Origin: Branchiostoma belcheri
Taxonomy: Eukaryota
NCBI RefSeq assembly: GCF_001625305.1
Contig: NW_017803490.1
Coordinates: forward strand, 8,155,655 to 8,219,654
Reading direction: 5' to 3'
Length of the DNA: 64,000 nucleotides
Shown one piece after another: positions 1-64,000 of this stretch. Below the pieces are notes generated by a model. The model did not search any database. It was given only the letters and a program-made list of their open reading frames with translations, and had not been told where the DNA came from. A program made the translations under genes and the position numbers. Positions within the stretch are counted from its first letter, which is position 1. Each line of letters begins with the position of its first letter.

Positions 1-2307
1 GATTCTCAGAACCTCTGCATGCCCACTCCAAGCTGCCCACCACATTGGAGTCCTTCCATCACCATCTTCCTTGTACACGTCAGCCCAAGCATATAGCAAG
101 AAGCTCACGACCTCTGCATGTCCCCTCTCAGCTGCTACCGATAGTGGAGTCCTTCCCATGCGGTCTGTCTCGTCCTTGTTCACCACTGTTATTGGTAAGT
201 GGCTCAACCACTCTACACTTCCAATCTCAGCTGCCAAATGCAGTAAAGTCTTCCCCATACCACTAGCTCTCTCTCTGGATCTTGCAGTGTTTTCCCCTGC
301 TCCAGGGTCTGCCCCTTTCTGCAGCAGGAGTTTGACGATGTTAGAATGCCCGCCCGTCACTGCATCACAGAATGGTGTTTCTCCCTCGGAGTTCTCTGTG
401 TTCACCTGTACACCTGCCTGTAGCAGGGTCTTCACCTTGTCTTCATCACCTGTCCAGGCTGTTATCCTTAACAGCGCATCTCTCCAGGCGTCTCTCAGTT
501 CCTCGTAGGTTTGTGTGGATGTCTCGTTGTCTTCAGGAACATCTGTGTCTGTCTTGTGTCCCTCTCCTAACACTTTATCTGTCTGTGTTGTCTGCTCACA
601 AGTTTCTGACAACACATCTTCTTCAAGCTGTTCCATTGACCGGACATCCCCCTGCGAAGGGCCATGGTACCCAATTTTCTCATATTCTGTAAGTCTGTAA
701 GTTACCTGGCCACTGTCCAGTGCTTTGACACATTCGTCAGTTTCTGAAGTTGGCCACATTTTGGCAATTTTCAGCCCTTTCCTTAGAACTTTGTGTCGTT
801 TGAAAACTTTGATAATAGCGGCCCTGCTCAAGTCTTTGTTAGCGTTGTAGAATTCTGAAAGATCCTCCATTGCCTTCTGTTCTAATTGCTGAGCACCTGA
901 CACAAGCTCCTCCTTAACAGAGTCTTCGATCTTTAGGTAGGAGAACCTCATACGCATTTCTTTAGCAAGCTTTCGGCTTTGTACAGCATTTAGTGCGAAT
1001 TCTAAACGTCTTACACCACGTCTTGCAGAAGATTTCACTTTCCTTACAGTATCAGTTGGTTTCGCACTTTTCTCGTTTTCATCTCTCCAGTCGTCTCTCA
1101 GTTCCTCGTAGGTTTGTGTAGACTCCTCGGAGTCTTCACCTGTTTCCTGCATTTCTGACAACACAAAGACGTCCATAGTTTCCTCCACTATCTCTGACAC
1201 TTCTTCTTCAAGCTCTTCCATTGTCAGAATTTTCACTTCTAAGGGACAGTTGAGCCCAATGTTTTCAAACCCTTTCTTTACGTCAGCAGCCAGCTTGCCA
1301 CTTTCTTGGTCCCTGTTTAATTCTCTGATGCTTTCGTCTGTTTTGGGAAACATCTGTACACAGATTGAAGATGACCAATAGTCACCTAATTCGTTATCTT
1401 TATTATAATGTTTCTCGATAATTTCCACGCACAGGTTGAGACTATCATCGTCAAGTTTGCTCCCATCAGATGTTTCAATGATAATGTAGATGCATTTCTC
1501 ACCCCTTTGATTTGCACGCTGCATGCTTTTAACAGAACATTTTACAAATTTCAAGTCACTTGAATAGTCTTTTCTTTTATGACGCTTTCCTTTTTTTGTT
1601 TTCTTTACCGTTTTCGTCTTGATTTTCTTGCCTTTAGATGATTCAGATGCCTGTGATGAGCCTGCGGCAGATGGAACTTGAACAAAAAATGTCGTATTAT
1701 CCAACGTGCTTTGCTTTGGTTGTGGGCTTAGAGATCTCAAGCTACCAGTTGAAGTACCTGATGATGGTGGGGTCTCAGCAGGCTGACTCTTATCGGTGGT
1801 ATTTTGTGCTAGACCTGAACTAGAGACCTCAATAGATGTACCTTGTAGTGACAGCTCCTTGACATCTACATTTAGACAGTCACTCTCTTCTGTAGAGTCT
1901 TGTTTAGGCGGTGAACTCTGGACTCCTGCAGAAATATTCGATAATGAAGGCGTCACCGTCTCAACAGCTTGACTGTTTTCAGTGATGTCTGTGTTGAGTT
2001 GTGTATCCTGTAGGTCTGGGTACATGGCTCTCAGTCTATCCACGAGGTCTTGCCTTTTTATCCTCTTTAAAGCATGCAGTAGCTCCTGTACTGTCGCCTG
2101 CTTTCCTTCTTGTTGCCTCCATTTTTCCAGCATGGTACGGTTCCGCCATATCAGGTGAGTTGTCGGACTCTTAGTAACCATTTCCTCAACAATATTGTAC
2201 TTCAGTCCTAATTTAAAGCCAAGATCGATCCAGTCATCCCCCAGATTTGACTGTACGATGTCAAAAGCTGTGTCCAACTCTGCTCCTACATCACCTCCAA
2301 CCGCCAT
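1..2307 (-). CDS. Gene A. A death domain (DD) / ankyrin-repeat (ANK) protein. Single exon, 3' end truncated by the window edge. It appears to be a mosaic carrying both subtypes of the middle module. It continues through the acidic tract into ANK repeats.
   Basis: The ATG at 2307 sits in the same 'caagATGGCGG' context as paralogues B, D and E. The reverse-strand translation begins MAVGGDVGAELDTAFDIVQSNLGDDWIDLGFKLGLKYN. Nucleotide similarity to genes B and D (1100-2300) and to gene C (700-1100) is high. The ANK consensus 'TPL..AA..GH..VV..L...GAD' is seen in the reverse translation of 1-500. The ORF track does not list it because no stop lies inside the window. The frame was checked only by eye. 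Confidence 0.55.
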   Translation of the reverse strand, partial: MAVGGDVGAELDTAFDIVQSNLGDDWIDLGFKLGLKYNIVEEMVTKSPTTHLIWRNRTMLEKWRQQEGKQATVQELLHALKRIKRQDLVDRLRAMYPDLQDTQLNTDITENSQAVETVTPSLSNISAGVQSSPPKQDSTEESDCLNVDVKELSLQGTSIEVSSSGLAQNTTDKSQPAETPPSSGTSTGSLRSLSPQPKQSTLDNTTFFVQVPSAAGSSQASESSKGKKIKTKTVKKTKKGKRHKRKDYSSDLKFVKCSVKSMQRANQRGEKCIYIIIETSDGSKLDDDSLNLCVEIIEKHYNKDNELGDYWSSSICVQMFPKTDESIRELNRDQESGKLAADVKKGFENIGLNCPLEVKILTMEELEEEVSEIVEETMDVFVLSEMQETGEDSEESTQTYEELRDDWRDENEKSAKPTDTVRKVKSSARRGVRRLEFALNAVQSRKLAKEMRMRFSYLKIEDSVKEELVSGAQQLEQKAMEDLSEFYNANKDLSRAAIIKVFKRHKVLRKGLKIAKMWPTSETDECVKALDSGQVTYRLTEYEKIGYHGPSQGDVRSMEQLEEDVLSETCEQTTQTDKVLGEGHKTDTDVPEDNETSTQTYEELRDAWRDALLRITAWTGDEDKVKTLLQAGVQVNTENSEGETPFCDAVTGGHSNIVKLLLQKGADPGAGENTARSRERASGMGKTLLHLAAEIGSVEWLSHLPITVVNKDETDRMGRTPLSVAAERGHAEVVSFLLYAWADVYKEDGDGRTPMWWAAWSGHAEVLRI

Positions 2308-3779
2308 CTTGCTGTGGGTTGGTAGTGAAATATATTCCTACTTGTTAGCTCAGTTTAGGTTGTTTGTCCAGTAAAAGCCACCACTGAGAGCCGGCCCTGA
2401 GTTAAAGATTGCCATTTAGCCTTTTCTACGTTCTGAAAAAGCACCTCAATTACAAAAGACCCCTGTCTAATTCGAAACAAATCACTCACACACAGCCAAG
2501 ACTGAATGGTTTAGAAAACATCACACCTGCCACTACTGATAAAGAAAACATTTCTTCAAAGATTTATGTTTTTATAAATATTGTAAGATCTACTTTGAGA
2601 CTCATAATACCGCTACTAACCTCACAACTGACAAATTAAAACACGATAAACTTAAATAGATATATTCATGCAGCATCGATAATTTCTTATGTAGGTACAC
2701 CTTCGATAATCATGTGGGTATTCAAGACTTTCACATGGAGTCTTTGATCACCACACATTCTACAATGATGAAGACAAATGTTTATGGTCTCTTGTTAGGG
2801 CAGGTGAGAGTCTTGTGGGTAGAGCAAATAACCACTGGCCACAAATGATATGGAACAGTGTGTGTCCAGTTTCCCTGTTTTTTTTTGTGTCCTGAGATAT
2901 TTCGGGCCCTCTCAACCATGCAACAGCATGTTGTAAAGAGGTATATATTGACGTTCAAGATTCTTCCCGGCAGCGTTATGTGACCTACTTCCTTGTAGCA
3001 TTTTGACAGTGTCTTAGAAGTATGATAGTCTGTTATAAAAATGCCCAGAAAACATACATCATGAATGGCAATCTACAGTACGGATAGTACGTAACTGGGA
3101 AAATAATGGGTTGCTCTTTTGGCAAAACACGTTTTGCTCTATATGAGTCAAGATCACCAAGAAGTCTTAAAACATTACAAGTGTACGAAATCATTATACA
3201 GAAGCAAAGTTTAACATTTTGATCTACAAATGTAGGTCCTTGGATGCTATGCTTTCTTAGTTACCTTCTTAGTAATCTTAGCATTTATAGAGCAAAAGAG
3301 TCCAAAGCTAGGTTATGCCAATGTTTGAGCCTGTTGGAAGTGGATACAGATGGTTATCTGTTGCCAGGCAAGTGCGCCACTGGTGCTAACAAAGACGTGT
3401 TGAGGTCTGAATGGCAAGCTACATTGGAGACATGTACAAAAGCGCGTGCTACAATGGTGAAGGCTTCCTTAAAGCTGCCCGATTGTATAAGGAAACGTAA
3501 CAAAATGAGAATTTAAGGCTCGAATCCTTTTAAGTAGAAGTTTTTCATTTAAACTAACAGATGAGCTTTTGATAATAAGGGAATGCTTTTGATTGTATCA
3601 AGAGCCCACAACTGACCAGTTTAAATGGTCTGGGCCTTGCTGTTAGTGCGTTGGGTTCGTGAGCTGGTGACCTGGGTTTGAGGATACAAAAACATACGCA
3701 TGTTGGACAAAGGAGCTTTTTAACCTCCTAGGTTGGACTGACATGGTCTTAACTTTGTGTGGAAGTTTTTGCGGACGTC

Positions 3780-4100
3780 TTTGCCATTACATTGGGGCTG
3801 ATTACATTGCCTAACTCGGTAACTCTACTGGTTACAGAGTAAGGCAGCAGGGAGAAGGTTAACCTTTAGCACACTGATGTAGTGATTTGGCTACCATTTC
3901 TCTACTGGTTACAGAGTTAGGCAGAAGGGAGGTTAACCTTTAGCACACTGAAGTTACTACTGCCATTTGGTGACGTCTTTGCCAGTACATTGGGGCTGAT
4001 AACATTGCCTAACTCTGTACTGGTCTCAGAGTTAGGCAGCAGGTAGAAGATTAACCATTATAGCACACTTAAGTAGCCATTTGGGGACAACCAAGGTGCA
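3780..4100 (-). repeat. Tandemly amplified SINE-tail repeat. About 60-bp units ('ctactggttacagagttaggcagcagggagaaggttaacctttagcacactgaagtagccatttgg'), roughly 5 copies.
   Basis: Visible periodicity. Homologous to 7380-7860. Confidence 0.7.
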
Positions 4101-4199
4101 CTAGCCAGTAATTTAACAGTACTTTAATCCTTCTTGTTACATTTGTGTGTTTCTTGTATAAAGATACACACAAGATTATATATCTTTGTCCCTCTTAGT

Positions 4200-4238
<39 letters not shown>

Positions 4239-4943
4239 TGAGTTGTCCCTCTTACATCATATAAACTATAGCTAGGCAAGGAGAAACCAAATATTTGCAC
4301 TAAACAAACTTTGCGGTTAACCGTACCACGTTAGCTTTCACTGAGTGTCTAGATTTACTTCTTTACAAAAGACCGAGGTCACTGACCTGTACATAACAAA
4401 GAAATAAGTCACTAAAGTCTTGAAACTAAATAAGTCAAGGTGTCCCGATACCTTTGTCGCGATAACAGGTGATATGCCCAGGGGTATCGATGCCTTTTAG
4501 TGTTTTTGTGTAGTAAGTGAAAAGTCATTGGAGGCAAGCATTAATTTCCGAAATCAAAATTTAATATTAAGTTTTTCTAGTTGTACATAAAGTGCTTGAT
4601 ATGATTCCTGTAAGACTTTGCTCTTCACTCTGGTCAGGGGCAACAAAAAATTGTCCCCAAATGTATAGCCTCTACCAGACTCCTTTAAAGGCTCAATGAA
4701 TAGTGAAAATTAGCCTAAAAGGGGATATCATTGGCCAGAGGCCTTTTAGGTCAAAGGAGTCTGGTGGAGACTAACAAATGCAAGTCTCTGACATTGTTTC
4801 TCATTGACATGTGCAACAGGACTAAATCTGCCAACTAATATTATCGTTCAGTTGTAGTATTCCATTCTGGAATCCATTTAATGCAGAAATTGAGTAAGTC
4901 TCAAACTCCAGCATAGTTCAAATATCAGAGTGTTAGTACCAGG

Positions 4944-7028
4944 TTATATCTTTTTAACCCGGGCTTCCTCAATCACCTTTGCAACATCACTGTGTTTTGT
5001 TTCTACGGCAGCTTGATATGGAGTCTTGCTACTTTTGTCTGGTATAGATATATCTGCCCCTGCTTCGATAAGTACTTTCACAACTTCCATGTTTCCATAG
5101 AATGCTGCTATCCACAATGGTGTTTTTTTATCCAAGTCTGTCTTGTTCAAGTCTGCCCCCGCTTGGGTCAAGATGCTCACAATCTCTGCATGTCCTCTGT
5201 CAGCAGCAAACCACAGTGGAGTCATTCCCATATCATCTACCTTGTTTAAGTCTGCTCCCGCTTGCACCAAGATGCTCACGACCTCTGCATGTCCTTTCTC
5301 AGCCGCCACTGATAGTGGAGTCGTTCCCTCCTTGTCTGCCTTGTTCAAGTCAGCCCCCGCTTGAATCAAGGTTCTCATGGTCTCTGCGTGTCCTTGCTCA
5401 GCTGCTAAAAACAAGGCAGTTGTTCCCCTGCTGTTCGTCCTGTTTAGATCCGCATCTGCTTCTGTCAGGATGCTCACCATCTCTGCATTACCACTCTGAG
5501 CCGCCAACTGCAGTACAGACTTCCCCATACCACTTTCTGTGTTTGCACTGTCTGTGTTTGCCCCTGCTCCAGGGTCTGCCCCTTTCTGCAGCAGGAGTTT
5601 GACGATGCTAGAATGTCCGCCCCTCATTGCATCCCAGAGTGGTGTTTCTCCCTCAGAGTTCTCTGTGTTCACCTGTACACCTGCCTGTAGCAAGGTCTTC
5701 ACCTTGTCTTCATCACCTGTCCAGGCTGTTATCCTTAACAGCGCATCTCTCCAGGTGTCTCTCAGTTCCTCGTAGGTTTGTGTAGACTCTTCACCTGTTT
5801 CCTGCGTTTGTGTACACTCCTCAGAGTGTTCACCTGTTTCCTTCATTTCTGACAACACAAAGGCATCCATAGCTTCCTCCACTATCTCTGCCACCTCTTC
5901 TTCAAGCTGTTCTGTTGACAGAACGTCCACCTCTAAGGGACAGTTGAGCCCAATGTTCTCAAACTCTGCCTGTAAGTCAGCTGCCAGCTTGCCACTTTCT
6001 TGGTAATCATTTAATTCACTGATGCTTTCATCAGTCTTGGGAAACATCTGTATACAAATTGAAGATGACCACATTTTGCCAATTTCGAAACCTTTACATT
6101 GTTTAATGATGAATTCCTTGCACAAGTCTAGACTACTATCATCAATTTGTAAAATGGTATCGAAAATTTCCTCCCGAGCAGACGATTCTACCACAAGATA
6201 GTAGCATTTCCTAAGCATTTCCCTTGCAAGTTGCATGCTACTAACTGCATTCAGTACGAATTTCGGGTCGCTCGAATGTCTGTCACTTTGTTGACTCTGT
6301 TTTCCTTTAGTGATCTTCTTTGTTTTCTTAACTGTTTTCTTCTTGACTTTCTTGTTTTCTTTGCCTATAGGTGATTCAGATGCCTGCGATGAGCTTGTGG
6401 CAGTAGATGGAACTGATGTGGTGTTTTCCAAAGCGCTTTCCTTTCGCTTCTGGCTTAGGACACCAGTTGAAGTATCTGATAATGGTGGGGTCTCAACAGA
6501 CTGACTGTTATCGGTGGTATTTTGTGCTAGACCTGAACTAGAGACCTCATTAGACATACCTGATAGTGACAGTTTCTTCAAATCTACATTTAGACAGTCA
6601 CTCTCTTCTGCAGAGTCATGTTTAGGCTGTGAACTCTGGACAGAAATATCCGAAAATGGAGGGGCCACTGTCTCAACATCTTGACTTTGTGCAATAGTTT
6701 CTGTGTTGAGCTGTGAAGCATCATCCTGTAGATCTTGGTATAGCTTGTCTTTCAGCCTATCCACAAGGTCTTGTCTTTTTATCTCCTTTAAAGCGGCCAG
6801 TAGTTTCACCACTGTCGCCTGCTTTCCTTCTTGTTGCCTCCACTTTTCCAGCATCGTACGGTTCCGCCATATCAGATGAATTGTCTGACTCTTAGTAACC
6901 ATTTCCTCGACAATGTTGTACTTCAGTCCTAATTTAAAGCCAAGATCGATCCAGTCATCCCCCAGATTTGACTGTACAATGTCAAAAGCTGCGTCCAACT
7001 CTGCTCCTACATCACCTCCAACCGCCAT
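4944..7028 (-). CDS. Gene B. A 694-aa single-exon protein: N-terminal death domain, S/T-rich and lysine-rich linker, conserved unknown module, acidic tract, then about 7-8 C-terminal ankyrin repeats.
   Basis: Uninterrupted ORF in the six-frame track. DD-like N-terminus (…LDAAFDIVQSNLGDDWIDLGFKLGLKYNIVEEMV…IHLIWRNRTMLEKWRQQEGKQATVVKLLAALKEIKRQDLVDRLKDK). ANK repeats (GETPLWDAMRGGHSSIVKLLLQKGADPG…, TPLSVAAEKGHAEVVSILVQAGADLNK…). Confidence 0.85.
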   Translation of the reverse strand: MAVGGDVGAELDAAFDIVQSNLGDDWIDLGFKLGLKYNIVEEMVTKSQTIHLIWRNRTMLEKWRQQEGKQATVVKLLAALKEIKRQDLVDRLKDKLYQDLQDDASQLNTETIAQSQDVETVAPPFSDISVQSSQPKHDSAEESDCLNVDLKKLSLSGMSNEVSSSGLAQNTTDNSQSVETPPLSDTSTGVLSQKRKESALENTTSVPSTATSSSQASESPIGKENKKVKKKTVKKTKKITKGKQSQQSDRHSSDPKFVLNAVSSMQLAREMLRKCYYLVVESSAREEIFDTILQIDDSSLDLCKEFIIKQCKGFEIGKMWSSSICIQMFPKTDESISELNDYQESGKLAADLQAEFENIGLNCPLEVDVLSTEQLEEEVAEIVEEAMDAFVLSEMKETGEHSEECTQTQETGEESTQTYEELRDTWRDALLRITAWTGDEDKVKTLLQAGVQVNTENSEGETPLWDAMRGGHSSIVKLLLQKGADPGAGANTDSANTESGMGKSVLQLAAQSGNAEMVSILTEADADLNRTNSRGTTALFLAAEQGHAETMRTLIQAGADLNKADKEGTTPLSVAAEKGHAEVVSILVQAGADLNKVDDMGMTPLWFAADRGHAEIVSILTQAGADLNKTDLDKKTPLWIAAFYGNMEVVKVLIEAGADISIPDKSSKTPYQAAVETKHSDVAKVIEEARVKKI

Positions 7029-7379
7029 CTTGCTGTAGTGTGGTATAGAAGCGTAAAATGGTAGCTAATAATTGCCCTTTGTCCAGCTGCATGTGACACA
7101 TTCCTTTGGGCAAAAACATGTCAATCATGTGAGTTGAAGTTGTTTGGTTTATAGTTACGGTAAACTGAGTTTACTGTGCCCTTCTTGATGTATTTACACA
7201 AGACTCTTTAAACTTTGCCGACTGCACGTCACTCACATACTTGCACAGATAGCGTTTTCAGAGCACGTCAGCAGAACGTACTGCGTCTGCGCGAAACCCT
7301 GATTTTTGGTTGGATGTTTGGTCAACGTTGCACCAGAATTTCGTCTGTTGCAGACGGGGGTCCCACCAATTCTCCATTG

Positions 7380-7860
7380 GTTTCAGGGTTAGGCAGCAGG
7401 GAGAAGGTTAACCTTTAGCACACTGAAGTAGCCATTTGGGGACCAACTCTCTACTGGTTATAGAGTTAGGCAGCAGGGAGAAGGTTAACCTTTAGTACAC
7501 TAATGTAGCCATTTGGCGACCAATTCTCTATTGGTTACAGGGTTAGGCAGCAGGGAGAAAAGGTTAACTTTTAGCACACTGAAGTAGCCAATTGGGGACC
7601 AACTCTCTACTGGTTACAGAGTTAGGCAGCAGGGACAAGATTAACCATTATAGCACACTGAAGTAGCCATTTGGAGACCAATTCTACTGGTTACAGAGCT
7701 AGGCAGCATCGGGCAGGATTCGAACCCTGAACCTCTGGGGTCTGAATTTGAGCCGAACACTCTACCATTACGCCACACGACCCCACTGATGGGAGAAGGT
7801 TAACCTTAAGCACACTGAAGTAGCCATTTGGGGACAACCAAGGTGCACTAGCCAGTAATT
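7380..7860 (-). mobile_element. tRNA-derived SINE (tRNA-like head at about 7700-7790, minus strand) with a tandemly amplified 60-bp tail repeat, about 6 units.
   Basis: The minus strand reads GGGGTCGTGTGGCGTAATGGTAGAGTG…GGTTCGAATCCTGCCCGATGCTGCC, with tRNA-like D and TΨC regions. The 60-bp repeats flank it. Confidence 0.65.
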
Positions 7861-8585
7861 TAACAGTACGTGAATCCTTCTTGTTAAATTTCTGGTGAAA
7901 TCTTGTGTGTTACTTGTATAAAGATACACACAAGATTTTATATATCTTTGTTCCTCTTACAGTTAGAGAGAGGGAGAGTGAGTTGTCCCTCTTACAGTAT
8001 ATAAACTAGGCAAGGAGAAACCAAATATTTGCACTAAACACACTTTGCGGTTAACCGTGCCATGTCTAAGCTTTTAATGAGTGTCTCAAATTACTTCTTC
8101 ACAAAAAACCGAGGTCATTGGCCTGAACATAACAAACAAATAAGTCATTTAAGTCTTGAAAGTAAAGAAGTCAGGGTATCCCGATACCTTTGTCTCGGTA
8201 ACAGGTGATATGCCCAGGGGTATCGAGGCCTTTTTAGTGTTTTTGTCTAGTAGAGTAAGTGAAAAGTCATTGGAGGCAAGCATTAATTTCTGAAATCAAA
8301 ATTTAATGGTAAGCTTTTCTAGTTGTACATAATGTGCTCAATTTCATGATTTCTGTGACTCGTTTGAGACTTTGCTCTTCGCTCTGAAATTACCCAAAAC
8401 ATTGACAAGCAAGAAGACTAAATGTCCGATTCTGTAGATCATCAAATCGCAATTCATAAGTGAATGGCCTGCCAACTAATTTACCTTACAGATGTAGTAT
8501 TCCATTCCGCAATGCAGATATCAATTAATTTTCAAACTACAGCATTGTCCAATTCTCTGTTAGTATCAGTTTCCTTCATGTCTTT

Positions 8586-11450
8586 TTAACTATGGCCATC
8601 CTCAATTACCTTTGCAACATCACTGTGTCCCATTTCGATGGCAACTTGATACGGAGTCTTTCCAGTTTTGTCTGGTTTAGAAATACCTGCCCCTGCTTCA
8701 ATAAGTACTTTCACAACTTCCATATTTCCATGGTGTGCTGCTCTCCACAATGGCGTCTTTTGATCCCTGTTTGCCTTGTTCAAGTCTGCGCCCGCTTGTG
8801 TCAGGATGCTCACAATCTCAGCATGTCCTTTCTCAGCCGCCACCCACAGTGGCGTTCTCCCCATATCATCTGCCTTGTTCAATTCGGCCCCCGCTTGTAT
8901 CAAGACGCTCGCGACCTCTGCATGTCCACTCCAAGCCACCACTGATAGGGGAGTCGTTCCCTCATCATCTGCCTTGTTCAAGTCAGCCCCTGCATGTGCC
9001 AAGATGCTCACGACCTCTGCATGTCCATTCTCAGCTGCCGCCCACAGTGGAGCCCTTCCCATGCTGTTTGCTTTGTTCAATTCGGCCCCCGCTTGTATCA
9101 AGATGCTCACAATTTCTGCATGTCCATTCAGAGCTGCCACCAATAGTGGAGTCCTCCTCTTATCATCAGCGTTGTTCAAGTCTGCCCCTGCTTGTGTCAA
9201 GATGCTCACAATCTCTGCATGTCCTCTCTTAGCCGCCACCCACAGTGGAGTCACTCCTAAGACATCTGCCTTGTCCAAGTCCGCCCCTGCTTGTACCAAG
9301 ATGCTCACGACCTCTACATGTCCACTCCAAGCTGCCTCCCACAGTGGAGTCACTCCTAAGACATCAGCCTTGTTCAAGTCAGCCCCCTCTTGTGCCAACA
9401 TGCTCACGACCTCCGCATGCCCATTCTCAGCTGCCCACCACAGTGGAGTCCTTTTATCATCATCGGCCTTGTTCAAGTCTGCGCTCGCTTGTATCAAGAT
9501 CCTTACAATCTCGGCATGTCCTTTCTCAGCCGCTGCACACAGTGTAGTCCTTCTCTCATTGTCTGCCTTGTTCACATCAGCCCCTGCCTGTGTCAAGTTC
9601 CTCACAATCTCGACATGTCCCCTCTCAGCCGCCACCCTCAGTGGAGTCTCTCCCCTATCGTCTGCCTTGTTCAAATCTGCCCCTGCTTGTATCAAGATGC
9701 TCACAATCTCTGCACATCCCTTCAAAGCCGCCACCAATAGCGGAGTCCCTACCTCATTATCTGCCTTGTTCAAGTCTGCCCCCGCTTGTATCAAGATGCT
9801 CACGATCTCGGCATTACCACTCTGAGCTGCCAACCACAGTGGAGTTTTCCCCATACGACTTGCCAGATTTGCAACTGCTGGGTCTGCCCCTTTCTGCAGC
9901 AGAAGTCTAACAATGTTAGGATGTCCGCCCCTCACTGCATCCCAGAGTGGAGTTTCTCCCTCGGAGTTCTGTGTGTTCACCTGTAGACCTGCCTGTAGCA
10001 GGGTCTTCACCTTGTCTTCATCACCTGTCCAGGCTGTGATCCTTAACAGCGCATCTCTCCAGGCGTCTCTCAGTTCATCGTAGCTTTGTGACGATTCTTC
10101 ATCTGTTTCCTGCGTTTGTGTAGACTCCACGGAGTCTTCATCTGTTTTCTGCGTTTGTGTAGACTCCACGGAGTCTTCATCTGTTTCCTGCGTTTGTGTA
10201 GACTCCACGGAGTCTTCAGCTGTTTCCTTTGTTTCTGACAACACAAAAACGTCCATAGCTTCCTCCACTATCTCTGCCACCTCTTCTTTGAGCTGTTCCA
10301 TTGACCGGACATCCCCCTGCAAAGGGCCACTGAACCCAATTTTCTCATACTCTGTCTGTAAGTCTGCGGTGAGCTGGCCACTCTCTAGGTATTCAATCAG
10401 TGCTTTGATATATTCGTCAGTTTTTGGGAAGATTTGGACATAGATTGAAGACGGCCACATTTTGGCAATTTTAAGCCCTTTTCGTAAAACTTTGTGTTGT
10501 TTGAACACTTTGATAATAGCGGCTCTGCTCAAGTCTTTGTTAGCATTGTAGAATTGTGAAACGTCTTCCATGGCTTTCTTCTCTAAGTGCTGATGAGCAC
10601 CTGACACAAGTCCCTCCTTGAGACAGCTTTGAATCTTTAGATAGCAACACTTTATACGGATTTCTTTAGCAAGCTGTTGGCTTCGTACAGCATTTAGTGC
10701 GAACTCTAAACGTTTCACATCAAGTCTTGCACTTGACGTATACCTGGAGCTTGATTTTCCTTTCTTTCCTTCCTTCTTACCTGCTTTGGTACTGTTCTTG
10801 CTTTCTTTGTCTTCGTCTCTTGAGGTCGTCTTGACTCCTTTGATAGTACTTTCCTTGTTTTCTCTGTCTCTATCTCTTGAGGTCGTCTTGACTCCTTTGA
10901 TAGTACTTTCCTTGTTTTCCCTGTCTTTATCTCTTGAGGTCGTCTTGACTCCTTTGATAGTACTTTCCTTGTTTTCCCTGTCTTTATCTCTTGAGGTCGT
11001 CTTGACTCCTTTGATAGTACTTTCCTTGTTTTCCCTGTCTTTATCTCTTGAGGTCGTCTTGACTCCTTTGATAGTACTTTCCTTGTTTTCCCTGTCTTTA
11101 TCTCTTGAGGATGTCTTGACTTCTTGCTCTTCGCCCAGCTGTAAAGAAGACAGACCCTTAAGGCAAAGATTCTCTTGTACTCTGTCCACAAGGTCTCGCC
11201 TTCCTGTCCTCTTCAAAGCTGTCAGCAATTTCTCCAGTGTTGCCCTTTTCCCACTTACTCGCCTCCATTTTTCCAGCACAGTACGGCTTCGCCTCACTAG
11301 ATTTACCTCCCTCTCATTTCGGATTTCCTGTATGACGTTGTGCTTCAGTCCTAGCTTTAAGGCAAGCCGTATCCAGTCCTTCCCCAGGTCTGGCTGTAGA
11401 ATGTCAAAAGCTGCGACCAACTCTGTCCCTGTGTCACCTCCAGCCGCCAT
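8586..11450 (-). CDS. Gene C. A DD-ANK paralogue of about 955 aa, with internal coding minisatellites and about 16-17 ankyrin repeats. The track ORF extends upstream to 11645 in frame, but the homologous start is MAAGGDTGTELVAAFD at 11450.
   Basis: Track ORF 8586..11645. In paralogues B, D and E the start aligns with the internal Met 'RGKMAAGGDTG', in the same nucleotide context 'ccgccatcttgc'. The C-terminal half is a long ANK array (…TPLWLAAQSGNAEIVSILIQAGADLNKAD… repeated). Confidence 0.8.
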   Translation of the reverse strand: MAAGGDTGTELVAAFDILQPDLGKDWIRLALKLGLKHNVIQEIRNEREVNLVRRSRTVLEKWRRVSGKRATLEKLLTALKRTGRRDLVDRVQENLCLKGLSSLQLGEEQEVKTSSRDKDRENKESTIKGVKTTSRDKDRENKESTIKGVKTTSRDKDRENKESTIKGVKTTSRDKDRENKESTIKGVKTTSRDRDRENKESTIKGVKTTSRDEDKESKNSTKAGKKEGKKGKSSSRYTSSARLDVKRLEFALNAVRSQQLAKEIRIKCCYLKIQSCLKEGLVSGAHQHLEKKAMEDVSQFYNANKDLSRAAIIKVFKQHKVLRKGLKIAKMWPSSIYVQIFPKTDEYIKALIEYLESGQLTADLQTEYEKIGFSGPLQGDVRSMEQLKEEVAEIVEEAMDVFVLSETKETAEDSVESTQTQETDEDSVESTQTQKTDEDSVESTQTQETDEESSQSYDELRDAWRDALLRITAWTGDEDKVKTLLQAGLQVNTQNSEGETPLWDAVRGGHPNIVRLLLQKGADPAVANLASRMGKTPLWLAAQSGNAEIVSILIQAGADLNKADNEVGTPLLVAALKGCAEIVSILIQAGADLNKADDRGETPLRVAAERGHVEIVRNLTQAGADVNKADNERRTTLCAAAEKGHAEIVRILIQASADLNKADDDKRTPLWWAAENGHAEVVSMLAQEGADLNKADVLGVTPLWEAAWSGHVEVVSILVQAGADLDKADVLGVTPLWVAAKRGHAEIVSILTQAGADLNNADDKRRTPLLVAALNGHAEIVSILIQAGAELNKANSMGRAPLWAAAENGHAEVVSILAHAGADLNKADDEGTTPLSVVAWSGHAEVASVLIQAGAELNKADDMGRTPLWVAAEKGHAEIVSILTQAGADLNKANRDQKTPLWRAAHHGNMEVVKVLIEAGAGISKPDKTGKTPYQVAIEMGHSDVAKVIEDGHS
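10088..10225 (-). repeat. In-frame 36-nt coding repeat x about 3.5 inside gene C, encoding the acidic 'EDSVESTQTQETD' units.
   Basis: 'ctgcgtttgtgtagactccacggagtcttcatctgttt' is repeated. The peptide is ETAEDSVESTQTQETDEDSVESTQTQKTDEDSVESTQTQETDEES. Confidence 0.9.
10790..11110 (-). repeat. In-frame coding minisatellite inside gene C. A 60-nt unit x about 6 encodes (K)TTSRDKDRENKESTIKGV.
   Basis: Exact 60-nt periodicity 'tctcttgaggtcgtcttgactcctttgatagtactttccttgttttccctgtctttatc'. The track ORF shows the peptide repeat. Confidence 0.9.
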
Positions 11451-11556
11451 CTTGCCTCGGTGGGGTAGACTAAGTGAAATATATCCCCTGGTGACGCACT
11501 CGTCTGTTGAGTTGAAGTTGTTTGGCCAGTAAAATAACGCCGCTGTTTTGTTACTG

Positions 11557-11568
11557 TGTATAAATAAG
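11557..11568 (-). promoter_or_regulatory. TATA-like element (TGTATAAATAAG) about 110 bp upstream of the gene C start codon, within the conserved 5' flank.
   Basis: TATAAATA motif. The same motif, with surrounding sequence conserved, lies upstream of gene D. Confidence 0.35.
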
Positions 11569-11962
11569 CACCTCTCAATTACAAAAGACCCTGTGCCCTT
11601 CAAAACAGTAGGGTTGACCCTAAACCTAACCTTATCGCTGACCAAGACTCAGGTAAGGTGAGTAGACGTTCTTTTGTCTTGTCTGTACAGTAGCTATAGA
11701 AGATATAGAAGACTGGTAACCAGACCCATGTGAGCTCAGAGCCTTCGGCGCTGGTAGTGTTTTGGGCCGCAAAACCGTAGTGTTTCGGCCCCGCGCGTCG
11801 GGGGTAGATTTTTATGTTTACCTTAAACAGCATGCATTTGCTTTCAAATGTTATTTTTCTACAACGATGTAGTTGCAGACAGTTTAGGTTTGTTCGCTCA
11901 CAATGCGGTCGGTGCGCAGTAGAAGACTGGGGACATGTCTGTGGGTATAGCTCGCCTGTGCT

Positions 11963-12205
11963 TAGGTCGGGGGTAGGAAAATCGTAGCCTCTACCAGGCA
12001 CCGCGGATCGCTTGAAAAATATTAGAAATTGGCCGAAATAAAGGAATAATACCAGGGGAGTTAGCCGGCCAGAGAAGCTCAACATGCGACAAATTGGAGC
12101 TTCTCTGGCCAGCTAACTCCCCTGGTATTATTCCTTTATTTCGGCCAATTTCTACTATTTTTCCAGCGATCCGCGGTGCCTGGTAGAGGCTAGGAAAGTC
12201 GCCCT
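11963..12205. mobile_element. MITE-like hairpin. A near-perfect inverted repeat with about 95-bp arms (11980-12080 and 12097-12190), only a few mismatches, and a 16-bp loop.
   Basis: The left arm 'cctctaccaggcaccgcggatcgcttgaaaaatattagaaattggccgaaataaaggaataataccaggggagttagccggccagagaagctc' is the reverse complement of the right arm. The 'ggccaatttctactattt' core is shared with the 46660-47080 family. Confidence 0.8.
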
Positions 12206-12833
12206 CCAGCCAACCCTAAGGTAATTGGTACCCAGGCTAAGTGGCTTACACCAGACGTTTAGTGAAATATTTACCGTAAACAAACTTTACGGTTAACCGT
12301 GCCATGTTAGACTTTACTGAGTGTCTAAATTTACAAACTAACAAAAGACCGAGGTCACTGGCCTGTACATAACAGATTAATTAACAAGTCACTTGGAAGT
12401 AAGTACGTCAATGAGTCGCGGTAACAGGTGATATACCCAGGGGTATCGAGTCCTTTTTGGAAATTTGTCTAGTAAGTGAAAAGTCATTCGAGGTAAGCAT
12501 CTAGATGTACATCTAGTTTTTCTAGCTGTACATCATTCGCAGCCCAGTACAAACTGTGCTTAATATCATGATTTCTGTGACTTCGCTCTTCACTCTGGTC
12601 AGGAGCAAGAAAGAATTGACCCCAAATGTAAGTTTCTTACATTATATTTCATTGACATGTGCAAGAAGACTAGGTAAATCTTCAATTCAGTAAATTATCA
12701 ATTACTGCTGCAATTCATAAATGAAACAATTGGCAACTAAATGTTATCCTCTTGTAGTGTGCCATTCTGCAACTCATTTAATGCAGATATCAAGTAATTT
12801 TCTAACTCCAGTATAGTCTCTGTTAGTATCAGG

Positions 12834-15065
12834 TTATGTATTTTTAATTAAGCATTCCTCAATCACCTTAGCAACATCACTGTGTCCCATTTCTATGGCA
12901 GCTTGATAGGGAGTTTTGCCAGTTTTGTCTGGTATAGAAACATCTGCCCCCGCTTCAATAAGTACTTTCACAGCTTCCATGTTCCCACAGTGTGCAGCTG
13001 TCCACAATGGTGTCTGTTCATCCTTGTTTGATTTGTTCAGGTCCGCCCCCGCTTTTATCAAGATGCTCACAATGACTACACCTTCACTTTCAACCACCAC
13101 CCACAGTGGCGTCCTTCCCATAATGTCTGCCTTGTTCAAGTCCGCCCCAGCTCGTATCAAGATGCTCACGATCTCGGCATGTTTACTCCACGCTGCCACC
13201 CAGAGTGGGGTCTCTTCCATGCTGTTTGCCTGGTCCAAGTCCGCCCCCGCTTGTGTCAGGATGCTCACAATCTCTGCACTTCCTCTCTCAGCCGCCACCC
13301 ATAGTGCAGTTCTTCCCTCATCATCTGCATTGTTCAAGTCTGCCCCCGCTTGTATCAAGATGCCAACAACCTCTGCATGTTTCCTCTTAGCCGCCACCCA
13401 CAGCGGAGTCCTTCCCAGAACACCTGCTGTGTCCAAGTCAGCCCCTGCTTGTATCAAGATGCTCACGACCTCTGCATGTCCATTCTCAGCTGCCGCCCAC
13501 AGTGGAGTCCTCCCCATGCTGTTTGCCTTGTTCAAGTCCGCCCCCGCTTGTATCAAGGTGCTCACCATCTCTGCATTTCCACTCTCAGCTGCAACGAAAA
13601 GTGCAGTTCTCCCCTCATCATCTGCTTTGTCCAAGTCCGCCTCTGCTTGTGTCAGCATGCCCACAATCTCTGTATTACCACTCTGAGCTGCCAGCTGCAG
13701 TAGAGTCTGCCCAATAACACTTGCTGTGTTTGCCCCCGCTCCAGGGTCTGCCCATTTCTGCAGCAGGAGTTTGACAATGTTAGGATGTCCTCCCCTCACT
13801 GCATCCCAGAGCGGTGTTTCTCCCTCGGAGTTCTGTGTGTTCACCTGTACACCTGCCTGTAGCAGGGTCTTCACCTTGTCTTCATCACCTGTCCAGGCTG
13901 TGATCCTTAACAGCGCATCTCTCCAGGCGTCTCTCAGGTGCTCGTAGGTTTGTGTAGATTCTTCGCCTGTTTCCTGCGTTTGTGTAGACTCCTCAGAGTC
14001 GTCACATTTTTCCTGCGTTTCTGACAACACAAACATGTCCATAGCTTCCTCCACTATCTCTTCCACTTCTTCTTCAAGCTCCTCCATTGTCAAAACGTCC
14101 ACCTCTAAGGGACAGTTGAGCCCAATGTTCTCAAACTCTGCCTGTAAGTCTGCGGCTAGCTCGCCACTTTCTTGGTACCTGTTTAATTCGCTGATGCTTT
14201 CGTCAGTTTTGGGAAACATCTGTACACAGATTGAAGATGACCACATTTCACCAATTTCGAAATCTTTGCAAAGTTTAAGGATGATTTCCTTGCACAAGTC
14301 TAGTCTACCACCATCGATTTGTGATAGGGCCTCTAACAGTTCTTCCCGAACAGATGATTTTACCACAAGATAGTAGCACTCCTTACGCTTTTGCTTTGCA
14401 AGCTGCATACTACTAACTGCTTTCAGTACAAATTTCGGGTCGCTCGAATGTCTGTGACTTTGTTGACTCTGTTTTCCTTTAGTGGCTTTTTTTGTTTTCT
14501 TACCAGTTTTCTTCTTGACTTTCTTGTTTTCTTTGCCTATCGATGATTCAGATGCCTGCGATGAGCTTGTGGCAGTAGACGGCAGTGTGGTATATTCAAA
14601 CTTGCCTTGCTTTGATCGTGGGCTAGAGACACTCTCTTCTGTGGAGTGTTGTTTAGGCGGTGAACTCGAGAATCCTGTTGAAATATCCGATAATGGTGGG
14701 GACACCGTCTCAACGACTCGACACTTTTCAGTGACGTCTGTGTTGAGCTGTGGATCGGCATCCCGTAGGTCTGGGTACTTGTCTTTCAGTCTGTCCACGA
14801 GGTCTTGTCTTTTTATCTTCTGTAAAGCGTGCAGAAGATCCTGTACTGTCGCCTGCTTTCCTTCTTGTTGCCTCCATTTTTCCAGCATGGTACGGTTCCG
14901 CCATATCAGGTGAATTGTCGGACTCCTATTAACCATTTCCTCGACAACGTTATACTTCAGTCCTAATGCTAAGCCTAGGTCGATCCAGTCATCCCCCAGG
15001 TCTGACTGTATAGTGTCAAAAGCTGCCTTCAACTCTGTCTCTGCGTTAAAACCAACCGCTGCCAT
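12834..15065 (-). CDS. Gene D. A 743-aa DD-ANK paralogue: DD, linker, unknown module, acidic tract, then about 9 ankyrin repeats.
   Basis: Uninterrupted track ORF. N-terminus MAAVGFNAETELKAAFDTIQSDLGDDWIDLGLALGLKYNVVEEMV. ANK repeats (RTPLWAAAENGHAEVVSILIQAGADLD…). Confidence 0.85.
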   Translation of the reverse strand: MAAVGFNAETELKAAFDTIQSDLGDDWIDLGLALGLKYNVVEEMVNRSPTIHLIWRNRTMLEKWRQQEGKQATVQDLLHALQKIKRQDLVDRLKDKYPDLRDADPQLNTDVTEKCRVVETVSPPLSDISTGFSSSPPKQHSTEESVSSPRSKQGKFEYTTLPSTATSSSQASESSIGKENKKVKKKTGKKTKKATKGKQSQQSHRHSSDPKFVLKAVSSMQLAKQKRKECYYLVVKSSVREELLEALSQIDGGRLDLCKEIILKLCKDFEIGEMWSSSICVQMFPKTDESISELNRYQESGELAADLQAEFENIGLNCPLEVDVLTMEELEEEVEEIVEEAMDMFVLSETQEKCDDSEESTQTQETGEESTQTYEHLRDAWRDALLRITAWTGDEDKVKTLLQAGVQVNTQNSEGETPLWDAVRGGHPNIVKLLLQKWADPGAGANTASVIGQTLLQLAAQSGNTEIVGMLTQAEADLDKADDEGRTALFVAAESGNAEMVSTLIQAGADLNKANSMGRTPLWAAAENGHAEVVSILIQAGADLDTAGVLGRTPLWVAAKRKHAEVVGILIQAGADLNNADDEGRTALWVAAERGSAEIVSILTQAGADLDQANSMEETPLWVAAWSKHAEIVSILIRAGADLNKADIMGRTPLWVVVESEGVVIVSILIKAGADLNKSNKDEQTPLWTAAHCGNMEAVKVLIEAGADVSIPDKTGKTPYQAAIEMGHSDVAKVIEECLIKNT

Positions 15066-15164
15066 CTTGCTGTAGTGTGGTGGACGCTGTGAAATATATT
15101 CCTCACTTTTCTGTTGAATTGAAGTTGTTTTCCCAGTAAAATAACACTGCAGCTTTGTTACTGA

Positions 15165-15175
15165 CTATAAATAAG
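15165..15175 (-). promoter_or_regulatory. TATA-like element (CTATAAATAAG) about 100 bp upstream of the gene D start codon, within the conserved 5' flank.
   Basis: TATAAATA motif in a 5' flank that is about 85% identical to gene C's. Confidence 0.35.
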
Positions 15176-15584
15176 CACTTCTCAATCACAAAAACCCCAG
15201 GCCTGAGACCTTCAAAACAATAGGGTTGACCCTAAACCTAACCCTATCGCTCACATGATTGAGATTGAGTTACAACTGCCAATTGAGTACTGTTTTGGCT
15301 TGCAGAGTTCACCCGTGTTGGTACATGTCAGATATAAAATTCATCAAATTGTCAATTACAGCACAATGCATTTACCCAGATCTTCACCTGCACAGTATTC
15401 ATTTATTTAATAGTATGAAGATTCAAGATGTCAAACCTGGGACCAGACTGTAAGGTTTGAACCACTCACAAGTGCACCAGGCAGGACTCCTACTCTTTTC
15501 GATAAGTCTGGTGGGGTGTGGCTCTCCCAAACAGCCGACCAGTTCATTTGACCTCCCATCCCAGGGACCTTCCTAACCGAAGCG

Positions 15585-15735
15585 AGGTACTCATTTACAC
15601 CTGAGTGAAGTGAGGAAAGTCGAGTATCTTTCCCAAGGGGCACAACTATCGGTGACATCGGACAGGATTTAAACGCAGGACCTCTTGGGTCTGAGCCGAA
15701 CACGCTACTGCTACGCCACACGACCCCAGCCTTTG
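15585..15735 (-). mobile_element. tRNA-derived SINE copy (same family as 7700-7790), with the conserved 'cacctg…gtgaggaaagtcg' tail.
   Basis: The minus strand reads ggctggggtcgtgtggcgtagcagtagcgtgttcggctcagacc…gcgtttaaatcctgtccgatg. Tail similarity to 41390-41460 and 38120-38165. Confidence 0.6.
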
Positions 15736-16079
15736 TGAAGGAATGGGCGACCAACCGTCTCTGTGACATCACTTTATGCAAAAGGACACGTAACCCGGTG
15801 AAAACATTTTTTAATTCATAACAATCAAGAAAACTTTACATTAACTAATAATATTAATTAACCATTCATGTCACAACCATTACATTTTGTACAGCTTACA
15901 AATTGTGTCAATGAACTACTAGTAATTGAAAAATCACTTAATATTCGAACATTAAAAAATGAGGTATATACATGTACACATAAAAATATGAAATAATGTG
16001 TTCTAAAGGCTTTTGAAGTTGACTGTATGTAAAGTGAACATTTTGAGCAAGTCGCTGCCACCATCAATTGAAAAGTTGC

Positions 16080-16645
16080 TGGATTTTAATCAAAGCCGGT
16101 GTAATGTAGCCAGTTGCCGCCGCACCGCATGCCTGTGAAGCTGGTGTACATGTTACGCCAAATGGCAGTTATACCGGCTATACAGATACAAAGCCGCACA
16201 GATAAAAAGTACAGTATGAAATGGCATTGATATGAAACCTTTTAAGTTGTAACCCAATATTTTGTGTCAAATTCTCCAGCCACTCTCAGAATTTCTATTT
16301 TTAATGAGAGGTAAGTTTCTTTTACACTATGTTGCCTTTTTTATGACAAGATAACTGCATGTTTATGTAGGAAATTTTTTCCTAGAAGTATCGCAGAGTG
16401 GAACTCGCTGTCACCAAGTACAGTAGGGGCATTGTCATTAGATTGCTTTAAACAATGTCTAGAGCTAGAAGTTCAAGGGTTAGGTGTAACAAGTCGACCG
16501 GTGAAATGTAGCCAGCTGCCGCCACGCCGTGTGCCTGAGAAGCTGGTGTGTTACGCCGAAGGGCGGTTATACCGGCTATACAGATACAGAAGCTGGTGTG
16601 TTACGCCGAAAGGCGGTTATACCGGCTATACAGATACAGAAAATG
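16080..16645. repeat. Dispersed repeat family containing a tandem subunit of about 50 bp ('ttacgccgaa.ggcggttataccggctatacagatacagaagctggtgtg'). Copies lie at 16080-16200 and 16495-16645, inverted copies at 53040-53225, and a fragment at 36490-36545.
   Basis: Seen directly. Confidence 0.65.
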
Positions 16646-16974
16646 TTGTGTCAATGAACTACTAATACCCTGGCAGAACTGAACAGTAAACTTAACAGTA
16701 AACGTAACTTTAATAATAATAATATACTTCACTTTTCATGGAAACTACTGCACCACTTTAACAGAGTGAACATTCGGTGTCCCCAGATGAACTTTACCAG
16801 CTTGACCTGCGACCTTTCTCTGGTAGATCCCAGACTGGGACTGCTGCAAAGGCTGCTGGGACTGGGAAGGCATTCTGGGATACCGCGCAGCTGTGGCATG
16901 CCCAATAGTTTGCTGTGGATGGAAAACAAGATATTACATAAATTTTGCAAAAATTAAAAATACATGTATCACAT

Positions 16975-17087
16975 TCACAATATACACACACCATATCACA
17001 TACACACACACACATATCACACACACACACACACACACATATCACACACACACACACACATATCACACACACACACACACACACACA

Positions 17088-17127
<40 letters not shown>

Positions 17128-17140
17128 ACACAGACAATTT
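16975..17140. repeat. (CA)n / (CACACATAT)n microsatellite
   Basis: Seen directly. Confidence 0.95.
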
Positions 17141-17329
17141 AGAGTTTTAGCACTATACATTCATCAAAAACTGCATCTAAAATTCAAGATGACCCTTTTC
17201 AGGCTTTAGGGGCAATTCAGATCGTGTTGTTCACTCGTTTTGTTGGGACCAATAGTGGAGGTGTGAACAATCCACTGGCAGATAGTTAGAAAACATTATG
17301 AGCGTCTCTGTCCTTGGTGCTGAATGCCT

Positions 17330-17743
17330 TCACTTAACAACAGTTACTTTTTGAGGCTGTAGGGACAGTGGGTTGTTATGCACTGTGTCTGAGGCACAGT
17401 ATTGGAAGGTGGAGCCCATCCCTCTCCTTCCACTGCCTTTTACCTCCCCAACTGAGGTCAGGTAACCATTAATTTTACACAGGCGCAATATATTTTGCCA
17501 AAGTGCTTCCCTATCAACAATACAACATGCAAATTGTTTTGTTTTGACTGTTGCCATGCCAACCACCTGAGTGACAGGATGATGCCTCTCCACCATGACT
17601 GAACTCATGGGCGGGGCCAGTCCCATGGCAACCGGACCCTTCCCAGCATGCCCCAGTCGTGGGCCCTCTTGCTTGGCTGTGACCTTGGCTGTGATTGTCC
17701 TTGACCCCGGCTTCTGGGCTGTGGATGACCTTGAGCTCGGTGC
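17330..17743 (-). CDS. POC5: POC5 terminal coding exon (C-terminal region). It may contain an optional 87-nt intron.
   Basis: The track ORF contains AMGLAPPMSSVMVERHHPVTQVVGMATVKTKQ, matching the conserved POC5 C-terminal motif 'MGVSPPMSSVVVEKHHPVT'. Acceptor 'ctgtttcaag|GCACCG' at 17745/17744. Stop at 17330. Confidence 0.55.
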   Translation of the reverse strand, partial: APSSRSSTAQKPGSRTITAKVTAKQEGPRLGHAGKGPVAMGLAPPMSSVMVERHHPVTQVVGMATVKTKQFACCIVDREALWQNILRLCKINGYLTSVGEVKGSGRRGMGSTFQYCASDTVHNNPLSLQPQKVTVVK

Positions 17744-18146
17744 CTTGAAACAGTGACACAGCAAAATAACATTAACCACAGAAAATTTGGATCTAAACAA
17801 AGTATTAGCTACAAGATATATACACGTATTATGAAAAAACTTACATAAATACTTGTCAAGGTTGAGATGAGAATTTTATGGAATTTTCAAGCAGGCTGTG
17901 AAAGAACCAATTGTGAGTAAAGCCTAAAGACAGAATTTTCTGTAAAAACAATGCTGAATCATATACATGTAATACATGTACATGCATCTATCACCATTCA
18001 ATGAATGCCACCAGTTTCTGATCAAAAAGCAAATGTGATTGAGCACTTTTAATAAATATGACAAATTTTCAAATAATAAGTTATGAATGAGACCAGTGCC
18101 CCACTAACTACAAAAACAAACGTTAATTTCTGTAACTAAGTCTTAC

Positions 18147-18316
18147 AGTTTTGGTAGCAGGTCTGGCAGTACTGAAGCTGACGGTGGGTCTGGGAGGGGG
18201 CTGCTGGCTGGTGACCACGCGGGGAGGGGCTGCATGGGGGGGTCCTGACTGGTACACCTCCTCGTGGGGCACTACTGTACCCCCTTCCTCAGCCTGGGGG
18301 TCTGCTGGCCTACCTC
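18147..18316 (-). CDS. POC5: POC5 exon (proline-rich region)
   Basis: Acceptor 'ttccttttccaccccag|GAGGTAGG'. Donor 'AAAACT|gtaaga'. The phase is compatible with the flanking exons. Encodes a Pro-rich segment (…PHAAPPRVVTSQQPPPRPTV…). Confidence 0.5.
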
Positions 18317-19193
18317 CTGGGGTGGAAAAGGAAAGCAATAAGACTTACATGTAAATAACATCATATTAGACAATAATCAGATTCTGACTAAAGATTTCTC
18401 TAAAGCACTGTACATGTGTACTTACTTGCACTTATTGAGCTCTTTCATGTTGAGTTTCTTCTACTCTACCAACTGTTAATGTATACGTGACTGGTGAACC
18501 TCTTCTACGGTAAATTCTTCTTACTTAAAAAAAAGCATGCATGTCAGGTGAGCGACAACAGCTGGGATTCAACCTCTTGGTCCAGAGGCAGGGTTGCCTC
18601 TAACCCCTTTTTTAGAGGAACAAGAATTTATTGTAGAAGAGGTTCACCAGTCAGGTATAGATTAACAGTTAGTAGAATAGAAGAAACTCAACAGAGAAGA
18701 GCTCAACAAGTGCAATGAAATTATCTGGTGCTTTCCTTTAACTTAAACTAAAGACTTGAAGAACAAACGGAGCAAAACCAAACCCACCCTGTTCTCCCTG
18801 GTGAAACATGGACATGGCCTCCATGTTGAGGGCACAGACACCGCGCATGAACATGTGCAAGTCGGGTGAGTGACAACAGCGGGAATTTGAACTCCCAACC
18901 TTTTGGGTTGCTTAAACCACTGGACTTAGCACACTTTTTTAGAGCAAGAACTTGATATTTGAAGAATAATCAGAGCAAAAATATGTTTAAAGTTAAAATT
19001 TTTGATCCAACACCTCAAGAGCTTTCAACCTGTCAGATACCTTTGACCCAGTTTTGATGTCACACTTCAAAAAAGCTACGTGACAAGCCTCACTGGTACA
19101 GTCTACTGAGGAAGACCTGAGTGACTTTAAACATGTAACTACCAACAGAGACTTTCATGATAGAGCAAAAATATGTTTTCCGTCAATACCGAC

Positions 19194-19344
19194 CCTGTTC
19201 GCCCTGGTGGAACATGGACATGGCCTCCATGTTGAGGGCGCAGACACCACGCATGAACGCTTTTTTCATCGTCTCCTCGTACTGGTCTCGGTCACCGTGG
19301 AGACGGCTTACCTCATTCCGTGCCGCCTCTAGGGCTTCATTCAA
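19194..19344 (-). CDS. POC5: POC5 exon encoding the conserved 'MKKAFMRGVCALNMEAM' motif
   Basis: Acceptor 'ttccctgccctacag|TTGAATGAAGCC'. Encodes LNEALEAARNEVSRLHGDRDQYEETMKKAFMRGVCALNMEAMSMFHQGEQ, which matches the POC5 'DSMKKAFMRGVCALNLEAM' block. The donor is weak (G|gtcggt) and was placed by phase. Confidence 0.55.
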
Positions 19345-19913
19345 CTGTAGGGCAGGGAACAGGGTAAAGAGAATAAATGGCTGCATGTTGTTTAACATGT
19401 CTCTACATTAATTTTACTTAATGGCAAGCTGAAACAATTTGAGTTTGTTAACACTGAAGTCCTTAAAAGAAAGTAAATTGCCCTTTTTCTTGGCAGCATT
19501 TGGTAGACTTTCAGAACTAAATTAATGATTCCACCAAGCTGAACATCAATCTTTGATTTATCATAAAAATTTGATCACGTTCTTATATACCACTAATTCA
19601 TGATCATGATCAGATTCATTGTAAAACTGAAAGAGTTGATTTTAAGTTGTATTTTATTTAATCAAAATTAATATACTGACAAAAAGTGTAGTAGGTCTCT
19701 GGACTACATGTACATACATGAAAGTATAATGTAAGCATGTTGAAACATTGGCTCCCACAGCTGAACAGTAGCCGACCTCACAGAACAACAGCCAAATACA
19801 GCAGACCTTGCTCCCAACCTACTCCTAACCAGGGTTGGGGGGAGTTCGGGGGCCTAATTTGGCTATATGTGACAGGGGCTTGAAGTTGAAGTATAGGTAG
19901 CAGGACTACTTAC

Positions 19914-20093
19914 TGATGATATCCTTGCTTCGTAATCATTAGTCAGTTGCATGCAGACCTCCTGGGCCTTGGCCTGACACGCCCGCTCCACACGTTGCCT
20001 CCACTTGGCCTCGATAACGCCGTGCCAGGCTGACCAGACACGCGCTGAGATCTTCTGTTCATAGTGCTTACGGGCCAGGTTACTCGCAAACGC
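19914..20093 (-). CDS. POC5: POC5 exon
   Basis: Acceptor 'ttttctcccctccccag|GCGTTTGCG'. Donor 'TCATCA|gtaagt'. Encodes AFASNLARKHYEQKISARVWSAWHGVIEAKWRQRVERACQAKAQEVCMQLTNDYEARISS, matching the POC5 '…[30 protein letters not shown]' block. Confidence 0.65.
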
Positions 20094-20169
20094 CTGGGGA
20101 GGGGAGAAAATAGTGCAGTGTTAGAAATACCCATCTGCAGTCTGCATTTTTCAAAGACATTTTCAATAT

Positions 20170-20500
20170 TCAATATATAGAAGTCCAAATACTACGTAAG
20201 TGTTAATGGGCGTAAAATCCCCTCCTAGCTCTGATTGGCGGATGTTCTTCCGGCAATGAGATATAGGAGGTTACCATGTAATCTTATCTTTCAAATAGCT
20301 CTGTTAGCATTTAATTTAACATTTTAATGTCTTGGGGTGGTGGGACTACGGTGCACAGATATGTCAACTTTGTATATTTAAATGTTAATTGTACCTTTTT
20401 TGTTGTGTGGCGCTGTTAATATAAGTTGTTAACTTGAGTGCATCGTCACACTGTCCTTGTTATGTCTTTATGTTTTGATGAATGAAAAAAAAATATATTG
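20170..20500 (+). repeat. Dispersed repeat of about 330 bp. An inverted copy lies at 36600-36930, about 95% identical.
   Basis: 'gtccaaatactacgtaagtgttaatgggcg…ctctgattggcggatgttcttccggcaatgagatataggaggttaccatgtaatcttatctt…' matches the reverse complement of 36600-36930 almost base for base. Confidence 0.8.
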
Positions 20501-21161
20501 CAGGAAGAAACATTAAGCAACCTGCAATTCTGTAAACTGAAAAAATCAGACTATCCAGAACCATTCCTGACCATGATTCTGAAGAAAGCACGATTTTCGA
20601 TATGTGTGAACTAGAGCTGTGTACCTAAACAAATTTTAGGTACAGGTACAGGTACACAGGTTTAGGTACAGGTCCGGACCTGAACCTGTACCTGAACAAT
20701 TCGACCAGTGTATATGCTCTTCTGAACTCCTGTAATAACTAGAAAAACATTGATATAGGTTTAATTTTTGTTTATGGAGAATGTTCAGATAAAATACAGG
20801 TAAAAGTAAAGATGTTTTTGTTTTCATGAACACACAGGGACCCATTGTTAACCAGCTATTTACACATTTGAGGTCACAAATAGGCATAAAATTGGTGTGA
20901 AATTGTTTAGGTACAGTACCGGTACTGAGGGATTAGGTATTTTGGACCTGTACCTAATCAATTTTTCCGGTACAGTATCGGTACTGCGTACCGGTACACA
21001 GCTCTAGTGTGAACCCAGAATATTATCTGAGCATGGTTTCTAAATATACCGGTAACAAATTTTATGGATAAGGATACAACATGCAGCATATGGATACAAA
21101 AGTTGCAACGTATGGCGACAAAAATTGCAACACAATTCTGGATATGCCACAGATTTCTCAC

Positions 21162-21360
21162 CTCCCTCCTCTCGTCAGCGTGTCGCAGCTTCCACTGCAC
21201 CATGGCCCGCAGCATGTCAAACTTTTCCTTCTGTCTCTGCAGCGCCTGTGTGAGGTTAGAGATGACCTGGTCCTTCCGCTGGATGGACTGCTCGTACGTG
21301 TGGAGTAGCTCTTTTAGGCTCTCTATCTCGTTCTGCAGCTGGCTCACCTCTCGGGCATGT
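21162..21360 (-). CDS. POC5: POC5 exon (coiled-coil)
   Basis: Acceptor 'ttttttag|ACATGCC'. Donor 'GGGAG|gtgaga'. Encodes HAREVSQLQNEIESLKELLHTYEQSIQRKDQVISNLTQALQRQKEKFDMLRAMVQWKLRHADERRE, compared with POC5 '[47 protein letters not shown]'. Confidence 0.65.
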
Positions 21361-21753
21361 CTAAAAAATGTTTAACATCGTGACCAATTAACAGTCTCAC
21401 ACACACACACCGCTTCCAAAAGAATGAGATCTCAGTCTACTAACGGAGGGCATGTTCAGCACCAAGGACAGTGCACAGTTGCCACAAGGAAATTCCAGTC
21501 ATGGCACTGCAACATGATTTCATAGGCTGCTACAAATTTCCCAGTGAACAATTACTGTATGGATAAATTGTGTTGACTCATTCTTACATGACAAATTCAA
21601 TTCCCAGTCCGTCTGTCAATGTCCCTTCTCTATCTGCTCAGACTAACACCCACCAATACCCGCAATTGTGAAACCTCACGTTCCTGACAACCATTAATCT
21701 TTGTGCTACAATGTACTTCTATAAGAAAATGTGAATTACACATAATAATTTAC

Positions 21754-21824
21754 CTTTCCTGCTCTGCCCTCATTTCAAGTCGGTGTCTCTCGATCAGAGC
21801 AATCTTGGCCTGCGTAAACTCAGC
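21754..21824 (-). CDS. POC5: POC5 exon
   Basis: Acceptor 'ctgccaccag|GCTGAG'. Donor 'GGAAAG|gtaaat'. Encodes AEFTQAKIALIERHRLEMRAEQE, compared with POC5 '…WHRMEMRKEKEK'. The phase links exactly to the next exon. Confidence 0.55.
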
Positions 21825-22018
21825 CTGGTGGCAGAATGAAGTATGATAAGACATAAAATATTAAAACAATTGTTTAATTCATGCAGGTCAGAAATTACTG
21901 CGCAAATCTGTTGCAGTGTACTGTTCTTCAGTTTGTTGAATTTCTCTTGAGGAATCTGCACTATATTTCAAACATGGCTAAAACAAACTGACATCCAGGC
22001 TGCAGGGGCATGCGAAGC

Positions 22019-22153
22019 TGAGTGAGTTAGTGAGTGAGTGAGTGAGTGAGTGAGTGAGTGAGTGAGTGAGGGAGTGAGTGGGTGAGAGTGATTGAGTGAG
22101 TGTGAGTGAGTGAGTGAGTGAGTGAGTGAGTGAGTGAGTGAGTGAGTGAGTGA
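22019..22153. repeat. (GAGT)n microsatellite
   Basis: Seen directly. Confidence 0.95.
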
Positions 22154-22384
22154 GTGAGCAACTGCGATAGACTTGACACCAGGTTAGAGTCCCTTACCAG
22201 TATACCCCTCTTGAGGTCCAGTGCCCAGTTGTCCAGATGTGCCTCTATCCTGGCCACAATATTGTGGTACATCAAGGCTTAAACTCCTGTCATTAAAGAC
22301 CTACTGGGAAACCTAGCTGTATTCGGCAGGGAAGAGAACCCATCCCAACTACAATAGACTGGACACCAGGTTAGAGTCCCTTAC

Positions 22385-22581
22385 CAGAACGCCCCTCTTG
22401 AGGTCCAGTGCCCAGTTGTCCAGATGTGCCTCTATCCTGGCCACATCCTGGTCCACAGCCGGCGACGCCGCTGACCGCTCGCTGTACGGAGAACATTCGC
22501 TGACCGTCGACGATTCTTCGCTCTGTGGCGTCTCGGGCGGAGCCACATCAGTGGAGCGTATGGAGAGGCCTGGGGTGATAG
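22385..22581 (-). CDS. POC5: POC5 exon
   Basis: Acceptor 'atttccccaactgcag|CTATCACC'. Donor 'GTTCTG|gtaagg'. Encodes a Ser/Pro-rich segment ending …DVARIEAHLDNWALDLKRGVL. Confidence 0.55.
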
Positions 22582-23408
22582 CTGCAGTTGGGGAAATAAT
22601 GCAGAAATAATACAGAATGTGAGTTAGTATAGAGGCTCCACCTAGCAACTTTGAATTGAACTGAACCATCAGTACTTGTCTTCCTTTTAATGCCCACGAT
22701 CATCATTCATACTGATCATTCTGGCATGCCAATTCTTGGCAAGACTCGGGATTGTAGAACAGCCCATGGACAGGTCAGGGGTTAACAGAGCAACTTGCCA
22801 TTGGGATGGCATACATGTACATACATGTATGTACGACTAATAAGCACCTAATAAAAGGAAAACACACCTGCTAAAGCAAAGCAAACAATGTATAAGGCTA
22901 AGGCATTGAAGATCCTATATGTAAATACTACCGTAACGAACCTGAATGGGTTTATTTTAAGACAGTGTCGAAATGGGACTTTCCGTACACGTCAGTCACC
23001 TGATATGCAAACTATTCTGAGTATTCAACAACTTCAATGCCAAGGTATGTCATGTTTCAAGGCTTGCAATATGACAACACTGGAAAAGCTGGTTTGCCCC
23101 ATTAGCATGTGTTTGTTATGCAATGGCACTGCATGGGTGACCTGTTAGCTATGCAACAAAGCCAGGGTCTTTTATCATTCCTTGACTGAGGCGGTAAACC
23201 GTTATCTTACACACGTCCGTGACGCTTATATGGTTCCGAAGTTTGCTTACTTTGCTTTGCTCAATGTTTAACTGAATTCTTGTCTTGGACAACTTCTGGC
23301 CAAACAACTTCTGTTCGCACCTGTAGGAACTGCAAATATAATTAGATTCACCCCTGCCACTGGACTGAGTAACAAAGTTAACGCAGAAGGAAGTAAGCAG
23401 AAAACAAA

Positions 23409-23585
23409 ATGGATGCAGCTTTCAAGAACTCACAAAACCACCTTGGTGAGGACTGGTTACACTTGGCTTTATATCTGGAACTGGGCTTTGTGAACATACA
23501 GCAAATCCGGAGAGAGAAAACCTTGACATGGCAAGTGGTGTCATTTTACTGGGCAAACAACTTCAACCCAACAGAGGAGTGAGTC
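23409..23585 (+). other. Upstream ORF (58 codons) in the gene E leader. It encodes a degenerate death-domain N-terminal fragment (MDAAFKNSQNHLGEDWLHLALYLELGFVNIQQIRREKT…), then the conserved 'FYWANNFNPTEE' leader, then TGA.
   Basis: Read directly from the sequence. It resembles the DD start 'ELDAAFDILQSELGEEWTQLALELGLKYN' of the main ORF, 43 nt downstream. Confidence 0.4.
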
Positions 23586-23627
23586 AGCAGGGAATATATT
23601 TCACTTAGTCTACAAGACTACGGCAAG

Positions 23628-25856
23628 ATGGCGACCGGAGGTAACACAGAGCCAGAGTTGGACGCAGCTTTTGACATTCTACAGTCAGAGCTGGGGGAGG
23701 AATGGACACAGCTTGCCTTAGAATTAGGGCTGAAGTACAACATTGTCGAGGAAATGGTTACTAAGAGTCCGACAATTCACCTGATATGGCGGAACCGTAC
23801 CATGCTGGAAAAATGGAGGCAACAAGAAGGAAAGCAGGCGACAGTACAGGAACTACTGCTTGCTTTGAAGAAGATAAAAAGACAAGACCTCGTGGATAGA
23901 CTGAAAGACAAGTACACATATCTACAGGATGCTGATCCACAACTCAACACAGACGTCACTGAAAAGTGTCGAGTTGTTGAGACGGTGACGCCTCCGTTAT
24001 CGGATATTTCTACAGGATTCTCGAGTTCACCGCCTAAACAATACTCCACAGAAGAGAGGGTCTTAAAATCTAGCCCACGATCAAAGCAAAGCGTGATTGA
24101 AAATACCCCATCAGTTCCATCTACTGCCACAAGCTCATCGCATTCGTCTGAATCATCTAAAGGCACAAAAAACTTGAGAGTCAAGAAGAAAACTGGTAAG
24201 AAAACAAAAAAGGGCACTAAAGGAAAACAGAGTCAACAAAGTGACAGACATTCGAGCGACCCGAAATTCGTACTGAATGCAGTTAGTAGCATGCAGCTTG
24301 CAAGGGAAAGGCTTAGGAAATGCTACTATCTTGTGGTAGAATCGTCTGCTCGGGAAGAAATTTTGGATACGATTTTACAAATTGATGATAGTAGTCTAGA
24401 CTTGTGCAAGGAATTCATCAGTAAACAATGTAAAGATTTCGATACTGGTAAAACATGGAAATCTTCAATCTATGTACAGATGTTTCCCAAAACTGCCGAA
24501 AGCATCAGCGAATTAAACAGGTACCAAGAAAGTGGCAAGCTGACTGCTGACTTACAGGCAGAGTTTAAAAACATTGGGCTCAAGTGTCCCTTAGACTTAG
24601 AGGTGAAAATTCTGACAATGGAAGAGCTTGAAGAAGAAGTGTCAGAGATAGTGGAGGAAGCTATGGACGTCTTTGTGTTGTCAGTAACCCAGGAAACAGA
24701 TGAAGACTCAGAGGAGTGTACACAAACGCAGGAAACAGATGAAGAATCGTCACAAACCTACGAGGAACTGAGAGACACCTGGAGAGATGCGCTGTTAAGG
24801 ATAACAGCCTGGACAGGTGATGAAGACAAGGTGAAGACCCTGCTACAGGCAGGTGTACAGGTGAACACAGAGAACTCCGAGGGAGAAACACCGCTCTGGG
24901 ATGCAGTGAAGGGCGGACATGCTAACATCGTTACACTTCTGTTGCAGGCTGGAGCAAATCCAGACATGGTTGACGCGAATGGCTCTACTCCACTTCTCCA
25001 TGCTACTTCTCTTGGGTACCTGGAAGTGTGCAGGACACTTGTGTGTGGCGGTGCGGATGTCAACATGGCAGATACAAAACTAACACAAACACCCCTTCGG
25101 ATAGCTATAGAGAAGTCTGACTGGCTGATGCTGACTACGCTTATCCGCCCAGCCAAACACTCATGCGCCAATGACAATGTAAATAAACCTCTGGGTACGT
25201 TTGGTGGCAGCCCGCTCTCTTTGTCTGTTAAAAAGCTCACAGACTTTGAAAAAGGCATTGACACTGAGTCTTCCATGGTAGAGTGCAGGCGTGAGTGGTA
25301 CGAGGAATGGTGTGATCACGTCAGAATTTTCGAGATTTTGTGCAGAGCTGGAGCTAAGAATAAGATTGACTCTACCGACAGACTTGGCCACACATTACTG
25401 CAGTCTGCCTGCAAAGAAGGTTGTGCGATGACAGCAAAACTACTGCTAGACAACGGGGCAGACCGTGACAAACAGGACGACAAAGGTAGAACTCCGATTT
25501 GGGTGGCAGCTTGGCAGGGACACGCAGAGATTGTTAGCGCTTTGATACAAGAAGGTGCTGATTTAAACAAAGCGGACACAGAAAAAAAGACACCGTTGTG
25601 GATAGCTGCAAGAAAAGGGCATGCAAAAGTTGTTAAGACACTTATTGAAGCAGGGGCAGACATTTCTTTACGGGACAACACTGGTATGACCCCACTCCGT
25701 GCTGCTACTAAAAGTAGGCAGATGAATCGGCATGCTGTTGTCTCAATGCTTGTGAAAGCTGCTAGAAGAAAACCATGTGTAGAGAGAGTTAGAAAGACAA
25801 GTTCCAGGGAAAAGTCACCTGGTTATCATACTACTGAGGACTTTGAATATGGCTGA
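23628..25856 (+). CDS. Gene E. A 742-aa DD-ANK paralogue on the opposite strand. Same DD, linker, module and acidic architecture, but a diverged C-terminal ankyrin region that is interrupted.
   Basis: Track ORF MATGGNTEPELDAAFDILQSELGEEWTQLALELGLKYNIVEEMVTKSPTIHLIWRNRTMLEKWRQQEGKQATV… The module (FVLNAVSSMQLARERLRKCYYLVVESSAREEILDTILQIDDSSLDLCKEF…) and the YEELRDTWRDALLRITAWTGDEDKVKTLLQAGVQVN motif are nearly identical to gene B. ANK repeats (GRTPIWVAAWQGHAEIVSALIQEGADLNKAD…). Confidence 0.85.
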   Translation: MATGGNTEPELDAAFDILQSELGEEWTQLALELGLKYNIVEEMVTKSPTIHLIWRNRTMLEKWRQQEGKQATVQELLLALKKIKRQDLVDRLKDKYTYLQDADPQLNTDVTEKCRVVETVTPPLSDISTGFSSSPPKQYSTEERVLKSSPRSKQSVIENTPSVPSTATSSSHSSESSKGTKNLRVKKKTGKKTKKGTKGKQSQQSDRHSSDPKFVLNAVSSMQLARERLRKCYYLVVESSAREEILDTILQIDDSSLDLCKEFISKQCKDFDTGKTWKSSIYVQMFPKTAESISELNRYQESGKLTADLQAEFKNIGLKCPLDLEVKILTMEELEEEVSEIVEEAMDVFVLSVTQETDEDSEECTQTQETDEESSQTYEELRDTWRDALLRITAWTGDEDKVKTLLQAGVQVNTENSEGETPLWDAVKGGHANIVTLLLQAGANPDMVDANGSTPLLHATSLGYLEVCRTLVCGGADVNMADTKLTQTPLRIAIEKSDWLMLTTLIRPAKHSCANDNVNKPLGTFGGSPLSLSVKKLTDFEKGIDTESSMVECRREWYEEWCDHVRIFEILCRAGAKNKIDSTDRLGHTLLQSACKEGCAMTAKLLLDNGADRDKQDDKGRTPIWVAAWQGHAEIVSALIQEGADLNKADTEKKTPLWIAARKGHAKVVKTLIEAGADISLRDNTGMTPLRAATKSRQMNRHAVVSMLVKAARRKPCVERVRKTSSREKSPGYHTTEDFEYG

Positions 25857-26348
25857 TAATCTTGATATCTGGGCTGGAAATACTGGGTTCATTTTATGTA
25901 TATTTTATATATATATATTTTATGTACTTTTGTGCACCGGGTTCTGAAATTGCCACAGAGTGCAAATACCAGTAATTTGCCTGTGGGTGCATCCTACACC
26001 ATGTAGATATTTGCGTACTTGTAGTAGTAGTAGGGTTATATATGTATTACACTGAATAATTGTGAAATTAAACATTGTGTTTTGCAGCCATTTTGAAGAT
26101 AGTTTCCCTTATTATGACGTCTTACTACATTTTGTAATTGTAGTATTAATATTCGTAAGAATGGTAGAAACATTAGTGAGTGGTTTAGAATCTAAGATAA
26201 AGATGAAATAAAACTCCTACAATAAGATTATAACTTAAGGTAATAATTAAAAAAGGTACACATGTACTAGATACACAGCCTTACAACAAGTTACATGCAC
26301 TACTACTACTACGTATGTCAAAGAATCTTGGCCATCTATGTAGCTCAC

Positions 26349-26513
26349 CTGACACCCGAGGTTGCCCAGGGGTTGCCCCGGGTGAAGTGAGGAATGCTGG
26401 GAGACTGGTGGGGCGCTGGGGCTGGGGTGCGCCGGGCTGCGGCAGGGTCAGGTCTTCCCTCCGCAGGGCCTTCATCTCTTCCACCCTTCTCGCTGTGGCT
26501 CCTTCTGAACTCT
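26349..26513 (-). CDS. POC5: POC5 exon
   Basis: Donor 'GTGTCAG|gtgagc'. Acceptor 'gtgactacag|AGAGTTC'. The frame matches track ORF 26281..26523 (…SSEGATARRVEEMKALRREDLTLPQPGAPQP…). Phase is consistent with its neighbours. Confidence 0.5.
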
Positions 26514-26978
26514 CTGTAGTCACTATACATACATTTCACAATGAACAATGATTAATTAACTTTTTATTAAGTTGTTAAATCTTGACACTTTTGCAGTGGT
26601 TTTAATTTTGTAATGAAAAGTACTGAAAGTTTATTCATTAATGGAGCATTTTTGAAGTGTAATCTCCCACATAACAATTCGCACTGACCCCTTCACCATG
26701 AATTCAAATTATTTCTTAATTTGGATTCAAAGGAAACAGAATTTGAGGACTAGCCAAAATTGTAAAATGTAAAATGATATCTGGGTAGAGACTACAATCT
26801 GCTTTAGTAAAATCAGTGATTCTTCTGGTCTTTGTCGACAGAAACTGTCTGTTTATATGCTGTTAATGCGAACTACAAATCCTAAATTTCAAGTCAATCC
26901 TATGATCTATTTAGTGACATGAATCAATGAGATATTTACCAAGTCTCTATCAGTCAGTATCAGTACAGGTAAGCTCAC

Positions 26979-27076
26979 CTGATGACTCATCATACAGCCT
27001 GGCCTGGGTGCCTGTGTTGACCTCTGACCTCTCATCTTCTATGCCACTGATTTCCTCAATGGGTCTGGGAAGAAGG
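26979..27076 (-). CDS. POC5: POC5 exon
   Basis: Acceptor 'ttgtccacctcag|CCTTCTTCC'. Donor 'TCATCAG|gtgagc'. Phase 2 to phase 1, consistent with exons 1 and 3. Confidence 0.5.
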
Positions 27077-27568
27077 CTGAGGTGGACAAAGGGTGGGGGA
27101 GAGAAGATACATGTCAGAAAATAATTTTATCAGGTTGGTAGACTGTAGAGCATGATATTGATAGGATATACATTGCCACTGCCATTATATTGGGGCAGTT
27201 TTTCCTTTACTAAACCAGTAATGTCTCTCACCTGCTTGTGTTTTCTACCTACAATACATCAGCTACATGTACTATGATATAGCAGGTCATTTCCACACGA
27301 CTGTCAAGATGGAAGGATGCCTACTTCTATATCATACCCAAATTGTGTACCTGTGAGACTGGACCGCCAAACATGTACACTAGGTTACAGTAAAGGCAAA
27401 CCTGGGGCCAATATTATTCTTACTAGGAGTGACCACGGCAAGTATCAGTGCTCAGCTCCTTGTACTCTGGTGAGCTGTGCTACACAAACAAGTCAAAAGT
27501 TCAAGAAAGTAAAAAAATCTATAGATTTTTACAATTTTTTTTAGACACAGATTACAGTAGAGACAAAC

Positions 27569-27705
27569 CTTGGATCAATCTTAGGCGTGACCACGGCATA
27601 TCTAAGCAGCTCTTCATACTCCTCCTGCATGCCTGTAGACACGGAGCTACCGGGAGAGTCTGACGGCACCGACGGGACGTTACTGTCGTTGGAACTACTG
27701 GACAT
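27569..27705 (-). CDS. POC5: POC5 first coding exon (start codon at 27705)
   Basis: Encodes [45 protein letters not shown], which strongly matches the POC5 N-terminal '[20 protein letters not shown]' motif. Donor 'CCAAG|gtttgt'. A 3' splice site 'ccctcctacag|TGTCCGCGATG' lies 8 nt upstream of the ATG, implying an upstream non-coding exon. Confidence 0.65.
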
Positions 27706-28366
27706 CGCGGACACTGTAGGAGGGCCTGTGTAATATTATTATTACTAATAGTAGATATAGTAGATCACTTAAACAACTTAGGAGCAGTCACAGTACCCTA
27801 GGGGTGGGGGTACCTGCCAACTGATTTATCATAATTTATATAAATGGTGAGGCTTGAGTTATGTTGATTTGGGCGGCTGCCTTCGTACTACGAATAATTT
27901 TCTGATTCGAAAACTTGAAGTCCTGAAAATGCATATGGCATGCCGGGCCTTGCAGCTTTGATACAAGATATTAAAAACCAATAATTCGTACATTAGTACT
28001 AGACTCTAGAGTACGAACTACTAGTATAGTACAATCTTTGGTCGGGTAAATAAGGACTGACATTTAGTTTTGACGTTTGTAGCTGCTATATTTGTACACT
28101 GCCAAACGTTAACAATGACAGCATGTTAACTTGGTCAACTGGCATATAGTATTTTCAGTTGAATGCTTTAGCATCAGTATTACATGATATTGAATGTCAT
28201 AACAATTTTACCGAGCCAAAACAACAAAAATTTACCCACCTGCTAAACGTAGCCCCCCTCCCCCTTACAGTTACTAACAGTTTGCTTCTATTTTCTCCTT
28301 TGTGCGAACACATTACAAACCCAAACATCCATGAAAGAACTACTAAAAACATATAACGTCTCCTAC

Positions 28367-28445
28367 CTTCACTTTTTCCTCAGAAATCGCGTTTAAAAGA
28401 GAGAAAATGTCGCAAAAAGTGAAGAAAACAAACGCTTCCGCGTTT
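28367..28445 (-). other. POC5: Putative non-coding first exon (5'UTR) of POC5. It ends at donor 'GTGAAG|gtagga' and would splice to the acceptor at 27713. The TSS position is not determined.
   Basis: A donor-like GTAGGA lies immediately downstream (minus strand) of a CCAAT-box promoter. A matching acceptor lies immediately upstream of the ATG. This is inference. Confidence 0.3.
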
Positions 28446-28560
28446 TGGCGACTTCAAAATTATCTTCCGGTGTCCGGAGGCTCCTGATTGGCTGCTGAGC
28501 CGATCTGCGCGTCTGATTGGTCAGACTAAGGTCTCGCGATATGTCACTTTGGCGAGACTT
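28440..28560 (-). promoter_or_regulatory. TATA-less promoter with two inverted CCAAT boxes (CTGATTGG at 28484-28491 and 28513-28520) in a CpG-rich patch. Probably the POC5 promoter.
   Basis: Two ATTGG/CCAAT motifs (NF-Y type) spaced about 29 bp apart. CpG-rich 'cgcgtttt…ccggtgtccggagg…cgatctgcgcg…ctcgcgat'. Located 0.7-0.8 kb upstream of the POC5 ATG. Confidence 0.4.
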
Positions 28561-28989
28561 GGCGAGAGTCAAACCTTTTCACATTCCCATGATGCATAGC
28601 GACAAGGGGTAGAATCTCCCAGGTTGCATAGCGCAAGGATGACGGAACAAAAACAAACTTTTGGCGTTTACAGTTTGATTTTCTGTGTGTTTTGGCGTCT
28701 TGGGGCATTTTGTGTTCAAAAATACAATCCAACAACAATTAGTGTGTAAAATTCTTGTGGTTTATAGACTTCTATAGACGTTTACAAACCACAAGAAGTT
28801 CACACCATATTTTTTAGACAGGTAGACGTTACAGGTGTTTATCGTTGAAGAGGTTCATCAGTCACGTAGAATTAACAGTTAGTAGAAATTCACTGATCGA
28901 AGAATTTCTACGAACTACAGGTGTTTAATGTTTTTATACCATACTTTTCGTTCCCGGGACTTATATGTCTCCAACGGGCATGAGACGAC

Positions 28990-30250
28990 AGTTCCAGGAA
29001 ACGACAGTTCCAGGAAACTGTTTTTACAGGATTTCAGAGGCGTCTAGCTGCAGGAGTTGGCAATTATTTTATGGGCCGGCGGAGGTACTGTTTCTGACAG
29101 GAATACCTAATCTTGGTAATAATATCTTATGGTATAGATTTTATTTGGTGCAATTCTTCTGAAGTTTCTCAGGCCTTCGAAACTGTTTTTAAAAGATTTC
29201 AGAGGCTTCTAGCTGCAGGAATTGGATCTTATGGACCGAGGAGATAGTGTTACTGTCCCTCACAGGAATACATATTCTCCGTAATGATGATTCACTTTTG
29301 CTTTATTGGGTTCAATTTTACCAAGGACATGTGATGAAAGCTTCTTGATTTTACTGAACTCTTCCGCAAGCCTTGGAAAACTGTTTTTATAAGATTTCAG
29401 AGGCTTTTAGCTGCAGGAGTTGGCAATTATCTTAAGGGCCGGGGGAGGTATACTGTCCTCGACACTTACAGGAATACCTAATATCTGGTAATTTTATTTT
29501 ATAGATTTTATTTGGTGCAATTCTGCTGAAGTTTCGCAGGCCTTAAGCTTGGGAAACTGTTTTTAGAAGATTTTAGAGGCAGGAGTTAGCAATTATCTTA
29601 TGGTCCACGGGAGGTAGTGTTACTGTCCCTGGCCGGAATACCTAATATGCGGTAATGATATTTATGATATAGATTGTATTTGGTGCTATTCTACTGAAGT
29701 TTCTTAGGCCTTGGGAAACTGTTTTTAGTAGATTTCAAAGGCTCCTAGCTGCAGGAGTTGGCAATTATCTTAAGGGCCGGGGGAGATAGGGTTGCCGTCC
29801 CTCACAGGAATACATATTCTCGATAATGATGTTTCACTTTTGCTTGATTGGGTTCAATTTTACCAAGGACATGTGATCATAAGCTTCTTGATTTTACTGA
29901 ACTCTTCCTCATGCCTTGGGAAACTGTTTTAGAAGATTTCTGAGGGTTCTAGCTGCAGGACTTGGTAATTTATCTTATGGTACAGGGGAGATACTGTCCC
30001 CGCCAGGAATATTAGTATCTAAACTCGGTACTGATACTTTCAAATGGTGCAATTTTACTGAACTCTTCCTCATGCCTTGGGAAACTATTTTAGTAGATTT
30101 CAGAGGCTCCAAGCTGCAGGAGTTAGCAATTATCTTGTGGGCCGAGGGACCGTAGGAACATTTCCTACTTGGTAATGATATTTTATGGTACAGATTTTAT
30201 TAGGTGCAATTTTGCTGCATTCTTTCTCAGGCCCCGGGCACTGTAGGTAG
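28990..30250. repeat. Satellite-like tandem array, about 180-bp unit x about 7 ('gaaactgtttttacaggatttcagaggc.tctagctgcaggagttggcaattatc…')
   Basis: Period of about 170-190 bp seen directly at 29017, 29185, 29385, 29560, 29725, 29910 and 30080. Confidence 0.8.
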
Positions 30251-31375
30251 TATAAAATAGCGCGATGGCTAATCGGTGCAATTATGAGGATGGCGGAGGC
30301 TTGGAGCGTGTAGCGTATGATACGGGGGTATTTTATTTGCAGGCGTATCTATATAATAAGGACGACAGGCAAGTGAAGGAATATGGCTGCCTATTAGCGC
30401 ACTCAACTGCACAGTTAAACCACTCGGAGGGAGGAGGACTATGGACGACGAGCTGTAATGTTCTACTTAAAAATTCAAGAGTTCTAATGTTCGAATCGAA
30501 AATTCGAGGAGTTCTAATGTTCGACTTCACAATTCGTGGAGATCTAATGTTCGAATTGACAATTCCAAGAGTTCGAATATTCGAATGGACAATTCCAAGA
30601 CTTCGAATGTTCGAAGAGTTCGAATTGCCCAATTGCTCATTCCTATCATGTACAATGTATACCTAAAGCTACTATGGCAGTTTGATTCATCGCCACATCT
30701 CATATATAAAGAGATATATGTATACCTAAAGATGGAAATGCATTGTTGTGGTCAACAGTATAGTGGTTTACCGGGCACAATACTTGTGTGCCATGAAAAA
30801 TTGCCCTGATAACTGTGAAGACTTTTGGCATTGCTCGAGCGACGATTCCGCTGAGATAGAGGCTCAGTAACAATTCAACATGCCTGCATCAGTACAATGT
30901 ACGCCGCTTTCAGATGTCTACAACTGATCTTTCTTAGTAAGGATCCATCATAAATGCTTTAGCAGAAGATTATGTAATCCATCAACTTCTGTGTCCTCTG
31001 AAGCCTGTATAACCACTGTCCATTCAGACCATGGACAGATCAACAGTGCTTATCTTCTCAACCACAACACGGGGCTACCAATGATGCCTCACTTGCCACG
31101 GAATAATCTTTAGAAAAGTAGAAAAAAATGTATACGTACTGTGTACTTTTGCTTTTAGTATTTCGCTGCTCAGAAATCCACATTTGGTACTAGTATTTGT
31201 GTAAGTACTGTTCATAAATCATAATGGAGAGAGATGCCCTAGTTACGTTTCTTGTGCATAATTCATCTAACTGTGCCTTTGACGTTTTATGTCTGAAAAA
31301 AAGTTAGCACTGTCCAGTTTTGCAATAGCGAAAGTAGGTCAATGTATAATTTTCGCAAGAGGATGGTGCAGTGCA

Positions 31376-31600
31376 TTCATTCATTGATTCATTGATTCAT
31401 TCATTCGTTCGTTCATTCATTCATTCGTTCGTTCGTTCGTTCATTCATTCGTTCGTTCATTCATTCATTCATTCATTCATTCATTCATTCATTCATTCAT
31501 TCATTCATTCATTCATTCATTCATTCATTCATTCATTCATTCATTCATTCATTCATTCATTCATTCATTCATTCATTCATTCATTCATTCATTCATTCAT
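31376..31600. repeat. (CATT)n microsatellite. There is also a short (CATT)n at 35521-35556.
   Basis: Seen directly. Confidence 0.95.
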
Positions 31601-33740
31601 TAATAAAATGGGTGCAAGCAATGACCATTTACCATAACCGCTTCATCTGGTGTTGCCGTATCCACTCACTATTCACCAAGCTCAATCATCATAACATCTT
31701 CCATATCTTTACAACCTAATACAAATACACTTCCAGATGATAATGCCTCAGTTGCCACTGAATGGTTCAAAAGTAGAGATACATTCCGAAGCACCCTTGC
31801 CTTTTATATTTTACCCTTGAAGAAGAAATCCACAGGACTGCTCTCCGCACTGAAAAGCTCTTAATCTAGTCAACATTAATACTAACTTGCTCACACCGCT
31901 CAAAAGGATCTGCTAGAATGACTTTAACCTTTTGATAAAAGCTCCGTATTTGATTCTTCTCTCTTAACAAGCTAGTTATCTTTCAGAAGACGCCTTGGCG
32001 GCTTTCTTGAGATAACGTTTAAGAAGGTAATCAGAAGAAATCATGCCACACCAGGGACAGGAGATCTGCGGCAGGCACTTTATTAGTTCCGGGACTTGGC
32101 GCGCTGATGTGATGGGATCTGATAGACGTGAGAGTATTCCATGTTGGAGCTTGCTCCTGATCTATGTCTGAATGGGTGTTAGGCCACACCGCCTTTATTT
32201 TATGGATGACATCCGCGCGCGCATTGATTTTCGCCTGTTCTCAAAAAAAAAAGAGAGAAGGAACAAGGAGAAACTGTACAATTGTTACTCCGTGAAGGAG
32301 GTCAGGACCTCCGGACGGAGTGTTGTAATCGGCTGATTTTTCATGTTCGCAGTCAAAACACTGGGTTCTCTTTGTGTAATCGGCACGCAATTTTATACGC
32401 CGTCTGCGGGCATGCCCGTGTTGATGCACGAATGTGTATTTTTGCCGTTGCTGCTTTCGCGGTCAATGTAATATCGCAGACGCACCCCTACAATTACGAG
32501 GCGAATTGGAATGGTCCAGAAAAACGCGTTGTTTGGAATAGCAGTGGGGTTCAAAAAAGTTCATGCAGATACGGGGTGGTTTTTATAAGTGGTTCCAGAT
32601 GTTTTTGCCCATGGTTAAGAGATGCCAAGTTTTTTGGAAGATGTTCGCAGCCAAAACGCATTCTTCCGTACGTCGCATTTCTGTGTAATTTCGCATGTGG
32701 TGTTGCATTATGTCCGGGATGATGCACGTCTTTTTATTTTACCGTAGCTGTTTTGATATTGGAGTAAATGCTTATTTTCGAAACATCCCCATTTCTTTGA
32801 AATGGTTTCGTCCGTTTATGCAACTGTTATACTGCGCTAATGACGACCAGTCGCGCTGTCCTGATACACCGCGAATGTGCGAGTGTTCCCTGTAGACAGT
32901 CCCGGGAGTCATTTTTTTGCACATTCCAGGAGCCAAACCAAAATACGTTCATGAACCGAGTCCAAAAAACCGAAACGTGAAAATCGGATGATCGGACTTG
33001 ATGTACATTTCTCTTTCTATAGATTGTACACACAATACACACATCTTTTAGATAATCTGGCCATGGCAGGTTAAAAAAAAGTAACCCTGAATCATACTAG
33101 ATTAGCGTAAATGCATGTTAATGCGTTCAAAACAAGAAAAAAATTGTTTCCGGGTATTAATCTCTTGAATCACGGCGCTGAATATTGACGCAAAAATATT
33201 TCGGGCATCGCGCGCCCTTCCCGCGTCACGTGTAGGCATCTCGCATCTCTGATTGGTTGTTGCGTCGATTTATCACACTTCACAGAGAATTGTCGCCAAT
33301 GGCTACTTCTTTTTGTTGCAATATATAATACTTCACGGAGAATTGTCACCTATGGCTTCTTGTTTTTCATTCATCAAAGTTTCCTAAATTTTCGATTAGT
33401 CTTCAATAAGGGAATTCTCAAGACCTGGATATATTTTAAAAACTGTCAGACGTTTCAAGTAGCATCCCCCCACTACCGTTCGCCAGTGCCTGTGTATCTC
33501 ATTACCTGGATATCTACCATTCAGGCGACGTAAAGATTGGATAAATCGTTCCAGGATTCATACACGTTGGCGAAATATTTGTTTCTTTCGCATTGAGTTA
33601 TGTATGTATTACTGGACATAAATAATGATTACAACAAGAGCACACAATACAAAAATATCAAATATGTATTCTCCGATGTACAGGAACATAATTAAACAAT
33701 TAAGTTGATGGCTTGATGCTATGTATTTGTGTAAGCACTA

Positions 33741-33851
<111 letters not shown>

Positions 33852-35929
33852 GTTCATTAATCACACGATGGAAAGCGAATTTCTGTACCGAAAACTGTAC
33901 ATCTGTCATAGATCACCTTAACCGGCACTTGAAGTCTTATGGTAAAACCTATAGCTGACGGTCAAGACGATTTGGTCTGAAAGTGGCCGGAAGGTCCACC
34001 TGTGTGTCGACGATTGTCAAAGTCCAGTCGTTTGAACGTTAGTAAAATGTCAAAACGTGCAGGTCAAGTACATCCCAGGAGCGAAAATTCGGTCATTTGA
34101 CTCCAGACGTGATTTTGGAAATACTCTGCAAAAGCAGCCATCCGTCAAAACGACACCTTCAATGGCTGTTTGCAGCGCTCCGAACGCTTTTAAAGTTGTC
34201 TCAAGTAGGTCTGTATCTTTGGAAGGGTGCATTTTCCTTAGGGGGGCACTTGTAAGTAACCCCGTTATACACCCATGTCTTCACAATTTCTTTTACTGCA
34301 TCTGTGGAGATATTTGTCATATCAAGTTCTTTTCACCCGATGTTTTTATATTATGTAGAGACTCCGATCACCTATAGAGAATCACCTATAGAAATCCTGA
34401 TAGGAGTCTTTATTCATAGAAACTCCTATCAGGATGTTGTCAAAAGTGTTTGGGTGGTTTTCAAATTACAAATCCTTAATTTCAAGTCAATCTATTGATC
34501 TTATGTGAAGTGACATGAATCAAAGTTTAAAAGTTCTGACTGTCTTCTAAGCGAGAATCGAAAAAAAAAACATATTCCAATCGCGATTCTAGTACTGGTA
34601 GAATCGCCGGCACTACCAGCAAACTAAGTTTTGCCCATTCTTTTTTATTTCTTCATAAATCGCTACGTGGGGAAGCAATTAAGCTTACAGGAATTCCTTT
34701 TCGCTCTACTTTACGTACCAAAACCTGACTCATGGGCCTTCTTTGTGTGGAAATATCCCCGTTGCATAATATGCTAAACCTCTTCCACATTCTTATCTTT
34801 ACTGACCAGCTTGCAGTAGAGCGAACGCGTGGCTTTTTAGCCTGCGAAGAAAATTTCCCACTTTTCTCAAATGTTCTTTCCTATAGCACGTTCATGGTGT
34901 CATGTGGCAAGTTTATAGACAGCAAAATAGATACATATGTGTCAAATACTAGAAGAGTACTTCAGAAATTACATAACACCTGACCACATCACGCTTCTAG
35001 CAGCCCCTCCCCAGGCCAGCCCATAGTGGTATAGTCCGATCCGGATCGAACGCACCGAACCCCATGTCCTATTTCGAACAGGGGGGTGTTCGAAATGGAA
35101 CGCCATAGAACAGGGGGCGGGGCTTATTGTGTTCGATCCGGAGGGTTTATTTTGCCTGTAGAGATCAGGATTTTTACATACGGAAGTATTGCTTTGAGTC
35201 TCTGAGCTGTGGGTTTGTGTGTCTGTGTATCTGGATGGAGTAATTGTACGTAGGCTAAGGAAAGATTGACAGGCAGAATTGCGGAACGTCGACGTTAAAA
35301 GGTCGGACACAGGAAACGGGGTGCACTTCAAAGTCTCGAAAACTCAAAATATACTTGTAACGTTACTTTCAGGAATTTTGAAATATCCGATTTCTTAACT
35401 CTTTATTTTTGGATTCGTGATCTGAACTCCAAACCTTCGGAAATCCTTCAGCAAGCTGAATTGATTACTCCCACACTGACCTAATTAACGTTATAAATGA
35501 TTACATCCGTAACGTTATATACATTCATTCATTCATTCATTCATTCATTCATTCATCTTCCCATTGTAATTACACATAACGAGCGTTACATGAGCCTTAG
35601 TCACGCTTTCAATAAGTCATCCCCTGTTTTTAATTAACCACCTACTACTGTCGGAATGTATGCACGATCAGGGGCAACGTGTACATCGCAAATGTTGCCA
35701 GGTCGTCATTCTGGCGAGTAATTTGCATCAAAGTTTCCTACTTCAGTGCATGGAATACAAAGTACCTGATATTGTCTTCCCGTTTCCTATTATCATGCAT
35801 GATACGTTAAAACGGGAAGACAGTAACGTTACCAGGTCTATCCACCTTCTTAAATTTGGAACTTGAAACGGTAACATGTTGTGGGGTCATACTAGTGTGT
35901 CTAAGAAGGTATATTGTATCCAGTACCGT

Positions 35930-36560
35930 GCCCCTCAGTTAGGGTTAGAATAAGGATCAGGCACGGTTCTGGATATTCTCTGCGTGTCCAAAAACGTAGA
36001 TTCGCCCCAGGCGCGGTTGTGGATAGTCTCTATCCGTTGGCACCGCGAGGGCCACAGGTAATGCGGGCGTGGTCGTGTTGTATACAGAACCGATGTTTCA
36101 GCACCAGGGACAGGGGAACTTTTCCATACTTTCCGTTAAACTCAGAACTGTGCCTATGTAGTTCTATGCCTGAATGGGATAGGATAGGGATTAAGATACG
36201 GTTCTGGATAGGGCCACAGGTAAGCTATAAGGTAAGACTGTGGTCATGGTTTATCAACAACCGATATTTCAGCACTAGGGACAGGGGCAGTTTTCCATTC
36301 TTTCCGCTTGATACTATCTATTGTATTCAGAACCGTGCCTCTCTAGACCCAATTCTGAATGGGTCAGGGTTAAAATCAGGCATGGTTCTGGATAATCTCC
36401 GCGTATACAAGAACGTAAGTTTGCACCAGGAACCGTTCTTGATAAGCGTGGACTATCCAGAACCATGCATGAGAATGGTTCTCGATAGAGCACGGTTCTG
36501 TATCTGTATAGCCGATATAACTGCCCTTCTGCGTAACCCACCAGTTTCCGGATACAAAAA
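35930..36560. repeat. Tandem array of about 190 bp, roughly 3 copies, of the 'ggcacggttctggata…' repeat family. Dispersed copies lie at 47270-47320, 47570-47640, 50570-50900 and 42740-42800.
   Basis: Repeated 'aggcacggttctggata…cgtag.tt.gccccagg…' blocks. Confidence 0.6.
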
Positions 36561-36599
36561 GGTAAAAACACAGAAAATTAGATATCGTCATCTTTCATT

Positions 36600-36930
36600 C
36601 GTTAATCTTTTATGTCTGTTGAAGTTTTTTTTTTTATTCATCAAAACATAAAGACATAACAAGGACAGTGTGACGCTGCACTCAAGTTAACAACTTATAT
36701 TAACAGCGCCACACACAAAAAGGTACAATTAACGTTTAAATATACAAAGTTGACATGTGCGCCGTAGTCCCACCACCCGAAGACATTAAAATATTAAATT
36801 AATGCTAACAGAGCTATTTGTAAGATAAGATTACATGGTAACCTCCTATATCTCATTGGCGGAAAAACATCCGCCAATCAGAGCTAGGAGGAGAATTTAG
36901 GCCCATTAACACTTACGTAGTATTTGGACT
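36600..36930 (-). repeat. Inverted copy of the dispersed repeat at 20170-20500
   Basis: See the feature at 20170-20500. Confidence 0.8.
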
Positions 36931-38084
36931 TCTATATCTAATTGACTGTTAGAAACAGTCAAGCAGAGCTATAGCAGCGCTTGGTATCTCCAATGTAAAC
37001 CTGAGTGAGTTGCATCGTTTTAAAGTTGTACATAGAGGGTAACATTGAGGAGCCTCTAAGAATAAAGTGCAGTTTAGCATTATCTGACATATTATTAAGG
37101 TTGACAAGATGACCAAGTAAATCTGCAAGATTGCCAAAAAGTTCCGATCTGTCATTTGAAGTTCCAGGAGGCATCTCTGTGAAATCAGCTGCATGTAAAA
37201 TCGCGACCACGCTCTATTAAGTTCGCGTCCTAAAACCCGATATGCCTAATTACAGGCGATGCCACGGAAAGATCTTACACGACCTGGGGGTGATGCGCTC
37301 CCAAACGTAACGGTTTAAAAGCTCTCCTGTCAGCACCTGTGTGCTTGTATGACGCAAATATCGTCCTATGGGACAACCCACCTCACTGAGCTTAAAATTT
37401 ACACATCAGGGCTAGAAATTCATTTTGGGGATAGGTACAAGGTACAAGGTACACTGGTCCACCCAGCCTCAAACATTGGGTGCACAAAAATTTGGGGTGC
37501 ACCATATAAGATAAGTAGAATATCAGCAAAAATTAATTATGTTTCACTTCTAAGGAAAAGTAGTACAAGATGATTTTATCATTTGTCTAACACTTAGATG
37601 TTATAAGAATATGCTGTATAAAACTATACATTTGGCATCTTTACATACGTAAACTTACGAAAATATTTGGGTGCACTAGAACAAAAATTAGGTGAACTGC
37701 TCCAAATTTGGGTACTAAGGTGCACTTGCAACCAGTATTTCGAGCCCTGACTATAGTATCTCACTACTTCTCAAACATAGGCGAATTGTGCACGCGCTGT
37801 AGTGCAGAAATCACTTATTTACTGTGAAATGGGGGATCCGTTAAAACTGGAGATACTCAGAGATAACCGGGTATATCAGTCGTGTGTTGTTACTCGCTAG
37901 AAGAAAGCTCGAGTTGTCGTAGAAAAGAGGTTATCGCTAAATCCTTCCTTGACGTAATCGCGAGGACAGACGTCATCCGTTTTCGTCAGACGTATTTCGT
38001 GGATGTATGAACGTGCGTCACGGAAGTCATGGCGCTTTTTTTTCTGCCATGTCGACTCCTTAAGGCAGAGGGACGTGTGACGTA

Positions 38085-38215
38085 GCGGCACAGTGCTCAA
38101 TTCGGAACCAGGAGTTCGAGTCCTGACATGCCACCGATTTTATGTCAATGGGGCTAAAACTTTACACGACTCTCCTCACTTAGCTCAGGTGAAAATGAGT
38201 ATTGTATTGTATTGT
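38085..38215 (-). mobile_element. SINE copy (tRNA-like head plus a conserved tail)
   Basis: The reverse complement gives 'ctcattttcacctgagctaagtgaggagagtcgtgtaaag…ggtggcatgtcaggactcgaactcctggttccgaattgagcactgtgccgc'. This matches the tail and tRNA-like head of the SINEs at 15585 and 41390. Confidence 0.5.
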
Positions 38216-39639
38216 CCCCTGTGTTGGTGGCATTAGTATAAGTTGAAAAAACTTGAGTGTGCCGTCACCACGTCTTGTGATTATATGTTGGAATATACAA
38301 AAAGGGCAGAGGAGGACTCATCTATGTTGGACCAAAAGGTTTGACTTTCAACAAATAACCATTTTCTTTTAAGAGAGCTGAAATTTGCATGACCGTGACC
38401 TGCAAAATAATCCTAGAATATCCTCAATCTAGTAAGCTGTCACATGTACCTGTGTCTTAGGCGTAGAATACTAAGTAGAAGGGTTCTTTACTTCTTAGGA
38501 GGATCAAGTTGCAGGATAAGAACGCGTTCCTAATTAAACCACAGATAACACGCAGCTGCCTCTCTCTGATAGGAGCTAGGTTTCTCAGAAGGCCCGTTTC
38601 AGAAACAGTACAGCTACCAAATTTGGAATTTTATGACCCCTGATTTTACAATTGGAAAATGATGCAAGAAAACAAAACACTAACAAAACGTACTATATAT
38701 TTTAATATATAGTATATAATATATATATAATATATAGTATATAATATATTTCCGAAGCATAAGCAAGGTGATAATCTTTACTTGTTATGTAAAAAAAATC
38801 CTTATATTGCACGAAATATATTTCTTTATAACGTTCAGCTATATATGAAATTCTTATAGCGATTTTCTTGTAAAAAGCAAAATGTTAGGCAAGAAAATCA
38901 TCAAGCAACAGTTGAACCTAAAACAGCCGATTTGATGCGTCCTTATGGTTTTTGCAAGAAAGCCTCGGGTGCCCTTATTAGGAAATGCCCTAGACGTTGC
39001 CTTGAAAGAAGGAAGACGAATAAGAACACGTGTTCTGTTCTAATTACGTCATATGGAACAGGATTCGGATTCGAAAGAACGTTCATTTAGGGCGCAAATT
39101 TGACCACTGTCGAAAGTAAGACTATGTAATCCAGAACCCCCAGCTTCTTATACAACCTAAGGATTTTCTTATTTAGGAAAAGGGATGAGATGTCTTAGAC
39201 GTTGTGAGGAAAGCCAAGTTTCACTTCCTCCCGTCTTCTAGAGAGAGGATCAAGCAATTGAAGCATTGATGGAAAAGGCTTCTAGCGAGGATCATGATCT
39301 TCTATGTGGAAATGGAGAAGACTGTCTCGGAATACGTAATTGAGAGACGGTTATGTCAAGGTTGGAATAAGGTCAGAGTTTGACCAGATGCCAAACAGAA
39401 ACTTGAAGAACAAATTACCTGGAAATAGCCTACAAAACATCACACAATCCACTTCACAGTTCCAATATACATTCACAAAAACACGTAACAACTTAATACT
39501 TTTCGAAATCTGATATGTCTGATTTCATGTTTGTTGCAGGTTAATTGCTCTAAGCATTTTTCATCTTCGTCCTTCTTTTAAAAAGCTCACACTGGGATTA
39601 ACAGTAAATGTTAGGGAGAAACCTTTTAGAGTAATGCTA

Positions 39640-40900
39640 GATTCTCCTATTTAGTATATTACACTGGCCTAAAAGAGTTCCATGTACTCCATTTTAAATC
39701 GAGTTGTGGCAGTATTTCCTTTGAGATTCCAGCTCCCACTCTTTCAGAATCAGACAAACCACGATTGAAGCGAGATGTGAGGGAAAATGTTGACACAAAG
39801 TAGTGTCGGAGTCATGTATGTGGCATGTATTTCTCCTATTTAGTATTACACTGGCCTAAAAGAGTTCCATGTACTAGACTTGTGGCAGCATTTCCACTGA
39901 GATTTCAACCCACACTCTTTCAGAATCAGACAAACCACGATTGAAGCGAGATGTGAAGGAAATAGTTGACACAAAGTAGTGTCGGAGTCATGTATTTGGC
40001 ATGTATTTCTCCTATTTAGTATTACACTGGCCTAAAAGACTTCTACGTCCTCGATTTTAAATGGATTTGTGGCAGCATTTCCTCTGAGATTCCAGCCCAC
40101 ACTCTCCCAGAATCAGACAAACCACGACTGAAACGAGATGTGAGGGAAACTGTTGACACAAAGTAGTGTCGGAGGCATGTATTTGGCATGTATTTCTCCT
40201 ATTTAGTATTGCACCGGCCTAAAAGGGTTCCATGTACTAGATTTTAAAAGGAGTTGTGGCAGCATTTCCTTTGAGATTTTAGCTCCCACTCTTTCAAAAT
40301 CAAACAACGATTGAAACGAGATGTGAGGGAAAATGTTGACACAAAGTAGTGTCGGAGGCATGTATTTGGAATGTATTTCTCCTATTTAGTATTACACTGG
40401 CCTAAAAGAGTTCCATGTACTAGATTTTAAATGGAGTTGTGGCAGCATTTCCACTGAGATTCACAGCTCGCACACTTTCAGAATCAGACAAACCACGACT
40501 GAAACGAGATGTGAGGGAAAATGTTGACACAAAGTAGTGTCGGAGTCATTTATTTGGCATGTATTTCTCCTATTTATTATTACACTGGCCTAAAAGGGTT
40601 TCATGTACTAGAGTTGTGGCAGCATTTCCTCTGAGATTTCAGTTCCCACACTTTCAGAATCAGACTAACCACGATTGAAACGAGATGTGAGGAAAACTGT
40701 TGACACAAAGTAGTGTCGGAGGCATGTATTTGGCATGTATTTGGCATGTTTTTCTCCTATTTAGTATTACACTGGCCTAAAAGGGTTCCATGTACTAGAG
40801 TTGTGGCAGCATTTCCTTTGAGATTCCAGCTCCCCCACACTCTTTCAGAATCAGGCAGCCCACGATTGAAACGAGATGTGAGGAAAATTTTGACACTCGG
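39640..40900. repeat. Satellite-like tandem array, about 180-bp unit x about 7 ('tttctcctatttagtattacactggcctaaaagagttccatgtactag…cacgattgaa.cgagatgtgagggaaa.tgttgacacaaagtagtgtcggag.catgtatttggcatgta')
   Basis: Period seen directly. Confidence 0.85.
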
Positions 40901-41384
40901 CACTCCGGATTGTCTGGAACAGAAGCGGTTGTCATTTGTTTCCAACTATCTTGGATTTTGATCTGACAAGAAGGTGGCGAAATTCCCTCGGTGTTAAAAG
41001 ATAAGCTACAAGCAATCAGTAAAATGTCCGCTGGCGGCTTGTGATGTGTGGAAAACTACAAACAAGTAACAGACATGTGCCTTGAATCAACATACTTAGA
41101 AGTCGCAGGAAATTATTTGTCTACAGCTTGATTTCATTTATGAGGGGTTTGTGCGTAAAAGTGCATCTCTCAGTTAGGAATCTGCTCAGTGCTACTGCAA
41201 TCTTAGAGAGAGGGGGAGACATTCATACAATAATAATAATAATTGGTTTTTATTGTCCAAACAGTACCCGTGCAGTCGTAGCCTTTATACGGCTGAATTG
41301 ATGCAGGGTATCACATCATAATCAATACAAATCACAACTGCCATTCGGCGCCAAAAGGTGACCTTAATACGACTTTCCCCAACC

Positions 41385-41480
41385 GAAGTTAGGTACCCAT
41401 TCACACCTGGGTGGAGTGAGGAAAGTCGTGTAAAGTGCCTTTCCCAAGGGCACAACGTCGGGGCGCATGTCCGGACATGC
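41385..41480 (-). mobile_element. SINE fragment (tail region 'tacccattcacacctgggtggagtgaggaaagtcgtgtaaagtgcctttcccaagggcacaac')
   Basis: Near-identical to the tail of the SINE at 15585-15650. Confidence 0.5.
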
Positions 41481-42049
41481 TGTAGTCACCAGTTCCCCAA
41501 ATGACGTCCTATGTAAGACGTGATCGTTCCAGCTTGTTCACAGCCATTAGACGTCTGTGGCTTGAGACCACGTTTCCTGCTTCCCAGCTAACTCCAACTG
41601 ACACTGGCCCTATATGGACGCTGTGAAATGGGTTCGCTGTACGTCTGAGTTTTAAAGTTATCTTGCGTAGACTTTCTAGTTGCAGTCTTTGGAGACTTGT
41701 ACTGGCATCACATAATTATCAAGACAATACGTGACATTTTAGCCCAGTTTGTGGAGCAGTCTCTAGATACTATAGAGAGAAAGCTATTGGGTCGTTGCTG
41801 TAGAAGTTCTACTTGAAAGTAAGTATATGCGTGGTCCAGATTACCAAATACACCCAGGCAACTTGTACACTTACGATCTTGATTGCTTTCCATATATTCT
41901 AAAACCCTTCATTGCATAGAATATACACCTATCATCGGTACGATCACAGCAACAGGTAATTATTTTCTTCGCAGCAAATTGGAGATCAGACCTCATTTGA
42001 CAGGTTGGCAAGATTCGAACCCCGGACCTCTGATCCAGAGGCCAGATTG

Positions 42050-42245
42050 CTCCTGAGCTGTAATCTCCAAGCAGATCCCTCTCGGTGGCAAAAAGACAGT
42101 ATCAAATTGGCCAGGCAGTATCCATTAGCCAGAGAAGGTCGCCGGCCACCGACGGGTGGGGGTCAGAACAAAAAAAAACGGCCATATATAAAAATGTAAC
42201 GATCATTCCCCCACAACCTCTGCTTGGAGAGTACCTGAGCTGGCC
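42050..42245. mobile_element. MITE-like element with terminal inverted repeats 'ctccaagcagat … tctgcttggagag' and a tRNA-like internal region
   Basis: The same TIR ('ctccaagcagatg … ctctgcttggagagt') bounds a perfect hairpin at 61060-61250. Confidence 0.45.
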
Positions 42246-43129
42246 ACACGCTATCGGCATATCTGTGATTAATGTGTTCCCTTGTACAGAACTGGGGTAA
42301 ACTGTCAGGCTTATATTAGCACATTCGATCTGTAGAGAGAGTGGTGTACAGAATTAGAGGGATGGAAGTTAATTTCGAATTTCCGATAAGAGGTGACCAG
42401 GTCAAAATTCTGCATATCAGATCTGATAGCTTTGGTTATTTATCCCATTTATTTGCTACCAAAAAGAAATTGTCCTGGAAAATCGTGCTAACTGCATTGA
42501 AATGGACTAAAGGTTGCAAAATAGGTACTTTTTCCTAAAAAAAAACTAATGGTACAAAATAACGTTCAACACCATTTTTCGGCTTAACAGGTTTTTTTAC
42601 GTATACCTCAAATAATTAAAAGTACTAAATAAATGTACTAATTAATCAAGTCTGATCTGATCCCTCCGCCCCCCTCTCCCTGTTTCTGTTTTCTCTCACT
42701 TTCGATACCAGTTGACCAGGTCAACAAATTCTGCATATCAACACTGGATAGAGTCCGCGTATCCAAGAACGTAGATCCATAGCCAATCCAGGCATGGAAT
42801 AAGATACGCCCCCCCAAAAAAACAGTTACTCAAGCAACTTGATATGATTTTGGAAACGGTCTGACCTTTCAGGTAGTATCCATGGCCACTAACTTTCGTC
42901 GATGACACTAAGAGACTGCAGGACAATTGCAGGTTTATAAGAATAAGATAGTTGCGGTTCTGAGTACAACAGCAGTCAACTTTGCTGATCGCCTGCTAAA
43001 ATGTAAGGTCTGTACCTCAGAGTGCATTTACTGCGCTTTCCTACATTACGACCGGCTTTTGGTGGTCAAGAGTGCACCATTACACCTGTACTGGAACTAA
43101 TCTTTAGAGTGAGTCTGTCTGAACCCATT

Positions 43130-43850
43130 CTTTACATGGTTAAAGGCAACTACAGATTGCACTCACTATTTTATTAACGAATCTTCCCTTAATACATCGA
43201 GGAGCCATCACCCCTCCTAAACCATCTAACGCACCGTCCCCAGGTAGCAAATTTCCAGACCTAACACTCCTCTTTGGAAGATGTTTCCGGAAGCGAGTTT
43301 TGTATCTCTAACGTTACATGCGTGTCCCTTGTACGGTAGTTGTACCCATGCCATTTTTCATTAACGAATCTTCCCTTAATATACTATAGGGACATGATAG
43401 GACATTCTCCCTAAATCATCTAACGTACCATCCCCAGGTACCAAATTTCCAGACCTAATACTCCTCTAGGTAAGATTTTTCCGGAAGCGAGTTTTGTAAT
43501 TCTAAAGTTTAAGAAGCATGTCCCGATGCCATTTTTCATTAACGAATCCTCCCTTAATATATTATAGGGACATGCATCCAAAGCATCTAACGTACCATCC
43601 CCAGGTAGCAAATTTCCAGACCTAATACTCCTCTCGGTAAGATGTTTCCGGAAGCGAGTTTTGTAATTCTGAAGTTTAACATGCATGTCCCTTGCACCAA
43701 AGCAATTTTTGATTAACGAATCCTCCCTTGATATATTATAGGGAAATCCCCCCTAAATCATCTAACGTACCGTCCCCTGGTACCAAATTTCCAGACCTAA
43801 TACTCCTCTCGGTAAGATGTTTCCGGAAGCGAGTTTTCCGTGCAATCAGC
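43130..43850. repeat. Tandem array, about 175-bp unit x about 4 ('ttattaacgaatcttcccttaata…catctaacg.accgtccccaggtagcaaatttccagacctaa.actcctct…gatgtttccggaagcgagttttgta')
   Basis: Period seen directly. Confidence 0.85.
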
Positions 43851-43965
43851 TCAAATAAACGCCTAAAGGCGGCAACAGTGCGCGCGGTGCGGACATCCCC
43901 GAATAGCGGACGCTGAGGCGAAGGTACTAATATTAAACCCAAGAGAAGGCAGCCTGTAGAGCGGT

Positions 43966-44139
43966 ATGGGCGGGCTGCAGAGCCGGGTAACGTCTGTGTT
44001 TGAGAAGAGAAGGAGTAGCGGGGAGACGGACGGGATGGGTTGTTTCGGCAGCCGGATGCAGACGTGTAAGACCCACCTCAGGAGGACCTACAACGGGAAA
44101 AGGCCGCTCAGAGAACAGTCCAAGAGGATGCTGACTCAG
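43966..44139 (+). CDS. First coding exon of an NCS/KChIP-like EF-hand calcium-sensor gene. It has an N-myristoylation motif (MGGLQS).
   Basis: Track ORF MGGLQSRVTSVFEKRRSSGETDGMGCFGSRMQTCKTHLRRTYNGKRPLREQSKRMLTQ, ending exactly at donor 'CTGACTCAG|gtaaga' in phase 0. MGxxxS fits the N-myristoylation consensus typical of recoverin/NCS proteins. It joins in frame to the next exon. Confidence 0.5.
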
Positions 44140-45889
44140 GTAAGATTGATACTCTTGATAGAGTAGTCTTCTCTAACATCATTTCAACAACTAAAAACGC
44201 TCAGAGAACGTAATGGTCGAAGAGAATGCTCACTCAGGTAAGATTAATATGGAAAAATTCTAAGATTTGTCTTTTACTTAATTTAGTATTTGACATAGAA
44301 GTCTTCTATACTGTCATGCCAACAACACAGTCCAAGAGAATGCTGACTTAGGTGAGACTTATAGGGAGAAACTCCAAGATCAAAGGTACAGCTCCGAATG
44401 TTCATACATCTACAACTGCCTTAAGAAGCGAGAAGAAGTTGAACTTTAAAATATAGATCGCATTAGCATGTACAGTTTTAGTAAGATATTGCTGTAACTT
44501 TTTGTTTATTTAGCTTAGCTTGTGTATTTAGCTTGCAAGAGCATAAATGTACAATTTCAGTCATTCTAATATCATGCGTCAACAAAAATCGCCCAGAAAC
44601 ATACACAGAGGAAGCTGACACGGCAATGGCGCGTAGGTCTTCGAACGTACGATTTTTTTGCCGTAGAATTTTCAGGCAATGACAGAAGCAACAGCTGACC
44701 AGCATTTAGTCAGAATTTTCCCTAAGAAGACAGCAAAATTTTGCAAGACACGTTGAACTATCTCAAGAATGCCCGCAGTTTACGATCGCGCGACGATCGC
44801 ACACAAGGAATATGATCAAACGTTATGATAAAAAAAGAAAAGACAAGATTCTAGCATTTCGAGTCTCTGAGTACGTTAAAGCGCTGCCTTCTATATCTAC
44901 GACTGAAAAATGCCATGTCAACTACAAAAGACAAGCCTCAAGCCTAGGTCCATACGCGCAATGTATTTGTTAAGATGAAGACTTTTTGCTAATTTTACTG
45001 TGTCCAAATGGATACTAACTGATGTAACTTAGTGTTGAAATTGCCTCATCATCCTTTTTACCCTGAATAAAGCCTTGTATCTTCTTATACGACGTACGAA
45101 AACTTGTTGCCAAACACCTTTGCAAATCGCACAAAGTTAAATTTAAAGATGTTTGCAAATTGTACGTTTTGTCGGGTATAAGACCACCTTTTATGCTTAC
45201 TGTACATAGCTTCAGAATGCTGCATTTCCAAGTATAAAACGAGTAGATGTCACTTCCAGATCTTGGTTTTATCTTAATATTCATATGGCGAAGTCTTAGA
45301 ACGTCAGGATTTACAGCGTACACCGTTAAGTACCAACCGCAGAATGTTTATTGCCTCTGGGAGTCGCACAGGATCAACACCGGAATAATAAAACACACAC
45401 GTGCCTTTATATAAGATAAACTCGGATTAACGTTCAGGTTATCTACCTTGAAAAACGCCAAAAGGCAGTTACTCTAGCAACTGGATATAATTTTGGAAGC
45501 GGTCAGACGTTTCAGCTAGTATCCACTAGCTTTTGTCAGTGACTTGAGAGACCAGAGGAGAAATGCAGGTTTATAAGCACAACCTATTGACCTGCATTTC
45601 CCCTCTGGTCTCTCAGTCACTGACGAAAGGTAGTGGATACTACCTGAAACGTCTGACGTTTTCGAAATCATATCCAGTTGCTTGAGTAACTGTTTTTGGC
45701 GTATCGTATTACCTGGATGTCTAACCTTCATCCAAAACAACCTTGTTCTTTAGTCGTGCATGGTTGAAGACGATCGTTCGATTTTCTTGTGACTTTGAAC
45801 CAACAGAGCTTATGCCTAGGTCACATTTACAGAAATAGTGCCCATGATTATTATCGAAAACTTTTCTGTGTTTTCTTGTCTTTTATATC

Positions 45890-46395
45890 GTACTTTTCGT
45901 TCCGTAAGACTGCTCAGCCGGGCCCCGGTTTGGGAATGTGATCCTCAGCATAACGGTCTGGGCGATGTTTCTAAGACGAACAAGCTATTTTCGTTCTGCC
46001 TACTGTTCCGTATCAGTACTGTTCAAAAACTGAGAGACACCTGTTACGAAGAGTGCTGATGTAATATAATGTCGGGACGTTTAAAGTAGTATCTAGACAA
46101 ACAATTGTGACTGATTATGTGGGTTTTAAAAATCTTCGGTCAGTTCGACCAGGCTTTACGTTTCATCCGAGAAAACGTTCCTAAAGGCGCGGTCACATTT
46201 CCCAACCCGGGGCCCGACCGGGCAGTCGTTTGGAACGAAAATTATGATATAAGACAGCGAAACACAAAAAAATTTTTTAGAAAATTAACCATGAGCACTA
46301 TTTTTGTGTACTCTTAATACAAATTGTCTATTTTTCGTTCACGCAAACAACCCGGTCGGGCCCCGGCTTGGAAATGTGACCATGCCCTAACCGAA
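45890..46395. mobile_element. Transposon-like element bounded by inverted terminal repeats 'ggccccggtttggGaatgtgatc' and 'ggtcacatttcccaacccggggccc', with an internal duplicate end at 46340-46390.
   Basis: The same terminal motif ('cccggccgggccccggtttggaaatgtgac') recurs at 58880-58930 and at the unit boundaries of the 48290-49230 tandem array. Confidence 0.45.
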
Positions 46396-46659
46396 GCCAG
46401 TTACTTATTTTCACATCAGTCGAGGGAGGACATAAATGTTAAATCGCTTGTCTAAACCACCAGATATCTGAACCTAGAGCCTTGGCTAGCAACACTAACC
46501 ACAAGAACACCTCGCCACCCGTATACTAGAAACACTTCTATAATATAAACCAATGTCAGAAAACATACGGGAATCCATAACCTCTCATTACCAGATGCCA
46601 TGTATGTTGCCATTTCCTCGATCTGCAGTTATAAGGTCGACTCGCTTCTACGACCGATT

Positions 46660-47080
46660 TTCTAGTCTCCACCAGACTCCTTTGCAGGCTGAATAAATAG
46701 TAGAAATCTGCTTAAAAAGGGGGTTTAATTTAGTTTCCACTAGACTCCTTTTGCCATTGCAAGCTGATAAATAGTAGAAATTGGCCTAAAAAGGGAATAT
46801 GGCAAGCTGGAGATTCTATGGCGGCCATCTCCTCTGCCCATGATATTCCCTTTTTAGGCCAATTTCTACTATTTATCAGCCTACAAAAGGAGTCTGGTGG
46901 AGACTAGATTTAATTGGCCAGAGGAGTTGACCGGCAAGAAAGGGTCAATTTGCCTGCACGGATAATGGGCCCTCTATCGCCGGCCAACTCCTCTGGCCAA
47001 TTAAGTCCCCTTTTAAGCCTGATTTCTACTATTAATTCAGCCTGCAAAGGAGTCTGGTGGAGACTACAGATTGCCATTGA
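46660..47080. mobile_element. Composite of nested inverted repeats, the same MITE family ('ccagactcctttgcaggctgaataaatagtagaaat…cctaaaaaggg'). A related copy lies at 4640-4780.
   Basis: Multiple inverted copies of the 'tagtctccaccagactcctttgc…gccaatttctactatttatcagcc' motif. Inverted-repeat structure read directly. Confidence 0.6.
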
Positions 47081-48289
47081 CGCACAAGATCGGGTGCACG
47101 CCAATCATCCGGTCGTTACCGGTTCCTATTTTCGTAACATCATGACCTGAACGTCTGATCATAACCTGACCTTTAAGTCCTGCTCTGTTGTTAGTAGCGT
47201 GTGTAACGATGTTCAGGGCAATGCTCTGCGTAGGCCTGAATTTTCCGAATATACGTGGGCTATCAGGAACCGAGCTTGGTCCATGAGCATGGTTCTGGAT
47301 AAATTACGGTTCTAGGAACAAGAAGAAACATCTATAATGATTTTATCCCAGGAAACTTTCATCAAAACAAATAATAATTTCATTTCAAGAAACTTTTGCC
47401 AAAACCCAGAGAATGCAAGTTACGGCACTGTTAACTTAGAGTAACTACCTTTCCCTGCAAATTGCGCAAAGGCACAGAAACTGAGCGCCTTTAGGTCAAC
47501 TTTATGACTCTAGTGAATGACACAGCACTTAAGGTCTATGGAAAAAAAGTATCCAAAACATAGATTTTACCCCAGGCACAGTTCTGGCTATCAGGAACCG
47601 AACCTGAGCATGGTTCTGGATAAAGCACGGTTCAAGAAACAACAACAAACCATCTATATTCTATAGTTATTTTACCTCAAGAAACTTTCACCAAAACAAT
47701 AATTCTAGCCGAAGTAACTTTCGCCAAAACACAGAGAAGGCATTGCCAAGTTTACGGCGCTGTTAGATATAGAGTAACTACCTTTCCCTGCAAATTGCGC
47801 AAAGGCACGGAAACTGAGACATTCCTCAAGTAACTTTATTGAGCGCCTTGAGGTCAACTTTACGACTCTAGCGAATGACACAGCACTTAAGGTCTAGGAG
47901 AAAGCGGGAAACTCCCCCCGGTGAGCGCAGCAGCCCGGTTATCGGACTCCTGCAGGCGCGCGGTAACATTCTTAACCAGCCGGGCTGACAGAAAGGTTTA
48001 CTGCCGCACACGTGAACTATATAACCCCTATAAAGCATCGCGCGGTGTTTGAAACAGCTTCAGAATGCGGGGAAAGTATTCCAGACATGCACGCTCCCCG
48101 TGGATGACGTGTGATAGACATATCTGAACGGAAAACGCCAGAAACCTGGTTATAAATATCCCGACAGTAACAGTCGGAGGCAGCGGATGTGAGTTGAGGT
48201 TTACTGCTTGTGATGGCTCTGCCGGTCATTTGACAACCGTAAATATCATTCCTCGTGCCGTAAAAGCGACGGAAGACAACCGGGAGTGA

Positions 48290-49230
48290 CCATGGCATTT
48301 ACACTAACGCGACGTGAGACCGACTCTAAATCAAAACTAGACAAGTTCCCGAGTACATTTTCCTTATCCACTCTCTCCCTATTACACTGCACTACATAGA
48401 TGTAAAATTATGCTATTAAGTCACATTTCCAAACTGGAGCCCGGCCGGGCATGGCATTTACACTAACGCGACGTGAGACCGTCGCAAAATCAAAACTAGA
48501 CAAGTTCCCGACTACATTTTCCTTATCCACTCTCTCCCTATTACACTGCACTATATAGATGTAAAATTATGCTATTAAGTCACATTTCCAAACGGGGGCC
48601 CGGCCGGGCATGGCATTTATACTAAGGCGACGTGAGACCGATGCTAAATCACAACTAGACAAGTTCCCGAATATATTATCCTTTATCCATTGCCCGCCAC
48701 ATAGGCATGTACGTGTACTTAATGTGCTATTAGGTCCCATTTCCAAACCGCAGCCCGGCCAGGCTGTTCAAATCAGCAATATACACAAATGATTTATTTT
48801 CTGTGATGTACGTGATATGGCAAGTCAAGATTTATGAAAGAAGAAGAAAGCGAGGGAAGACGGCCAGGAGTGACCATGGCATTTATACTAACGCAACGTG
48901 AGACCGGTGCTAAATAAAAACTAGGCAAGTTCCCGAATATATTTTGAGCCACTCCTGCCTAATACATAGATATGTAGTTATCCTATTTGCAAACCAGGAC
49001 CCGGCCGGACGAAAAATAAATTCATATCAAGAATATACGCAAACATGATTAGTTTTTAAAAATTTTTTTGTGTTTTCCTGTCTTTTATAAGTAATGTTTT
49101 TCGTCAAGTACCTGAGTATATTCTCCTTATTCACTCCCTGCCTATTACACTGAACTACCACATAGATGTAAAATTATGCTATTAAGTCACATTTCCAAAC
49201 GGCCCGGTCGGCCTGTTAAGTTTGCACGAA
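48290..49230. repeat. Tandem array, about 160-bp unit x about 6, whose unit ends carry the MITE terminal motif '…tttccaaac.g.gcccggccgggc'
   Basis: Repeated 'catggcatttacactaacgcgacgtgagaccg…ctagacaagttcccga.tacatttt…'. Confidence 0.8.
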
Positions 49231-50267
49231 CGAAGATTAAACAATTCACATCAAAAATATACACAAATTCTTTTTTTCTTAAGCGATGCACGTGATCTGG
49301 CAAATAAAGATTTATGAAAGAAGGTGACAAGATATGGAAGAAATCCTGCATGTTAAAAATTTGAATATCAACTGTGCATCCAGAAACAAGTCAGGGGATG
49401 GCCATTCAGAAAAATGACTCTCTTGATCTAAAGAGACCAATAATGCAAAAATTGGGGCGTTCTAGTTTGTTCATGTTTACTTCCTGTGACCATTTTGCAA
49501 CCCTAAATCAGAACATTGATTCCCGTGGAAGCGCTCCAAGCTTGTTTACGATCGATGTCCACAAGGCGACCACAGTGCTAACGGGATTTACTTCAATTAG
49601 ACCTGAGGGACTTCAAAGTAGCTCTAGATGTGTCCGGTTCGACACTTAACAAACATGACATGCCGAAGCCAATTTCCTATCTGTTCCATTAGATCCTCTG
49701 AAGTGACGAAGGCCATAGAAAGAGGTTGTTGGAACGAATTGTAACAAGCGTGATATCTGATCAATATCTATAGCGTTACAAATCTCATTATTCTGTAGGA
49801 GAATGAGAGACGGAAATCGAGAATTAAATGCGGGAACAGAACATGAAAACACGTGTAAAAATAAAGAATAGAAAATCCAGACGTCAGTCACCATGGTAAC
49901 TGGTGCTGTAGGAGACACCCTGTGGTGTTAGGTTACATGATGTAGCAAGTTGCAGGGCAGAGTTGTAGGGGCTGGGCACCATATTATAAACAGATTAACA
50001 TTATGCATCTGCACGCAAATGTTACCTCACTAGTTCTCTGTTCATCTCTCTGTTTCCTTGTCTTGTTGGCGAGGTACTAGTTTTTCTTCATCTCTATATT
50101 TTGATTGTCTTCCCTTCTCTATGTCTCTACTACTGGATAAATTACGAATATTAATTTCGGACGTTTCGAGTAACTAACCATCCTCAATGTATGTTTTATT
50201 CTTCAGTTAGCGAGGGTGACACACTTCACAGTGGCGGAGGTGAAGCAGTGGTACCGGATGTTCCTGC

Positions 50268-50300
<33 letters not shown>

Positions 50301-50376
50301 GAATCCCTCCTCTTTCTCTCACTCACTCACTCACCCACTCTCTCTCTCACTCACTCTCCCTCTCTCTCCCCTCCAG

Positions 50377-50526
50377 TTGGCGAGGGTGACGCACTTCACA
50401 GTGGCTGAAGTAAAGCAGTGGTACCGGCTGTTCCTGACGGACTGTCCGGACGGTCAGCTGTCCGAGCGCCAGTTCGTCGGCTTCTACTGCAACCACTTCG
50501 AGCACGGCAACGCCGAGATTAAAGCG
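50377..50526 (+). CDS. NCS-like gene exon (EF-hand 1 region)
   Basis: Acceptor 'ctcccctccag|TTGGCG'. Donor 'AAAGCG|gtgagt'. Encodes LARVTHFTVAEVKQWYRLFLTDCPDGQLSERQFVGFYCNHFEHGNAEIKA. This aligns with NCS-1/hippocalcin '[33 protein letters not shown]…FFPYGDASKFA'. Confidence 0.75.
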
Positions 50527-51039
50527 GTGAGTACTGCCGTTTCCAGAACTGTGCCTATCTACTTTTGTGTTTGAATTGGTTAGGGTTAGGATCAGGTACG
50601 GTGCAGGATTGATAGTCTCTATCATATCCAGACTCGTGCCTATCTAGTTCTGTGTCTGAATGGTTTAAGGTTCTTGATAGTCTCCGCCACGTATTCCTTA
50701 ATGTGAATTGCCACAGAAACGTTTCTAGAAACGTACGGACTATCCAGAACTGCGTCTGGGGTTAGGATCAGGCACGGATCTGGATAGTCTCTATCGTATC
50801 GAACAAACGTAGGTTTGCCCCAGGCACTGTTCTAGATATGGACTATCCATATTCGTGCCTGATCTTGTTTCTGGATAACAACATGGTTCTGGATATAAAT
50901 TAAAGGAATTAAAGGAAACAGCCTTGTTAAAGTTATTGTGATATCGTTAGGTCAATAATCGGAAACAAACCATAGGGAAATAGACCTTTTTCTTATACTA
51001 AATTTTTCCTAAATTATCCTTAGAAAAAAGTCCCCTGGT

Positions 51040-52190
51040 AAGTTTGTCGAGATGAGAACCGACTGTTGCAGGCAACGTTCTTGTGGGCTGCTGCGGTTAG
51101 GGACTAAAGGCTCTCCATGTGGTATCCATCATCAGACTATTGCAGGCAACTTGAGAATTAGAATTTCAATTAACCAACCACAATAAACACAATTAATTTA
51201 AAAAAAAATCTAATTGCACAACGAGCATTTCGAGCAGACCGTTCTTGACGGACCTTATTTTAACTACGTGGATTGCAAAAGAAGTGGTAGATCATTCCAT
51301 GATTAACGTTTCACAGCTCTATACGTGAAACACTTCGATCTTCAAAGAGTTGGTTCCGGATCCGTCTAACATTCTCGTAGGCTGCTGCGGTTAGGGACTG
51401 AAAGCTCTCCATGTGGCATCCATCATCACTGTTTAATAAAGCAGAACGGTCCAGAGATTTAACTCCCTGGGAATATGGCGGCCTTCCAGTGCCGCTTTCA
51501 TGGAGGTAATAGCTCACGGAGATCGTTCGTCACCGCCAGAACGTTTTACAGCACCCCGCTCCCACTAGACAGCGGAATGGTCGTGATTTCTCCATCGTTA
51601 GAAACCTTAGCATTCATAACGACTGTGCATATTTCTGAGGAACAGAAATACTCAACATAAACTTCCACTCAGTAGGTCTGACCGGCATAAAAAAACTTTC
51701 ATTGTGACAACCACGCAAGCATTGTGCACGTGCAATTGTATTGCAAACCCATGCGTTTTGTGTTGTAATTTCTAATTATGCAAATCTTTTTATCTATCTG
51801 TAACATTTCAACGCTTTCATTTCACGAGCTAACCACTCGTGGAGATCATTCGTCACCGACAGAACGTTTTACAGTAGCGCGTTCCCGCTAGACAGCGGAA
51901 TGGTCGTAATTTCTCCAATGCAGACGTTAGAGAACTTAGCGTTCATGACAAATGTTTATCACTAACGGAACAGTCTAATATAACATACACTTCGGATAGT
52001 CTGGTATCATTGCCGTTAAAAGGATGATGTCTCACATAGCTTTCAGCGTTCTACAAAGTTTTAGTGAACTTGACATTGGAATGGCCATTATTTGTCCATT
52101 GCAGCCGTTAGAGAACTTAGCGTTCATCGCATGACGAATGTTTATTACTAACAGAACTTTGTAATGTAACGTTAACCCAGAACACAGCGG
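51040..52190. repeat. Cluster of local duplications. 51040-51130 aligns with 51355-51440. A block of about 150 bp ('ctcacggagatcgttcgtcaccgccagaacgttttacag…gacagcggaatggtcgt.atttctcca…') appears three times, at 51510, 51830 and 52080.
   Basis: Seen directly. Confidence 0.6.
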
Positions 52191-52364
52191 GTAGTCTAAA
52201 ATCATTGCCGTCTCCCTGACATAGCTTTGAGCGTTCGGTAAATTTTGAGTAGAAATTTACATATATCAAGCGATATCTGTACTGTAAGGAGGGCAAGTAG
52301 TATACATTGCATAAAGAAGAGTTTATCTGGTAAAGGCAAATGCACACTAGAAATGTAACACACA

Positions 52365-52365
<1 letters not shown>

Positions 52366-52437
<72 letters not shown>

Positions 52438-52465
52438 TGTGTGTGTGTGTGTGTAGTGTGTGTAG

Positions 52466-52532
<67 letters not shown>
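52366..52532. repeat. Compound (AT)n-(GT)n microsatellite
   Basis: Seen directly. Confidence 0.95.
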
Positions 52533-52533
<1 letters not shown>

Positions 52534-54289
52534 AATGTATATATCCGCCTGGTTCTGTTCATTGACATGACTTGTCTGAGGAATAGAAGAAGATGATACA
52601 GAGCGAAAGCAATATGTCTACCTTCCGTAAAGGTAAACATAAAAAGCCAATATCCAAAGTCTGTAGAATCTACGACCGGCTTCCTCTATGCCCCTCCGGA
52701 CTTTTCGTCTCGGTTCTTGGTAAAAAATATAAACCAAACTTGTGATCATGGATTCTCTCGAGGCCTGAACAGCGCGCAGTTCGGAGATTTAAGACCCTCT
52801 CCTGTTCACCTGTTGCACGCCGAGGGAGTCAGTAATGGACATGTATGAGTGATGGGCCTAAAACGTACCCCTGGGGTACCCACATTTGTCCTCCCATAAA
52901 TCATTGAGTATCAAAGTTCGTTGTTCACCACGACTTTTACGGGCCCCAAACATCAGGTCCATGCCACTTTGAGTCTGTGATGTACTGTGAACATCAATGG
53001 TCAAGGCTAAGCTATTTCTCCCATTGAATAATTTTGCTGGTGCTGTATCTGTATCAGTATAGGCGGTTTAACTGCCCTTCGGTAGCACACCAGCTTCTGT
53101 ATCTGTATAGCCGGTATAATTGCCCTTCGGCGTAACACACCAGCTTCTGTATCTGTATAGCCGGTATAATTGCCCTTCGGTGTAACACACCAGCTTCGCA
53201 GGCACGCGGCGTGGCGGCAGCTAGCTATATCACACTAAACGACTTCTGACACTCAGTTTTTGTACATGTAATTGAAAGAGTTGTTTCAAGCTTTCTAGTG
53301 ATGATGCCCCAACTGACTGTGCTGGTGGCAACGAGTTCCAGTCTACGATAGTTCTGGGGAGTTTTTGAGCACCTCAATTCTTGGTTGATAACTCTAATAT
53401 TTGAAGGCATGACTGTTTCTTGTTCTGTTACAATAATACTAGAAGACAAAAGACGTACAGTATTCCATACCACACCAAGTCTAACTAAGTACCATTACGA
53501 AACCGATGTCACATCAATCAATAGTTCGTGCTTATAGGCCTGCTTTTCTGACAACTCTCCAGTGTCACTGACAAAATGTAGTGGATGCTACCTGAAACGT
53601 CTGACCGTTTCCAAAATCATATCCAGTTGCTTGAGTAACTGCTTTTTATAGCTTAGTGCTGATTTTCTGTTTCTATTAAAGTTAACCAATTAACTGTATA
53701 GGACGATTTACAACTAAGGCCTTTCCATGCTTATCAGTATATCCGATCGTGCCTTTTCTTCCAGCGACCTGAAATAACCCTTAACTATCAATCTCATATA
53801 AGATGGATTATAGTTACAATTGTCTATATCTGCCGCCGACATAATGCCACAGGATTAGGCCAGTAATTTTACGTCCGCGCGCGCATTGATTTTGGCCTGT
53901 TTCCAGAAAAAAAGACTCTTCCGCTTCCTATCTATGACCAAAGAGTCACGACAGTGGGATAAGGGAAGATAAAAGGAAAGATACAGGGCAGGACGACAAC
54001 TGCTGTTCCACTGATTTATTGCTGTTTTCATTACGAATAAAAGACTTGTTGGATGTTTGATTTGATTTATTAGACTGTATAAACAGATATATATATACAG
54101 CCAGGACTGCCCAACTAGCCGGAGGCTATTATAGGTTCGTTGGTTGTTACACTGTGTTCCCTCATTCAATTTGTGTCCTAACATTTGTCGTCCCTTAGTA
54201 TATTTCAAATCTAGGCATCTTGCTTCTTTCGACCCTTCATGTTTTTATTTCGCGCTCTCGCATTAGAATTAGGGTCTCCAGAGAACGTC

Positions 54290-55190
54290 ATCCATACAAA
54301 TTACTTGGTGTGGCCTTACAGTTATGTAAGAATGTTGATAATCCCTCAGCTGAGATCAGCCACTGATGAAAACCTCAGGCGATTACCACAGTAATCCTTA
54401 AGGTATTAGGACTGGTGGATATATATTGCTGCTTCATATTTCATATCTTATATCTAGACGATATAGACAGCTATGATGTCTACCAGGGTGTCTTTACGGA
54501 ATATAAGGCCGAGGGATTTTGACTGCAAAGTGGTCTTATCTTGCATAGCAGCCAAACTATATTAAAAGCGAGCTAATTAAGATAGTTATCAGTTTTAGTT
54601 TAGATTATCTATTATGAAGAAGTACTGAGAATGCTTGTGTATGTATGTAATTGAGCATGTGATATGGGCTTTATCTACGTTGTGTAACAGGGGATATATT
54701 GTAATATATTGCTGTATATCTCATCTAGACGATTCTACCAGGGTGCCATAACGGAATATCATGGTGTCTACCAGGGTGCCTTAACGGAATATCAGGCCGA
54801 GGGATTTTGACTGCAACGTGGTCTTATCTTGCATAGCAGCCAAACTATATTAAAAATGAACTGATCATGATAGATTATCAGTTTTAGTGAAGATTATTAA
54901 TTATGAAGAAGTACTGAGAATGCTTGTGTATGTATGTAATTGAGCATGTGATATGGGCTTTCTCTACGTTGTTGTGTAACTGGGGATATATATTGCTTTA
55001 TATCTGATCTAGACGACATGGACAGTTACGATGTTTGCCAGGGTGACTGTCTTGTACAGCAGTCAGACTGTATTAAAAGCAAGATGATTATGGTAGATTA
55101 TCAGCTTTAGTTCTAAATTATTTTTAGCAGACTATGCTTGGGTATGTGGGGATCTGACATGGGTTGTCAGTACGTTGTGTAGATACGTTA
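54290..55190. repeat. Tandem repeat, about 290-bp unit x about 3
   Basis: 54400-54720 aligns with 54720-55000 and partially with 55000-55180 ('…gatgtctaccagggtg.c.ttaacggaatat.aggccgagggattttgactgcaa.gtggtcttatcttgcatagcagccaaactatattaaaa…'). Confidence 0.75.
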
Positions 55191-56507
55191 TTACGTGCAG
55201 AGACACTGTGCTGGAAGCAATTATTTTTAAGAGCTACAGTGTTGCATAATTTGTATGAAAATCGTACAAAGTAATACCACTTAATACTTCACCTACGTGT
55301 ATATAAAACGTATTCATGAATTTTCCTAATCTTAGGGCTTGGTTGCAAAGCCAGAGTTCCGCAGAAGTATTATCTTCTTTCGTGGGATTTAAGGGTTTGA
55401 CATTTTTATCGATCCATAAAACAGGCACGAAGCGCCATTAGGAGAACAAGAAAAGATTGGATGGAGTTTTTCGTTTTTCCGTCTCAAAGTTTAACATAAC
55501 ATAAATTACTATGAAACCCTGGTGTTTTAGGTAAGAAGAAACGCTTATCTACAGTTGTATAAATTGAAAAGACTTTGAATTATGTCTTTCACTAGAATAT
55601 GCCAATTGATACGACAGTTCTGTCTACTGATGTCTTTCTTTCTCTCTGTCAAAACCTTGTACACATTCCCTTCTGAATTTGTGCACGTAGACTAGAATGC
55701 TCTCCCCAGAATGTGCAGACATGTACATAAGCATAGAACCTTGGAATGAAAGATGCTTCAACAAAGGCTAACGAAGCAGCACACACAAGGTCAGTTGGTG
55801 GTTGTGAAAACAGACGTTGAGTGATTTTCAGCTAACAACAGTAAAAAAAACAACTAATTTTGACCTAATTGTCTCATGTATCCAACCGCCCTGGGCAGGC
55901 CGGCAAGACCTCATCACTCAGGTCTCTCATTATGCCCACTAAACTGGTGGAATGAACACCAAAGTATTTGACCATTTGGCCAAAGTAGGAACGTTTAGAC
56001 CCTACCTGTTCATTCTAGCACTAAAGTCTCCAAACTGGACTAAACTTTTCATGGGAAAAAGGATTTTCAAAGATATTAATTTTTAAAGGCATTCTCCGTC
56101 AGAATTTTTGCTTTATGACGGTCAATATACATTGGGATAGTGAGGTTTCATCTCAGCATGTAGATAAATGACTACAATATTGACTTAGAAAAATCAGGTT
56201 TCCAAGCCCTAAAAAGTGCATTGGATGCCTTTAACTAGGGACTACAATCGCAACGTTTTCCCTTCATGCGTGGTTAGTCCGGGCACGGATTGTTGATGGA
56301 TGTGTGCGCTGCCGTCCAGGCTTGGGGATTACAACCTCACTGATGAAAGACGTCCCATAGCGGAGCGCCTGCCAAACGCAATACTTTATGAGCAAACTGC
56401 TTCCTCTTGGCGTTTGGCAGCATTCGACTTTAATTCCAAGAAAACCCGATAGTATGCAAATAGTGAGCGAGTGAGCGAAGTTATAATTTATACATTCTGT
56501 TCCCCAG

Positions 56508-56699
56508 ATCCTGGCCAGACGTATTTTCCACACGTTTGACCGTGACGCCAGCGGGTGCGTGGACTTCCGGGAGTTCCTGTGCGGGATGTCCGCCATGCTG
56601 AGGGGAACCCCCATGGAGAGACTGAAGTGGGCCTTCTGTATCTTCGACCTGAACAGCGACGGGACTGTCAGCAAGAAGGAACTCATCAACGTGCTCACG
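56508..56699 (+). CDS. NCS-like gene exon (EF-hands 2-3)
   Basis: Acceptor 'tgttccccag|ATCCTG'. Donor 'CTCACG|gtgggg'. Encodes ILARRIFHTFDRDASGCVDFREFLCGMSAMLRGTPMERLKWAFCIFDLNSDGTVSKKELINVLT. It has two canonical EF loops (DRDASGCVDFRE and DLNSDGTVSKKE) and the NCS hallmark 'KL.WAF..YD'. Confidence 0.8.
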
Positions 56700-59600
56700 G
56701 TGGGGTATATTTGTTGTCCCTTTGTAACAGTGTTACAGTTGTAAAGCCTGGTTGTATATACCAGGGTTTTTTTTTTTCTAGAAAAAAATTCAGAAAGACT
56801 TAATGCTGTGTATGTAGCCACGTAGGGTTTAATCTGAAAATTGACATGAAGGTGCTGGCTGGTTACATGAGGGAGCAGCGCCCTTATTCCCTGGTTTAGA
56901 ATAACTCCTGTATATACAATATCGGTCACATGGACACAAGTGATTTGTTTCTTTGTTCACTTCGCTCACTCGGTAGTTTATTCAGTTGTCAGCAAGAAGG
57001 AACTCATCAACGTGCTCACGGTGGGGAAATTTATTGTGCCTTTCACTGCACGACAAATTGGGTTTACTAGTTGTAGTAAACAGTTACTTTTGTAAACAGT
57101 ACCGTGCTTTAGAATTGTAGTAAATAAACTGGTAACGAGGTCCACAAGTAGAAAGTTTACTAAGGTCTTGTCCGTAGGCTAATTGCAAGTACATGTAACA
57201 TAACAATAAAGGATGGACAATGGATGTAACTTCATGTAACTTCTTCTTCTACTTCTTCTTCTCGGAACTAAATACTAACTTATTGGGTTCTACTTCTTTT
57301 TCCGAGACAGTAGAAGACGAATGATCCCACTTTTTCTACAATGTGCGGGTTTTGTGATATTGGACAGCAATATCCTTTATGATATATAATGCATGTTGCA
57401 TTCCTAGCTTACAGTCATAAGTTAGGACATGTATTCTATTACCATGTGTATGCTTGTGAGTCCTTATTTAGTTTGTGTGTGCGATGGATGGTGTATATTT
57501 GATTTTTGAACAGAAGCGAAGGACGGTAAATAGACTTTTTAAAACTCTTCTTATTGTGTTATATCCATTTACAAATCGCTACCGTATATTTTCCTGTCAA
57601 AATGGGATGACAAAAACCATTAACAGGTTTACTAAGAATACTCAAATAAAATAGTTTGCCAACGACAAGATTCCTCAACAAGTTCCCAGCAAGCGGTAGA
57701 TTCCACGTCTTTTCTTCTGAAAATACTCCTATAAAATAGTTTGCAAAGACCAGCTTTCTACACAATAACGCAGTAAGGGGTAGATTTTACTTCTTTTCTT
57801 TGCAACTCAAAACCAGCCGCATGTGGTAAATGGTCCGCATTTTCTCGTAAAAGCCAACCAACACTTCATAGGAACATGACACATGCACCAGTACGATACG
57901 CACACATCTAAACCGCCTCGGCTTACTTAGATGCGTAGTCTCAAATCCCCTTCTGCTATTACATTAGAATAAGTGATATTATACGCTGCGTTCTTCCTAC
58001 GCTCTCGACAATGTTTGGTAAGCCGAAGACGTAATGATAGGGGTTAGACACACAAAAATCGGCCATCAAAGGATTATCCTACCCATAAGAAGGATTGGAC
58101 AGGCAGTAATGTTGATGGTCTGACCGATGTTTAAATCTAGATAAATGCGTAAGCACGAAGGCCGTATAAAACATTCGAGACCTCACCAAAAACTAGGAAA
58201 ATAAATCACATTTTGGAGGTAAACTATAAACTAGAAAGCATTTTATAAATGCCCACCAAGTCTCACTGTGACCCGTTTCTTTGCAATCAAAGCTTTGTTT
58301 CAATCAGCACTGAGGAAAAAGCCGAGAAAACTAGAAAGGTAACATTTGCAAAGCAAATTCATAATGTAACCCAACACCACAGGGAGTCTGCTACAGCACC
58401 AGTTACCAAGGTTATTGACCTTATGTGTTCGAAGAAGAAGAGGAAGAAACAGAACAAAAATTATGTTTTCCTTCCGCGAAGGAAGGGGCTAGAACTATGC
58501 TTGTCGTTACAGGACCTCCCCATGACATCTTCGTTATATAGTCAAATCTTTGTTGCTAATTCGCCTGCATTTCGACCATTAAGAAGTGGGTCGCTGACTT
58601 TAAGCACACCAGGGAGGGCCCTAAAAGTTTACCTGGACACCTGAGGCCGCAGCTCCCTAAGACTTGCTGATCTCATCATTGTATAATGATATCAACCAGG
58701 CTAGAGAGACATTCACGTCTTTGTATTTCGGTTAGGCTGAGGTCTCATTTCCAAGCCCAATCCTGACCGGGTTGTTTACGTAAACGAAAAATAAAACAAT
58801 TGATATCAAGAATATCTACAGGTAGTGCTCATAATTAATTGTTGCCTATCTTTAGTGTTTGGGACTGGATATCATACTTCTCGTTTCATAAGACTGCCCG
58901 GCCGGGCCCCGGTTTGGAAATGTGACCTCAGCATTAAGGATTGAAACATTTCTCTCCATTAACGTGACTTTGTCTGAACCCACAAAAGCATGAACGTGTC
59001 AGGATCTGAGATTACCAGGTGGTTTACACCGAGGGGGTGCTGTCAGGATGAGGAATGTTGTTATTTTGATGTACTGGTAACGAGATCCCCCAGGCACCCT
59101 GGTAACGAGAGGGCATGGCTGACTCAGCAAACCTCGAGTGTCTACAAAATTCCCTTTAGACTATTCGCGCCGAGTGCCTCCAGCGAGCCAATATAGCGAG
59201 AAATCAAAGATCTCCTATCTCTTTGTGAAGTATAAAGAGTTTTATAATGAGAATTAAACTGTTCTCCAACTCAATAAAATTGACTCAACGGAATTTTAGA
59301 CCGACTCACTCGGTCTTCATCAGCTTTCTGATCCCTTTCTTTTCTCAAGTTTCTTGAGTTGGAGAACAGTTTAATTCCCATTATGGTTTTTACTAACTCA
59401 GATTTCATGCTAGTATTAAGAGTTTTTGTTTCTTTATTTCTTTCTTTCTAAAACGAAACCTCTATACACTGAGGTAATAACCCTAAGGAAACCCATACAA
59501 CCCAATCGAACACCAAATCGAACACACTATTCGAAATAGAACAGGGGGTTCGACGTGTTCGACTCTCAATGGTCTATTCTATGCAGCACAAGTGTGAAAC

Positions 59601-61059
59601 TTTCAAGTACTTGTGATCAAGATTGCCATGCTGCTTAACATTCATTTTAAAAACTCGTTACATGCAATATAAGTAAACAAGAGACGGTGCAAGGGGATCA
59701 TTTACTGTCTATTTTGATGATTATGATCAGATGAGCTTGACATGTTTGTAATTATAGATTCATTAGTTGATGACATATTTGATAATGATCGGTGATCTTA
59801 ATTGTGATAAATGAGCTTTACGATGATATATAAATGTATACAGTCTATAACGAAGATATGATCCTTCAAGTTTAATCAACTTTACATGTCAAGTGTATTT
59901 CGTACTTTAATCTGTTGGATGGAAAGACGGATGGAAACGTTACCTGGTTGGTCTAATTTTTCCTATGATCTCAAACTTCATCTAAACTTGTGAATAGCAA
60001 AGTTCTTTGATCACAACCATTTATTTTTTTACGAGCCGACGTTTCGATGACTGTCTGTAATCTTCATCAGGGCAATTCTGACTGGTTTGCTGTGCACTGA
60101 CGCTAGATGTTACATAGTTCACAGCGCACAGTTACTTCATCTAAACTTGTCTGTGTCTGCTTAGTCTTGTTACACTCCTACGCTACTGTTTTGGAAAGAA
60201 TTTACGAACCAAGTTTTTACCATTCCCCAGAGACAGTATTTTGTACAGCTGCACAAAATCTGACTGAAATGCCAGATGTCCTTGAAGCGACCTTGCTGAG
60301 TTTATGAAAGCACAAGATGTCGTCCCTGCTGAGTTGAGATGTATCGGAGGTTGCAAACAGGGTCCTTCCCAGAAGGACTACATATTGATTTGTGAAGTTT
60401 CTTTTCTTCTTGTTCTTCACCAAGCAAAGTCGATGACCTAGAACAGGCGTCTGTCACCATGATAAATAGTGCTGTAGCAGACACCCTGTGGCGTTGGGTT
60501 ACATTTTCTAGCAAGGCAGAGTTGGGGGGGGGGGTCACCATATATCATATATTAATATGTTTGAGGAACAATAATGTGAACAATCATGTGAAGGTAAACA
60601 TTACGCATTTGCTTTCAAAATGTTGCCTTTCTAGTTTTAATTTCTACATGTGTCTTTGAGTTTTTTCACGACTTTGCTTAGTGCAAGGCGAGAGATTGAT
60701 TGGCAATTGCACTGAAATTGGGTTGCTGAAACAGCACCTCTTTTCCCTGAGTCAGAAACATTTCACAAAAGCCCTGACGGGTACATAAAGTAGAGTAATA
60801 GGTCCCCCTGGTATCAGTTGATTGCACAAGTGTGCGGTTTGACACTTCGAGACGTTTTCCTTAATGAGTAAAGCTGTCGGAGTTCTTCTAACGTCGTTGT
60901 TAGATGAATTAGCTTGTTACGCAAGCGGTTATGCTTCATTGCAACTCTCAATGGTATAAACTTAACCAACAGTCATTTATCTTTGCGACATATATTGAAC
61001 GTCATTAACAGAGCACTGCGTTAGAGACATTTAAGACAACCGAAGTTAAACTTACTCTC

Positions 61060-61250
61060 CAAGCAGATGTTTGGGGTTTGGGGTTATTTTTGGCGTGTTT
61101 TAGGCTTTTGTTTATCGGGGTTTCTCTTTTGGACTGGAATTTGGTGAGAAAAAAAATTCAGTGCAAAAGAGAAACCCCGATAGAAAAGCCTAAAAACACG
61201 CCAAAAATAACCCCAAATCCAAACCTCTGCTTGGAGAGTAGTTAAACTAT
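61060..61250. mobile_element. MITE hairpin ('ggggtttggggttatttttggcgtgttttaggcttttgtttatcggggtttctcttttg' and its reverse complement), flanked by the TIR 'ctccaagcag/ctgcttggag'.
   Basis: The inverted repeat is visible directly in the sequence. Confidence 0.7.
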
Positions 61251-63239
61251 GAGCCCGATTCAAATCCTGCGATGCGCCTCAATTCAGTAGGGACGACACG
61301 TTTTCGATTCCATAATTTTATCAAGGTCAATGTATGAACCTCCGGCTTACTCCTCAGGTTTTATGTAGCCCTGTCTTGCCTTGGGCATGGTAAAAAAAGG
61401 TACTTGGTGTATACTCGAAATCACATTTCAGAACTTATTTTGTTGTTAAGTGCACTTCACAGCGTAGCCTGGCTATCTACGGGCTCTAAAGGCTCACGTT
61501 TGAAGTTAGCTCTAAAGGCTCACGTTTGAAGTTAGCTCTAAAGGCTCACGTTTGAAGTTAGCTCTAAAGGCTCACGTTTGAAGTTAGCGTGAAAGTGTAT
61601 CTCCATTTGTTGACACATACCAAACACCCACTCGGGTCAAAAGATGTTAAACTGTATTCTATGAGAGATAAAACGACTGAAGCTCAAAATGACAAATTGT
61701 GAGTGTTAGCGAGCCTAACAGAATTTACGCAAGCACTTAACGTGATCCATGTTTGTATTACATCATAGTTGATCATGGGCAGGATTGCAGACCAAATACT
61801 TAAAACTTAGGTTCATTGATGGATGACATAACACAAAGATAACATCCGGACAGATGACTACACATGCACAGAGCAATCCCTGTGTGTGTTGTTGTGGAAG
61901 GCTTCATCACTCACTGTCAGATAAAGTGAGAACTGAAGATTGGAAGGATGTTTTTGCTGTCGGTTACACTTTGTAAGCAGCAGTTATGTAGAAACGCTGT
62001 TAGTCAGAAATGGCGGCTCACTAGGAAGTGCTGAGTACAAATATAATCAGCATCTCGTGCTTAGGCTTTTTAAGCCACTCTTTTTGATTTTATGGATGAC
62101 ATACACGAACACATCAATTTTCGCCCCCTCACATGCACACTAAAAGCAACCAGGCGTTTTTTTAGGTACTTCAAGTATGCCAGGAGTAGAAAAGAAAACA
62201 CGAAAATACCAGTGGAAGGGAGGCAGGGTTTGAATTAACGTACACTTGCTTTCACCATTAAGTCTTCCAAAGTCAAAGAAGGTACGCAAAATAATTTATT
62301 GTTTGGTACACCATGCTAAGTGTTTTCAGCCATTTTGTGAACCCTTCCAAATACTTTTCGCACGCAACCATGTATGATCCGCAGTGCCAAGGGGATGCCA
62401 TACACTTTCCCATAACTGCTGAGTGCTAGGCGGACAAAAAAAAAACGTTATGTACCATGCATAAAGCCGGTGATAAGCGACCATTCTGCCCTCTAGGATG
62501 TTGCACCGATTCAAGTAGTCGACATTTATTATCCTTCGACTGCTACTTTCTCCAGAGAGGTTCACAGTACATTACACATTTACTCCAGGCATAACATTCG
62601 CGAAAAACTAGACGAACCCTAAAAGCACCTACTGGGTATGCGTACGTAATGGAGCTATTAAGAGTGTCGTGCAGGTCTTCCGAGTAAGAACTTTTGGACC
62701 CACTCAAAATGGCAAACGGACAGACATGAGGTTGTAAAATGTCTAACTACACTCTTCAAACGGTCACTAGAACTTTAATCGTGTTTCAACGGCCATAAAC
62801 CTCATTGCTGCTACAGTCATACCTGCCTCTAGTGAGTTGGACTTGGTCTCAACTCTCTGACTTCTATATCCAGTCACTTCGGTCTGTAGTCACAGGGCTA
62901 CCACCTCTAAAGACTATTCGAACACCAATCTGAACACCGGTTCTATGTACAGTATGTCAGCATGCATAGAACTGTACTAAGACTAACACTAAAACTAACA
63001 TGTTCTGCAGTTACTTGAGGACCTCTTAGGAAGGTTCAGTGTCTCTGGTAGCCTTGGTCATTGGTCTCCTGTATTTTGAGTGTTAACATTTGCAATGTTT
63101 ATGTACAGATATCTACGTAAACACGATTCCAATGGCAATGTTATTCTTTGTGACTTTATGTGAAACACCACGAACATTACACAATTCAGGAAAGGATTAC
63201 CATGACTCACCCTGCCAATGTATATTTGTCCATTGACAT

Positions 63240-63960
63240 CGATGGACAGCCTCAAGCAAGTAAGCATGTTTGGAATCGTAAGAAGCCATACATCGACAAA
63301 CAACTAATCTAACTAACTTATGATGTACTGTGTTTTTTTTTTAGTTTCTCCAAGACATCAGACTTCCCCAAGAGGAAACCAACATAGGCGACCTGCTGAT
63401 GGTCAAGGAACACCGCAAACATTACACATTTTAGGAAAGAATTACTTTTCCGGTCAATGTATGTTTAAAATCGTAGGAAACAATAAAGTTATACATCGAT
63501 GAGTCCAACTAATATATTCATCTTATTCTGCAGTTTCTCCAAGACATCAGACTTCCTCAAGAGGAAACCAACATAGACGACTTTCTGTTGGCCCAGGAAC
63601 ACCGCAAACATTACACATTTCAGGAAAGAATTACTTTAATGACCAATGTATGTTTGAAATCGTAAAAACAAGTTATACATCGACGAACCCAACTAATATA
63701 TTCATCTTATTCTGCAGTTTCTCCAAGACATCAGACTTCCTCAAGAGGAAACCAACATAGACGACCTGCTGTTGTCTTAAAATGCCATTGTGCATTTGAA
63801 ATCGTAAGAAGCAGCAAACTCGTTCATTGACAAACAGCTAACCTAACTATGATGTACTGATATTTTGCAGTTTCTCCAAGACATCAGACTTCCTCAGGAG
63901 GAAACCAACATAGACGACCTCCTGTTGGCCCAGGAACGGCGGGAGCGGGAACACCACATC
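63240..63960 (+). repeat. Tandem array of 153-189 bp x 4. Each unit is an intron tail, a strong 3' splice site (ttattctgcag) and the first 60 nt or so of the NCS-like exon. Only the last unit continues as an intact exon.
   Basis: Units start at 63345, 63534, 63717 and 63870, each with 'cagTTTCTCCAAGACATCAGACTTCCTCAAGAGGAAACCAACATAGACGAC…'. Units 1-3 diverge into intron-like sequence and reach stop codons. Confidence 0.8.
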
Positions 63961-64000
63961 CAGGAGGTGACTGAGAAGATATTCGAGGAGTTAGACAGCG
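63870..64000 (+). CDS. NCS-like gene exon (partial, runs off the window)
   Basis: Acceptor 'gatattttgcag|TTTCTCC'. Encodes FLQDIRLPQEETNIDDLLLAQERREREHHIQEVTEKIFEELDS. Compared with NCS-1 '[24 protein letters not shown]'. Phase 0 continuation from the exon at 56508. Confidence 0.6.

Follow-up and report, generated by a model that had tools for sequence, protein, structure and literature searches.

In TRADD, the serine-bearing (β-sheet) face of the TRADD-N domain binds the MATH domain of TRAF2. A wider class of proteins, found in amphioxus and elsewhere, joins a Death-like domain to TRADD-N and a variable region, and this architecture is a recurrent design of invertebrate immunity and apoptosis (Kaur et al., 2021). 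According to the same study, TRADD-N obeys a positional rule, lying between the constant Death-like domain and the variable region, its conserved serine has a role on the interaction face, and MATH/TRAF domains are not its universal partners. Here we describe a cluster of five genes (A-E) in a 64-kb window, the whole stretch of Branchiostoma belcheri DNA analysed, and find that it constitutes a new family of this known kind of invertebrate immune or cell-death protein, not a new kind of system. The first-pass annotation of the window had considered the architecture unusual and the family possibly undescribed, and had set it against ankyrins, NF-kB p100/p105 and ANKDD1. That comparison overlooked the relevant class, the TRADD-N proteins. 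The middle module is very probably a TRADD-N and, because the design had already been described by Kaur et al. (2021), the reversed order of death domain (DD) and ankyrin (ANK) repeats represents no new principle.

Each of the five genes comprises one uninterrupted ORF; genes A-D are arranged head-to-tail on the minus strand and gene E lies on the plus strand (Table 1). The reading frame of gene C is still open upstream as far as 11645. Spacing in the array is 3.64 and 4.25 kb from stop to stop and 4.7, 4.4 and 3.6 kb from ATG to ATG, and these distances, together with the uninterrupted ORFs, bear out the annotation of A-D as four head-to-tail intronless genes. Chance is excluded, since the copies are 75-95% similar over kilobases. 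Elsewhere, a tRNA scan across the 64-kb window returned zero genes and ten further ORFs in 15-64 kb gave no Pfam match above cut-offs. Long plus-strand ORFs within the ANK arrays (e.g. 8776-9825) are antisense artefacts of the repeat and were rejected as genes.

Table 1. Coordinates and order of features of the five genes in the window (strand in brackets).
Feature	A (-)	B (-)	C (-)	D (-)	E (+)	Remarks
Gene (single ORF)	1-2307	4944-7028	8586-11450	12834-15065	23628-25856	A is 3'-truncated at the window start
Product	769+ aa	694 aa	954 aa from MAAGG	743 aa	742 aa	
5' leader	2308-2376	7029-~7140	11451-11566	15066-15173	23538-23627	In D, conserved block starts TTTTACTGG at 15141; TATTTATA at 15166-15173
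Death domain	2020-2304	6744-7025	11172-11447	14775-15065	23631-23915	D: Pfam Death above cut-off; tblastn
TRADD-N-like module	1153-1566 + 613-999	5847-6278	10230-10703	14016-14450	24249-24689	
Junction	295-507	5559-5774	9876-10082	13731-13946	24759-24974	YE(E/H)LRDxWRDALLRITAWTGDEDK...GADP; first two ANK units
Variable ANK array		4944-5558	8586-9875	12834-13730	24975-25856	Unlike in repeat number and type; 99-nt periodicity (D)
3' flank		4042-4943	7791-8585	12265-12833		Homologous in B, C and D
Relic death domain start					23409-23525	Older P0005/P0006 type (MDAAFKNSQNHLGEDWLHLALYLELGFVNIQQIRREK), immediately upstream of gene E
Order	DD, linker, TRADD-N module 1, truncated junction, second C-type TRADD-N, junction, ANK	DD, S/K linker, TRADD-N, acidic tract, junction, ~8 ANK units	DD, 57-nt-repeat linker, long-loop TRADD-N, 39-nt-repeat acidic tract, junction, ~15 ANK units	DD, linker, TRADD-N, junction, ~11 ANK units		

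The similarity extends beyond the coding sequence. A 3' flank of 570-900 bp is common to B, C and D (4042-4596 aligns with 7791-8338 at 84%, 4289-4665 with 12265-12630 at 76%, and 4825/4828-4943 with 12728-12833 / 8469-8585) and is absent from gene E. An ATTAAA is aligned in the flanks of B (4565) and C (8307), and the shared flank of B is probably 3' UTR plus downstream sequence. Tandem duplication of whole gene units, as originally proposed, is therefore upheld by the coding part plus the flanks common to the copies; the repeated 3' flank of about 600 bp stands for B, C and D, with a B/C stretch somewhat longer than claimed. The accompanying proposal of a 200-bp leader with a TATA-like box survives in part. 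Genes C and D share ~190 bp and the box TATTTATA (11559-11566 in C), which lies 25-32 bp upstream of the conserved leader start, but conservation across all five genes is limited to ~70-110 bp and the box occurs only in these two.

Pfam Death (PF00531) matches all five proteins at residues ~21-95 (E 5e-11 to 4e-15; 43-56 bits, curated cut-off 22.6 bits), and the nearest solved death domain is that of FADD (E 1.3e-5), with ankyrin-3 (E 3e-5) and RIPK1 also close. The C-terminal half of every protein is covered by Pfam Ank/Ank_2 matches (E 1e-22 to 1e-105), and the arrays show the 99-nt periodicity of tandem 33-residue ANK repeats, are closest to the repeats of ankyrin-1/2 and vary from about 8 to 15 units across copies. 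Both the annotated death domain and the order of an N-terminal DD and C-terminal ANK repeats are thus confirmed by Pfam in all five. The S/K-rich linker, the STQTQET(G/D)E acidic tract and the motif YEELRDxWRDALLRITAWTGDEDKVKTLLQAGVQVN are likewise present as described, and gene C carries young 57-nt and 39-nt repeats.

In all copies, a module previously annotated as conserved but unknown sits between the constant death domain and the variable ANK repeats. This middle module is a divergent TRADD-N, as judged from its AlphaFold fold, a profile built through intermediate homologues and an invariant serine. The AF2 models (pLDDT 79 and 84; 81-84 across all five models in a second run) adopt a β-α-β-β-α-β fold, an RRM-like two-layer sandwich with two kinked helices, whose best structural match is TRADD-N (1f2h) at a sequence identity of ~16%. 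A module profile searched against 1.84e9 proteins recovered small homologous proteins (E 1e-8 to 1e-3), and the joint profile constructed via these intermediates agrees with the DEDD2+TRADD alignment of TRADD-N domains from Kaur et al. with Prob 96% and P 2e-9 (reversed templates, P>0.1; best of 40 column shuffles, 18.5 vs 50.65). In a 20-sequence module alignment the sole invariant column is S72, which aligns with the serine of the TRADD-N signature 'GS' before strand 3. Since the NCOA6-clade TRADD-N profile does not match the module (P 0.03-0.3), we place it with the DEDD2/TRADD-like and bacterial-like clades.

The module might instead represent a different RRM/ferredoxin-like domain, or the degenerate remains of one that was guanylate-kinase-like, in which case the proteins would form a DD-X-ANK family with no TRADD-N link. 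Pfam TRADD_N does not match the module itself, giving only noise at E<=10, direct hhalign comparison with TRADD-N is weak (P 0.002-0.006), and one intermediate homologue matches Pfam TRADD_N at E 0.002, below cut-off. A guanylate-kinase-like reading was rejected: the match to DLG1 has E 0.14 and the predicted fold is RRM-like instead. Set beside the joint profile, the predicted fold and the GS serine, we regard this alternative as quite unlikely and retain the assignment to TRADD-N.

HMMER, run exhaustively on 1.84 billion representatives, returned just nine strong matches; those with a named source are all from Branchiostoma, and the DD/ANK composition is common to the nine. Word-indexed searches with the module alignment or the ANK-free head gave 0 or two matches and missed known relatives; they carry no information on the size of the family, and the exhaustive search was used instead. 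These matches agree with the earlier suggestion of a lineage-specific expansion. As far as sequence searches indicate, the gene family is confined to amphioxus, uncharacterised, as had also been suspected, and partly mis-annotated. Its records are named only 'hypothetical', 'Ankyrin-2' or 'ANKRD50-like', and our results give the genes so labelled a TRADD-N domain and an established architectural class. RefSeq gives only a chimeric model at the locus (P0059 = XP_019622303.1), which we flag here and in which the absent C-terminus of gene A is found. A second B. belcheri assembly contains an orthologue of gene D as a single 2226-nt exon with 91% amino-acid identity.

Comparison of the copies reveals a mosaic of dS along the genes. 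The junction retains 87-95% nucleotide identity among copies (dS 0.06-0.29), and the regions that flank it have higher dS in most gene pairs. This near-invariant segment between TRADD-N and the ANK array is a probable exchange point; its low dS could come from nucleotide-level constraint instead of exchange. Gene E is a mosaic whose D-like 5' half (23538-24947) gives way, within the junction, to an ANK half of P0005 type. Its breakpoints lie at ~23538 and 24947, the latter being where D/E homology stops inside the junction, and insertion of the D-like segment severed the relic death domain start upstream of the gene. In gene A the module is duplicated, and the second TRADD-N module, one β-strand short (it lacks β3), may be decaying. 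Genes A and E are thus recombinants, A being a chimeric paralogue, and by nucleotide comparison paralogues within the cluster have swapped halves. We consider it possible, albeit unlikely, that this is a diversity-generating sensor locus, with the junction a dedicated recombination or gene-conversion hinge that, time and again, re-pairs signalling heads with different ANK arrays, of which genes A and E would be examples. If so, amphioxus would possess intracellular Death-TRADD-N-ANK receptors whose repertoire evolves rapidly and varies between individuals, analogous to plant NLR clusters.

The reading we favor as probable is that this tandem cluster of single coding exons specifies cytoplasmic adaptors or sensors, built of DD, low-complexity K/S-rich linker, DEDD2/TRADD-like TRADD-N, acidic hinge and ANK repeats and diversified by exchange at the junction. 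On domain precedent only, they would serve as adaptors in immunity or apoptosis. DD and TRADD-N, which make up the constant head, would be the signalling end, with the FADD/RIPK1-like death domain bringing the protein into homotypic DD assemblies and TRADD-N, at the constant/variable boundary, acting as a partner-binding or switch module via its conserved serine face. The ankyrin array would be the variable recognition end, binding a ligand from host or pathogen. The cluster would diversify through unequal crossing-over and gene conversion, with the near-invariant 216-nt junction (the end of the hinge and the first two ANK units) as the preferred exchange point.

In our judgment, the copies are very unlikely to be non-functional or decaying, as retrocopies or young pseudogenes that play no part at the protein level. 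That view could draw on the lack of introns in the coding sequences, on the module of gene A, duplicated and in part deleted, on the patchwork make-up of gene E, with its relic exon upstream, and on RefSeq, which models the locus only as a chimera. A literature search found no expression, interaction or phenotype data on the cluster proteins, and the supplements of a B. belcheri poly(I:C) RNA-seq paper contain no match to the cluster genes. However, all five ORFs are intact (694-954 codons), and pairwise dN/dS is 0.2-0.8 across DD, module and ANK, mostly 0.2-0.7, the lone exception being the A/E module at 1.12; the coding sequences are under purifying selection. Because the ORFs are intact, dN/dS is mostly <1 and an orthologue is retained in the second assembly, we take the cluster genes to be functional. 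Moreover, duplication of both flanks indicates segmental tandem duplication, not repeated retroposition; neither a poly(A) tail nor a target-site duplication was noticed in the flank alignments, and the upstream sequence common to C and D (~190 bp with TATA box) and the 570-900 bp 3' flank are as expected for such events; the founder copy may have been of retrogene origin.

The proteins are hardly credible as cytoskeletal or scaffolding members of the ankyrin family (Ankyrin-2 / ANKRD50-like): their ANK arrays are nearest those of ankyrin-1/2 and the DD resembles that of ankyrin-3, but Pfam finds no ZU5, UPA or RHD in any of the five, spectrin-binding domains are lacking, the DD is N-terminal and accompanied by a TRADD-N module, ankyrins are much longer proteins, and the database names come from generic ANK-repeat similarity. 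Read as Death-TRADD-N-ANK proteins, they add a DD-headed, ankyrin-tailed family to the TRADD-N expansions of amphioxus. Head/tail exchange between paralogues is directly visible at the compact locus in its relic exon, its doubled module and its homogenised junction, making it convenient for testing how invertebrate immune and apoptosis repertoires diversify and what TRADD-N binds outside vertebrates.

Ankyrins, NF-kB p100/p105, ANKDD1 and DAPK1 also unite ANK repeats with a death domain; in these the ANK repeats precede the DD, ZU5-UPA, RHD or kinase domains occur, and there is no TRADD-N. Vertebrate TRADD shares with the cluster proteins one TRADD-N and one death domain, and its TRAF2-contact serine corresponds to the conserved Ser of the module, whereas its TRADD-N precedes its DD, it has no ankyrin repeats and its gene is single-copy. 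The (CARD+)DED+TRADD-N+Ankyrin proteins of sponges and cnidarians follow the same three-part plan, with TRADD-N between a death-fold head and an ankyrin tail, but the head is DED/CARD, not DD, the phyla differ and the proteins are not orthologous; the TRADD-N of the sponge proteins is, in addition, of the NCOA6 clade. Neither 'Death+TRADDN-DEDD2+Ankyrin' nor XP_019622303 appears in the examined part of the Kaur et al. catalogue. Like the class defined there, the cluster has a Death-like N-terminus, TRADD-N at the constant/variable boundary and variable C-terminal repeats (in the class often ankyrin), and both are lineage-specific amphioxus expansions, with recombination proposed as the source of diversity. 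The cluster differs in having a true DD, and no DED, as its Death-like domain, in the long K/S-rich linker between DD and TRADD-N, in a TRADD-N so divergent that Pfam misses it, and in its compact layout, with single-exon units arrayed in tandem.

Genes A-E are long uninterrupted reading frames whose proteins share one layout, as seen in an ORF listing and direct translation. In all five, Pfam places a Death domain (DD; PF00531) at residues ~21-95, with scores of 43-56 bits against a cut-off of 22.6 bits, and assigns the C-terminal half to ankyrin repeats (ANK), which number ~8, 15, 11 and 11 units in B, C, D and E, respectively. The DD-first, ANK-last array claimed by the first-pass annotation is thus real and carefully observed; its death-domain call holds, and the S/K-rich linker, the STQTQET(G/D)E acidic tract and the YEELRDxWRDALLRITAWTGDEDKVKTLLQAGVQVN motif are each present in the translations. 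Plus-strand ORFs (166-349 aa) lie antisense across the ANK arrays; the codon composition of the repeat produces them, and they are not separate genes.

Features of the window, with positions in nucleotides
Feature	Position	Strand	Basis or description
Gene A	1-2307	(-)	ORF listing and translation; ATG 2307-2305; runs off window start, incomplete
Gene B	4944-7028	(-)	ORF listing and translation; 694 aa
Gene C	8586-11450	(-)	ORF listing and translation; 954 aa counted from MAAGG
Gene D	12834-15065	(-)	ORF listing and translation; 743 aa
Gene E	23628-25856	(+)	ORF listing and translation; 742 aa
Antisense ORFs	8776-9825, 12916-13686, 5102-5602	(+)	across ANK arrays
(CT)n run	~4090-4140		gene B 3' flank
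Tandem repeat	7365-7790		B-C intergenic; 77 nt, 4.4 copies, 86%; span includes the adjoining tRNA-like segment
Inverted repeat pair	20175-20493 vs 36626-36937		94% identity
Inverted repeat pair	16384-16650 vs 53086-53355		80% identity
ORF	35914-36651		245 aa
Microsatellite	16984-17136		(AC)n, ~75 copies
Microsatellite	22019-22158		(TGAG)n, 36 copies

The ~145-residue module that follows the linker, previously read as conserved but unknown, is very probably a TRADD-N domain. AlphaFold predicts the topology α0-β1-α1-β2-β3-α2-β4-α3 with two kinked helices (alignment A3, pLDDT 79), and a deeper alignment (A5) gives five concordant models with pLDDT 81-84 and pTM 0.76. The module gives no Pfam TRADD_N match, and direct hhalign comparison with the TRADD-N alignment of Kaur et al. 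(their supplement 16) yields a P of only 0.002-0.006, although the alignment is in register with the structure. When 1.84 billion representative proteins were searched exhaustively by HMMER with the profile of the module, only nine strong matches emerged, all with the same DD/ANK make-up and, where a source is named, all from Branchiostoma, in keeping with the lineage-specific family proposed earlier. Sixteen weak matches (E 1.3e-8 to 1e-3) are small proteins of ~140 residues, one of them from the coral Desmophyllum pertusum.

The bridge connecting the amphioxus module to TRADD-N is provided by these small proteins (P0061-P0076), which align convincingly to the second half of the module. A joint profile matches the DEDD2+TRADD clade alignment with Prob 96% and P 2.3e-9; for classical TRADD the value is 86%, for bacterial TRADD-N it is 72%, and the NCOA6 clade is not matched. 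With reversed templates P exceeds 0.1, and among 40 column-shuffled templates the highest score is 18.5, versus 50.65 for the joint-profile match. Finally, the only invariant column of the 20-sequence module alignment, S72, aligns with the 'GS' serine of TRADD-N domains, singled out as the conserved TRADD-N interaction residue (Kaur et al. 2021, PMC8195603). A weak PDB sequence match to the guanylate-kinase domain of DLG1 (E 0.14) was rejected because the predicted module fold is incompatible with it. The bridging proteins lie outside the window, are unannotated and 80-340 aa long (one is KAJ7383751.1 of D. pertusum), and combine a hydrophobic N-terminal stretch with a C-terminal TRADD-N-like domain (GSIxVELxCxT...FExGKVKxRLEEEFxKIG); none has anything above the Pfam cut-off.

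Among database proteins, D comes closest to 'hypothetical protein Bbelb_286050 [Branchiostoma belcheri]' (91% identity). Locus L001 of a second B. belcheri assembly (GCA_025402995.1) is syntenic with the window, at 87-92% nucleotide identity. There the D orthologue is annotated as a single 2226-nt exon and sits among further DD genes, namely another DD-ANK gene and a neighbouring Death+Fibrinogen_C gene (L001 1-197); the latter shows that the wider region groups death-domain genes whose C-terminal parts vary. The RefSeq protein XP_019622303.1 (P0059; 'ankyrin repeat domain-containing protein 50-like [Branchiostoma belcheri]', 929 aa) begins at an internal Met of B (MFPKTDES...), continues almost to the end of B and switches there to the same motif in A. 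Because it joins exact internal B sequence to A, this model is a chimera of two neighbouring but separate genes (window 1-7028 (-)). It also supplies the C-terminus of A that is absent from the window.

That whole gene units were duplicated is borne out by self-BLAST and alignments, in which B, C and D have homologous 3' flanks (4042-4596 with 7791-8338 at 84%; 4289-4665 with 12265-12630 at 76%; also the 100-120 bp directly past each stop codon); the 3' flank of E differs. A 5' leader of ~70-110 bp, beginning TTTTACTGG, is common to all five genes, and C and D share ~190 bp. The TATA-box leader of the first-pass annotation therefore survives as a short leader throughout, but the TATTTATA box is confined to C (11559-11566) and D (15166-15173), where it precedes the leader start by 25-32 bp, a position that would fit transcription starting at the beginning of the conserved leader.

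Pairwise dN/dS (Nei-Gojobori) is 0.2-0.8 across the DD, module and ANK regions, the A/E module (1.12) being the exception; selection on these regions is purifying and fairly relaxed. Synonymous divergence is strongly mosaic along the genes. Between B and E, dS is 0.27 for the DD, 0.20 for the module and 1.8 for the ANK array, and C versus the other genes gives 1.25-1.47 in the module and ~0.37-0.40 in the ANK array. The most uniform part is the 72-codon junction (end of the hinge plus the first two ANK units), with 87-95% nucleotide identity and dS 0.06-0.29 for every gene pair. Since nucleotide-level constraint could also lower dS, we can only infer that exchange was concentrated there.

Genes A and E are visibly recombinant. 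In E, a D-like segment (23538-24947) ends inside the junction and is joined to an ANK half that shares 81% identity with P0005, which lies beside the D orthologue in L001. Directly upstream lies the relic start of an older death domain of P0005/P0006 type, MDAAFKNSQNHLGEDWLHLALYLELGFVNIQQIRREK (23409-23525 (+), 37 codons, ATG at 23409), which continues in frame into the D-type 5' leader that starts where the relic is cut off; if transcribed from the old promoter, the relic would give an upstream ORF 57 codons long. Gene A runs from a B/D-type head and module to a junction truncated at YEELRDDWRD, then a C-type linker tail, a second C-type module without strand β3, an intact junction and the ANK array. 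Gene C carries two young in-frame tandem repeats, namely a 57-nt unit in the linker (5.9 copies, 95% identical, 10789-11125) encoding a 19-residue repeat read as TSRDKDRENKESTIKGVKT, and a 39-nt unit in the acidic tract (3.4 copies, 96%, 10096-10228) encoding DSVESTQTQETDE. Together with the mosaic dS and the differing ANK lengths, these features point to segmental duplication in tandem, with later unequal crossing-over and gene conversion.

Beside the 77-nt repeat between B and C lies a minus-strand tRNA-like segment with the T-loop motif GGTTCGAATCC at 7716-7726; ARAGORN does not call this segment a tRNA, which makes a relic of a tRNA-derived SINE the probable reading. The dispersed inverted repeat pairs outside the gene array are probably transposable-element copies, and the ORF adjoining one copy has no Pfam match.

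The DD is nearest in sequence to those of FADD (E 1.3e-5), ankyrin-3 and RIPK1, which would suit homotypic recruitment to signalling assemblies of DD proteins. Through its serine-bearing sheet, the TRADD-N domain may serve as a partner-binding site or a conformational switch; the corresponding face of TRADD binds the MATH domain of TRAF2, but TRADD-N partners are not universally MATH domains (Kaur et al., PMC8195603). The consensus-like ANK array could form the variable ligand-binding end. The published sources searched held no expression or functional data on these genes. Lysine-rich patches at linker residues ~180-250 of A, B, D and E (KKVKKKTGKKTKK, e.g. KKVKKKTGKKTKKATK) resemble nuclear localisation signals and are offered as a lead only. 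DEDD and DEDD2 are nuclear or nucleolar.

Beyond correcting an annotation, the locus is a compact example of head/tail shuffling between paralogues. Its architecture had been considered reversed and possibly undescribed by comparison with ankyrins, NF-kB p100/p105 and ANKDD1, the wrong set; that reading is right only in part. The relevant class is that of TRADD-N proteins, which show lineage-specific expansions in sponges, cnidarians, bivalves, echinoderms, hemichordates and amphioxus, the last with 46-71 DEDD2-clade and 13-129 NCOA6-clade copies (Kaur, Iyer, Burroughs, Aravind, eLife 2021, PMC8195603). Typically, constant Death-like and TRADD-N domains precede a variable C-terminal region that evolves fast and often consists of ankyrin repeats or β-propellers, with TRADD-N at the constant/variable junction (PMC8195603). 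Amphioxus architectures in the catalogue given there include Death+TRADDN-DEDD2+Coiled-coil+β-propeller, +GT4, +RING+NYN and +STAND; in the portion of that catalogue examined, neither the string 'Death+TRADDN-DEDD2+Ankyrin' nor XP_019622303 appears. The family of A-E is amphioxus-restricted and unnamed, apparently overlooked owing to the divergence of its TRADD-N. Placing the DD first and the ANK repeats last is not unusual in this class, since its design already joins Death-like and TRADD-N domains to variable repeats; what is new is the family, an amphioxus-specific addition to the described Death-like/TRADD-N/variable-repeat class.

Follow-up and report, generated by a model that had tools for sequence, protein, structure and literature searches.

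The window analysed here is a stretch of 64,000 nucleotides of Branchiostoma belcheri DNA without Ns, and gene A occupies positions 1 to 2307 of its minus strand. A single open frame begins with an ATG at 2307 and extends for 769 codons, passing the window edge at position 1 while still open. Exact look-ups of the gene B and P0001 proteins in a contig collection yielded no DNA past the window edge. The missing C-terminus was taken from P0001 (RefSeq XP_019622303.1), which shows 100% identity to gene A across 451 aa and then extends by a further 121 aa, without stops, to the protein end, so that the full protein comprises ca. 890 aa. Neither stops nor frameshifts were observed in the 769 codons or in the 121 residues from P0001, and the minus-strand frame, whose disruption was named in an earlier note on this DNA as a sign of a pseudogene, is intact. 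In the public RefSeq model for the locus, genes B and A are merged into one chimera. Related genes B, C, D and E are found in the window, and the layout of the family consists of a Death domain, a low-complexity linker, a TRADD-N-like module, an acidic tail and ankyrin repeats. The order in gene A is Death domain, S/T/K-rich linker, module 1, YEELRDDWRD, basic linker tail, module 2, YEELRDAWRD and ankyrin repeats. L001, from the other B. belcheri assembly, carries two separate genes, L2 and then L1, that is, P4-type and then C-type. The features of gene A are as follows, gene positions (nt) being counted from the ATG.

2309..3470, minus strand: 5' flank of gene A (-2 to -1163), of the L1/C-type-gene lineage (L001:4454-3296, 76.9% over 1220 nt)
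1..2307, minus strand: coding sequence of gene A, a stop-free frame (C-terminal 121 aa from P0001)
2158..2307, minus strand: gene nt 1-150, recent conversion tract common with neighbour gene B (144/150 identity to B)
2023..2247, minus strand: Death domain, aa 21-95 (Pfam PF00531, E=9.8e-13, 48.5 bits against a cut-off of 22.6)
1968..2165, minus strand: gene nt 143-340, D/E-like tract inside and after the Death domain (informative sites)
1555..2022, minus strand: S/T/K-rich low-complexity linker (painting and alignment)
1081..1554, minus strand: module 1 and acidic tail, aa 252-409, intact, predicted TRADD-N-like, P0004/L2 subtype (identity, tree)
1080..1138, minus strand: first copy of the STQTYEELRD(D)WRD block, ending after WRD (88% identity to the second copy)
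1079..1080, minus strand: putative recombination junction, gene nt 1228/1229 (..TGGAGAGAT / GAAAACGAGAAAAGT.., WRD/ENEKS; abutting alignments)
1006..1079, minus strand: basic linker tail from a C-type gene (ENEKSAKPTDTVRKVKSSARRGVRR; aligns with the L1 and C linkers, painting best with L1)
478..1005, minus strand: module 2 and acidic tail, aa 435-610, C-type, degenerate (identity, tree, deletions)
477..535, minus strand: second STQTYEELRDAWRD block, running on into ALLRITAWTGDEDK (at least 94-95% identity across all paralogues)
1..477, minus strand: start of the ankyrin-repeat domain, the rest lying beyond the window (Pfam Ank_2, Ank, Ank_4, Ank_5)

The Death HMM PF00531 also matched genes B, C, D and E. 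Ankyrin repeats were detected in the window part of gene A (Ank_2, E=1.1e-22; Ank, E=7.9e-22), and more are present in the C-terminus of P0001. The S/T/K-rich linker is B-like at nt 360-570 and bears little likeness to any sampled paralogue at nt 570-660.

Comparison of gene A with its paralogues by blastn resolved three segments: nt 1-1228, which matched B, D and E (gene B with 78.5% over 1253 nt) and is also L2/P4-like; nt 1229-1790, which is C/L1/P2-like; and nt 1789-2307, which was matched by all paralogues. The C-type segment, whose absence the earlier note had named as refuting the mosaic, was clearly present, nt 1281-1695 aligning with nt 720-1173 of gene C (78%, E=2e-109) and giving short weak matches only with B, D and E. 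Blastn segments, amino acid identities and the module tree agree in supporting the proposal of the earlier note that gene A is a mosaic carrying both module subtypes; its segments cluster with different paralogue lineages, with statistical support.

Module 1, which contains the peptide ...YWSSSICVQMFPKTDESIRELNRDQESGKLAADVKKGFENIGLNCPLEV... (window 1081-1554), shows 76% amino acid identity to P0004, 71% to L2 and 63–66% to B, D and E, and 81.5% nucleotide identity to L001:7405-6815. In the module tree it forms a clade with P4 and L2 (93% bootstrap) that is nested in the B/D/E clade (82%). It carries the subtype signature ETSDGS.LDDDSL, common to P0004 and L2 and absent from the stand-alone genes of the window. 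The assignment of a B/D-type module to 1100-1560 was thus right as to the broad clade but not as to subtype or exact span; on identity and tree, module 1 is of a third, P0004/L2 subtype within the broad B/D/E clade.

Module 2, which contains the peptide ...KIAKMWPTSETDECVKALDSGQVTYRLTEYEKIGYHGPSQGDVRSMEQLEED... (window 478-1005), shows 71% amino acid identity to gene C and 78% to P2a/P2b, against 31% to module 1, and falls inside the C-type clade of the tree (82% bootstrap). A C-type module had been placed at 700-1100; its type was correctly recognized, but it reaches down to about 478. The second acidic/YEELRDAWRD block postulated ahead of the ankyrin repeats is real (gene nt 1773-1831), being 88% identical by blastn to the first copy (nt 1170-1228). 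Called against both gene C and L1, module 2 has suffered in-frame deletions of 21, 12, 3 and 36 nt, located after about window positions 747, 718, 700 and 617, respectively. With these deletions family-invariant residues were lost, together with beta-strand 3, part of a helix and the C-terminal helix. AF2 runs using the same aligned family sequence set gave a pLDDT of 86.1 and a pTM of 0.79 for the gene C module and 53.7 and 0.40 for module 2, values of confidence that are not a measurement of stability. Relaxed selection on module 2 was considered and rejected, since pairwise dN/dS in its retained codons (0.27-0.31) lies in the range of intact paralogue pairs and not above it. Decay is therefore deduced from the deletions and not from the substitution pattern, and module 2 is a second, already decaying copy of the middle domain. 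Splicing out of module 2 as an intron was also rejected: the paralogues are single continuous ORFs, the first YEELRD block lacks a GT donor as read from the sequence by eye, and the 138 in-frame GT..AG pairs around module 2 are an unremarkable number.

The state of module 2 raises the question of whether gene A is a decaying pseudogene, killed by the fusion and left with a residual open frame. Invariant core residues are missing from module 2, for which a folded domain is no longer predicted, the ankyrin repeats of gene A deviate from the family consensus, and the related copies in the other assembly are damaged, L1 by a stop and L2 by a frameshift. Nevertheless, even at a dS to the nearest relatives of at least 0.24-0.33, about 890 codons have stayed open; none of the four indels breaks the frame (the chance of four out of four being multiples of 3 is approximately (1/3)^4 = 0.012); dN/dS is about 0.3 in the retained module 2 codons; and the Death domain, module 1 and the conserved YEELRD-ANK1 block are all intact. 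We therefore consider that gene A is improbable as a pseudogene.

At the junction, homology to L2 ends at nt 1228 (1227 in the alignment with P0004) and homology to L1 starts at 1229, with no overlap, filler or shared repeat between them. Alignments of gene A to B, D and E likewise stop at nt 1228. The left side stops within the conserved YEELRD.WRD/ALLRITAW block and the right side opens in the C-type basic linker, so that the breakpoint lies neither in homologous sequence nor at equivalent positions, as it would in NAHR or Lepore-type events. For lack of shared homology, that end of the exchange is unlikely to derive from classical homologous unequal crossing-over; a join that was illegitimate or used microhomology fits the junction better. 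The nearest sampled relatives of each half of gene A show 74–82% nucleotide identity, with dS of 0.24-0.6; the true parents are therefore unsampled, and the original junction sequence and any microhomology cannot be reconstructed from these relatives. Homologue searches with a two-module query and with a junction-centred query returned, respectively, no protein spanning both modules and no matches, but both missed even P0001, in which the two queries occur exactly, and are hence uninformative.

A finer mosaic than one of two pieces is indicated by the 5' half. Over nt 1-150, gene A agrees with B at 144 of 150 positions (96%), where D and E reach 119-122/150 and where the overall identity to B is 78.5%; the nine informative sites in nt 8-94 are all of B-type, and the longest A–B run comprises 16 agreeing polymorphic sites (permutation p=6e-4). 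It is a short near-identical tract in low-identity surroundings, beyond chance, as is characteristic of gene conversion. By contrast, 19 of the 23 informative sites in nt 143-338 are of D/E-type (Fisher p=1.6e-4 against the B-like tract), and painting of the D/E-like tract gave a score of 88/90 to gene E. The 5' flank of gene A matched only the 5' flank of L1 and part of the upstream region of P2b, and showed no match to the corresponding flanks of genes B, C, D or E; L2 has approximately 256 nt of gene A-type 5' flank, with 75% identity. As judged from these alignments, the significant B-like to D/E-like switch within the Death domain and the L1-type flank each add a piece to the mosaic. Gene E, in the same window, underwent a similar replacement of its 5' half, indicating that exchange is pervasive in the cluster.

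The L2-then-L1 stretch of L001 is collinear with gene A except for 3,887 nt, and L001 resembles the window in its flanks and in having D-like and E-like genes, with D' inverted. That A and L1 are alleles was rejected on account of their identity of only 74–77%. L002 (from the assembly of a B. floridae x B. belcheri hybrid) and L003 (P0004) were rejected as the same locus, their flanks being unlike those of the window, and are therefore unusable to test the assembly of gene A.

The separate L2 and L1 genes bear on a second alternative, namely that the RefSeq assembly, which we take to be the haploid merge of a highly heterozygous genome, wrongly joined a P4-type and a C-type gene, so that no real molecule carries both modules. 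The same order of the two genes in the other assembly would suit such an error, the sole public protein with the junction, XP_019622303.1, comes from the same assembly as the window, and neither the look-ups nor the homologue searches brought independent support for the junction. However, assemblers mis-join in shared repeats, whereas this junction has a truncated conserved block on one side, a unique linker on the other and no Ns; the frame is kept exactly, both across the join and through the four deletions specific to module 2; and module 2 copies no gene of the window (78% to gene C). An artefact of this kind is thus very unlikely. That the module was instead duplicated in situ within one gene and then diverged, with no need for paralogue exchange, is scarcely credible and, to judge from the sequences, is effectively refuted by the module phylogeny, for it would account for the head-to-tail repeat of module, acidic tail and YEELRD.WRD and for the 88% identity of the YEELRD blocks, which are at least 94% conserved in all paralogues and therefore uninformative on origin, but not for modules that share just 31% and group each with the modules of other genes (bootstrap 93% and 82%), nor for the C-type linker tail that accompanies module 2.

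The location of modules 1 and 2 in different paralogue clades indicates that the tandem arrangement arose by paralogue exchange and not by duplication in situ. Gene A is probably a chimera, though an intact one, among the intronless paralogues of an amphioxus tandem cluster: the 5' part of a gene of the P0004/L2 subtype of the B/D/E clade is joined to the 3' part of a C-type (L1/C/P2-like) gene. The former contributed the sequence from the ATG through module and acidic tail, up to the WRD of the YEELRDxWRD block, and the latter the last stretch of basic linker, a module, an acidic tail and the ankyrin repeats, in what we infer to have been an illegitimate event with little or no microhomology. 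One route could be a deletion of ca. 3.9 kb between adjacent head-to-tail genes, such as L2 followed by L1. Another could be a one-ended homologous invasion or conversion, copied from a donor of the B/D clade and end-joined in the linker of the recipient. The L1-type 5' flank fits the invasion or conversion route and is at odds with a simple two-gene deletion, unless the upstream gene had a similar flank. Gene conversion from neighbours afterwards overwrote parts of the 5' half, making nt 1-150 B-like and nt 143-340 D/E-like. Of the origin by unequal crossing-over or gene conversion that had been suggested for gene A, paralogue exchange and conversion tracts are thus upheld, and classical crossing-over at the junction is not. 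That recombination within a tandem gene family should yield a gene like A, with two modules, is nothing out of the ordinary.

Module 2 may now act as ca. 200 residues of added linker, while selection would keep the frame open, so that the Death domain, one working TRADD-N-like module and the ankyrin array stay together. Gene A is presumably an adaptor or sensor in innate immunity or cell death, both function and expression being deduced from maintenance of the ORF alone. In a bolder and rather doubtful reading, the cluster might be a germline diversification hot spot, in which "signalling" 5' halves (Death domain plus TRADD-N-like module) are repeatedly moved onto different ankyrin "sensor" 3' halves by exchange anchored on the near-identical YEELRD-ALLRITAW-ANK1 block of ca. 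180 nt. Genes A and E would then both be transplants, with the other B. belcheri assembly differing in architecture at related positions; haplotypes would differ in their adaptor repertoire, and a two-module protein like that of gene A would be an occasional by-product, which could itself be functional, as a variant whose spacing is altered or which bears an additional decoy module, acidic or degenerate. On the preferred reading of a chimeric paralogue, gene A provides a datable natural example of a multidomain immune-type adaptor gaining a duplicated domain, along a path of illegitimate joining of tandem paralogues, patching by gene conversion and in-frame erosion of the redundant copy.

The fold predicted for the middle module is closest to TRADD-N: a two-layer alpha+beta sandwich with a four-stranded antiparallel sheet and two kinked helices (RRM-like), the N-terminal domain of human TRADD (PDB 1F3V, 1F2H) being among the closest known systems. 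Searches by sequence assigned the module to no domain: Pfam TRADD_N (PF09034) and TRADD-like_N (PF20694) gave no match even at E ≤ 10, and no TRADD was found when the module profile was searched against PDB sequences. A transitive link below threshold was observed, the module profile matching P0016 (E=4.6e-8) and P0016 matching TRADD_N (E=0.002, 18.6 bits against a cut-off of 25). The module profile retrieved just 16 proteins at E ≤ 1e-3 among 1.84 billion representatives, and the Death-domain/ankyrin family with this module is amphioxus-restricted. By structure prediction, a TRADD-N-like fold can now be assigned to its previously unannotated middle module.

Fusion genes of tandem paralogues are known from Lepore-type haemoglobin fusions and from chimeric NLR or R genes in plant clusters. 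Like these, gene A combines the 5' part of one paralogue in frame with the 3' part of another, in a cluster with pervasive gene conversion. Lepore-type fusions, being products of homologous unequal crossing-over between equivalent positions, leave the number of domains unchanged; by contrast, the breakpoints of gene A are at non-equivalent, non-homologous positions, and as a result one domain is duplicated.

Lineage-specific expansions of proteins with a Death-like domain, TRADD-N and a variable C-terminus (ankyrin, WD40 and others) have been described in marine invertebrates including Branchiostoma, and their variability has been attributed to recombination (Kaur, Iyer, Burroughs and Aravind 2021, eLife, PMC8195603). 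The text of that study gives DED + TRADD-N + WD40 as the Branchiostoma architectures and Death + TRADD-N + ankyrin as that of the sponge Amphimedon; in the portion of its supplementary tables that was covered, neither the accession of gene A nor an amphioxus Death+TRADD-N+Ankyrin architecture was found. The gene A family resembles those proteins in its N-terminal Death-superfamily domain followed by a TRADD-N-like alpha+beta module, its flexible low-complexity or acidic linker, its fast-evolving repeats and its tandem, species-variable genes, and differs from them in that its module has no Pfam TRADD match and that gene A has a second, degenerate module. A genome-wide catalogue of novel domain combinations in amphioxus innate-immune families (Zhang et al. 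2008, Genome Biol, PMC2575513) makes no mention of ankyrin in its main text, where neither the gene A family nor a two-module gene is described. Like the genes of that catalogue, gene A is a DD-containing, lineage-expanded amphioxus gene with rearranged domains. Lineage-specific expansion, domain shuffling and recombination in amphioxus DD/TRADD-N families having been documented already, current views are not overturned, and gene A reflects ordinary dynamics of such a family.

Gene A belongs to a tandem set of five paralogues, and its features, with those of its neighbours, are as follows.

Features in the window (coordinates, strand, description)
1-2307, minus: gene A, intronless paralogue
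4944-7028, minus: gene B, intronless paralogue
8586-11450, minus: gene C, intronless paralogue
12834-15065, minus: gene D, intronless paralogue
23628-25856, plus: gene E, intronless paralogue; mosaic by comparison with L4 and paralogues (with flanks, 23030-26000)
1081-1554, minus: A_m1, first module of gene A (aa 252-409; module alignment)
478-1005, minus: A_m2, second module of gene A (aa 435-610; module alignment)
10789-11125 and 10096-10228: 57-nt linker repeat and 39-nt acidic repeat of gene C
e.g. 300-535 in A and ~24750-24950 in E: YEELRD-ALLRITAW-ANK1 block (nucleotide identity)

All five genes carry an N-terminal Death domain and C-terminal ankyrin repeats, the sole domains recognised by Pfam, and the module of ~140-160 aa between them lacks a Pfam match in genes A-E. 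The linker of gene C contains 5.9 copies (95% matches) of the 57-nt repeat, encoding 19-aa KTSSRDKDRENKESTIKGV units, and its module is followed by 3.4 copies (96%) of the 39-nt acidic repeat. The 3' flank of gene C holds a 77-nt minisatellite (7365-7708; 4.4 copies, 86%), to which units 3' of gene B (3768-4084) are related; homology links the B, C and D 3' flanks over ~0.4-0.85 kb. Long open frames of up to 349 aa run antisense to the ankyrin arrays (8776-9825, 12916-13686 and 71-508, all plus strand), and were rejected as genes, being by-products of the 99-nt repeat periodicity.

The earlier note had proposed that gene A is a recombinant mosaic carrying both module subtypes, provided that its frame was intact. 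Translation of the minus strand from the ATG at 2307 to position 1 gave 769 codons with no stop, the other two minus-strand frames containing 50 and 56 stops. The top protein match to this translation, XP_019622303.1 (P0001, Branchiostoma belcheri), is 100% identical to gene A over 451 aa and adds 121 residues to the C-terminus beyond the part in the window, for a total of ~890 aa. The other part of the P0001 model, a public RefSeq record, is identical to gene B: the model is a chimera joining B aa 338-694 to A aa 319-890, and it begins at an internal Met, leaving out the Death domains of both genes. That gene A is a pseudogene is disfavoured by its ~890 open codons, by indels that are in frame only, and by a dN/dS of ~0.3.

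Comparison by blastn with the paralogues divided gene A (nt counted from the ATG) into a B/D/E-like part (1-1228), a segment matching gene C (1281-1695 versus C nt 720-1173; 78%, E=2e-109) and a part common to all paralogues (1789-2307). An internal repeat of 59 nt (1170-1228 versus 1773-1831, 88%) corresponds to two YEELRD.WRD blocks, the second of which the note had also described. Gene A aligns with B, D, E and L2 as far as nt 1228 and with P0004, a database member of the family, as far as 1227; the alignment to L1 begins at nt 1229. L1 (L001:1171-3297, C-type) and L2 (P0004 subtype) are genes of locus L001 in another B. belcheri assembly, GCA_025402995.1. The join reads ..CTGGAGAGAT|GAAAACGAGAAAAGTGCG.. 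(WRD|ENEKSAK). To its left, a conserved block that normally runs on into ALLRITAWTGDEDK is truncated after WRD, and to its right stands the terminal stretch of the KxxKST-type basic linker found in C-type genes. No homology was found between the two sides, any microhomology being of a few bases at most, which argues at the sequence level that this end of the exchange is not a homologous crossover at equivalent positions. Hence, of the unequal crossing-over or gene conversion initially suggested, exchange between paralogues stands, but homologous crossover at the 1228|1229 end does not. Breakpoints at non-equivalent positions would explain why the module was duplicated, not swapped. A misassembly at the join is unlikely, since the join lies outside shared repeats, the frame is exact across it and module 2 is unique; the window contains no Ns.

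The identity of the two modules was assessed in a protein alignment of 14 modules from the window, two other assemblies and database proteins. A_m2 was 71% identical to C, 78% to the database modules P2a/P2b and 31% to A_m1, whereas A_m1 was 63-66% identical to B/D/E, 71% to L2 and 76% to P0004. In a neighbour-joining tree A_m2 fell inside the C-type clade (82% bootstrap), and A_m1 grouped with P0004 and L2 (93%), nested in the B/D/E clade (82%). Alignment and tree together therefore establish that gene A carries both subtypes, and the phylogeny rejects in-situ duplication as the source of its two modules. Designation of module 1 as B/D-type holds at the level of the clade; strictly, it belongs with P0004 and L2 to a third subtype (ETSDGS.LDDDSL) that no stand-alone gene in the window bears.

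A_m1 retains the invariant and near-invariant motifs that the module alignments show. Relative to C, L1 and all other family members, A_m2 shows four clean deletions of 21, 12, 3 and 36 nt, which remove SIYVQIF, (N/I)EYL, one residue and AEIVEEAMDVFV. Mapped on an AF2 model of the gene C module (pLDDT 86.1, pTM 0.79; topology H-b1-HH-b2-b3-HH-b4-H), these eliminate strand b3, a helix end and most of the C-terminal helix. With the same aligned family set, A_m2 itself gave pLDDT 53.7 and pTM 0.40, residues 97-149 all scoring <50. All four deletions are multiples of three (chance ~1.2%), and dN/dS in the retained codons is 0.27-0.31, no different from that of intact pairs. We infer that selection on the downstream ankyrin domain holds the frame open and that module 2 has turned into a redundant spacer.

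The module gave no match to Pfam TRADD_N and no sequence match in PDB. When its profile was run exhaustively (HMM search) against 1.84 billion representative proteins, only 16 reached E<=1e-3. The strong matches were all Branchiostoma DD-ankyrin proteins, among which only P0001 (gene A) and P0002, a gene model fusing two complete neighbouring genes, have more than one module. The weak ones were small proteins bearing the motif GSIxVELxC...DYESGK..RLEEEF.KIGF; P0016, which is among them, also has two matching stretches and a sub-threshold TRADD_N hit (E 0.002, 18.6 bits, cut-off 25). Lineage-specific expansions of TRADD-N proteins have been described in Branchiostoma, and the same study sets out a general layout in which a Death-like domain and TRADD-N precede variable C-terminal repeats, ankyrin among them (Kaur et al. 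2021, PMC8195603). Given this parallel, and sequence methods giving no confirmation, we call the module TRADD-N-like by predicted fold only, its membership of the family being unproven at the sequence level.

Two routes to the fusion were considered. At L001, L2 lies directly upstream of L1 in the same orientation, and gene A is collinear with the 5' part of L2 plus the 3' part of L1, minus 3,887 nt (L001 2928-6814); a deletion between such neighbours would yield exactly the architecture of A. Alternatively, a B/D-clade donor would have invaded an L1-type recipient near its start, copying would have proceeded through the donor module as far as WRD, and end-joining in the recipient linker would have closed the end. 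The 5' flank of A is L1-like over 1.16 kb, of which L2 shares only ~256 nt, and this fits invasion and end-joining better than the two-gene deletion. The nearest sampled relatives of the two halves are 74-82% identical (dS 0.24 to L2, 0.33 to P2, 0.61 to L1); the true parents thus lie outside the sample and the routes are not separable. Those closest relatives look disabled in GCA_025402995.1: in L1 a stop replaces W at codon 26, and L2 (L001:5344-7697) has lost 1 nt in GTTAAGG, three codons past WRD; either may be a sequencing error.

Painting of gene A plus its flank against ten paralogues, in windows of 90 nt, revealed a finer mosaic.

Best matches along gene A (gene nt)
-299 to -30: L1 only
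-29 to 150: B (86/90)
120-420: E/D (up to 88/90)
360-570: B
570-660: weak to every sampled paralogue
660-960: L2/P0004
930-1110: D/E/L3
1080-1230: P2/E
1231-1800: L1/P2/C
1800-1950: all paralogues (conserved block)
1920-2070: B

Nucleotides 1-150 are identical to neighbour B at 144/150 positions, versus 119-122/150 for D and E; for nt 151-340 the values are 173-174/190 for D/E versus 160/190 for B. Of the informative sites, 9/9 at nt 8-94 are B-type and 19/23 at nt 143-338 are D/E-type, a switch with Fisher p=1.6e-4; a run test gave p=6e-4. Over the proximal 1.16 kb of the 5' flank, the only matches are to the L1 5' flank (76.9%) and to part of the sequence upstream of P2b, the 5' flanks of B, C, D and E giving none.

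Gene E is likewise chimeric: L4, a gene of P0011/P0015 type in the other assembly, is the only match to its 5' flank (-599 to -60) and to its 3' half (nt 1261-2340). Coding nt 1-1320 of E combine tracts resembling C, A, B and D, with as many as 116/120 positions shared with B. This shared pattern indicates, from sequence comparison, that exchange among the paralogues is pervasive; it appears bounded by the start-codon region and the YEELRD-ALLRITAW-ANK1 block. The block (~180 nt) keeps at least 94-95% nucleotide identity in all paralogues and other assemblies, versus 70-85% elsewhere. Because mosaic boundaries in both A and E fall at this block, it may serve as an anchor for recombination; alternatively, it may be strongly constrained. 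Relative to window 12817-26008, L001 has a D-like gene (92% nucleotide identity) inverted with respect to the shared spacer and E-like gene, and gene content differs on the A/B/C side; either the assemblies differ by structural polymorphism of one cluster, or L001 and the window are paralogous clusters.

The reading of gene A as a product of exchange between paralogues is thus supported, in refined form. In tandem families, both chimeric genes and gene conversion are commonplace. In amphioxus, domain shuffling and lineage-specific expansion of the DD and TRADD-N families are documented (PMC2575513, PMC8195603), and gene A, a chimera whose TRADD-N-like module is duplicated and partly eroded, is a new and well-defined case.

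Follow-up and report, generated by a model that had tools for sequence, protein, structure and literature searches.

A module of approximately 146-169 amino acids encoded by a tandem cluster of amphioxus genes is very probably a highly divergent TRADD-N domain, carried by an amphioxus-specific gene family that is without annotation in current domain databases. The cluster lies in the window, a 64,000 nucleotide stretch of Branchiostoma belcheri DNA, and consists of five tandem single-ORF genes (A to E), each of which encodes a Death domain, then the module, which is common to all five, and then ankyrin repeats (Table 1). TRADD-N is an RRM/ACT-like adaptor domain that was originally recognised at the vertebrate TRADD N-terminus; it is now known to form a superfamily that has undergone large lineage-specific expansions in marine invertebrates, amphioxus among them (Kaur et al. 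2021, PMC8195603). Shown here are the predicted fold and its motif, a chain of homology, the arrangement of the domains and purifying selection on the module. On this reading the module is not a new kind of domain; it is a divergent addition to the known TRADD-N superfamily.

Table 1. Coordinates of the Death domain/module/ankyrin genes and their parts in the window.
Feature	Position	Strand	Basis and remarks
Gene A	1-2307	-	runs off the window start
Gene A second module, C-type, degenerate	613..1023	-	tblastn E 5e-60 to gene C module
Gene A first module, B-type	1141..1560	-	tblastn E 1e-42; continuous translation
Gene B	4944..7028	-	single ORF, 694 aa; Pfam Death E 4.8e-11, Ank_2 E 1.4e-51
Gene B ankyrin-repeat array	4947..5741	-	Pfam Ank families; begins at capping segment LLRITAWTGDEDKV, an invariant block in the four-gene alignment
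Gene B module, residues 253-398	5835..6272	-	tblastn; AF2; Foldseek top PDB match 1f3v_A TRADD-N
Gene B RRM-like core, beta1-beta4, residues 276-371 (module 24-119)	5916..6203	-	DSSP on AF2 models
Gene B Ser322-Ser323, 'uS' motif in the beta2-beta3 turn (Ser323 = module S71)	6060..6065	-	alignments
Gene B Death domain, residues 21-95	6744..6968	-	Pfam PF00531, 43 bits vs gathering score 22.6
Gene C ORF	8586-11645	-	probable start ATG at 11450
Gene C module, C-type, longer alpha1 insert	10221..10727	-	tblastn
Gene D module, B-type (ORF 12834-15065)	14010..14444	-	tblastn E 2e-66, 77% identity to gene B module
Gene E module, B-type (ORF 23628-25856)	24255..24698	+	tblastn E 6e-69, 82% identity

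The module was first described in an earlier note on this DNA, made from the sequence alone, and the peptides quoted there for genes B and C match exactly within the gene B and gene C ORFs. All five genes do carry the module, as that note had claimed, but the copy number is six, because gene A carries two (tblastn of the module against the window). For gene B, the location given in the text of the note, about 5830 to 6300, was roughly right, while its narrower interval of 6200-6300 covers only the N-terminal edge. The proposed division into a gene B-like and a gene C-like subtype holds: identity to the gene B module is 64-83% for the other three B-type copies and 44-56% for the C-type copies. 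The gene B protein consists of the Death domain, a basic/Ser-rich linker, the TRADD-N-like module, an acidic linker and the ankyrin repeats, whose number differs among the paralogues. The Death domains of genes B-E match Pfam at E 5e-11 to 5e-15 and that of gene A was located by tblastn; the solved Death domains nearest to that of gene B are those of RIPK1 (E 7e-6) and FADD (E 2e-5). Two RefSeq B. belcheri models contain the module, XP_019622303.1 (the window locus; a fused model) and XP_019616881.1. The RefSeq names for these proteins are 'ANKRD17/50-like' or 'Ankyrin-2'.

Searches of Pfam-A (2025 copy) with the whole proteins gave Death and Ank only, and the isolated modules gave nothing credible at E<=10 (spurious weak matches to TFIID_20kDa and Tox-GHH2); the module is therefore correctly described as having no recognisable family as far as routine annotation is concerned. 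The window copies have no match at E<=10 to PF09034 (TRADD_N), PF20694 (TRADD-like_N) or PF13820 (NCOA6-type), and no sequence in the homology chain, whether module or relative, reaches the gathering score of any Pfam TRADD model. This failure reflects the sensitivity of the models, and is an annotation criterion rather than a definition of the fold. A word-index homologue search with the gene B module returned no match, and neither the 6-copy nor the 12-sequence profile gave a meaningful match among PDB sequences.

The module is nevertheless a genuine, folded and constrained domain, judged by its AF2 fold and by purifying selection, which every paralogue pair shows (dN/dS 0.21-0.58). The constraint is at least as strong as that on the Death domain (dN/dS 0.43-0.63), and in the deepest pairs, C-type against B-type, dN/dS is 0.21-0.25 at a dS of approximately 1.2-1.4. 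Some paralogue regions are young (dS 0.2-0.4), and region-specific dS values show gene conversion.

Structure prediction for the gene B module was run twice with AF2 from two alignments, giving moderate confidence (pLDDT 78 and 77, pTM 0.72 and 0.68), with only one of the five models confident in each run. Both runs predict the same beta-alpha-beta-beta-alpha-beta RRM-like two-layer sandwich with a four-stranded antiparallel sheet. In the full topology (H-E-H-H-E-E-H-H-E-H) an N-terminal helix precedes the RRM-like TRADD-N core and a long C-terminal helix follows it, and the core blocks have pLDDT of approximately 80-90. DSSP assigns the core elements as E24-30, H33/36-40 and H45-58, E62-68, E73-78, H81-92 and H95-106, and E113-119; both alpha-helices are thus kinked or broken in the models (H33-40|H45-58 and H81-92|H95-106), the second at a conserved S93-G94. 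In a Foldseek search with the module model, TRADD-N (1f3v_A) ranks first among 350,542 PDB chains and is the closest solved structure, with 14-15% identity in structural alignments to the vertebrate TRADD N-domain. The earlier note had found no resemblance to TIR, CARD, DED, ZU5/UPA or P-loop families, and the module indeed belongs to none of them: a second death-fold domain was rejected, the model being alpha/beta and not a six-helix bundle, and a TIR or P-loop domain for the lack of a Rossmann-like topology. A disordered linker was rejected on the high pLDDT and the selection on the module.

The defining features of the TRADD-N superfamily are an RRM-like fold, kinks in its two helices and, in the turn between beta2 and beta3, a 'uS' motif, a tiny residue followed by Ser or Cys that is equivalent to TRADD Ser67 (Kaur et al. 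2021, PMC8195603). In the module this turn (residues 69-72) contains S70-S71. S71 does not vary among the six window copies or across the 12-sequence alignment that includes distant relatives, is kept in at least 90% of 29 sequences, and falls in the GS/GC column of the published TRADD-N alignment, where TRADD has Ser67. The register of strands and helices, the uS Ser and the Gly at the helix kink all coincide with that alignment. The 'MW.SSI.VQ.F' pattern picked out in the earlier note is the beta2-uS-beta3 signature of the superfamily. The longer motifs 'MW.SSI.VQ.FPKTDE' and 'ADLQ.E.E.IG', put forward there as conserved across divergent copies, are kept in five of the six; the second copy in gene A is without the 'SI.VQ.FPK' strand, and gaps in the alignment show beta3 and the C-terminal helix deleted from it. 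TRADD-N was not among the families that the note had weighed.

The sequence evidence runs through a family of small proteins (P0010-P0036), which are approximately 140-220 aa long and stand-alone; in many of them the N-terminal segment is hydrophobic. When 1.84 billion representatives were searched with a profile of the six copies, the matches included nine amphioxus paralogues and the small proteins P0010-P0014 (E 1.7e-7 to 8e-4), and hhalign of an amphioxus-only profile with the small-protein family gives 97.3% (E 2.3e-11) over 94 columns. At the next link, an HMM made from the published TRADD-N alignment (DEDD2 clade plus TRADD) finds the small proteins in hmmsearch at p down to 3e-11, and hhalign of the small proteins with the published TRADD-N alignment gives 94.2-94.6% (E 7e-8 to approximately 1e-7); with vertebrate TRADD alone it gives 82% for the combined alignment (A3) and 66% for the small proteins alone (A4). 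P0010 matches Pfam TRADD_N at E 0.002 but, at 18.6 bits, stays below the gathering score of 25; the small proteins match TRADD-like_N more often than any other Pfam family (6 of 26; best E 4.8e-4), also below threshold. The A3 profile scores E 3e-7 with DEDD2, 1e-5 with vertebrate TRADD, 2.5e-4 with the bacterial group and 1.8e-3 with NCOA6, a signal that comes mainly from the small-protein relatives, which are themselves closest to the echinoderm group of TRADD-N. Reversed and column-shuffled alignment controls gave E>=0.05. Two column-shuffle controls with hhalign Prob 99.6 on 4-13 columns and Sum_probs 0 were set aside as a terminal-gap numerical artefact.

The direct link between the module and TRADD-N is weak, and the assignment therefore rests on this transitive chain together with structure, motif and context. 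Compared directly with established TRADD-N profiles, the amphioxus family gives a weak hhalign result (7-37%, E 4e-4 to 5e-3; 7-25% for the amphioxus-only profile), and on its own does not discriminate between DEDD2/TRADD-type and NCOA6-type profiles. The best direct score among the copies is that of the gene C module with the published-alignment HMM (p 8.3e-8, 18.5 bits), the only one clearly past the best of 2200 composition-matched shuffled sequences (p 4.5e-5); the B-type copies score weakly (p 7e-6 to 4e-4), and among them only that of gene A (7e-6) beats the best shuffle, by only about six-fold. The window family gave no signal with HMMs of the amphioxus-only, cnidarian-only or DEDD2-orthologue sequences in the published alignment, and hhalign of the module alignments found no significant similarity to the single human TRADD-N sequence. 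For A3 and A4, the insignificant top alignment to human TRADD-N fell on the expected beta3-alpha2 region.

The earlier note had proposed a novel domain and had said that a confident match to a known fold, from HHpred or structure prediction, would overturn this proposal. The predicted structure and the profile chains to the published TRADD-N alignment do point to a known superfamily, with scores that are moderate rather than overwhelming. Novelty could be kept by supposing that the amphioxus module and the set of small metazoan proteins form a new domain family, not homologous to TRADD-N, that converged on a generic RRM-like fold. We regard such convergence as improbable, since both links of the transitive chain are strong and withstand their controls, the conserved Ser and Gly and the register of strands and helices agree with the published alignment, TRADD-N is the top Foldseek match, and TRADD-N domains canonically occur fused to a Death domain (PMC8195603).

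Less likely still is an ACT-like or RRM-like domain that binds a small molecule or RNA and works as a sensor, not as a protein-protein adaptor: neither RNP1/RNP2-type aromatic motifs nor an ACT glycine loop were seen by eye in the alignments, and the sequence signal is toward TRADD-N and not toward ACT or RRM Pfam models. The youth of some paralogue regions and the evident gene conversion would fit a conserved helical or coiled-coil linker that is no domain at all, with copies similar only through recent duplication and gene conversion. This is effectively refuted by the low dN/dS between C-type and B-type copies despite their depth, by the four beta-strands predicted in a confidently modelled core, and by homologues that occur elsewhere as stand-alone small proteins.

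As carriers of a divergent TRADD-N domain, the window proteins most likely act as Death-domain/TRADD-N/ankyrin adaptors in innate-immune or cell-death signalling. The N-terminal RIPK1/FADD-type Death domain would bring the protein into signalling assemblies through homotypic death-domain contacts. The TRADD-N beta-sheet, whose exposed face carries the conserved Ser-Ser turn, may recruit a downstream partner, by analogy with the contact that TRADD Ser67 makes with the TRAF2 MATH domain, and the variable C-terminal ankyrin array could bind paralogue-specific targets. More tentatively, the amphioxus Death-module-ankyrin family and P0010-P0036 might together form an uncatalogued metazoan TRADD-N clade, with its own flanking helices, an S-S/G-S turn and a 'reverse TRADD' adaptor type, which the 2021 census and Pfam missed.

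The assignment gives a 'domain of unknown function' a testable identity and, if correct, would place these amphioxus genes as Death-domain/TRADD-N/ankyrin adaptors within the large invertebrate expansion of TNF/TRAF-type immune and cell-death signalling. In the part of the published TRADD-N census (PMC8195603) that we consulted, XP_019622303.1 and XP_019616881.1 are absent; the Pfam TRADD models and this part of the census miss at least one amphioxus subfamily and the related small-protein family, so the TRADD-N repertoire is probably under-counted. The practical gain is better annotation, together with an alignment from which a more sensitive TRADD-N profile can be seeded.

Amphioxus, sponge and other genomes contain TRADD-N proteins with a constant Death-like plus TRADD-N part and a variable C-terminus (PMC8195603), and the window genes fit this pattern in their Death domain fusion, their tandem lineage-specific expansion and the ankyrin repeats that follow the module. 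The amphioxus 'GT4-GTase+TRADDN-DEDD2+Ankyrin' proteins (e.g. XP_019626189.1) are from the same organism and likewise have TRADD-N followed by ankyrin repeats, but their N-terminal partner is a glycosyltransferase and not a Death domain; the profile of the amphioxus DEDD2-clade TRADD-N does not specifically resemble the window family (hhalign E 0.45). Sponge (Amphimedon) proteins combine a Death domain or DED, TRADD-N of the NCOA6 clade and ankyrin repeats, an architecture like that of the window genes, as in the example 'Death+DED+TRADDN-NCOA6+Ankyrin' in Figure 4-source data 1 (PMC8195603). They differ in TRADD-N clade, the NCOA6 type being the weakest match to A3 and the DEDD2 type the strongest, in the DED that usually adjoins TRADD-N, and in the independence of the sponge expansion. 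The architecture of DEDD/DEDD2 orthologues, a Death effector domain (DED) at the N-terminus and then TRADD-N, was not found either: the N-terminal domain of the window proteins matches Death (PF00531) and not DED, and the window family compared with the DEDD2-orthologue subset gives hhalign E 0.78.

Relative to the DEDD2-like and TRADD-like clades of the superfamily (Kaur, Iyer, Burroughs & Aravind, eLife 2021, PMC8195603; PF09034, PF20694), the window module has S-S where G-S is usual, adds an N-terminal helix and a long acidic C-terminal helix, and is so divergent, with no Pfam TRADD match and sub-significant direct profile-profile scores, that it is reached only via the small proteins. It shares with them the RRM-like sandwich with two kinked helices, the tiny residue and Ser in the beta2-beta3 turn, the conserved 'Y..sG.L' kink in alpha2, the Death-like fusion, and the amphioxus tandem expansion with a variable C-terminus. 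Vertebrate TRADD (N-domain structures 1F2H and 1F3V, the second bound to the TRAF2 MATH domain) consists of TRADD-N and then a C-terminal Death domain with nothing else, whereas the window proteins have the reverse order, Death domain first, and add an ankyrin array. Like the window proteins, it combines TRADD-N and a Death domain in one adaptor; its N-domain is the best PDB structural match to the predicted module, and RIPK1 and FADD, to which the window Death domain is nearest, are TRADD's partners.

The region of about 146-169 aa that lies between the Death domain and the ankyrin repeats of genes A-E, and which the earlier note proposed as a candidate novel domain, is very probably a divergent member of the TRADD-N superfamily, as judged from a two-step profile chain, predicted structure, a sequence motif and domain architecture.

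These five single-ORF paralogues all lie within the first 26 kb of the window. A Pfam scan of genes B-E placed a Death domain at the N-terminus and ankyrin repeats at the C-terminus and found no family between them; the gene A Death domain was detected via tblastn. The earlier note had this module common to all five genes, which is borne out, and the peptides it quoted were found in the ORFs exactly as given, although tblastn finds six copies, two of them in gene A, and the position in its heading (6200-6300) covers only the N-terminal edge of the gene B module. The second gene A copy has lost the beta3 strand and the C-terminal helix. With its B-type module (subtype named after gene B) followed in tandem by a degenerate C-type one (after gene C), gene A appears to have arisen through unequal recombination of a B-type gene with a C-type one.

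Features of the gene cluster and their coordinates in the window.
Feature	Position	Strand	Remark
Gene A	1-2307	minus	single ORF, extends beyond window edge
Tandem modules, gene A	613-1560	minus	B-type, then C-type
Module copy 1, gene A	1141-1560	minus	B-type, tblastn
Module copy 2, gene A	613-1023	minus	C-type, degenerate, tblastn
Gene B	4944-7028	minus	single ORF
Module, gene B	5835-6272		
Gene B Ser323	6060-6062		module S71
Gene C	8586-11645	minus	single ORF; start ATG likely at 11450
Gene D	12834-15065	minus	single ORF
Gene E	23628-25856	plus	single ORF; ATG at 23628
Conserved leader, genes A, C, E	2308-2400, 11451-11645, 23541-23627		upstream of start codons
Intergenic tandem repeat, between B and C	7365-7708		77-bp unit x4.4, 86% matches
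Linker repeats, gene C	10789-11125, 10096-10228		coding tandem repeats, flanking the module on both sides
Start of ankyrin array	about 5700-5760, 10010-10060, 13880-13920, 24780-24830		ALLRITAWTGDEDKVKTLLQAG.QVNT.NSEGETPLWDA
Coiled-coil ORF or exon	20958-21347	minus	MSQLQNEIESLKELLHTYEQSIQRKDQVISNLTQALQRQKEKF...
Death-domain relic	23406-23540	plus	directly upstream of gene E; MDAAFKNSQNHLGEDWLHLALYLELGFVNIQQIRREKTLTWQ

Direct searches with the module (homologue search, Pfam, PDB profile search and hhalign against human TRADD-N) gave no significant match. A profile built from the module copies and searched exhaustively against 1.84 billion cluster representatives returned only 14 proteins: nine amphioxus paralogues (all family representatives found elsewhere, 9/9, come from Branchiostoma) and five short proteins (P0010-P0014; E 1.7e-7 to 8e-4), which bear the motif 'GSL.V.L.C.T...FLEVL.DYESGK...RL..EF' and lead on to TRADD-N. 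A second profile search brought the small proteins to 26, and hhalign of the amphioxus-only profile with this small-protein family gave 97.3% (E 2.3e-11, 94 columns). These small proteins (P0010-P0036) are stand-alone and TRADD-N-like, about 135-220 aa long, without Pfam annotation, and encoded on contigs of eukaryotic origin from ENA and NCBI assemblies. In many a hydrophobic 'TLGALYVGY'-type segment precedes the domain, of which P0010 carries two.

For the second link we used the published TRADD-N alignment, transcribed from Figure 2-source data 2 of Kaur, Iyer, Burroughs and Aravind (eLife 2021, PMC8195603). An HMM of its DEDD2-like and TRADD sequences matched the small proteins with p down to 3e-11, and hhalign against the same set gave 94.2-94.6% (E ~1e-7); against vertebrate TRADD alone it gave 82% for the combined alignment of module family and small proteins and 66% for the small proteins by themselves. 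TRADD-like_N was the commonest Pfam match of the small proteins (6/26, sub-threshold), and P0010 matched Pfam TRADD_N at a sub-threshold E of 0.002. Reversed or column-shuffled alignments gave E>=0.05, two obvious numerical artefacts aside. The best HMM p among 2200 composition-matched shuffled sequences was 7e-6 to 4.5e-5, so that nominal p-values are one to two orders of magnitude optimistic; real matches lie far beyond the shuffles, but B-type copies, at p 7e-6 to 4e-4 directly against the published-alignment HMM, fall within or just beyond the shuffle range. The gene C copy reached p 8.3e-8, whereas for most copies the direct link to established TRADD-N is insignificant; hhalign probability for the amphioxus-only profile was just 7-37%, with no special affinity to catalogued amphioxus TRADD-N domains. 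Because this direct link is weak, the assignment rests on the chain taken together with structure, motif and architecture.

Three traits define the superfamily: an RRM-like sandwich whose two helices are kinked, an exposed four-stranded sheet, and a conserved 'uS' motif, made up of a tiny residue and Ser/Cys, in the beta2-beta3 turn, the site at which Ser67 of TRADD touches TRAF2 (PMC8195603). AlphaFold2 predicted such a sandwich for the gene B module: runs with a six-copy alignment and then with 29 sequences gave the same model (pLDDT 78 and 77, pTM 0.72 and 0.68; only one of five models confident in each run), comprising an N-terminal helix, a beta-alpha-beta-beta-alpha-beta sandwich with each of its two helices split in two, and a long C-terminal helix. 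The motif 'MW.SSI.VQ.F', singled out in the earlier note, corresponds exactly to beta2, the S-S turn and beta3. Every copy, and the distant relatives as well, has the Ser at module position S71 (gene B Ser323); the alpha2 kink holds a conserved 'ESG', and the uS Ser and alpha2 Gly fall in register with the published alignment.

C-type and B-type copies differ by dS ~1.2-1.4 with dN/dS 0.21-0.25, so recent duplication does not account for their conservation. Over all module paralogue pairs dN/dS is 0.21-0.58, and constraint is at least that on the Death domain. The gene C linker repeats have a 57-bp unit (x5.9) encoding 'TSRDKDRENKESTIKGVKT' and a 39-bp unit (x3.4) encoding 'EDSVESTQTQETD'.

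Divergence is mosaic within gene pairs: B and E differ by dS 0.20 in the module and 1.9 in the ankyrin array, B and C by 1.29 and 0.37. This pattern shows that Death-domain/module cassettes and ankyrin arrays have been swapped between paralogues, and points to gene conversion or an exchange of domain cassettes within the tandem group B-E. The 99-bp ankyrin unit is present in about 3 to 11 copies across genes B, C and D. By eye, gene E has a P0007/P0008-like ankyrin region and a B/D-like Death domain and module. The relic upstream encodes the initial ~45 aa of the Death domain of another paralogue and is nearly identical to the P0007/P0008 N-terminus. Together these features suggest that recombination replaced a Death-domain/module cassette here. 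The segment that starts the ankyrin array is near-invariant in all paralogues, including the distant P0004-P0008, and neither the Death domain nor the module matches its conservation; it may serve as a capping repeat in some specific role, or mark a hotspot of gene conversion. The leader reads 'FYW.NNFN...EYISL..(G)KM' in frame, so the duplication unit takes in the 5' flank/UTR; the two-unit protein P0001 contains the same junction internally. The coiled-coil ORF, with weak, sub-threshold Pfam matches (MPS2, Knl1_RWD_C, TACC_C), is probably part of an unrelated intron-containing gene between D and E.

The Death domain of the family is nearest to those of RIPK1 and FADD and may bring the protein into death-domain assemblies. 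By analogy with TRADD-TRAF2, the sheet of the TRADD-N domain, which carries the Ser-Ser turn, would bind a downstream partner, and the ankyrin array would supply paralogue-specific target binding.

The host family, of Death-domain/TRADD-N/ankyrin type, is amphioxus-specific, and its module is currently without annotation. Two B. belcheri RefSeq proteins bear the module, XP_019616881.1 and XP_019622303.1 (P0002). The latter, the model at the window locus, matches stretches of genes B and A and begins within the module, at 'MFPKTDE'; it is probably a mis-annotation of these two neighbouring single-ORF genes. From their XP_0196 accessions both should belong to the GCF_001625305.1 annotation listed by the 2021 census. 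Neither is among the entries in the available part of that census, which likewise has no 'Death+TRADDN-DEDD2+Ankyrin' at its alphabetical place; on this partial list, the two proteins are probably absent from it. There is some chance that module and small proteins form an uncatalogued clade. The assignment is of modest value: it improves annotation and can seed TRADD-N profiles of greater sensitivity.

Large lineage-specific TRADD-N expansions occur in amphioxus, sponges, cnidarians, echinoderms and bivalves, in which a constant Death-like plus TRADD-N unit precedes a variable part that often consists of ankyrin repeats (PMC8195603), and cassette exchange fits this model of constant adaptor and variable C-terminus. 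Among the census entries available, similar architectures are 'Death+DED+TRADDN-NCOA6+Ankyrin' in a sponge and 'GT4-GTase+TRADDN-DEDD2+Ankyrin' in amphioxus.

Follow-up and report, generated by a model that had tools for sequence, protein, structure and literature searches.

Duplicated exon-intron boundaries in the POC5 gene of Branchiostoma belcheri and their likeness to lancelet mirages

Introduction

Lancelet genes are known to carry minisatellite-like tandem duplications of exon-intron boundaries, termed mirages, which have been described in Adh3, TnC, the globins BflGb6 and BflGb9, and PGBD5 (PMC3087553, PMC3902484), with the Adh3 mirages attributed to Canestro et al. 2002, as cited in PMC3087553. 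The length of mirages differs from haplotype to haplotype, and no disturbance of splicing was seen (PMC3087553, PMC3902484). Their origin is stated as unclear in the literature.

Related arrangements are found in vertebrates, where the first unit of some minisatellites lies across an exon-intron boundary, as in the 37-bp VNTR of human F7 intron 7 and in CBS, LMNB2, PDGF and the interferon-inducible 6-16 gene. In F7 the authentic donor is followed by repeated intronic pseudo-donors, and the most upstream site alone is used though the others are functional (PMC1557585), which explains how boundary copies can be harmless. Internal gene or tandem genomic duplication has also been put forward as a source of new introns (the Rogers model; Gao & Lynch 2009; Hellsten et al. 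2011; reviewed in PMC3443670), such intragenic duplications being tolerated because the spliceosome removes the extra material (PMC3443670). On the technical side, false haplotypic duplications are known in assemblies of heterozygous genomes (PMC9516828, PMC10013865).

Here we describe two duplicated exon-intron boundaries in POC5 of Branchiostoma belcheri. We propose that the copies are lancelet mirages, that is, short local duplications across an exon-intron boundary, and put the probability of this explanation at about 0.75.

Results

The window, by which we mean the whole 64-kb stretch of B. belcheri DNA that was analysed (64,000 nucleotides), holds POC5 on its minus strand, as identified by translation, tblastn and named homologues. 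The C-terminal POC5 exons show 87-95% protein identity to B. floridae, and a B. belcheri protein matches the product of the neighbouring ANK gene at 91% identity. Three further loci were compared: the POC5 locus of an independent B. belcheri assembly, GCA_025402995.1 (L003), which is collinear with window positions 16726-26008 across POC5 at 82-93% nucleotide identity; a B. floridae POC5-like locus (L001); and the sister haplotype of the latter, from a haploid-by-design hybrid assembly (L002). L001 and L002 probably represent a partial POC5 paralogue rather than the orthologue.

One of the two boundaries belongs to the coding exon that we call exon 8 (19194-19344, minus strand; assigned by translation, tblastn and named POC5 homologues), whose product is LNEALEAARNEVSRLHGDRDQYEETMKKAFMRGVCALNMEAMSMFHQGEQ(G) and whose live donor reads CAGG followed by GTCGGT, with the GT at 19193-19192. 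Its last 65 exon bases, the donor and about 10 intron bases (19184-19258, minus strand) recur on the same strand at 18779-18852, 406 bp further into the downstream intron, with 92% identity over 75 bp (E 1.4e-22). The copy comprises 65 exon bases (18788-18852), a donor GT (18787-18786) and about 10 intron bases, and gives a tblastn match of 100% over 23 aa. Its donor, CAGG followed by GTGGGT, has the same hexamer as the L003 locus, and it is the copy, together with the intron downstream of it, that is collinear with L003; the assignment rests on alignment, tblastn, L003 collinearity and comparison of flanks. The proposal in the initial annotation that 18780-18860 duplicates part of exon 8 was thereby borne out, as was its idea of a local duplication of about 300 bp, the exon-8 copy sitting in a larger unit that carries a SINE-like piece too.

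The two exon-8 copies are 331 bp apart, a distance that includes this SINE-like piece and a 173-bp insert, and they head contiguous, degenerate head-to-tail units running from 19258 to 18853 and from 18852 to 18536. Each unit begins with the exon end and closes with the SINE-like piece, and the two are joined at CATG/CATGC. Because the SINE-like stretches 18536-18640 and 18853-18965 are homologous, the exon-8 case is a degenerate tandem duplication ending at a very stable hairpin. The insert (18989-19161) lies within unit 1 between the two copies of an exact 17-bp direct repeat (18972-18988, 19162-19178), and nothing in L001-L003 or the rest of the window matches it.

The SINE-like fragment at the tail of unit 1 (fragment B, 18853-18965, minus strand) corresponds to the L003 element over positions 1-98 and also to roughly the last 25-30 bp of the adjoining 'arm', and it meets the exon-8 copy at the CATG microhomology. 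Fragment A, covering positions ~21-102, forms the loop (18533-18607) of a hairpin element at 18426-18715, whose left arm (18426-18532) and right arm (18608-18715) are 89% complementary over 109 bp; the DNA fold has an energy of -97.7 kcal/mol (z -19). Set against L003, the hairpin is an inverted duplication of 'arm + SINE 5' part' facing the arm, and unit 2 of exon 8 ends where the loop meets the 18426-18532 arm. The similarity first noticed between 18480-18720 and 18780-18960 (gtgagcgacaacagc...ttttagag) is real: 18853-18965 against 18533-18645 reaches a local score of 48, where random same-length window segments gave 14.7 +/- 2.3 and, in 2938 trials, never more than 26. However, most of 18480-18720 is hairpin, and BLAST alone finds just 39 bp of the SINE-like pair at 79%.

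The description of this sequence as an adjacent tRNA-like SINE stands in so far as the SINE-like stretches are homologous to one another, but 'tRNA-like' comes down to A- and B-box-like motifs. ARAGORN and Rfam (E up to 10) find no tRNA fold in window 18400-19000 or in L003 14400-15000, which holds the intact element. In L003 the A-box-like motif (TAGTCCAGTGG, 14650-14660) and the B-box-like motif (AGTTCGAATCC, 14696-14706) lie on the same strand, in the right order and within the 30-60 bp spacing that was looked for, each motif alone occurring at chance frequency. In the 64 kb and the three loci, a small sample, the element is represented solely by the two fragments near exon 8 and by its orthologue in L003.

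This setting raises the question of whether a POC5 fragment was picked up, by capture or transduction, and reinserted nearby by a SINE or MITE-like element. The exon-8 copy does have a SINE-like piece at its edge and a 290-bp element with inverted arms of 109 bp beside it; part of an arm recurs at 28838-28887, and the 17-bp direct repeat flanks the 173-bp insert. Nevertheless, the exon-8 copy is outside the inverted arms (18426-18715), no second composite is found in the window or L001-L003, and the exon-5 copy described below is without any element features. L003 has the same SINE-like element at this position, intact and lacking an exon copy, and therefore the state of the window is a local rearrangement of resident sequence. 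We thus give carriage by a mobile element hardly any credence. Nor do the copies come from spliced mRNA, since both include intron bases.

The other boundary is that of exon 5 (22385-22578, minus strand; translation, tblastn), which ends in VARIEAHLDNWALDLKRGVL and has the live donor CTG followed by GTAAGG (GT at 22384-22383). Here the source segment (22346-22445, minus strand) contains 61 exon and 39 intron bases, its exonic end lying at the short direct repeat ATCCTGGCCAC/ATCCTGGTCCAC. Alignment, tblastn and the L003 comparison place the copy at 22159-22258 on the same strand, 187 bp further into the downstream intron, with 94% identity over 100 bp (E 4.9e-37); the donor GTAAGG is intact in source and copy (copy GT at 22197-22196). 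Between the two is an 87-bp spacer (22259-22345) with no homologue in the window or L001-L003, and a 14-bp palindrome, ccacaatattgtgg (22254-22267), marks the junction of spacer and copy. The pair is not a strict tandem, given that 87 bp of unrelated DNA separates the copies and the second is followed by a microsatellite, not by a second spacer.

This microsatellite, a (GAGT)n array of 36 units at 22019-22158 ((ACTC)n in the POC5 sense), ends 1 bp before the copy begins, and through it the copy is contiguous with intron sequence common to L003. The array belongs to a block, 21973-22352, that is absent from L003. For 22160-22260, the expected duplicate of the donor end of the exon at 22385-22450 was found directly next to (GAGT)n. 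At both sites the aligned copies proved homologous to the exon ends and not to be unrelated transposon insertions.

Parallel cases occur in the neighbouring NCS-type gene on the plus strand. At 50201-50436 a copy of the exon-2 acceptor with the first 60 exon bases (50201-50266) is followed by a (CT)n/(CTCA)n tract (50267-50368) and then by the live acceptor and exon start (50371-50436), the two being 89% identical over 66 bp; the early remark that an exon-2 decoy abuts (CT)n was accurate, the pair flanking the tract. In the second case (56666-57043), the donor end of an exon finishing in DGTVSKKELINVLT and followed by gtgggg (56666-56723) is repeated 321 bp downstream at 56987-57043, its exon part identical at 40/40 positions, and no microsatellite lies beside this pair.

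These arrangements bear on the suggestion of microsatellite-associated duplication, which holds for the exon-5 and NCS exon-2 copies, both of which abut microsatellites, but not for the exon-8 duplication, which ends at the SINE-derived hairpin, or for the 56666/56987 pair. In its stronger form, simple repeats would be the specific cause: replication would stall or break at them, the flank would be re-copied, and boundary duplicates would be a by-product near exons. Among 13 isolated local duplications, two reach to within 1 bp of the end of a microsatellite where 0.18 would be expected (P 0.0145), in a test that is post hoc and based on two cases, and in L003 a 29-bp exon-7b fragment adjoins a minisatellite. 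However, neither the exon-8 pair and the second NCS pair nor the L001 exon-8 and L003 exon-5 triplets described below have a microsatellite at their ends. In addition, (GAGT)n may be younger than the exon-5 duplication or part of it, and it need not predate that duplication because its block is absent from L003; the NCS (CT)n could likewise have grown from a duplicated polypyrimidine tract. We regard microsatellites as an unlikely specific cause.

L003 has one exon-8 end, one exon-5 end and one intact SINE-like element, and it is without the (GAGT)n block. Both window copies are therefore missing there, and copy number differs between the window and this related haplotype or species. L003 has private repeats of its own, namely three copies of the exon-5 acceptor, spaced at a period of 143 bp and carrying indels that break the frame, and two of the exon-7b acceptor. 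In L001 the exon-8 donor end is present three times in tandem, and L002 has an exon-10 donor duplicate. Across these POC5 loci, 6/7 of the non-satellite local direct duplications overlap a junction.

Such private sets could be expected from an assembler that, on reaching a microsatellite, SINE or hairpin at which the assembly graph broke, added the second haplotype's version of the conserved exon end behind the first haplotype. The copies differ from the exons much as alleles do, most of the changes being synonymous and in third positions; pairwise distances among the window exon, its copy and the L003 exon are about the same; and the breakpoints are at assembly-breaking sequences. Lancelet heterozygosity is 3.2-4.2%, earlier assemblies contained false duplications (PMC10013865), and one globin mirage was reported to be aberrantly assembled in a draft genome (PMC3087553). 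Yet the window has no N and the junctions no gap, and the overlap at the joins is 4-5 bp, less than an assembler would need to make them. The flanks of the copies are not allelic: no match to the 87-bp spacer or to the 173-bp insert exists in the window or L003, and segment 18951-19183 is without a counterpart beside the other copy or in L003. Two haplotypes cannot yield the three diverged copies with indels that L003 and L001 hold, and L002 has a boundary duplicate despite its haploid-by-design assembly. Published mirages, moreover, were confirmed by PCR or resequencing (PMC3087553, PMC3902484). An assembly artefact is thus, in our judgement, improbable.

Discussion

The duplications exist, include a splice site and lie in an intron, each on the strand of its source, past the live donor but ahead of the next exon. 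That duplicated exon-intron boundaries are an already described feature of lancelet genes went unrecognised in the initial annotation (PMC3087553, PMC3902484). The POC5 copies share with mirages the animal group, the direct-repeat arrangement and a unit across a live exon-intron boundary; donor or acceptor sides are affected, the extra copies are intronic with AG/GT signals, and copy number differs between haplotypes. Published unit sizes of 10-160 bp overlap those in POC5, and the PGBD5 repeats are imperfect too. However, classical mirages are clean multi-copy arrays, whereas POC5 has two imperfect copies per site with unrelated DNA between them (87 bp; 331 bp). The POC5 breakpoints are documented at a hairpin and a microsatellite, and the splicing effect, reported for the published cases, is predicted for POC5 from the sequence.

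The other described systems are less close. Vertebrate boundary minisatellites likewise have an authentic donor followed by repeated donor copies in the intron, but they are multi-copy and contain little exon per unit (4 bp in F7), unlike the 61-65 exon bases of POC5 at distances of 187-406 bp. As in the duplication models of intron gain, a small intragenic tandem duplication repeats splice signals, and the NCBI model P0109 of the B. floridae POC5-like gene displays the step that these models predict to follow, in which a unit turns into an exon; the window, in contrast, has no new intron or exon, and an existing boundary is spanned, not an exonic AGGT. False haplotypic duplications resemble the POC5 case in their nearby near-identical copies, allele-like differences and a genome with 3-4% heterozygosity, but POC5 has no gaps, its flanks are not allelic, its copies are just 75-100 bp long, and other assemblies contain three-copy degenerate versions.

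If the POC5 copies are mirages, the last ~60 bases of a coding exon, the 5' splice site and some intron would have been copied in direct orientation to a site some hundreds of bases away, likely through template switching during replication or repair, or unequal exchange, at short microhomologies. One breakpoint would lie at a structure-forming repeat, which for exon 8 would be the loop-stem boundary of the 290-bp hairpin derived from a rearranged SINE-like element and for exon 5 the edge of the (GAGT)n tract, with 87 bp of filler DNA. The copy still joined to the rest of the exon would keep its function and the other would fall in the intron, where it would be spliced out along with its duplicated donor; the change would therefore be nearly neutral and persist as a structural polymorphism. 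For POC5 we infer the template switch, the neutrality and the normal splicing.

Alternatively, the copies might be functional, serving as alternative or poison exons or as extra U1-binding sites that tune splicing, and be kept by selection. Both copies have intact donors, and the exon-8 copy keeps GTGGGT as in L003 while the live site has GTCGGT. Changes avoid first and second codon positions, the third position accounting for 11/13 differences between copy and exon overall and for 5/5 of the copy-specific changes polarised with L003. In the old copies of L003, exon-like halves are 84-90% like the exon but intron-like halves ~45%. P0109, in turn, includes a 65-nt exon made of the third tandem unit, so that its GVCALNLEAMSMFHQG peptide is repeated. 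On the other hand, both copies are absent from the closest related locus, L003, and use of either copy's donor with the intervening intron places an early stop in the message. There appears to be no good acceptor in a frame-preserving position before either copy, P0109 is a computed model whose locus is a pseudogene in the sister haplotype L002, and published mirages are not in mRNA (PMC3087553, PMC3902484). A selected function is thus very improbable. Read-through of either live POC5 donor meets a stop within 3-12 codons.

The third-position bias of the copy/exon differences is not predicted by free decay of an intronic copy. A more far-reaching idea, to which we attach long odds, is that boundary duplications do not survive at random but arise in excess at exon-intron junctions, where structure-forming repeats or repair tied to transcription or splicing would trigger them, and that gene conversion or selection keeps their exon-like halves similar to the live exon, so as to serve as spare splice sites and as seed for new exons or introns, of which the third unit in P0109 would be an example. 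On present evidence, neither the third-codon-position excess nor the junction-overlap excess amounts to a new kind of biology.

As short boundary duplications of the lancelet type, the POC5 cases make POC5 a new mirage gene and probably add the B. belcheri lineage as a new mirage species; with the neighbouring calcium-sensor gene, POC5 joins the lancelet genes that have duplicated exon-intron boundaries. Four or more independent events have struck this one gene across haplotypes and species. The locus also supplies breakpoint detail that is missing from the published cases, namely a rearranged-SINE hairpin, a microsatellite edge, 4-5 bp microhomologies and filler DNA. Boundary copies can resemble assembly errors, and they mislead gene predictors, as the repeated peptide in one NCBI model attests.

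Duplicated exon ends in POC5

We show here that the ends of two POC5 exons have been duplicated into the intron downstream of them, as the initial annotation had proposed for ~18780-18860 and ~22160-22260. In a self-comparison of the window, 18779-18852 matches 19184-19258 at 92% over 75 bp, a stretch that holds the final 65 bases of exon 8 (19194-19344; …FMRGVCALNMEAMSMFHQGEQ), the donor and ~10 intron bases. Similarly, 22159-22258 matches 22346-22445 at 94% over 100 bp, comprising the final 61 bases of exon 5 (22385-22578; …VARIEAHLDNWALDLKRGVL) and 39 intron bases including the donor GTAAGG. The exon-8 copy lies 406 bp and the exon-5 copy 187 bp from the live site, and a GT donor is retained in each. 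Use of a copy donor, or read-through of the live donor, would lead to a stop codon within 3 to 12 codons.

The gene runs on the minus strand from ~27700 to 16743, its identity coming from exon translation, and the DNA of the window is eukaryotic and free of gaps. A joined 221-residue query recovered avian and fish POC5 proteins, those of Saccoglossus (70%) and Batillaria (60%), and partial Branchiostoma floridae models; no full-length Branchiostoma POC5 protein was among the protein search matches. A single-exon death-domain/ankyrin gene beside POC5 is 91% identical to a B. belcheri protein encoded at L003, a locus of an independent B. belcheri assembly (GCA_025402995.1), and L003 is collinear with window positions 16726-26008 at 82-93% nucleotide identity. 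This protein identity and collinearity argue that the window is B. belcheri-lineage lancelet DNA, which relative to L003 would be either a divergent haplotype or a sister form.

The SINE-like similarity reported beside the exon-8 copy is real, given that 18853-18965 aligns to 18533-18645 with a score of 48, whereas random segments of the window scored 14.7 +/- 2.3 and at most 26. A tRNA identity of these pieces was rejected, as they gave no match with ARAGORN or Rfam (E up to 10). Most of 18426-18715 is a hairpin with 109-bp arms of 89% complementarity, which as single-stranded DNA reaches -97.7 kcal/mol (z -19). Read in POC5 sense, the site consists of two head-to-tail units, 19258->18853 and then 18852->18536, both opening with exon end and intron start and closing with a SINE-like piece. 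The units join at ...gcaCATG followed by TTCATGCG..., and unit 2 terminates, on its far side, in ...CATGC followed by tttttttt, which gives CATGC microhomology with the exon. Unit 1 has lost most of the arm and carries a 173-bp insert, unmatched in the window and the compared loci, between exact 17-bp direct repeats (agagcaaaaatatgttt; 18972-18988 and 19162-19178). This arrangement resembles an inserted segment with its target-site duplication, and it lies 16 bp away from the live exon-8 donor.

L003 has a simpler arrangement at this place, which we took as the reference state: a single exon end, an intron stretch of ~70 bp, one intact element whose A-box-like and B-box-like motifs are spaced 35 bp apart, and one arm copy. 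In the window, by comparison, an arm is joined to the reverse complement of the arm plus the element's first ~100 bp, forming the hairpin, and an additional partial element copy adjoins the exon-8 copy. L003-like intron continues directly from the intronic copy rather than from the live exon end, and the GTGGGT donor is common to this copy and L003. Judged by these differences, direct and inverted duplications are clustered at the exon-8 site, together with one deletion and one insertion. Such a cluster would match the pattern expected from serial template switching at the hairpin. That a transposon instead captured pieces of the exons is, in our estimation, very unlikely.

At exon 5, the block 21973-22352 is extra in the window relative to L003 and is made up of 46 bp, a microsatellite, the copy and an 87-bp spacer. 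The (GAGT)n array (22019-22158) stops 1 bp short of the copy, and the two abut as had been described. As at exon 8, the copy is contiguous with the shared intron, here via the microsatellite. The exonic breakpoint falls between two direct repeats of 11-12 bp, and a 14-bp palindrome lies at the junction of spacer and copy. The spacer matched nothing in the window or the compared loci. A strict tandem model was rejected because the spacer has no homology to the sequence past the microsatellite; the arrangement would fit a duplication with filler DNA rather than a clean tandem repeat. Within the window, no further copies of the SINE-like pieces, the spacer or the 173-bp insert were found, the sole recurrence being a 50-bp arm fragment at 28838-28887.

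Boundary duplicates at other loci

Two more boundary duplicates are present in the NCS-type calcium-sensor gene of the window. The acceptor-side copy lies at 50201-50266, with (CT)n between it and the live exon start. The donor-side duplicate, absent from the initial annotation, repeats 56666-56723 at 56987-57043, 321 bp downstream, and takes in the donor and the 40 bases of exon before it (…VSKKELINVLT), the exon part being identical (40/40). An acceptor-like tttattcag precedes the copy at 56987-57043.

L003 is without the window's POC5 copies and carries different boundary duplicates: three occurrences of the exon-5 acceptor boundary at 18252-18661, repeated every 143 bp with indels among the copies, two of the exon-7b acceptor boundary (15698-15767 and 16043-16112), and a 29-bp exon-7b fragment (15913-15941) that adjoins a minisatellite. 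In the POC5-like locus of B. floridae (L001), three tandem units of ~80 bp at 12171-12400 each contain the exon-8 donor boundary; at its counterpart L002, from a hybrid assembly of B. floridae x B. japonicum, the donor end of exon 10 is duplicated. The NCBI protein model of the B. floridae gene, P0109, includes a 65-nt exon made from the third unit, so that the GVCALNLEAMSMFHQG peptide is repeated; leaving this exon out breaks the frame between exons 8 and 9 in the L001 assembly. An exon-8 duplication ancestral to the window and B. floridae was rejected, since the units differ in size (~80 bp vs ~216-406 bp), the copies carry species-specific substitutions of their own exon, and just one copy is present at L002 and at L003.

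L001 and L002 were rejected as POC5 orthologues because they hold exons 8-11 only and have no synteny with the window, and because L002 contains in-frame stops and frameshifts. Directly upstream of their POC5-like exons is a satellite array with a 216-bp period and a length of >6 kb (satellite and exons 8-11 at L001 7002-8058, L002 1-6660 and L002 9926-12352). Both have the appearance of a partial paralogue of POC5, or of a pseudogene.

Across the four loci (window POC5, L001, L002 and L003), six of the seven non-satellite local direct duplications overlap a junction. For the whole window the figure is 4 of ~17 local duplications, a rough estimate from our incomplete exon list that does not clearly exceed expectation. 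Copies private to one assembly, and allele-like differences between copies and exons, would fit an assembly artefact from mixed haplotypes. However, the window is gap-free, the flanks of the copies are not allelic, the overlaps at junctions are just 4-5 bp, and degenerate three-copy versions are found at other loci; we therefore regard an artefact as unlikely.

Differences between copy and exon fall at third codon positions in 11 of 13 cases, as do all copy-specific changes (5/5) after polarising with L003. In the older triplet of L003, the exon-like halves are 84-90% like the exon and the intron-like halves ~45%. The 5/5 bias could in part reflect GC-to-AT mutation at GC-rich third positions. 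Possible reasons for the codon and half biases are gene conversion by the live exon, templating from another allele in a very heterozygous species (lancelet heterozygosity is 3.2-4.2%; PMC10013865), mutation bias at GC-rich third positions, and faster decay of intron sequence by indels. We give little credence to a functional role of the copies. The case for selection on the exon-8 copy from 4/4 synonymous differences is weakened, as polarising puts two of the changes in the live exon.

Discussion

The POC5 and NCS features are new examples of the lancelet boundary duplications known as mirages. Ebner et al. (PMC3087553) mention that the name was coined for Adh3, and they give cases from further lancelet genes. 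Mirage units measure 10-160 bp, affect either exon boundary, vary in copy number among haplotypes and evolve in concert inside clusters, leaving splicing unaffected; their mechanism was called unclear (PMC3087553). Imperfect 60-bp and 108-bp repeats at splice sites of lancelet PGBD5 were described by Pavelitz et al. 2013 (PMC3902484), where TnC is also listed. We consider that the boundary duplicates probably arose by local template switching, at the hairpin and at the microsatellite edge, and are probably structural variants of nearly neutral effect.

The initial annotation had taken its duplicates as a hint of microsatellite-associated duplication; its observation is confirmed and its interpretation partly right. 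Of the isolated local duplications, 13 in number, 2 have a boundary within 1 bp of a microsatellite end, compared with an expectation of 0.18 (P 0.0145), in a test run on the same data that prompted the idea. Most boundary duplicates in the window and the compared loci have no microsatellite alongside. The association is suggestive. The repeats at 22019-22158 and 50267-50368, read in the sense of their own genes, have a common motif, (CTCA)n / (CT)n, and stand immediately downstream of the copy, where they would give pyrimidine-rich RNA beside a pseudo splice site.

A minisatellite in intron 7 of human F7 repeats the donor, and the most upstream site alone is used even though the others are functional (PMC1557585). 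By analogy, such upstream-only use may explain why copies of the POC5 type do no harm. It is also accepted that new introns can arise when splice signals are duplicated in tandem (PMC3443670), a route that P0109, with its third unit predicted as an exon, would illustrate on paper.

Genomic surroundings

Five death-domain/ankyrin-repeat genes cluster in the window, at 4944-7028, 8586-11645 and 12834-15065 (minus strand), 23628-25856 (plus strand) and 1-2400, each with one open reading frame and with mutual DNA likeness of 75-93%. One copy sits inverted within a POC5 intron, and at L003 the copy closest to POC5 has the reversed orientation. An inverted 319-bp repeat of 94% identity (20175-20493 and 36626-36937), with one copy inside a POC5 intron, probably represents a dispersed element of recent origin. 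Many tandem arrays (periods 77-190 bp) are present, at 7365-7708, 29013-30233, 39701-40896, 43409-43837, 48291-48689 and 63343-63774, and short tandem duplication is frequent across the whole window, not confined to exons.

Follow-up and report, generated by a model that had tools for sequence, protein, structure and literature searches.

Gene E is one of five tandem paralogues (A–E) of a death-domain/ankyrin (DD-ANK) family in a window of amphioxus (Branchiostoma) DNA, the window being the whole 64-kb stretch analyzed here. It is very probably a chimeric gene formed within this tandem cluster, and the upstream open reading frame (uORF) in front of it is evidently a commonplace by-product of recombination among members of a tandem family. 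Two parental types occupy separate segments of the gene and the breakpoints between them could be mapped: the sequence is of the P type up to 23534, of the D/B/C type from 23535 to about 24756, ambiguous at 24757-24950 and of the P type thereafter. Because P-type sequence resumes from about 24950, after a D/B/C-type stretch, we regard gene E as a chimera. Two other Branchiostoma assemblies retain an unrearranged version of the recipient gene at the corresponding syntenic position (loci L001 and L002). The main ORF of gene E is intact, with 742 codons from the ATG at 23628, and the annotated start of the gene should be placed there. The features referred to below are as follows.

23262..23408, + strand: native P-type upstream region, carrying CAATGTTTAAC, CTGGCCAAACAACTTC (23297-23312) and a TATA-like AAATATAATTAG (about 23333-23344)
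23372-23408, + strand: relic of an even older MAGG... coding start; in the L003/P0006 alignment, the ancestral ATG is lost and 1 nt is deleted
23409-23582, + strand: uORF of 57 sense codons plus TGA (23580-23582), translated as MDAAFKNSQNHLGEDWLHLALYLELGFVNIQQIRREKTLTWQVVSFYWANNFNPTEE and stop
23409..23534, + strand: what is left of the original CDS start, its ATG and the next 41 P-type DD codons, equal to the first 42 codons of the uORF
23528, + strand: second upstream ATG in a good context, opening 26 codons with the stop at 23606-23608
23534..23535, + strand: 5′ recombination junction, ATGGCAAG/TGGTGTCATTTTACTGG, with P-type sequence to 23534 and D-type upstream flank from 23535 (alignment)
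23535..23627, + strand: imported D/B/C-type upstream flank of 93 nt (alignments), holding the TTTTACTGGGCAAACAACTTCAAC element that had been read as FYWANNFN
23628..24756, + strand: imported D/B-type coding part, DD plus linker (sliding identity, blastn, Pfam Death match at aa 21-94)
24757..24950, + strand: near-invariant family block containing the 3′ junction, TYEELRD.WRDALLRITAWTGDEDKVKTLLQAGVQVNTENSEGETPLWDAV; D/B-type before it and P-type after it (alignment)
24951..25856, + strand: original P-type ankyrin-repeat C-terminal part, ending ...TTEDFEYG and stop

Two parental types in gene E

The recipient was identified by comparison with L001 and L002, which are collinear with the window from ~16700 to 36000 and each carry a complete P-type gene. 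Their homology to the window stops at 23534 and resumes at 24751. On the 5′ side, window 22897-23534 is collinear with L001 9490-10127 and L002 9480-10126, which include the upstream regions of P0007 and P0002, at 86-87% identity. The first 42 residues of P0007 matched 23409-23534 with 90.5% identity (tblastn, E = 1.5e-18), and the relic DNA is 92% identical to L001 and 90% to L002. The equivalent of ATG 23409 is the true CDS start of P0007 and P0002, whose products begin MDAAFKIVQNHLGEDWLHLA(L/F)YL(E/D)LGFVNIQQIRREKDLIWQ and run on into a complete DD. Since the P0007 product carries PF00531, the relic is homologous by descent to a bona fide DD. On the 3′ side, 24751-25602 of gene E is 92.4% identical to the P0007 gene of L001 and ~45% identical to D and B; P0002 aa 340-723 matched the C-terminal part of gene E at 83.6% (tblastn).

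Between these two ends, ~1.27 kb of P-type sequence has been replaced, and the window lacks the 1,272-nt middle of the P-type gene. In blastn comparisons, 23538-24947 was 86.5-86.8% identical to D and P0001, and 24083-24947 was 89.5% identical to B. The imported tract is a mosaic: D and P0001 share ~93% identity with it at 23775-24068, and gene B shares 96% at 24207-24431. Since it is a conversion mosaic, we kept dN/dS in the tract to pairwise values, which were 0.2-0.5; in the C-terminal part omega was 0.34 at dS 0.18. The main ORF thus shows the apparent signature of purifying selection. Part of the low omega in the tract may be owed to recent conversion from functional paralogues and not to selection acting on E.

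These comparisons indicate the following history. A P-type member, the orthologue of P0007/P0002, first occupied the locus, its CDS starting at ATG 23409. The incoming sequence was a copy of the 5′ part of a D/B/C-type paralogue: its ATG, DD and linker, together with the 93 nt that flank them upstream. This copy took the place of P-type codons 43 to about 466. The old start and 42 old DD codons were left stranded upstream of the new ATG, and reading from the old start runs accidentally into the imported non-coding flank; the flank supplies the last 15 codons of the uORF and the TGA that ends it. The 5′ junction is non-homologous, with a microhomology of ~2 nt (AG), and is evidently a product of illegitimate recombination. 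The 3′ junction, to judge from the alignment, is homologous and lies somewhere within the roughly 195-nt block 24757-24950, a partial copy of which is present in gene A at that gene's own module junction.

Chimeras produced by inter-paralogue conversion or unequal recombination are well known in tandem families, including human CYP21A2/CYP21A1P, RHD/RHCE, opsin and KIR genes and plant NLR clusters, and a chimera in a tandem immune-type gene cluster is unsurprising. As in those families, the parental types of gene E are identifiable, one junction falls in a highly conserved block, the tract is a mosaic with later conversion patches, and another member of the cluster, gene A, is likewise modular and chimeric. 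Gene E differs from them in that the donor tract brought an upstream non-coding flank and a start codon into the recipient CDS. Because these were inserted inside the CDS, the start of the recipient was orphaned as an upstream ORF. Gene E is a clean and fully traceable case of the one-step birth of a uORF, in which an imported start and its flank strand the old start. It also differs from classical conversion, its non-homologous 5′ junction being easier to reconcile with one-ended homologous repair or template switching.

Domain shuffling and new architectures have been described genome-wide for the innate-immunity and apoptosis families of amphioxus (Zhang et al. 2008, PMC2575513); ankyrin combinations are unmentioned in that paper. 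Gene E likewise belongs to a Branchiostoma death-domain family in which rearrangement yields a new combination, here a D-type DD on a P-type ankyrin module, but it represents a swap between close paralogues of identical architecture. Genes E and A both illustrate how amphioxus death-domain families diversify, with entire DD-plus-linker modules being exchanged at a conserved recombination block.

The shared upstream element and start-site use

According to the initial annotation, a conserved FYW.NNFN leader precedes all the paralogues. The leader is real as a nucleotide segment of roughly 90 nt common to all five DD-ANK paralogues, but its reading as a peptide did not survive. The nucleotide element behind it is TTTTACTGGnCAAACAACTTCAAC, whose core, AAAC[A/T][A/C]C, lies 38-142 nt upstream of all 13 of the family starts examined, including those at the unlinked loci L003-L006. 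Within the 64 kb, exact copies of the 14-mer CAAACAACTTCAAC number three, all on the sense strand and upstream of B, C and E; D and A carry it with two mismatches. The leader of gene D contains ttttactgggaaaacaacttcaa as described, and the matches in A and B are indeed weaker, the element being present but altered (CTTTTACTGGACAAACAACCTAAAC in A, a 9-nt insertion inside the element in B). In gene C, FYWPNNFNSTDE is in frame with the CDS as had been stated, but no ATG opens that frame; the tool-assigned start was a TTG under the bacterial code.

The leader of gene E is 0.80-0.86 identical to the other leaders, and identities among leaders range from 0.77 to 0.91, compared with 0.67-0.86 at third codon positions. 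The leaders differ by indels of 8, 15, 25 and 56 nt, some of which are not multiples of three. Because of these indels and the missing upstream ATG, FYW.NNFN is evidently a translation of non-coding DNA, and on the same grounds we rejected the possibility that the open frame of gene C makes the leader an N-terminal coding extension. The element is what we read as promoter-proximal DNA close upstream of the start codon, and it is best annotated as a candidate cis-regulatory DNA element common to the family, not as a peptide. Its core is also present in the P-type gene's own upstream region (23301-23312); gene E therefore has two tandem copies of the family upstream module. The relic and the FYW.NNFN element are unrelated pieces that meet at the junction 23534/23535. 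Among transcription-factor fits to CAAACAAC, forkhead-like RYAAAYA and Myb-like CAACTG are matched by just some copies.

The imported flank also holds a TATA-like AATATAT at -34 and the start context CAAGATGGCG. The TISU consensus around the initiator ATG is SAASATGGCGGC (PMC3177215), and TISU-type starts in human have a median 5′UTR of 12 nt (PMC2518114). The family starts resemble it, with contexts such as CAAGATGGCGGC in C and P5 and CAAGATGGCGAC in E: the match is 12/12 in C and P5, 11/12 in E, D, A, B, P1 and P8, and 8-10/12 in the others. TISU elements, which lie ~30 nt or less from the transcription start site and bind YY1, were defined in mammals with mapped start sites; the amphioxus match is a lead from sequence and may be no more than a CAA(A/G)ATGG start context combined with Met-Ala-Ala/Gly coding. 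With a TATA-like box ~34 nt upstream, the transcription start site would fall a few nucleotides from the ATG. The TATA-like box is missing from distant paralogues. Upstream ATGs occur as near as -27 or -34 in several paralogues, none being closer. These positions hint at a transcription start close to the main ATG, beyond the uORF.

An mRNA begun at the old P-type promoter would include the upstream ATGs at 23409 and 23528, both in strong contexts, and translation of the main ORF from it would be poor. Because such a long transcript would be poorly translated, yet the main ORF is intact and appears to be under purifying selection, we consider it most likely that transcription of the main ORF begins beyond the relic, within the imported segment. 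The uORF would then be missing from the productive mRNA or be carried by a minor long isoform only. One could also imagine that the family uses a compact promoter, made up of CAAACAACTTC, sometimes a TATA-like box, and a TISU/YY1-like ATG, to make near-leaderless mRNAs, and that the two modules of gene E give rise to a long isoform in which the relic uORF and that at 23528 gate the chimeric protein, for example, so that it is made only under stress or infection. A recombination accident would in that case have become, by co-option, a translational switch in a gene of innate-immune type. We think this improbable. If anything here merits experiment, it is the AAACAAC element common to the family and the TISU-like start.

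The upstream open reading frame as a by-product

The ORF opening at ATG 23409 is as initially annotated, with 57 sense codons and a TGA, although 45 nt rather than 43 separate it from the main ATG (23583-23627). Its ATG lies in a strong context, with A at -3 and G at +4. In tblastn searches, the uORF peptide matched the DD N-termini of all five paralogues, in agreement with the resemblance noted earlier, including those of gene C (E = 3e-6, 51% over 35 aa) and of gene E itself (E = 5e-5, 42% over 33 aa). The description of it as a vestigial death-domain start was correct in substance, the relic being a real P-type DD start. The Pfam Death model (PF00531) gave no match to the 57-aa peptide at E ≤ 1, and matched the main proteins at 2e-12 to 5e-15; the relic spans just the first 42 residues of a real DD, a six-helix domain of roughly 85 residues. 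A word-indexed protein search with the uORF peptide as query returned zero candidates sharing three 5-residue words. The tie of the relic to P0007 and P0002 was found via the N-termini of the proteins matching the full gene E protein.

The initial annotation also considered the leader as a conserved regulatory uORF or 5′UTR element, which would control translation of the DD-ANK genes. The strong context of its ATG and a stop only 45 nt before the main ATG would suit such a role, as would the downstream part of the leader, which is common to all paralogues. The conservation, however, is confined to that part. Alignment of the upstream regions of the five paralogues confirmed the shared leader, but the DD-like stretch 23409-23534 is present in gene E only, with no counterpart in A-D, and the uORF is absent upstream of A-D and of eight other family starts. 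The 220 nt before the start of gene C are free of ATGs, the sole upstream ATG of gene D is at -191, and the upstream ATGs of other starts are at scattered, non-homologous positions. Nor is the reading frame preserved in the leader, and P0007 and P0002 use the same ATG as their true CDS start.

Substitutions in the relic also argue against a regulatory uORF. Along the E lineage, they number six non-synonymous and one synonymous, compared with two and five between P0007 (P7) and P0002 (P2), an asymmetry that on 14 changes in total gives a Fisher p of 0.10. With mostly non-synonymous changes in the E lineage and no uORF in the other paralogues, no sign of selection on the uORF was found. A structured cis-regulatory RNA in the leader was rejected as well: Rfam covariance models gave no match at E ≤ 1 over 22800-24000, the RNAalifold consensus of the leaders reached -3.2 kcal/mol with a positive covariation term, so that no conserved fold was found, and the single-sequence z of +1.04 indicated no unusual stability. 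We therefore consider it decidedly unlikely that the uORF is a conserved regulatory element.

Regulatory uORFs are typified by those of ATF4 and GCN4. Gene E is similar to them in having an AUG in good context upstream of the main ORF and a short intercistronic spacer, but its uORF is unconserved in paralogues and orthologues and is of accidental origin. Since a stranded start and an accidental read-on into the imported flank produced it, the uORF is evidently a by-product and not a conserved device.

Assembly, splicing and local duplication

The chimeric arrangement is known from one assembly, and a mis-join of paralogues or haplotypes in a highly heterozygous genome could in principle create it. 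The 3′ junction lies inside a 195-nt block that is >93% identical among paralogues, a classic place for a mis-join, and gene D, perhaps along with all of A-D, has the opposite orientation to that in L001 and L002. The window, however, is free of gaps (no runs of N), the 5′ junction has no homology able to cause an assembly collapse, and the 742-codon reading frame is unbroken across the 3′ junction. Moreover, the inserted tract is 86-89% identical overall to the window's paralogues, 96% in the best block, and identical to none of them; because it differs from every one, misplaced reads from A-D are excluded as its source. An artefact is thus very unlikely. The syntenic comparators differ from the window by dS ~0.18, and the chimera event could be a haplotype-specific variant. 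In exact-product look-ups in public assemblies, the 742-aa gene E product, the uORF and P0003 were absent as called genes. No inverted repeats flanking gene D were found that might have caused its inversion relative to L001 and L002. The sole product of the inverted-repeat search around gene D was a palindrome at 11982-12195.

The end of the uORF contains a good donor-like GTGAGT (GGA/GTGAGT, 23578/23579), which raises the possibility that the relic is a functional upstream coding exon, spliced to a downstream acceptor to give a hybrid N-terminus. The GT is kept there in four of the five leaders in the window, all but that of B, and in L002 P1. This stretch is, however, also present in paralogues that have no upstream exon to splice; the eight family genes with examined loci are single-exon, except for one modelled intron in P0002; and splicing to the single acceptor that looked plausible on visual inspection (cttttgacattctacag, exon from 23685) would give an out-of-frame junction. 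Such an exon is highly improbable. A 5′UTR mini-intron in the leader (GTGAGT ... CTACAG/CAAGATG) was rejected, as it would be ~40-45 nt long, has no pyrimidine tract and lacks the AG in gene E.

That the relic is a partial copy of gene E's own DD exon, duplicated locally, as had been proposed from the resemblance of the uORF peptide to E's DD N-terminus (42% over 33 aa, E = 5e-5), is scarcely credible against its 90% identity over 42 aa to the P-type N-terminus of P0007, the collinearity of its flanking upstream DNA with that of the P-type genes and the P-type C-terminal third of E. Because the relic, its flank and the C-terminal third are all P-type, replacement inside a P-type gene is the simplest history.

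Origin of the ORF upstream of gene E

The window carries five single-exon DD-ANK genes, A to E.

Single-exon DD-ANK genes of the window
Gene A: ATG at 2307, minus strand; DD-ANK, single exon, runs off the window
Gene B: 7028-4944, minus strand; DD-ANK, single exon
Gene C: ATG at 11450, minus strand; DD-ANK, single exon
Gene D: 15065-12834, minus strand; DD-ANK, single exon
Gene E: 23628-25856, plus strand; DD-ANK, single exon

The best protein matches were from Branchiostoma in every case. The RefSeq B. belcheri model P0003 shares 99% identity with parts of genes B and A, of which it is a fusion. These matches mark the window as amphioxus DNA, very probably that of B. belcheri. The ORF that the initial annotation placed at ATG 23409 is present upstream of gene E (uORF; 23409-23582, plus strand) and translates to MDAAFKNSQNHLGEDWLHLALYLELGFVNIQQIRREKTLTWQVVSFYWANNFNPTEE, 57 sense codons followed by TGA. 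Since the main ORF of gene E begins at 23628 (product, 742 aa), the spacer between the two is 45 nt, not 43 nt as first given. The reported resemblance to the DD N-terminus was borne out by tblastn, which matched the uORF to the DD N-terminus of each of the five genes (E 3e-6 to 6e-4); the Pfam Death model did not detect the peptide.

Two other family proteins, P0002 (B. belcheri "Ankyrin-2") and P0007 (LOC144908438), referred to here as P-type, begin with MDAAFKIVQNHLGEDWLHLA(L/F)YL(E/D)LGFVNIQQIRREKDLIWQ, followed by a complete death domain. The first 42 uORF codons (23409-23534, plus strand; the relic) are 90.5% identical to residues 1-42 of P0007 (E = 1.5e-18), and gene E from 24681 onward is 82-84% identical to the C-terminal 230-380 residues of P0007 and P0002. 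No part of the window closely matches residues 43 to about 340-448 of these proteins, and nothing corresponding to 23409-23534 was found upstream of genes A-D in a 430-nt upstream alignment. For comparison, we fetched the genomic loci of P0007 (L001, single-exon) and P0002 (L002), both of which are collinear with the window from ~16700 to 36000. Window 22897-23534 is 86-87% identical to L001 9490-10127 and L002 9480-10126; P-type homology ends after 23534 and picks up again at window 24751, equivalent to L001 11400. As a separate observation, window 23372-23408, a P-type 5′UTR, is what remains of an older coding start, MAGGSKAEN..., as in P0006 (L003 2990-3040): ancestral CAACATGG became GTTAACGC with the loss of 1 base, and translation shifted to an internal Met.

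Gene E as a chimera and rearrangement of the cluster

Gene D and the P0001 gene of L002 are 86.5% and 86.8% identical, respectively, to window 23538-24947; gene B is 89.5% identical to 24083-24947. At the 5′ junction, P-type sequence runs to ...ATGGCAAG (23534) and gives way to a D-type upstream flank, TGGTGTCATTTTACTGG..., with about two bases of microhomology common to both sides. At the 3′ end, alignment A5 places gene E as D/B-type to ~24756 and P-type from ~24951, the 195 nt in between being nearly identical across all family members. Together, the switch at 23534 and that bracketed by A5 indicate that gene E is a chimera, in which P-type codons 43 to ~466 were replaced by sequence of a D/B/C-type paralogue, namely its leader, ATG, DD and linker. 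Mis-assembly is unlikely to have produced this arrangement, even though it is known from one assembly only, as the window has no N runs, the 5′ junction lacks homology able to collapse in assembly, the imported tract is identical to no paralogue in the window, and the 742-codon frame is unbroken across the 3′ junction.

The imported tract is of mosaic identity. While 23775-24068 shows ~93% identity to D and P0001, 24207-24431 (225 nt) matches gene B (about 6100-5880, minus strand) at 96%, with flanks at 80-89%, a patch that points to recent gene conversion within the cluster. The 93-nt leader of gene E is closest in layout to that of gene C, an 8-nt TCAGCAGG/TCACCAGG segment being common to both and missing in D and A. 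This mosaic identity implies that conversion went on within the cluster. Judged by sequence, the near-invariant TYEELRD... block (24757-24950 in gene E), a partial copy of which also marks the module junction of gene A, behaves as a recombination hotspot of the family.

Recombination between paralogues commonly yields chimeric genes in tandem, immune-type families. Particular to gene E, by comparison, is that the donor tract entered the recipient CDS together with its upstream flank and ATG, giving rise to the uORF in a single step. Domain shuffling has been documented for amphioxus death-fold families (PMC2575513).

Other rearrangements were noted in the cluster. Gene A (1-2307, minus strand; ORF intact over at least 769 codons) is a second chimera, with a D/B-type DD-plus-linker half up to a partial TYEELRDDWRDE block, joined there to a C-type linker (RRLEFALNAV...) that is followed by a second, full TYEELRDAWRDALLRITAWTGDEDK block. 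Relative to L001 and L002, gene D stands in inverted orientation, and the same may hold for all of A-D (window 12784-15319 against L002 341-2905; L001 3-2002 against window genes A and B); in L001 and L002 a D/B-type neighbour and the P-type gene share a strand. One breakpoint of the inversion falls between 15320 and 15883. The inversion could be part of a complex rearrangement behind gene E, or a scaffolding difference.

The leader and the predicted expression of gene E

Alignment of the 430 nt upstream of the five ATGs revealed a shared block of ~90-130 nt adjoining each ATG, in the order TTTTACTGGnCAAACAACTTCAAC, AGGAATATATTTCAC, CAGCAAGATGGCG. The 'FYW.NNFN' leader described initially is common to the paralogues as a nucleotide element and not as a peptide: with indels of 8, 15, 25, 56 nt and more between leaders, no reading frame is kept. 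That of gene C is indeed an in-frame extension of the CDS, but without an ATG. Among close paralogues, leader identity (0.77-0.91) is about equal to third-codon-position identity in the adjacent CDS (0.67-0.86), and is somewhat above it only in comparisons with gene C; most of the resemblance between leaders is therefore attributable to recent duplication or conversion.

Across 13 family start regions, including those of the unlinked single-exon P0004, P0005, P0006 and P0008 and the P-type's own upstream region, the AAAC..C columns are invariant and their flanks unalignable, the core lying 38-142 nt upstream of the ATG in all 13. P0004, P0005 and P0008 share 42-52% protein identity with gene E over best local alignments, and P0006 61% over 59% of E. 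Exact copies of the 14-mer CAAACAACTTCAAC are limited, over the 64 kb of the window, to the regions upstream of B, C and E. A separate copy of the element, CTGGCCAAACAACTTC (23297-23312), and a separate TATA-like AAATATAATTAG are present in the P-type region upstream of gene E, so that two upstream modules lie in tandem in front of this gene. About 385 nt before the relic ATG lies a further, degenerate copy, TCAACAACTTCAAT (23025-23038, plus strand; 3 mismatches), which may be fortuitous, as the window-wide count at 3 mismatches equals chance expectation.

The uORF is confined to gene E, and upstream ATGs at other family starts are few and scattered. In the 126-nt relic, the E lineage (polarised with P0006) has 6 non-synonymous changes and 1 synonymous change, and P0007 and P0002 differ by 2 non-synonymous and 5 synonymous substitutions, a direction that fits relaxed constraint, on small numbers (Fisher p = 0.10). 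The leader RNA matched no Rfam family and had no conserved or unusually stable fold. Examined by paralogue presence, relic substitutions and Rfam/RNA fold, the uORF showed no sign of selection. For the main ORF, pairwise omega was 0.2-0.5 in the imported tract; against P0007, the P-type C-terminal part gave 0.34 (dS 0.18), compared with 0.26 at dS 0.18 for the orthologous pair D/P0001. These values suggest that gene E is a working gene, and recent conversion from working paralogues could contribute to the low omega.

A long transcript from the old promoter would carry AUG 23409 (A at -3, G at +4; 57 codons) and also AUG 23528 (G at -3, G at +4; 26 codons, stop 19 nt before the main AUG). By established scanning rules, such upstream AUGs would strongly depress translation of the main ORF. 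The family's main ATG context, CAAGATGGCG(G/A)C, matches the mammalian TISU consensus SAASATGGCGGC (PMC3177215) at 10-12 of 12 positions; in human, the TISU element marks AUGs whose median distance from the start site is 12 nt (PMC2518114). Genes A, C, D and E have a TATA-like box ~34 nt before the ATG, and several paralogues have upstream ATGs as near as -27 or -34, with none nearer. Taken together, the cost of a long transcript, the TISU-like context, the TATA-like box and the upstream-ATG spacing suggest a family transcription start site within ~25 nt of the ATG. The "leader" would then be mostly promoter, and the imported segment would have brought its own promoter into gene E. We lean slightly towards the imported promoter driving gene E, with the relic uORF outside the productive mRNA.

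Other features of the window and family

At 11982-12195, upstream of gene C, two 99-nt arms (96% complementary) around a 16-nt loop form a palindrome that resembles the remains of a MITE or hairpin transposon. The gene C linker (repeats at 10700-11000 and about 10000-10150, minus strand) contains a 20-residue unit, TSSRDKDRENKESTIKGVKT, repeated five or six times in tandem, and three EDSVESTQTQ(E/K)TD units missing from other paralogues. Antisense ORFs at 8776-9825 and 12916-13686 (plus strand; 349 and 256 aa), which run across the ankyrin-repeat regions of C and D with a repetitive SAPAC.KMLT.SACP pattern, were rejected as genes and regarded as a by-product of repeat composition. The unlinked single-exon P0006 (L003), P0004 (L004) and P0008 (L005) lie within the span of larger unrelated host genes, presumably in introns; among the hosts are a COMPASS-Shg1 gene and a WD40/IFT-like gene.
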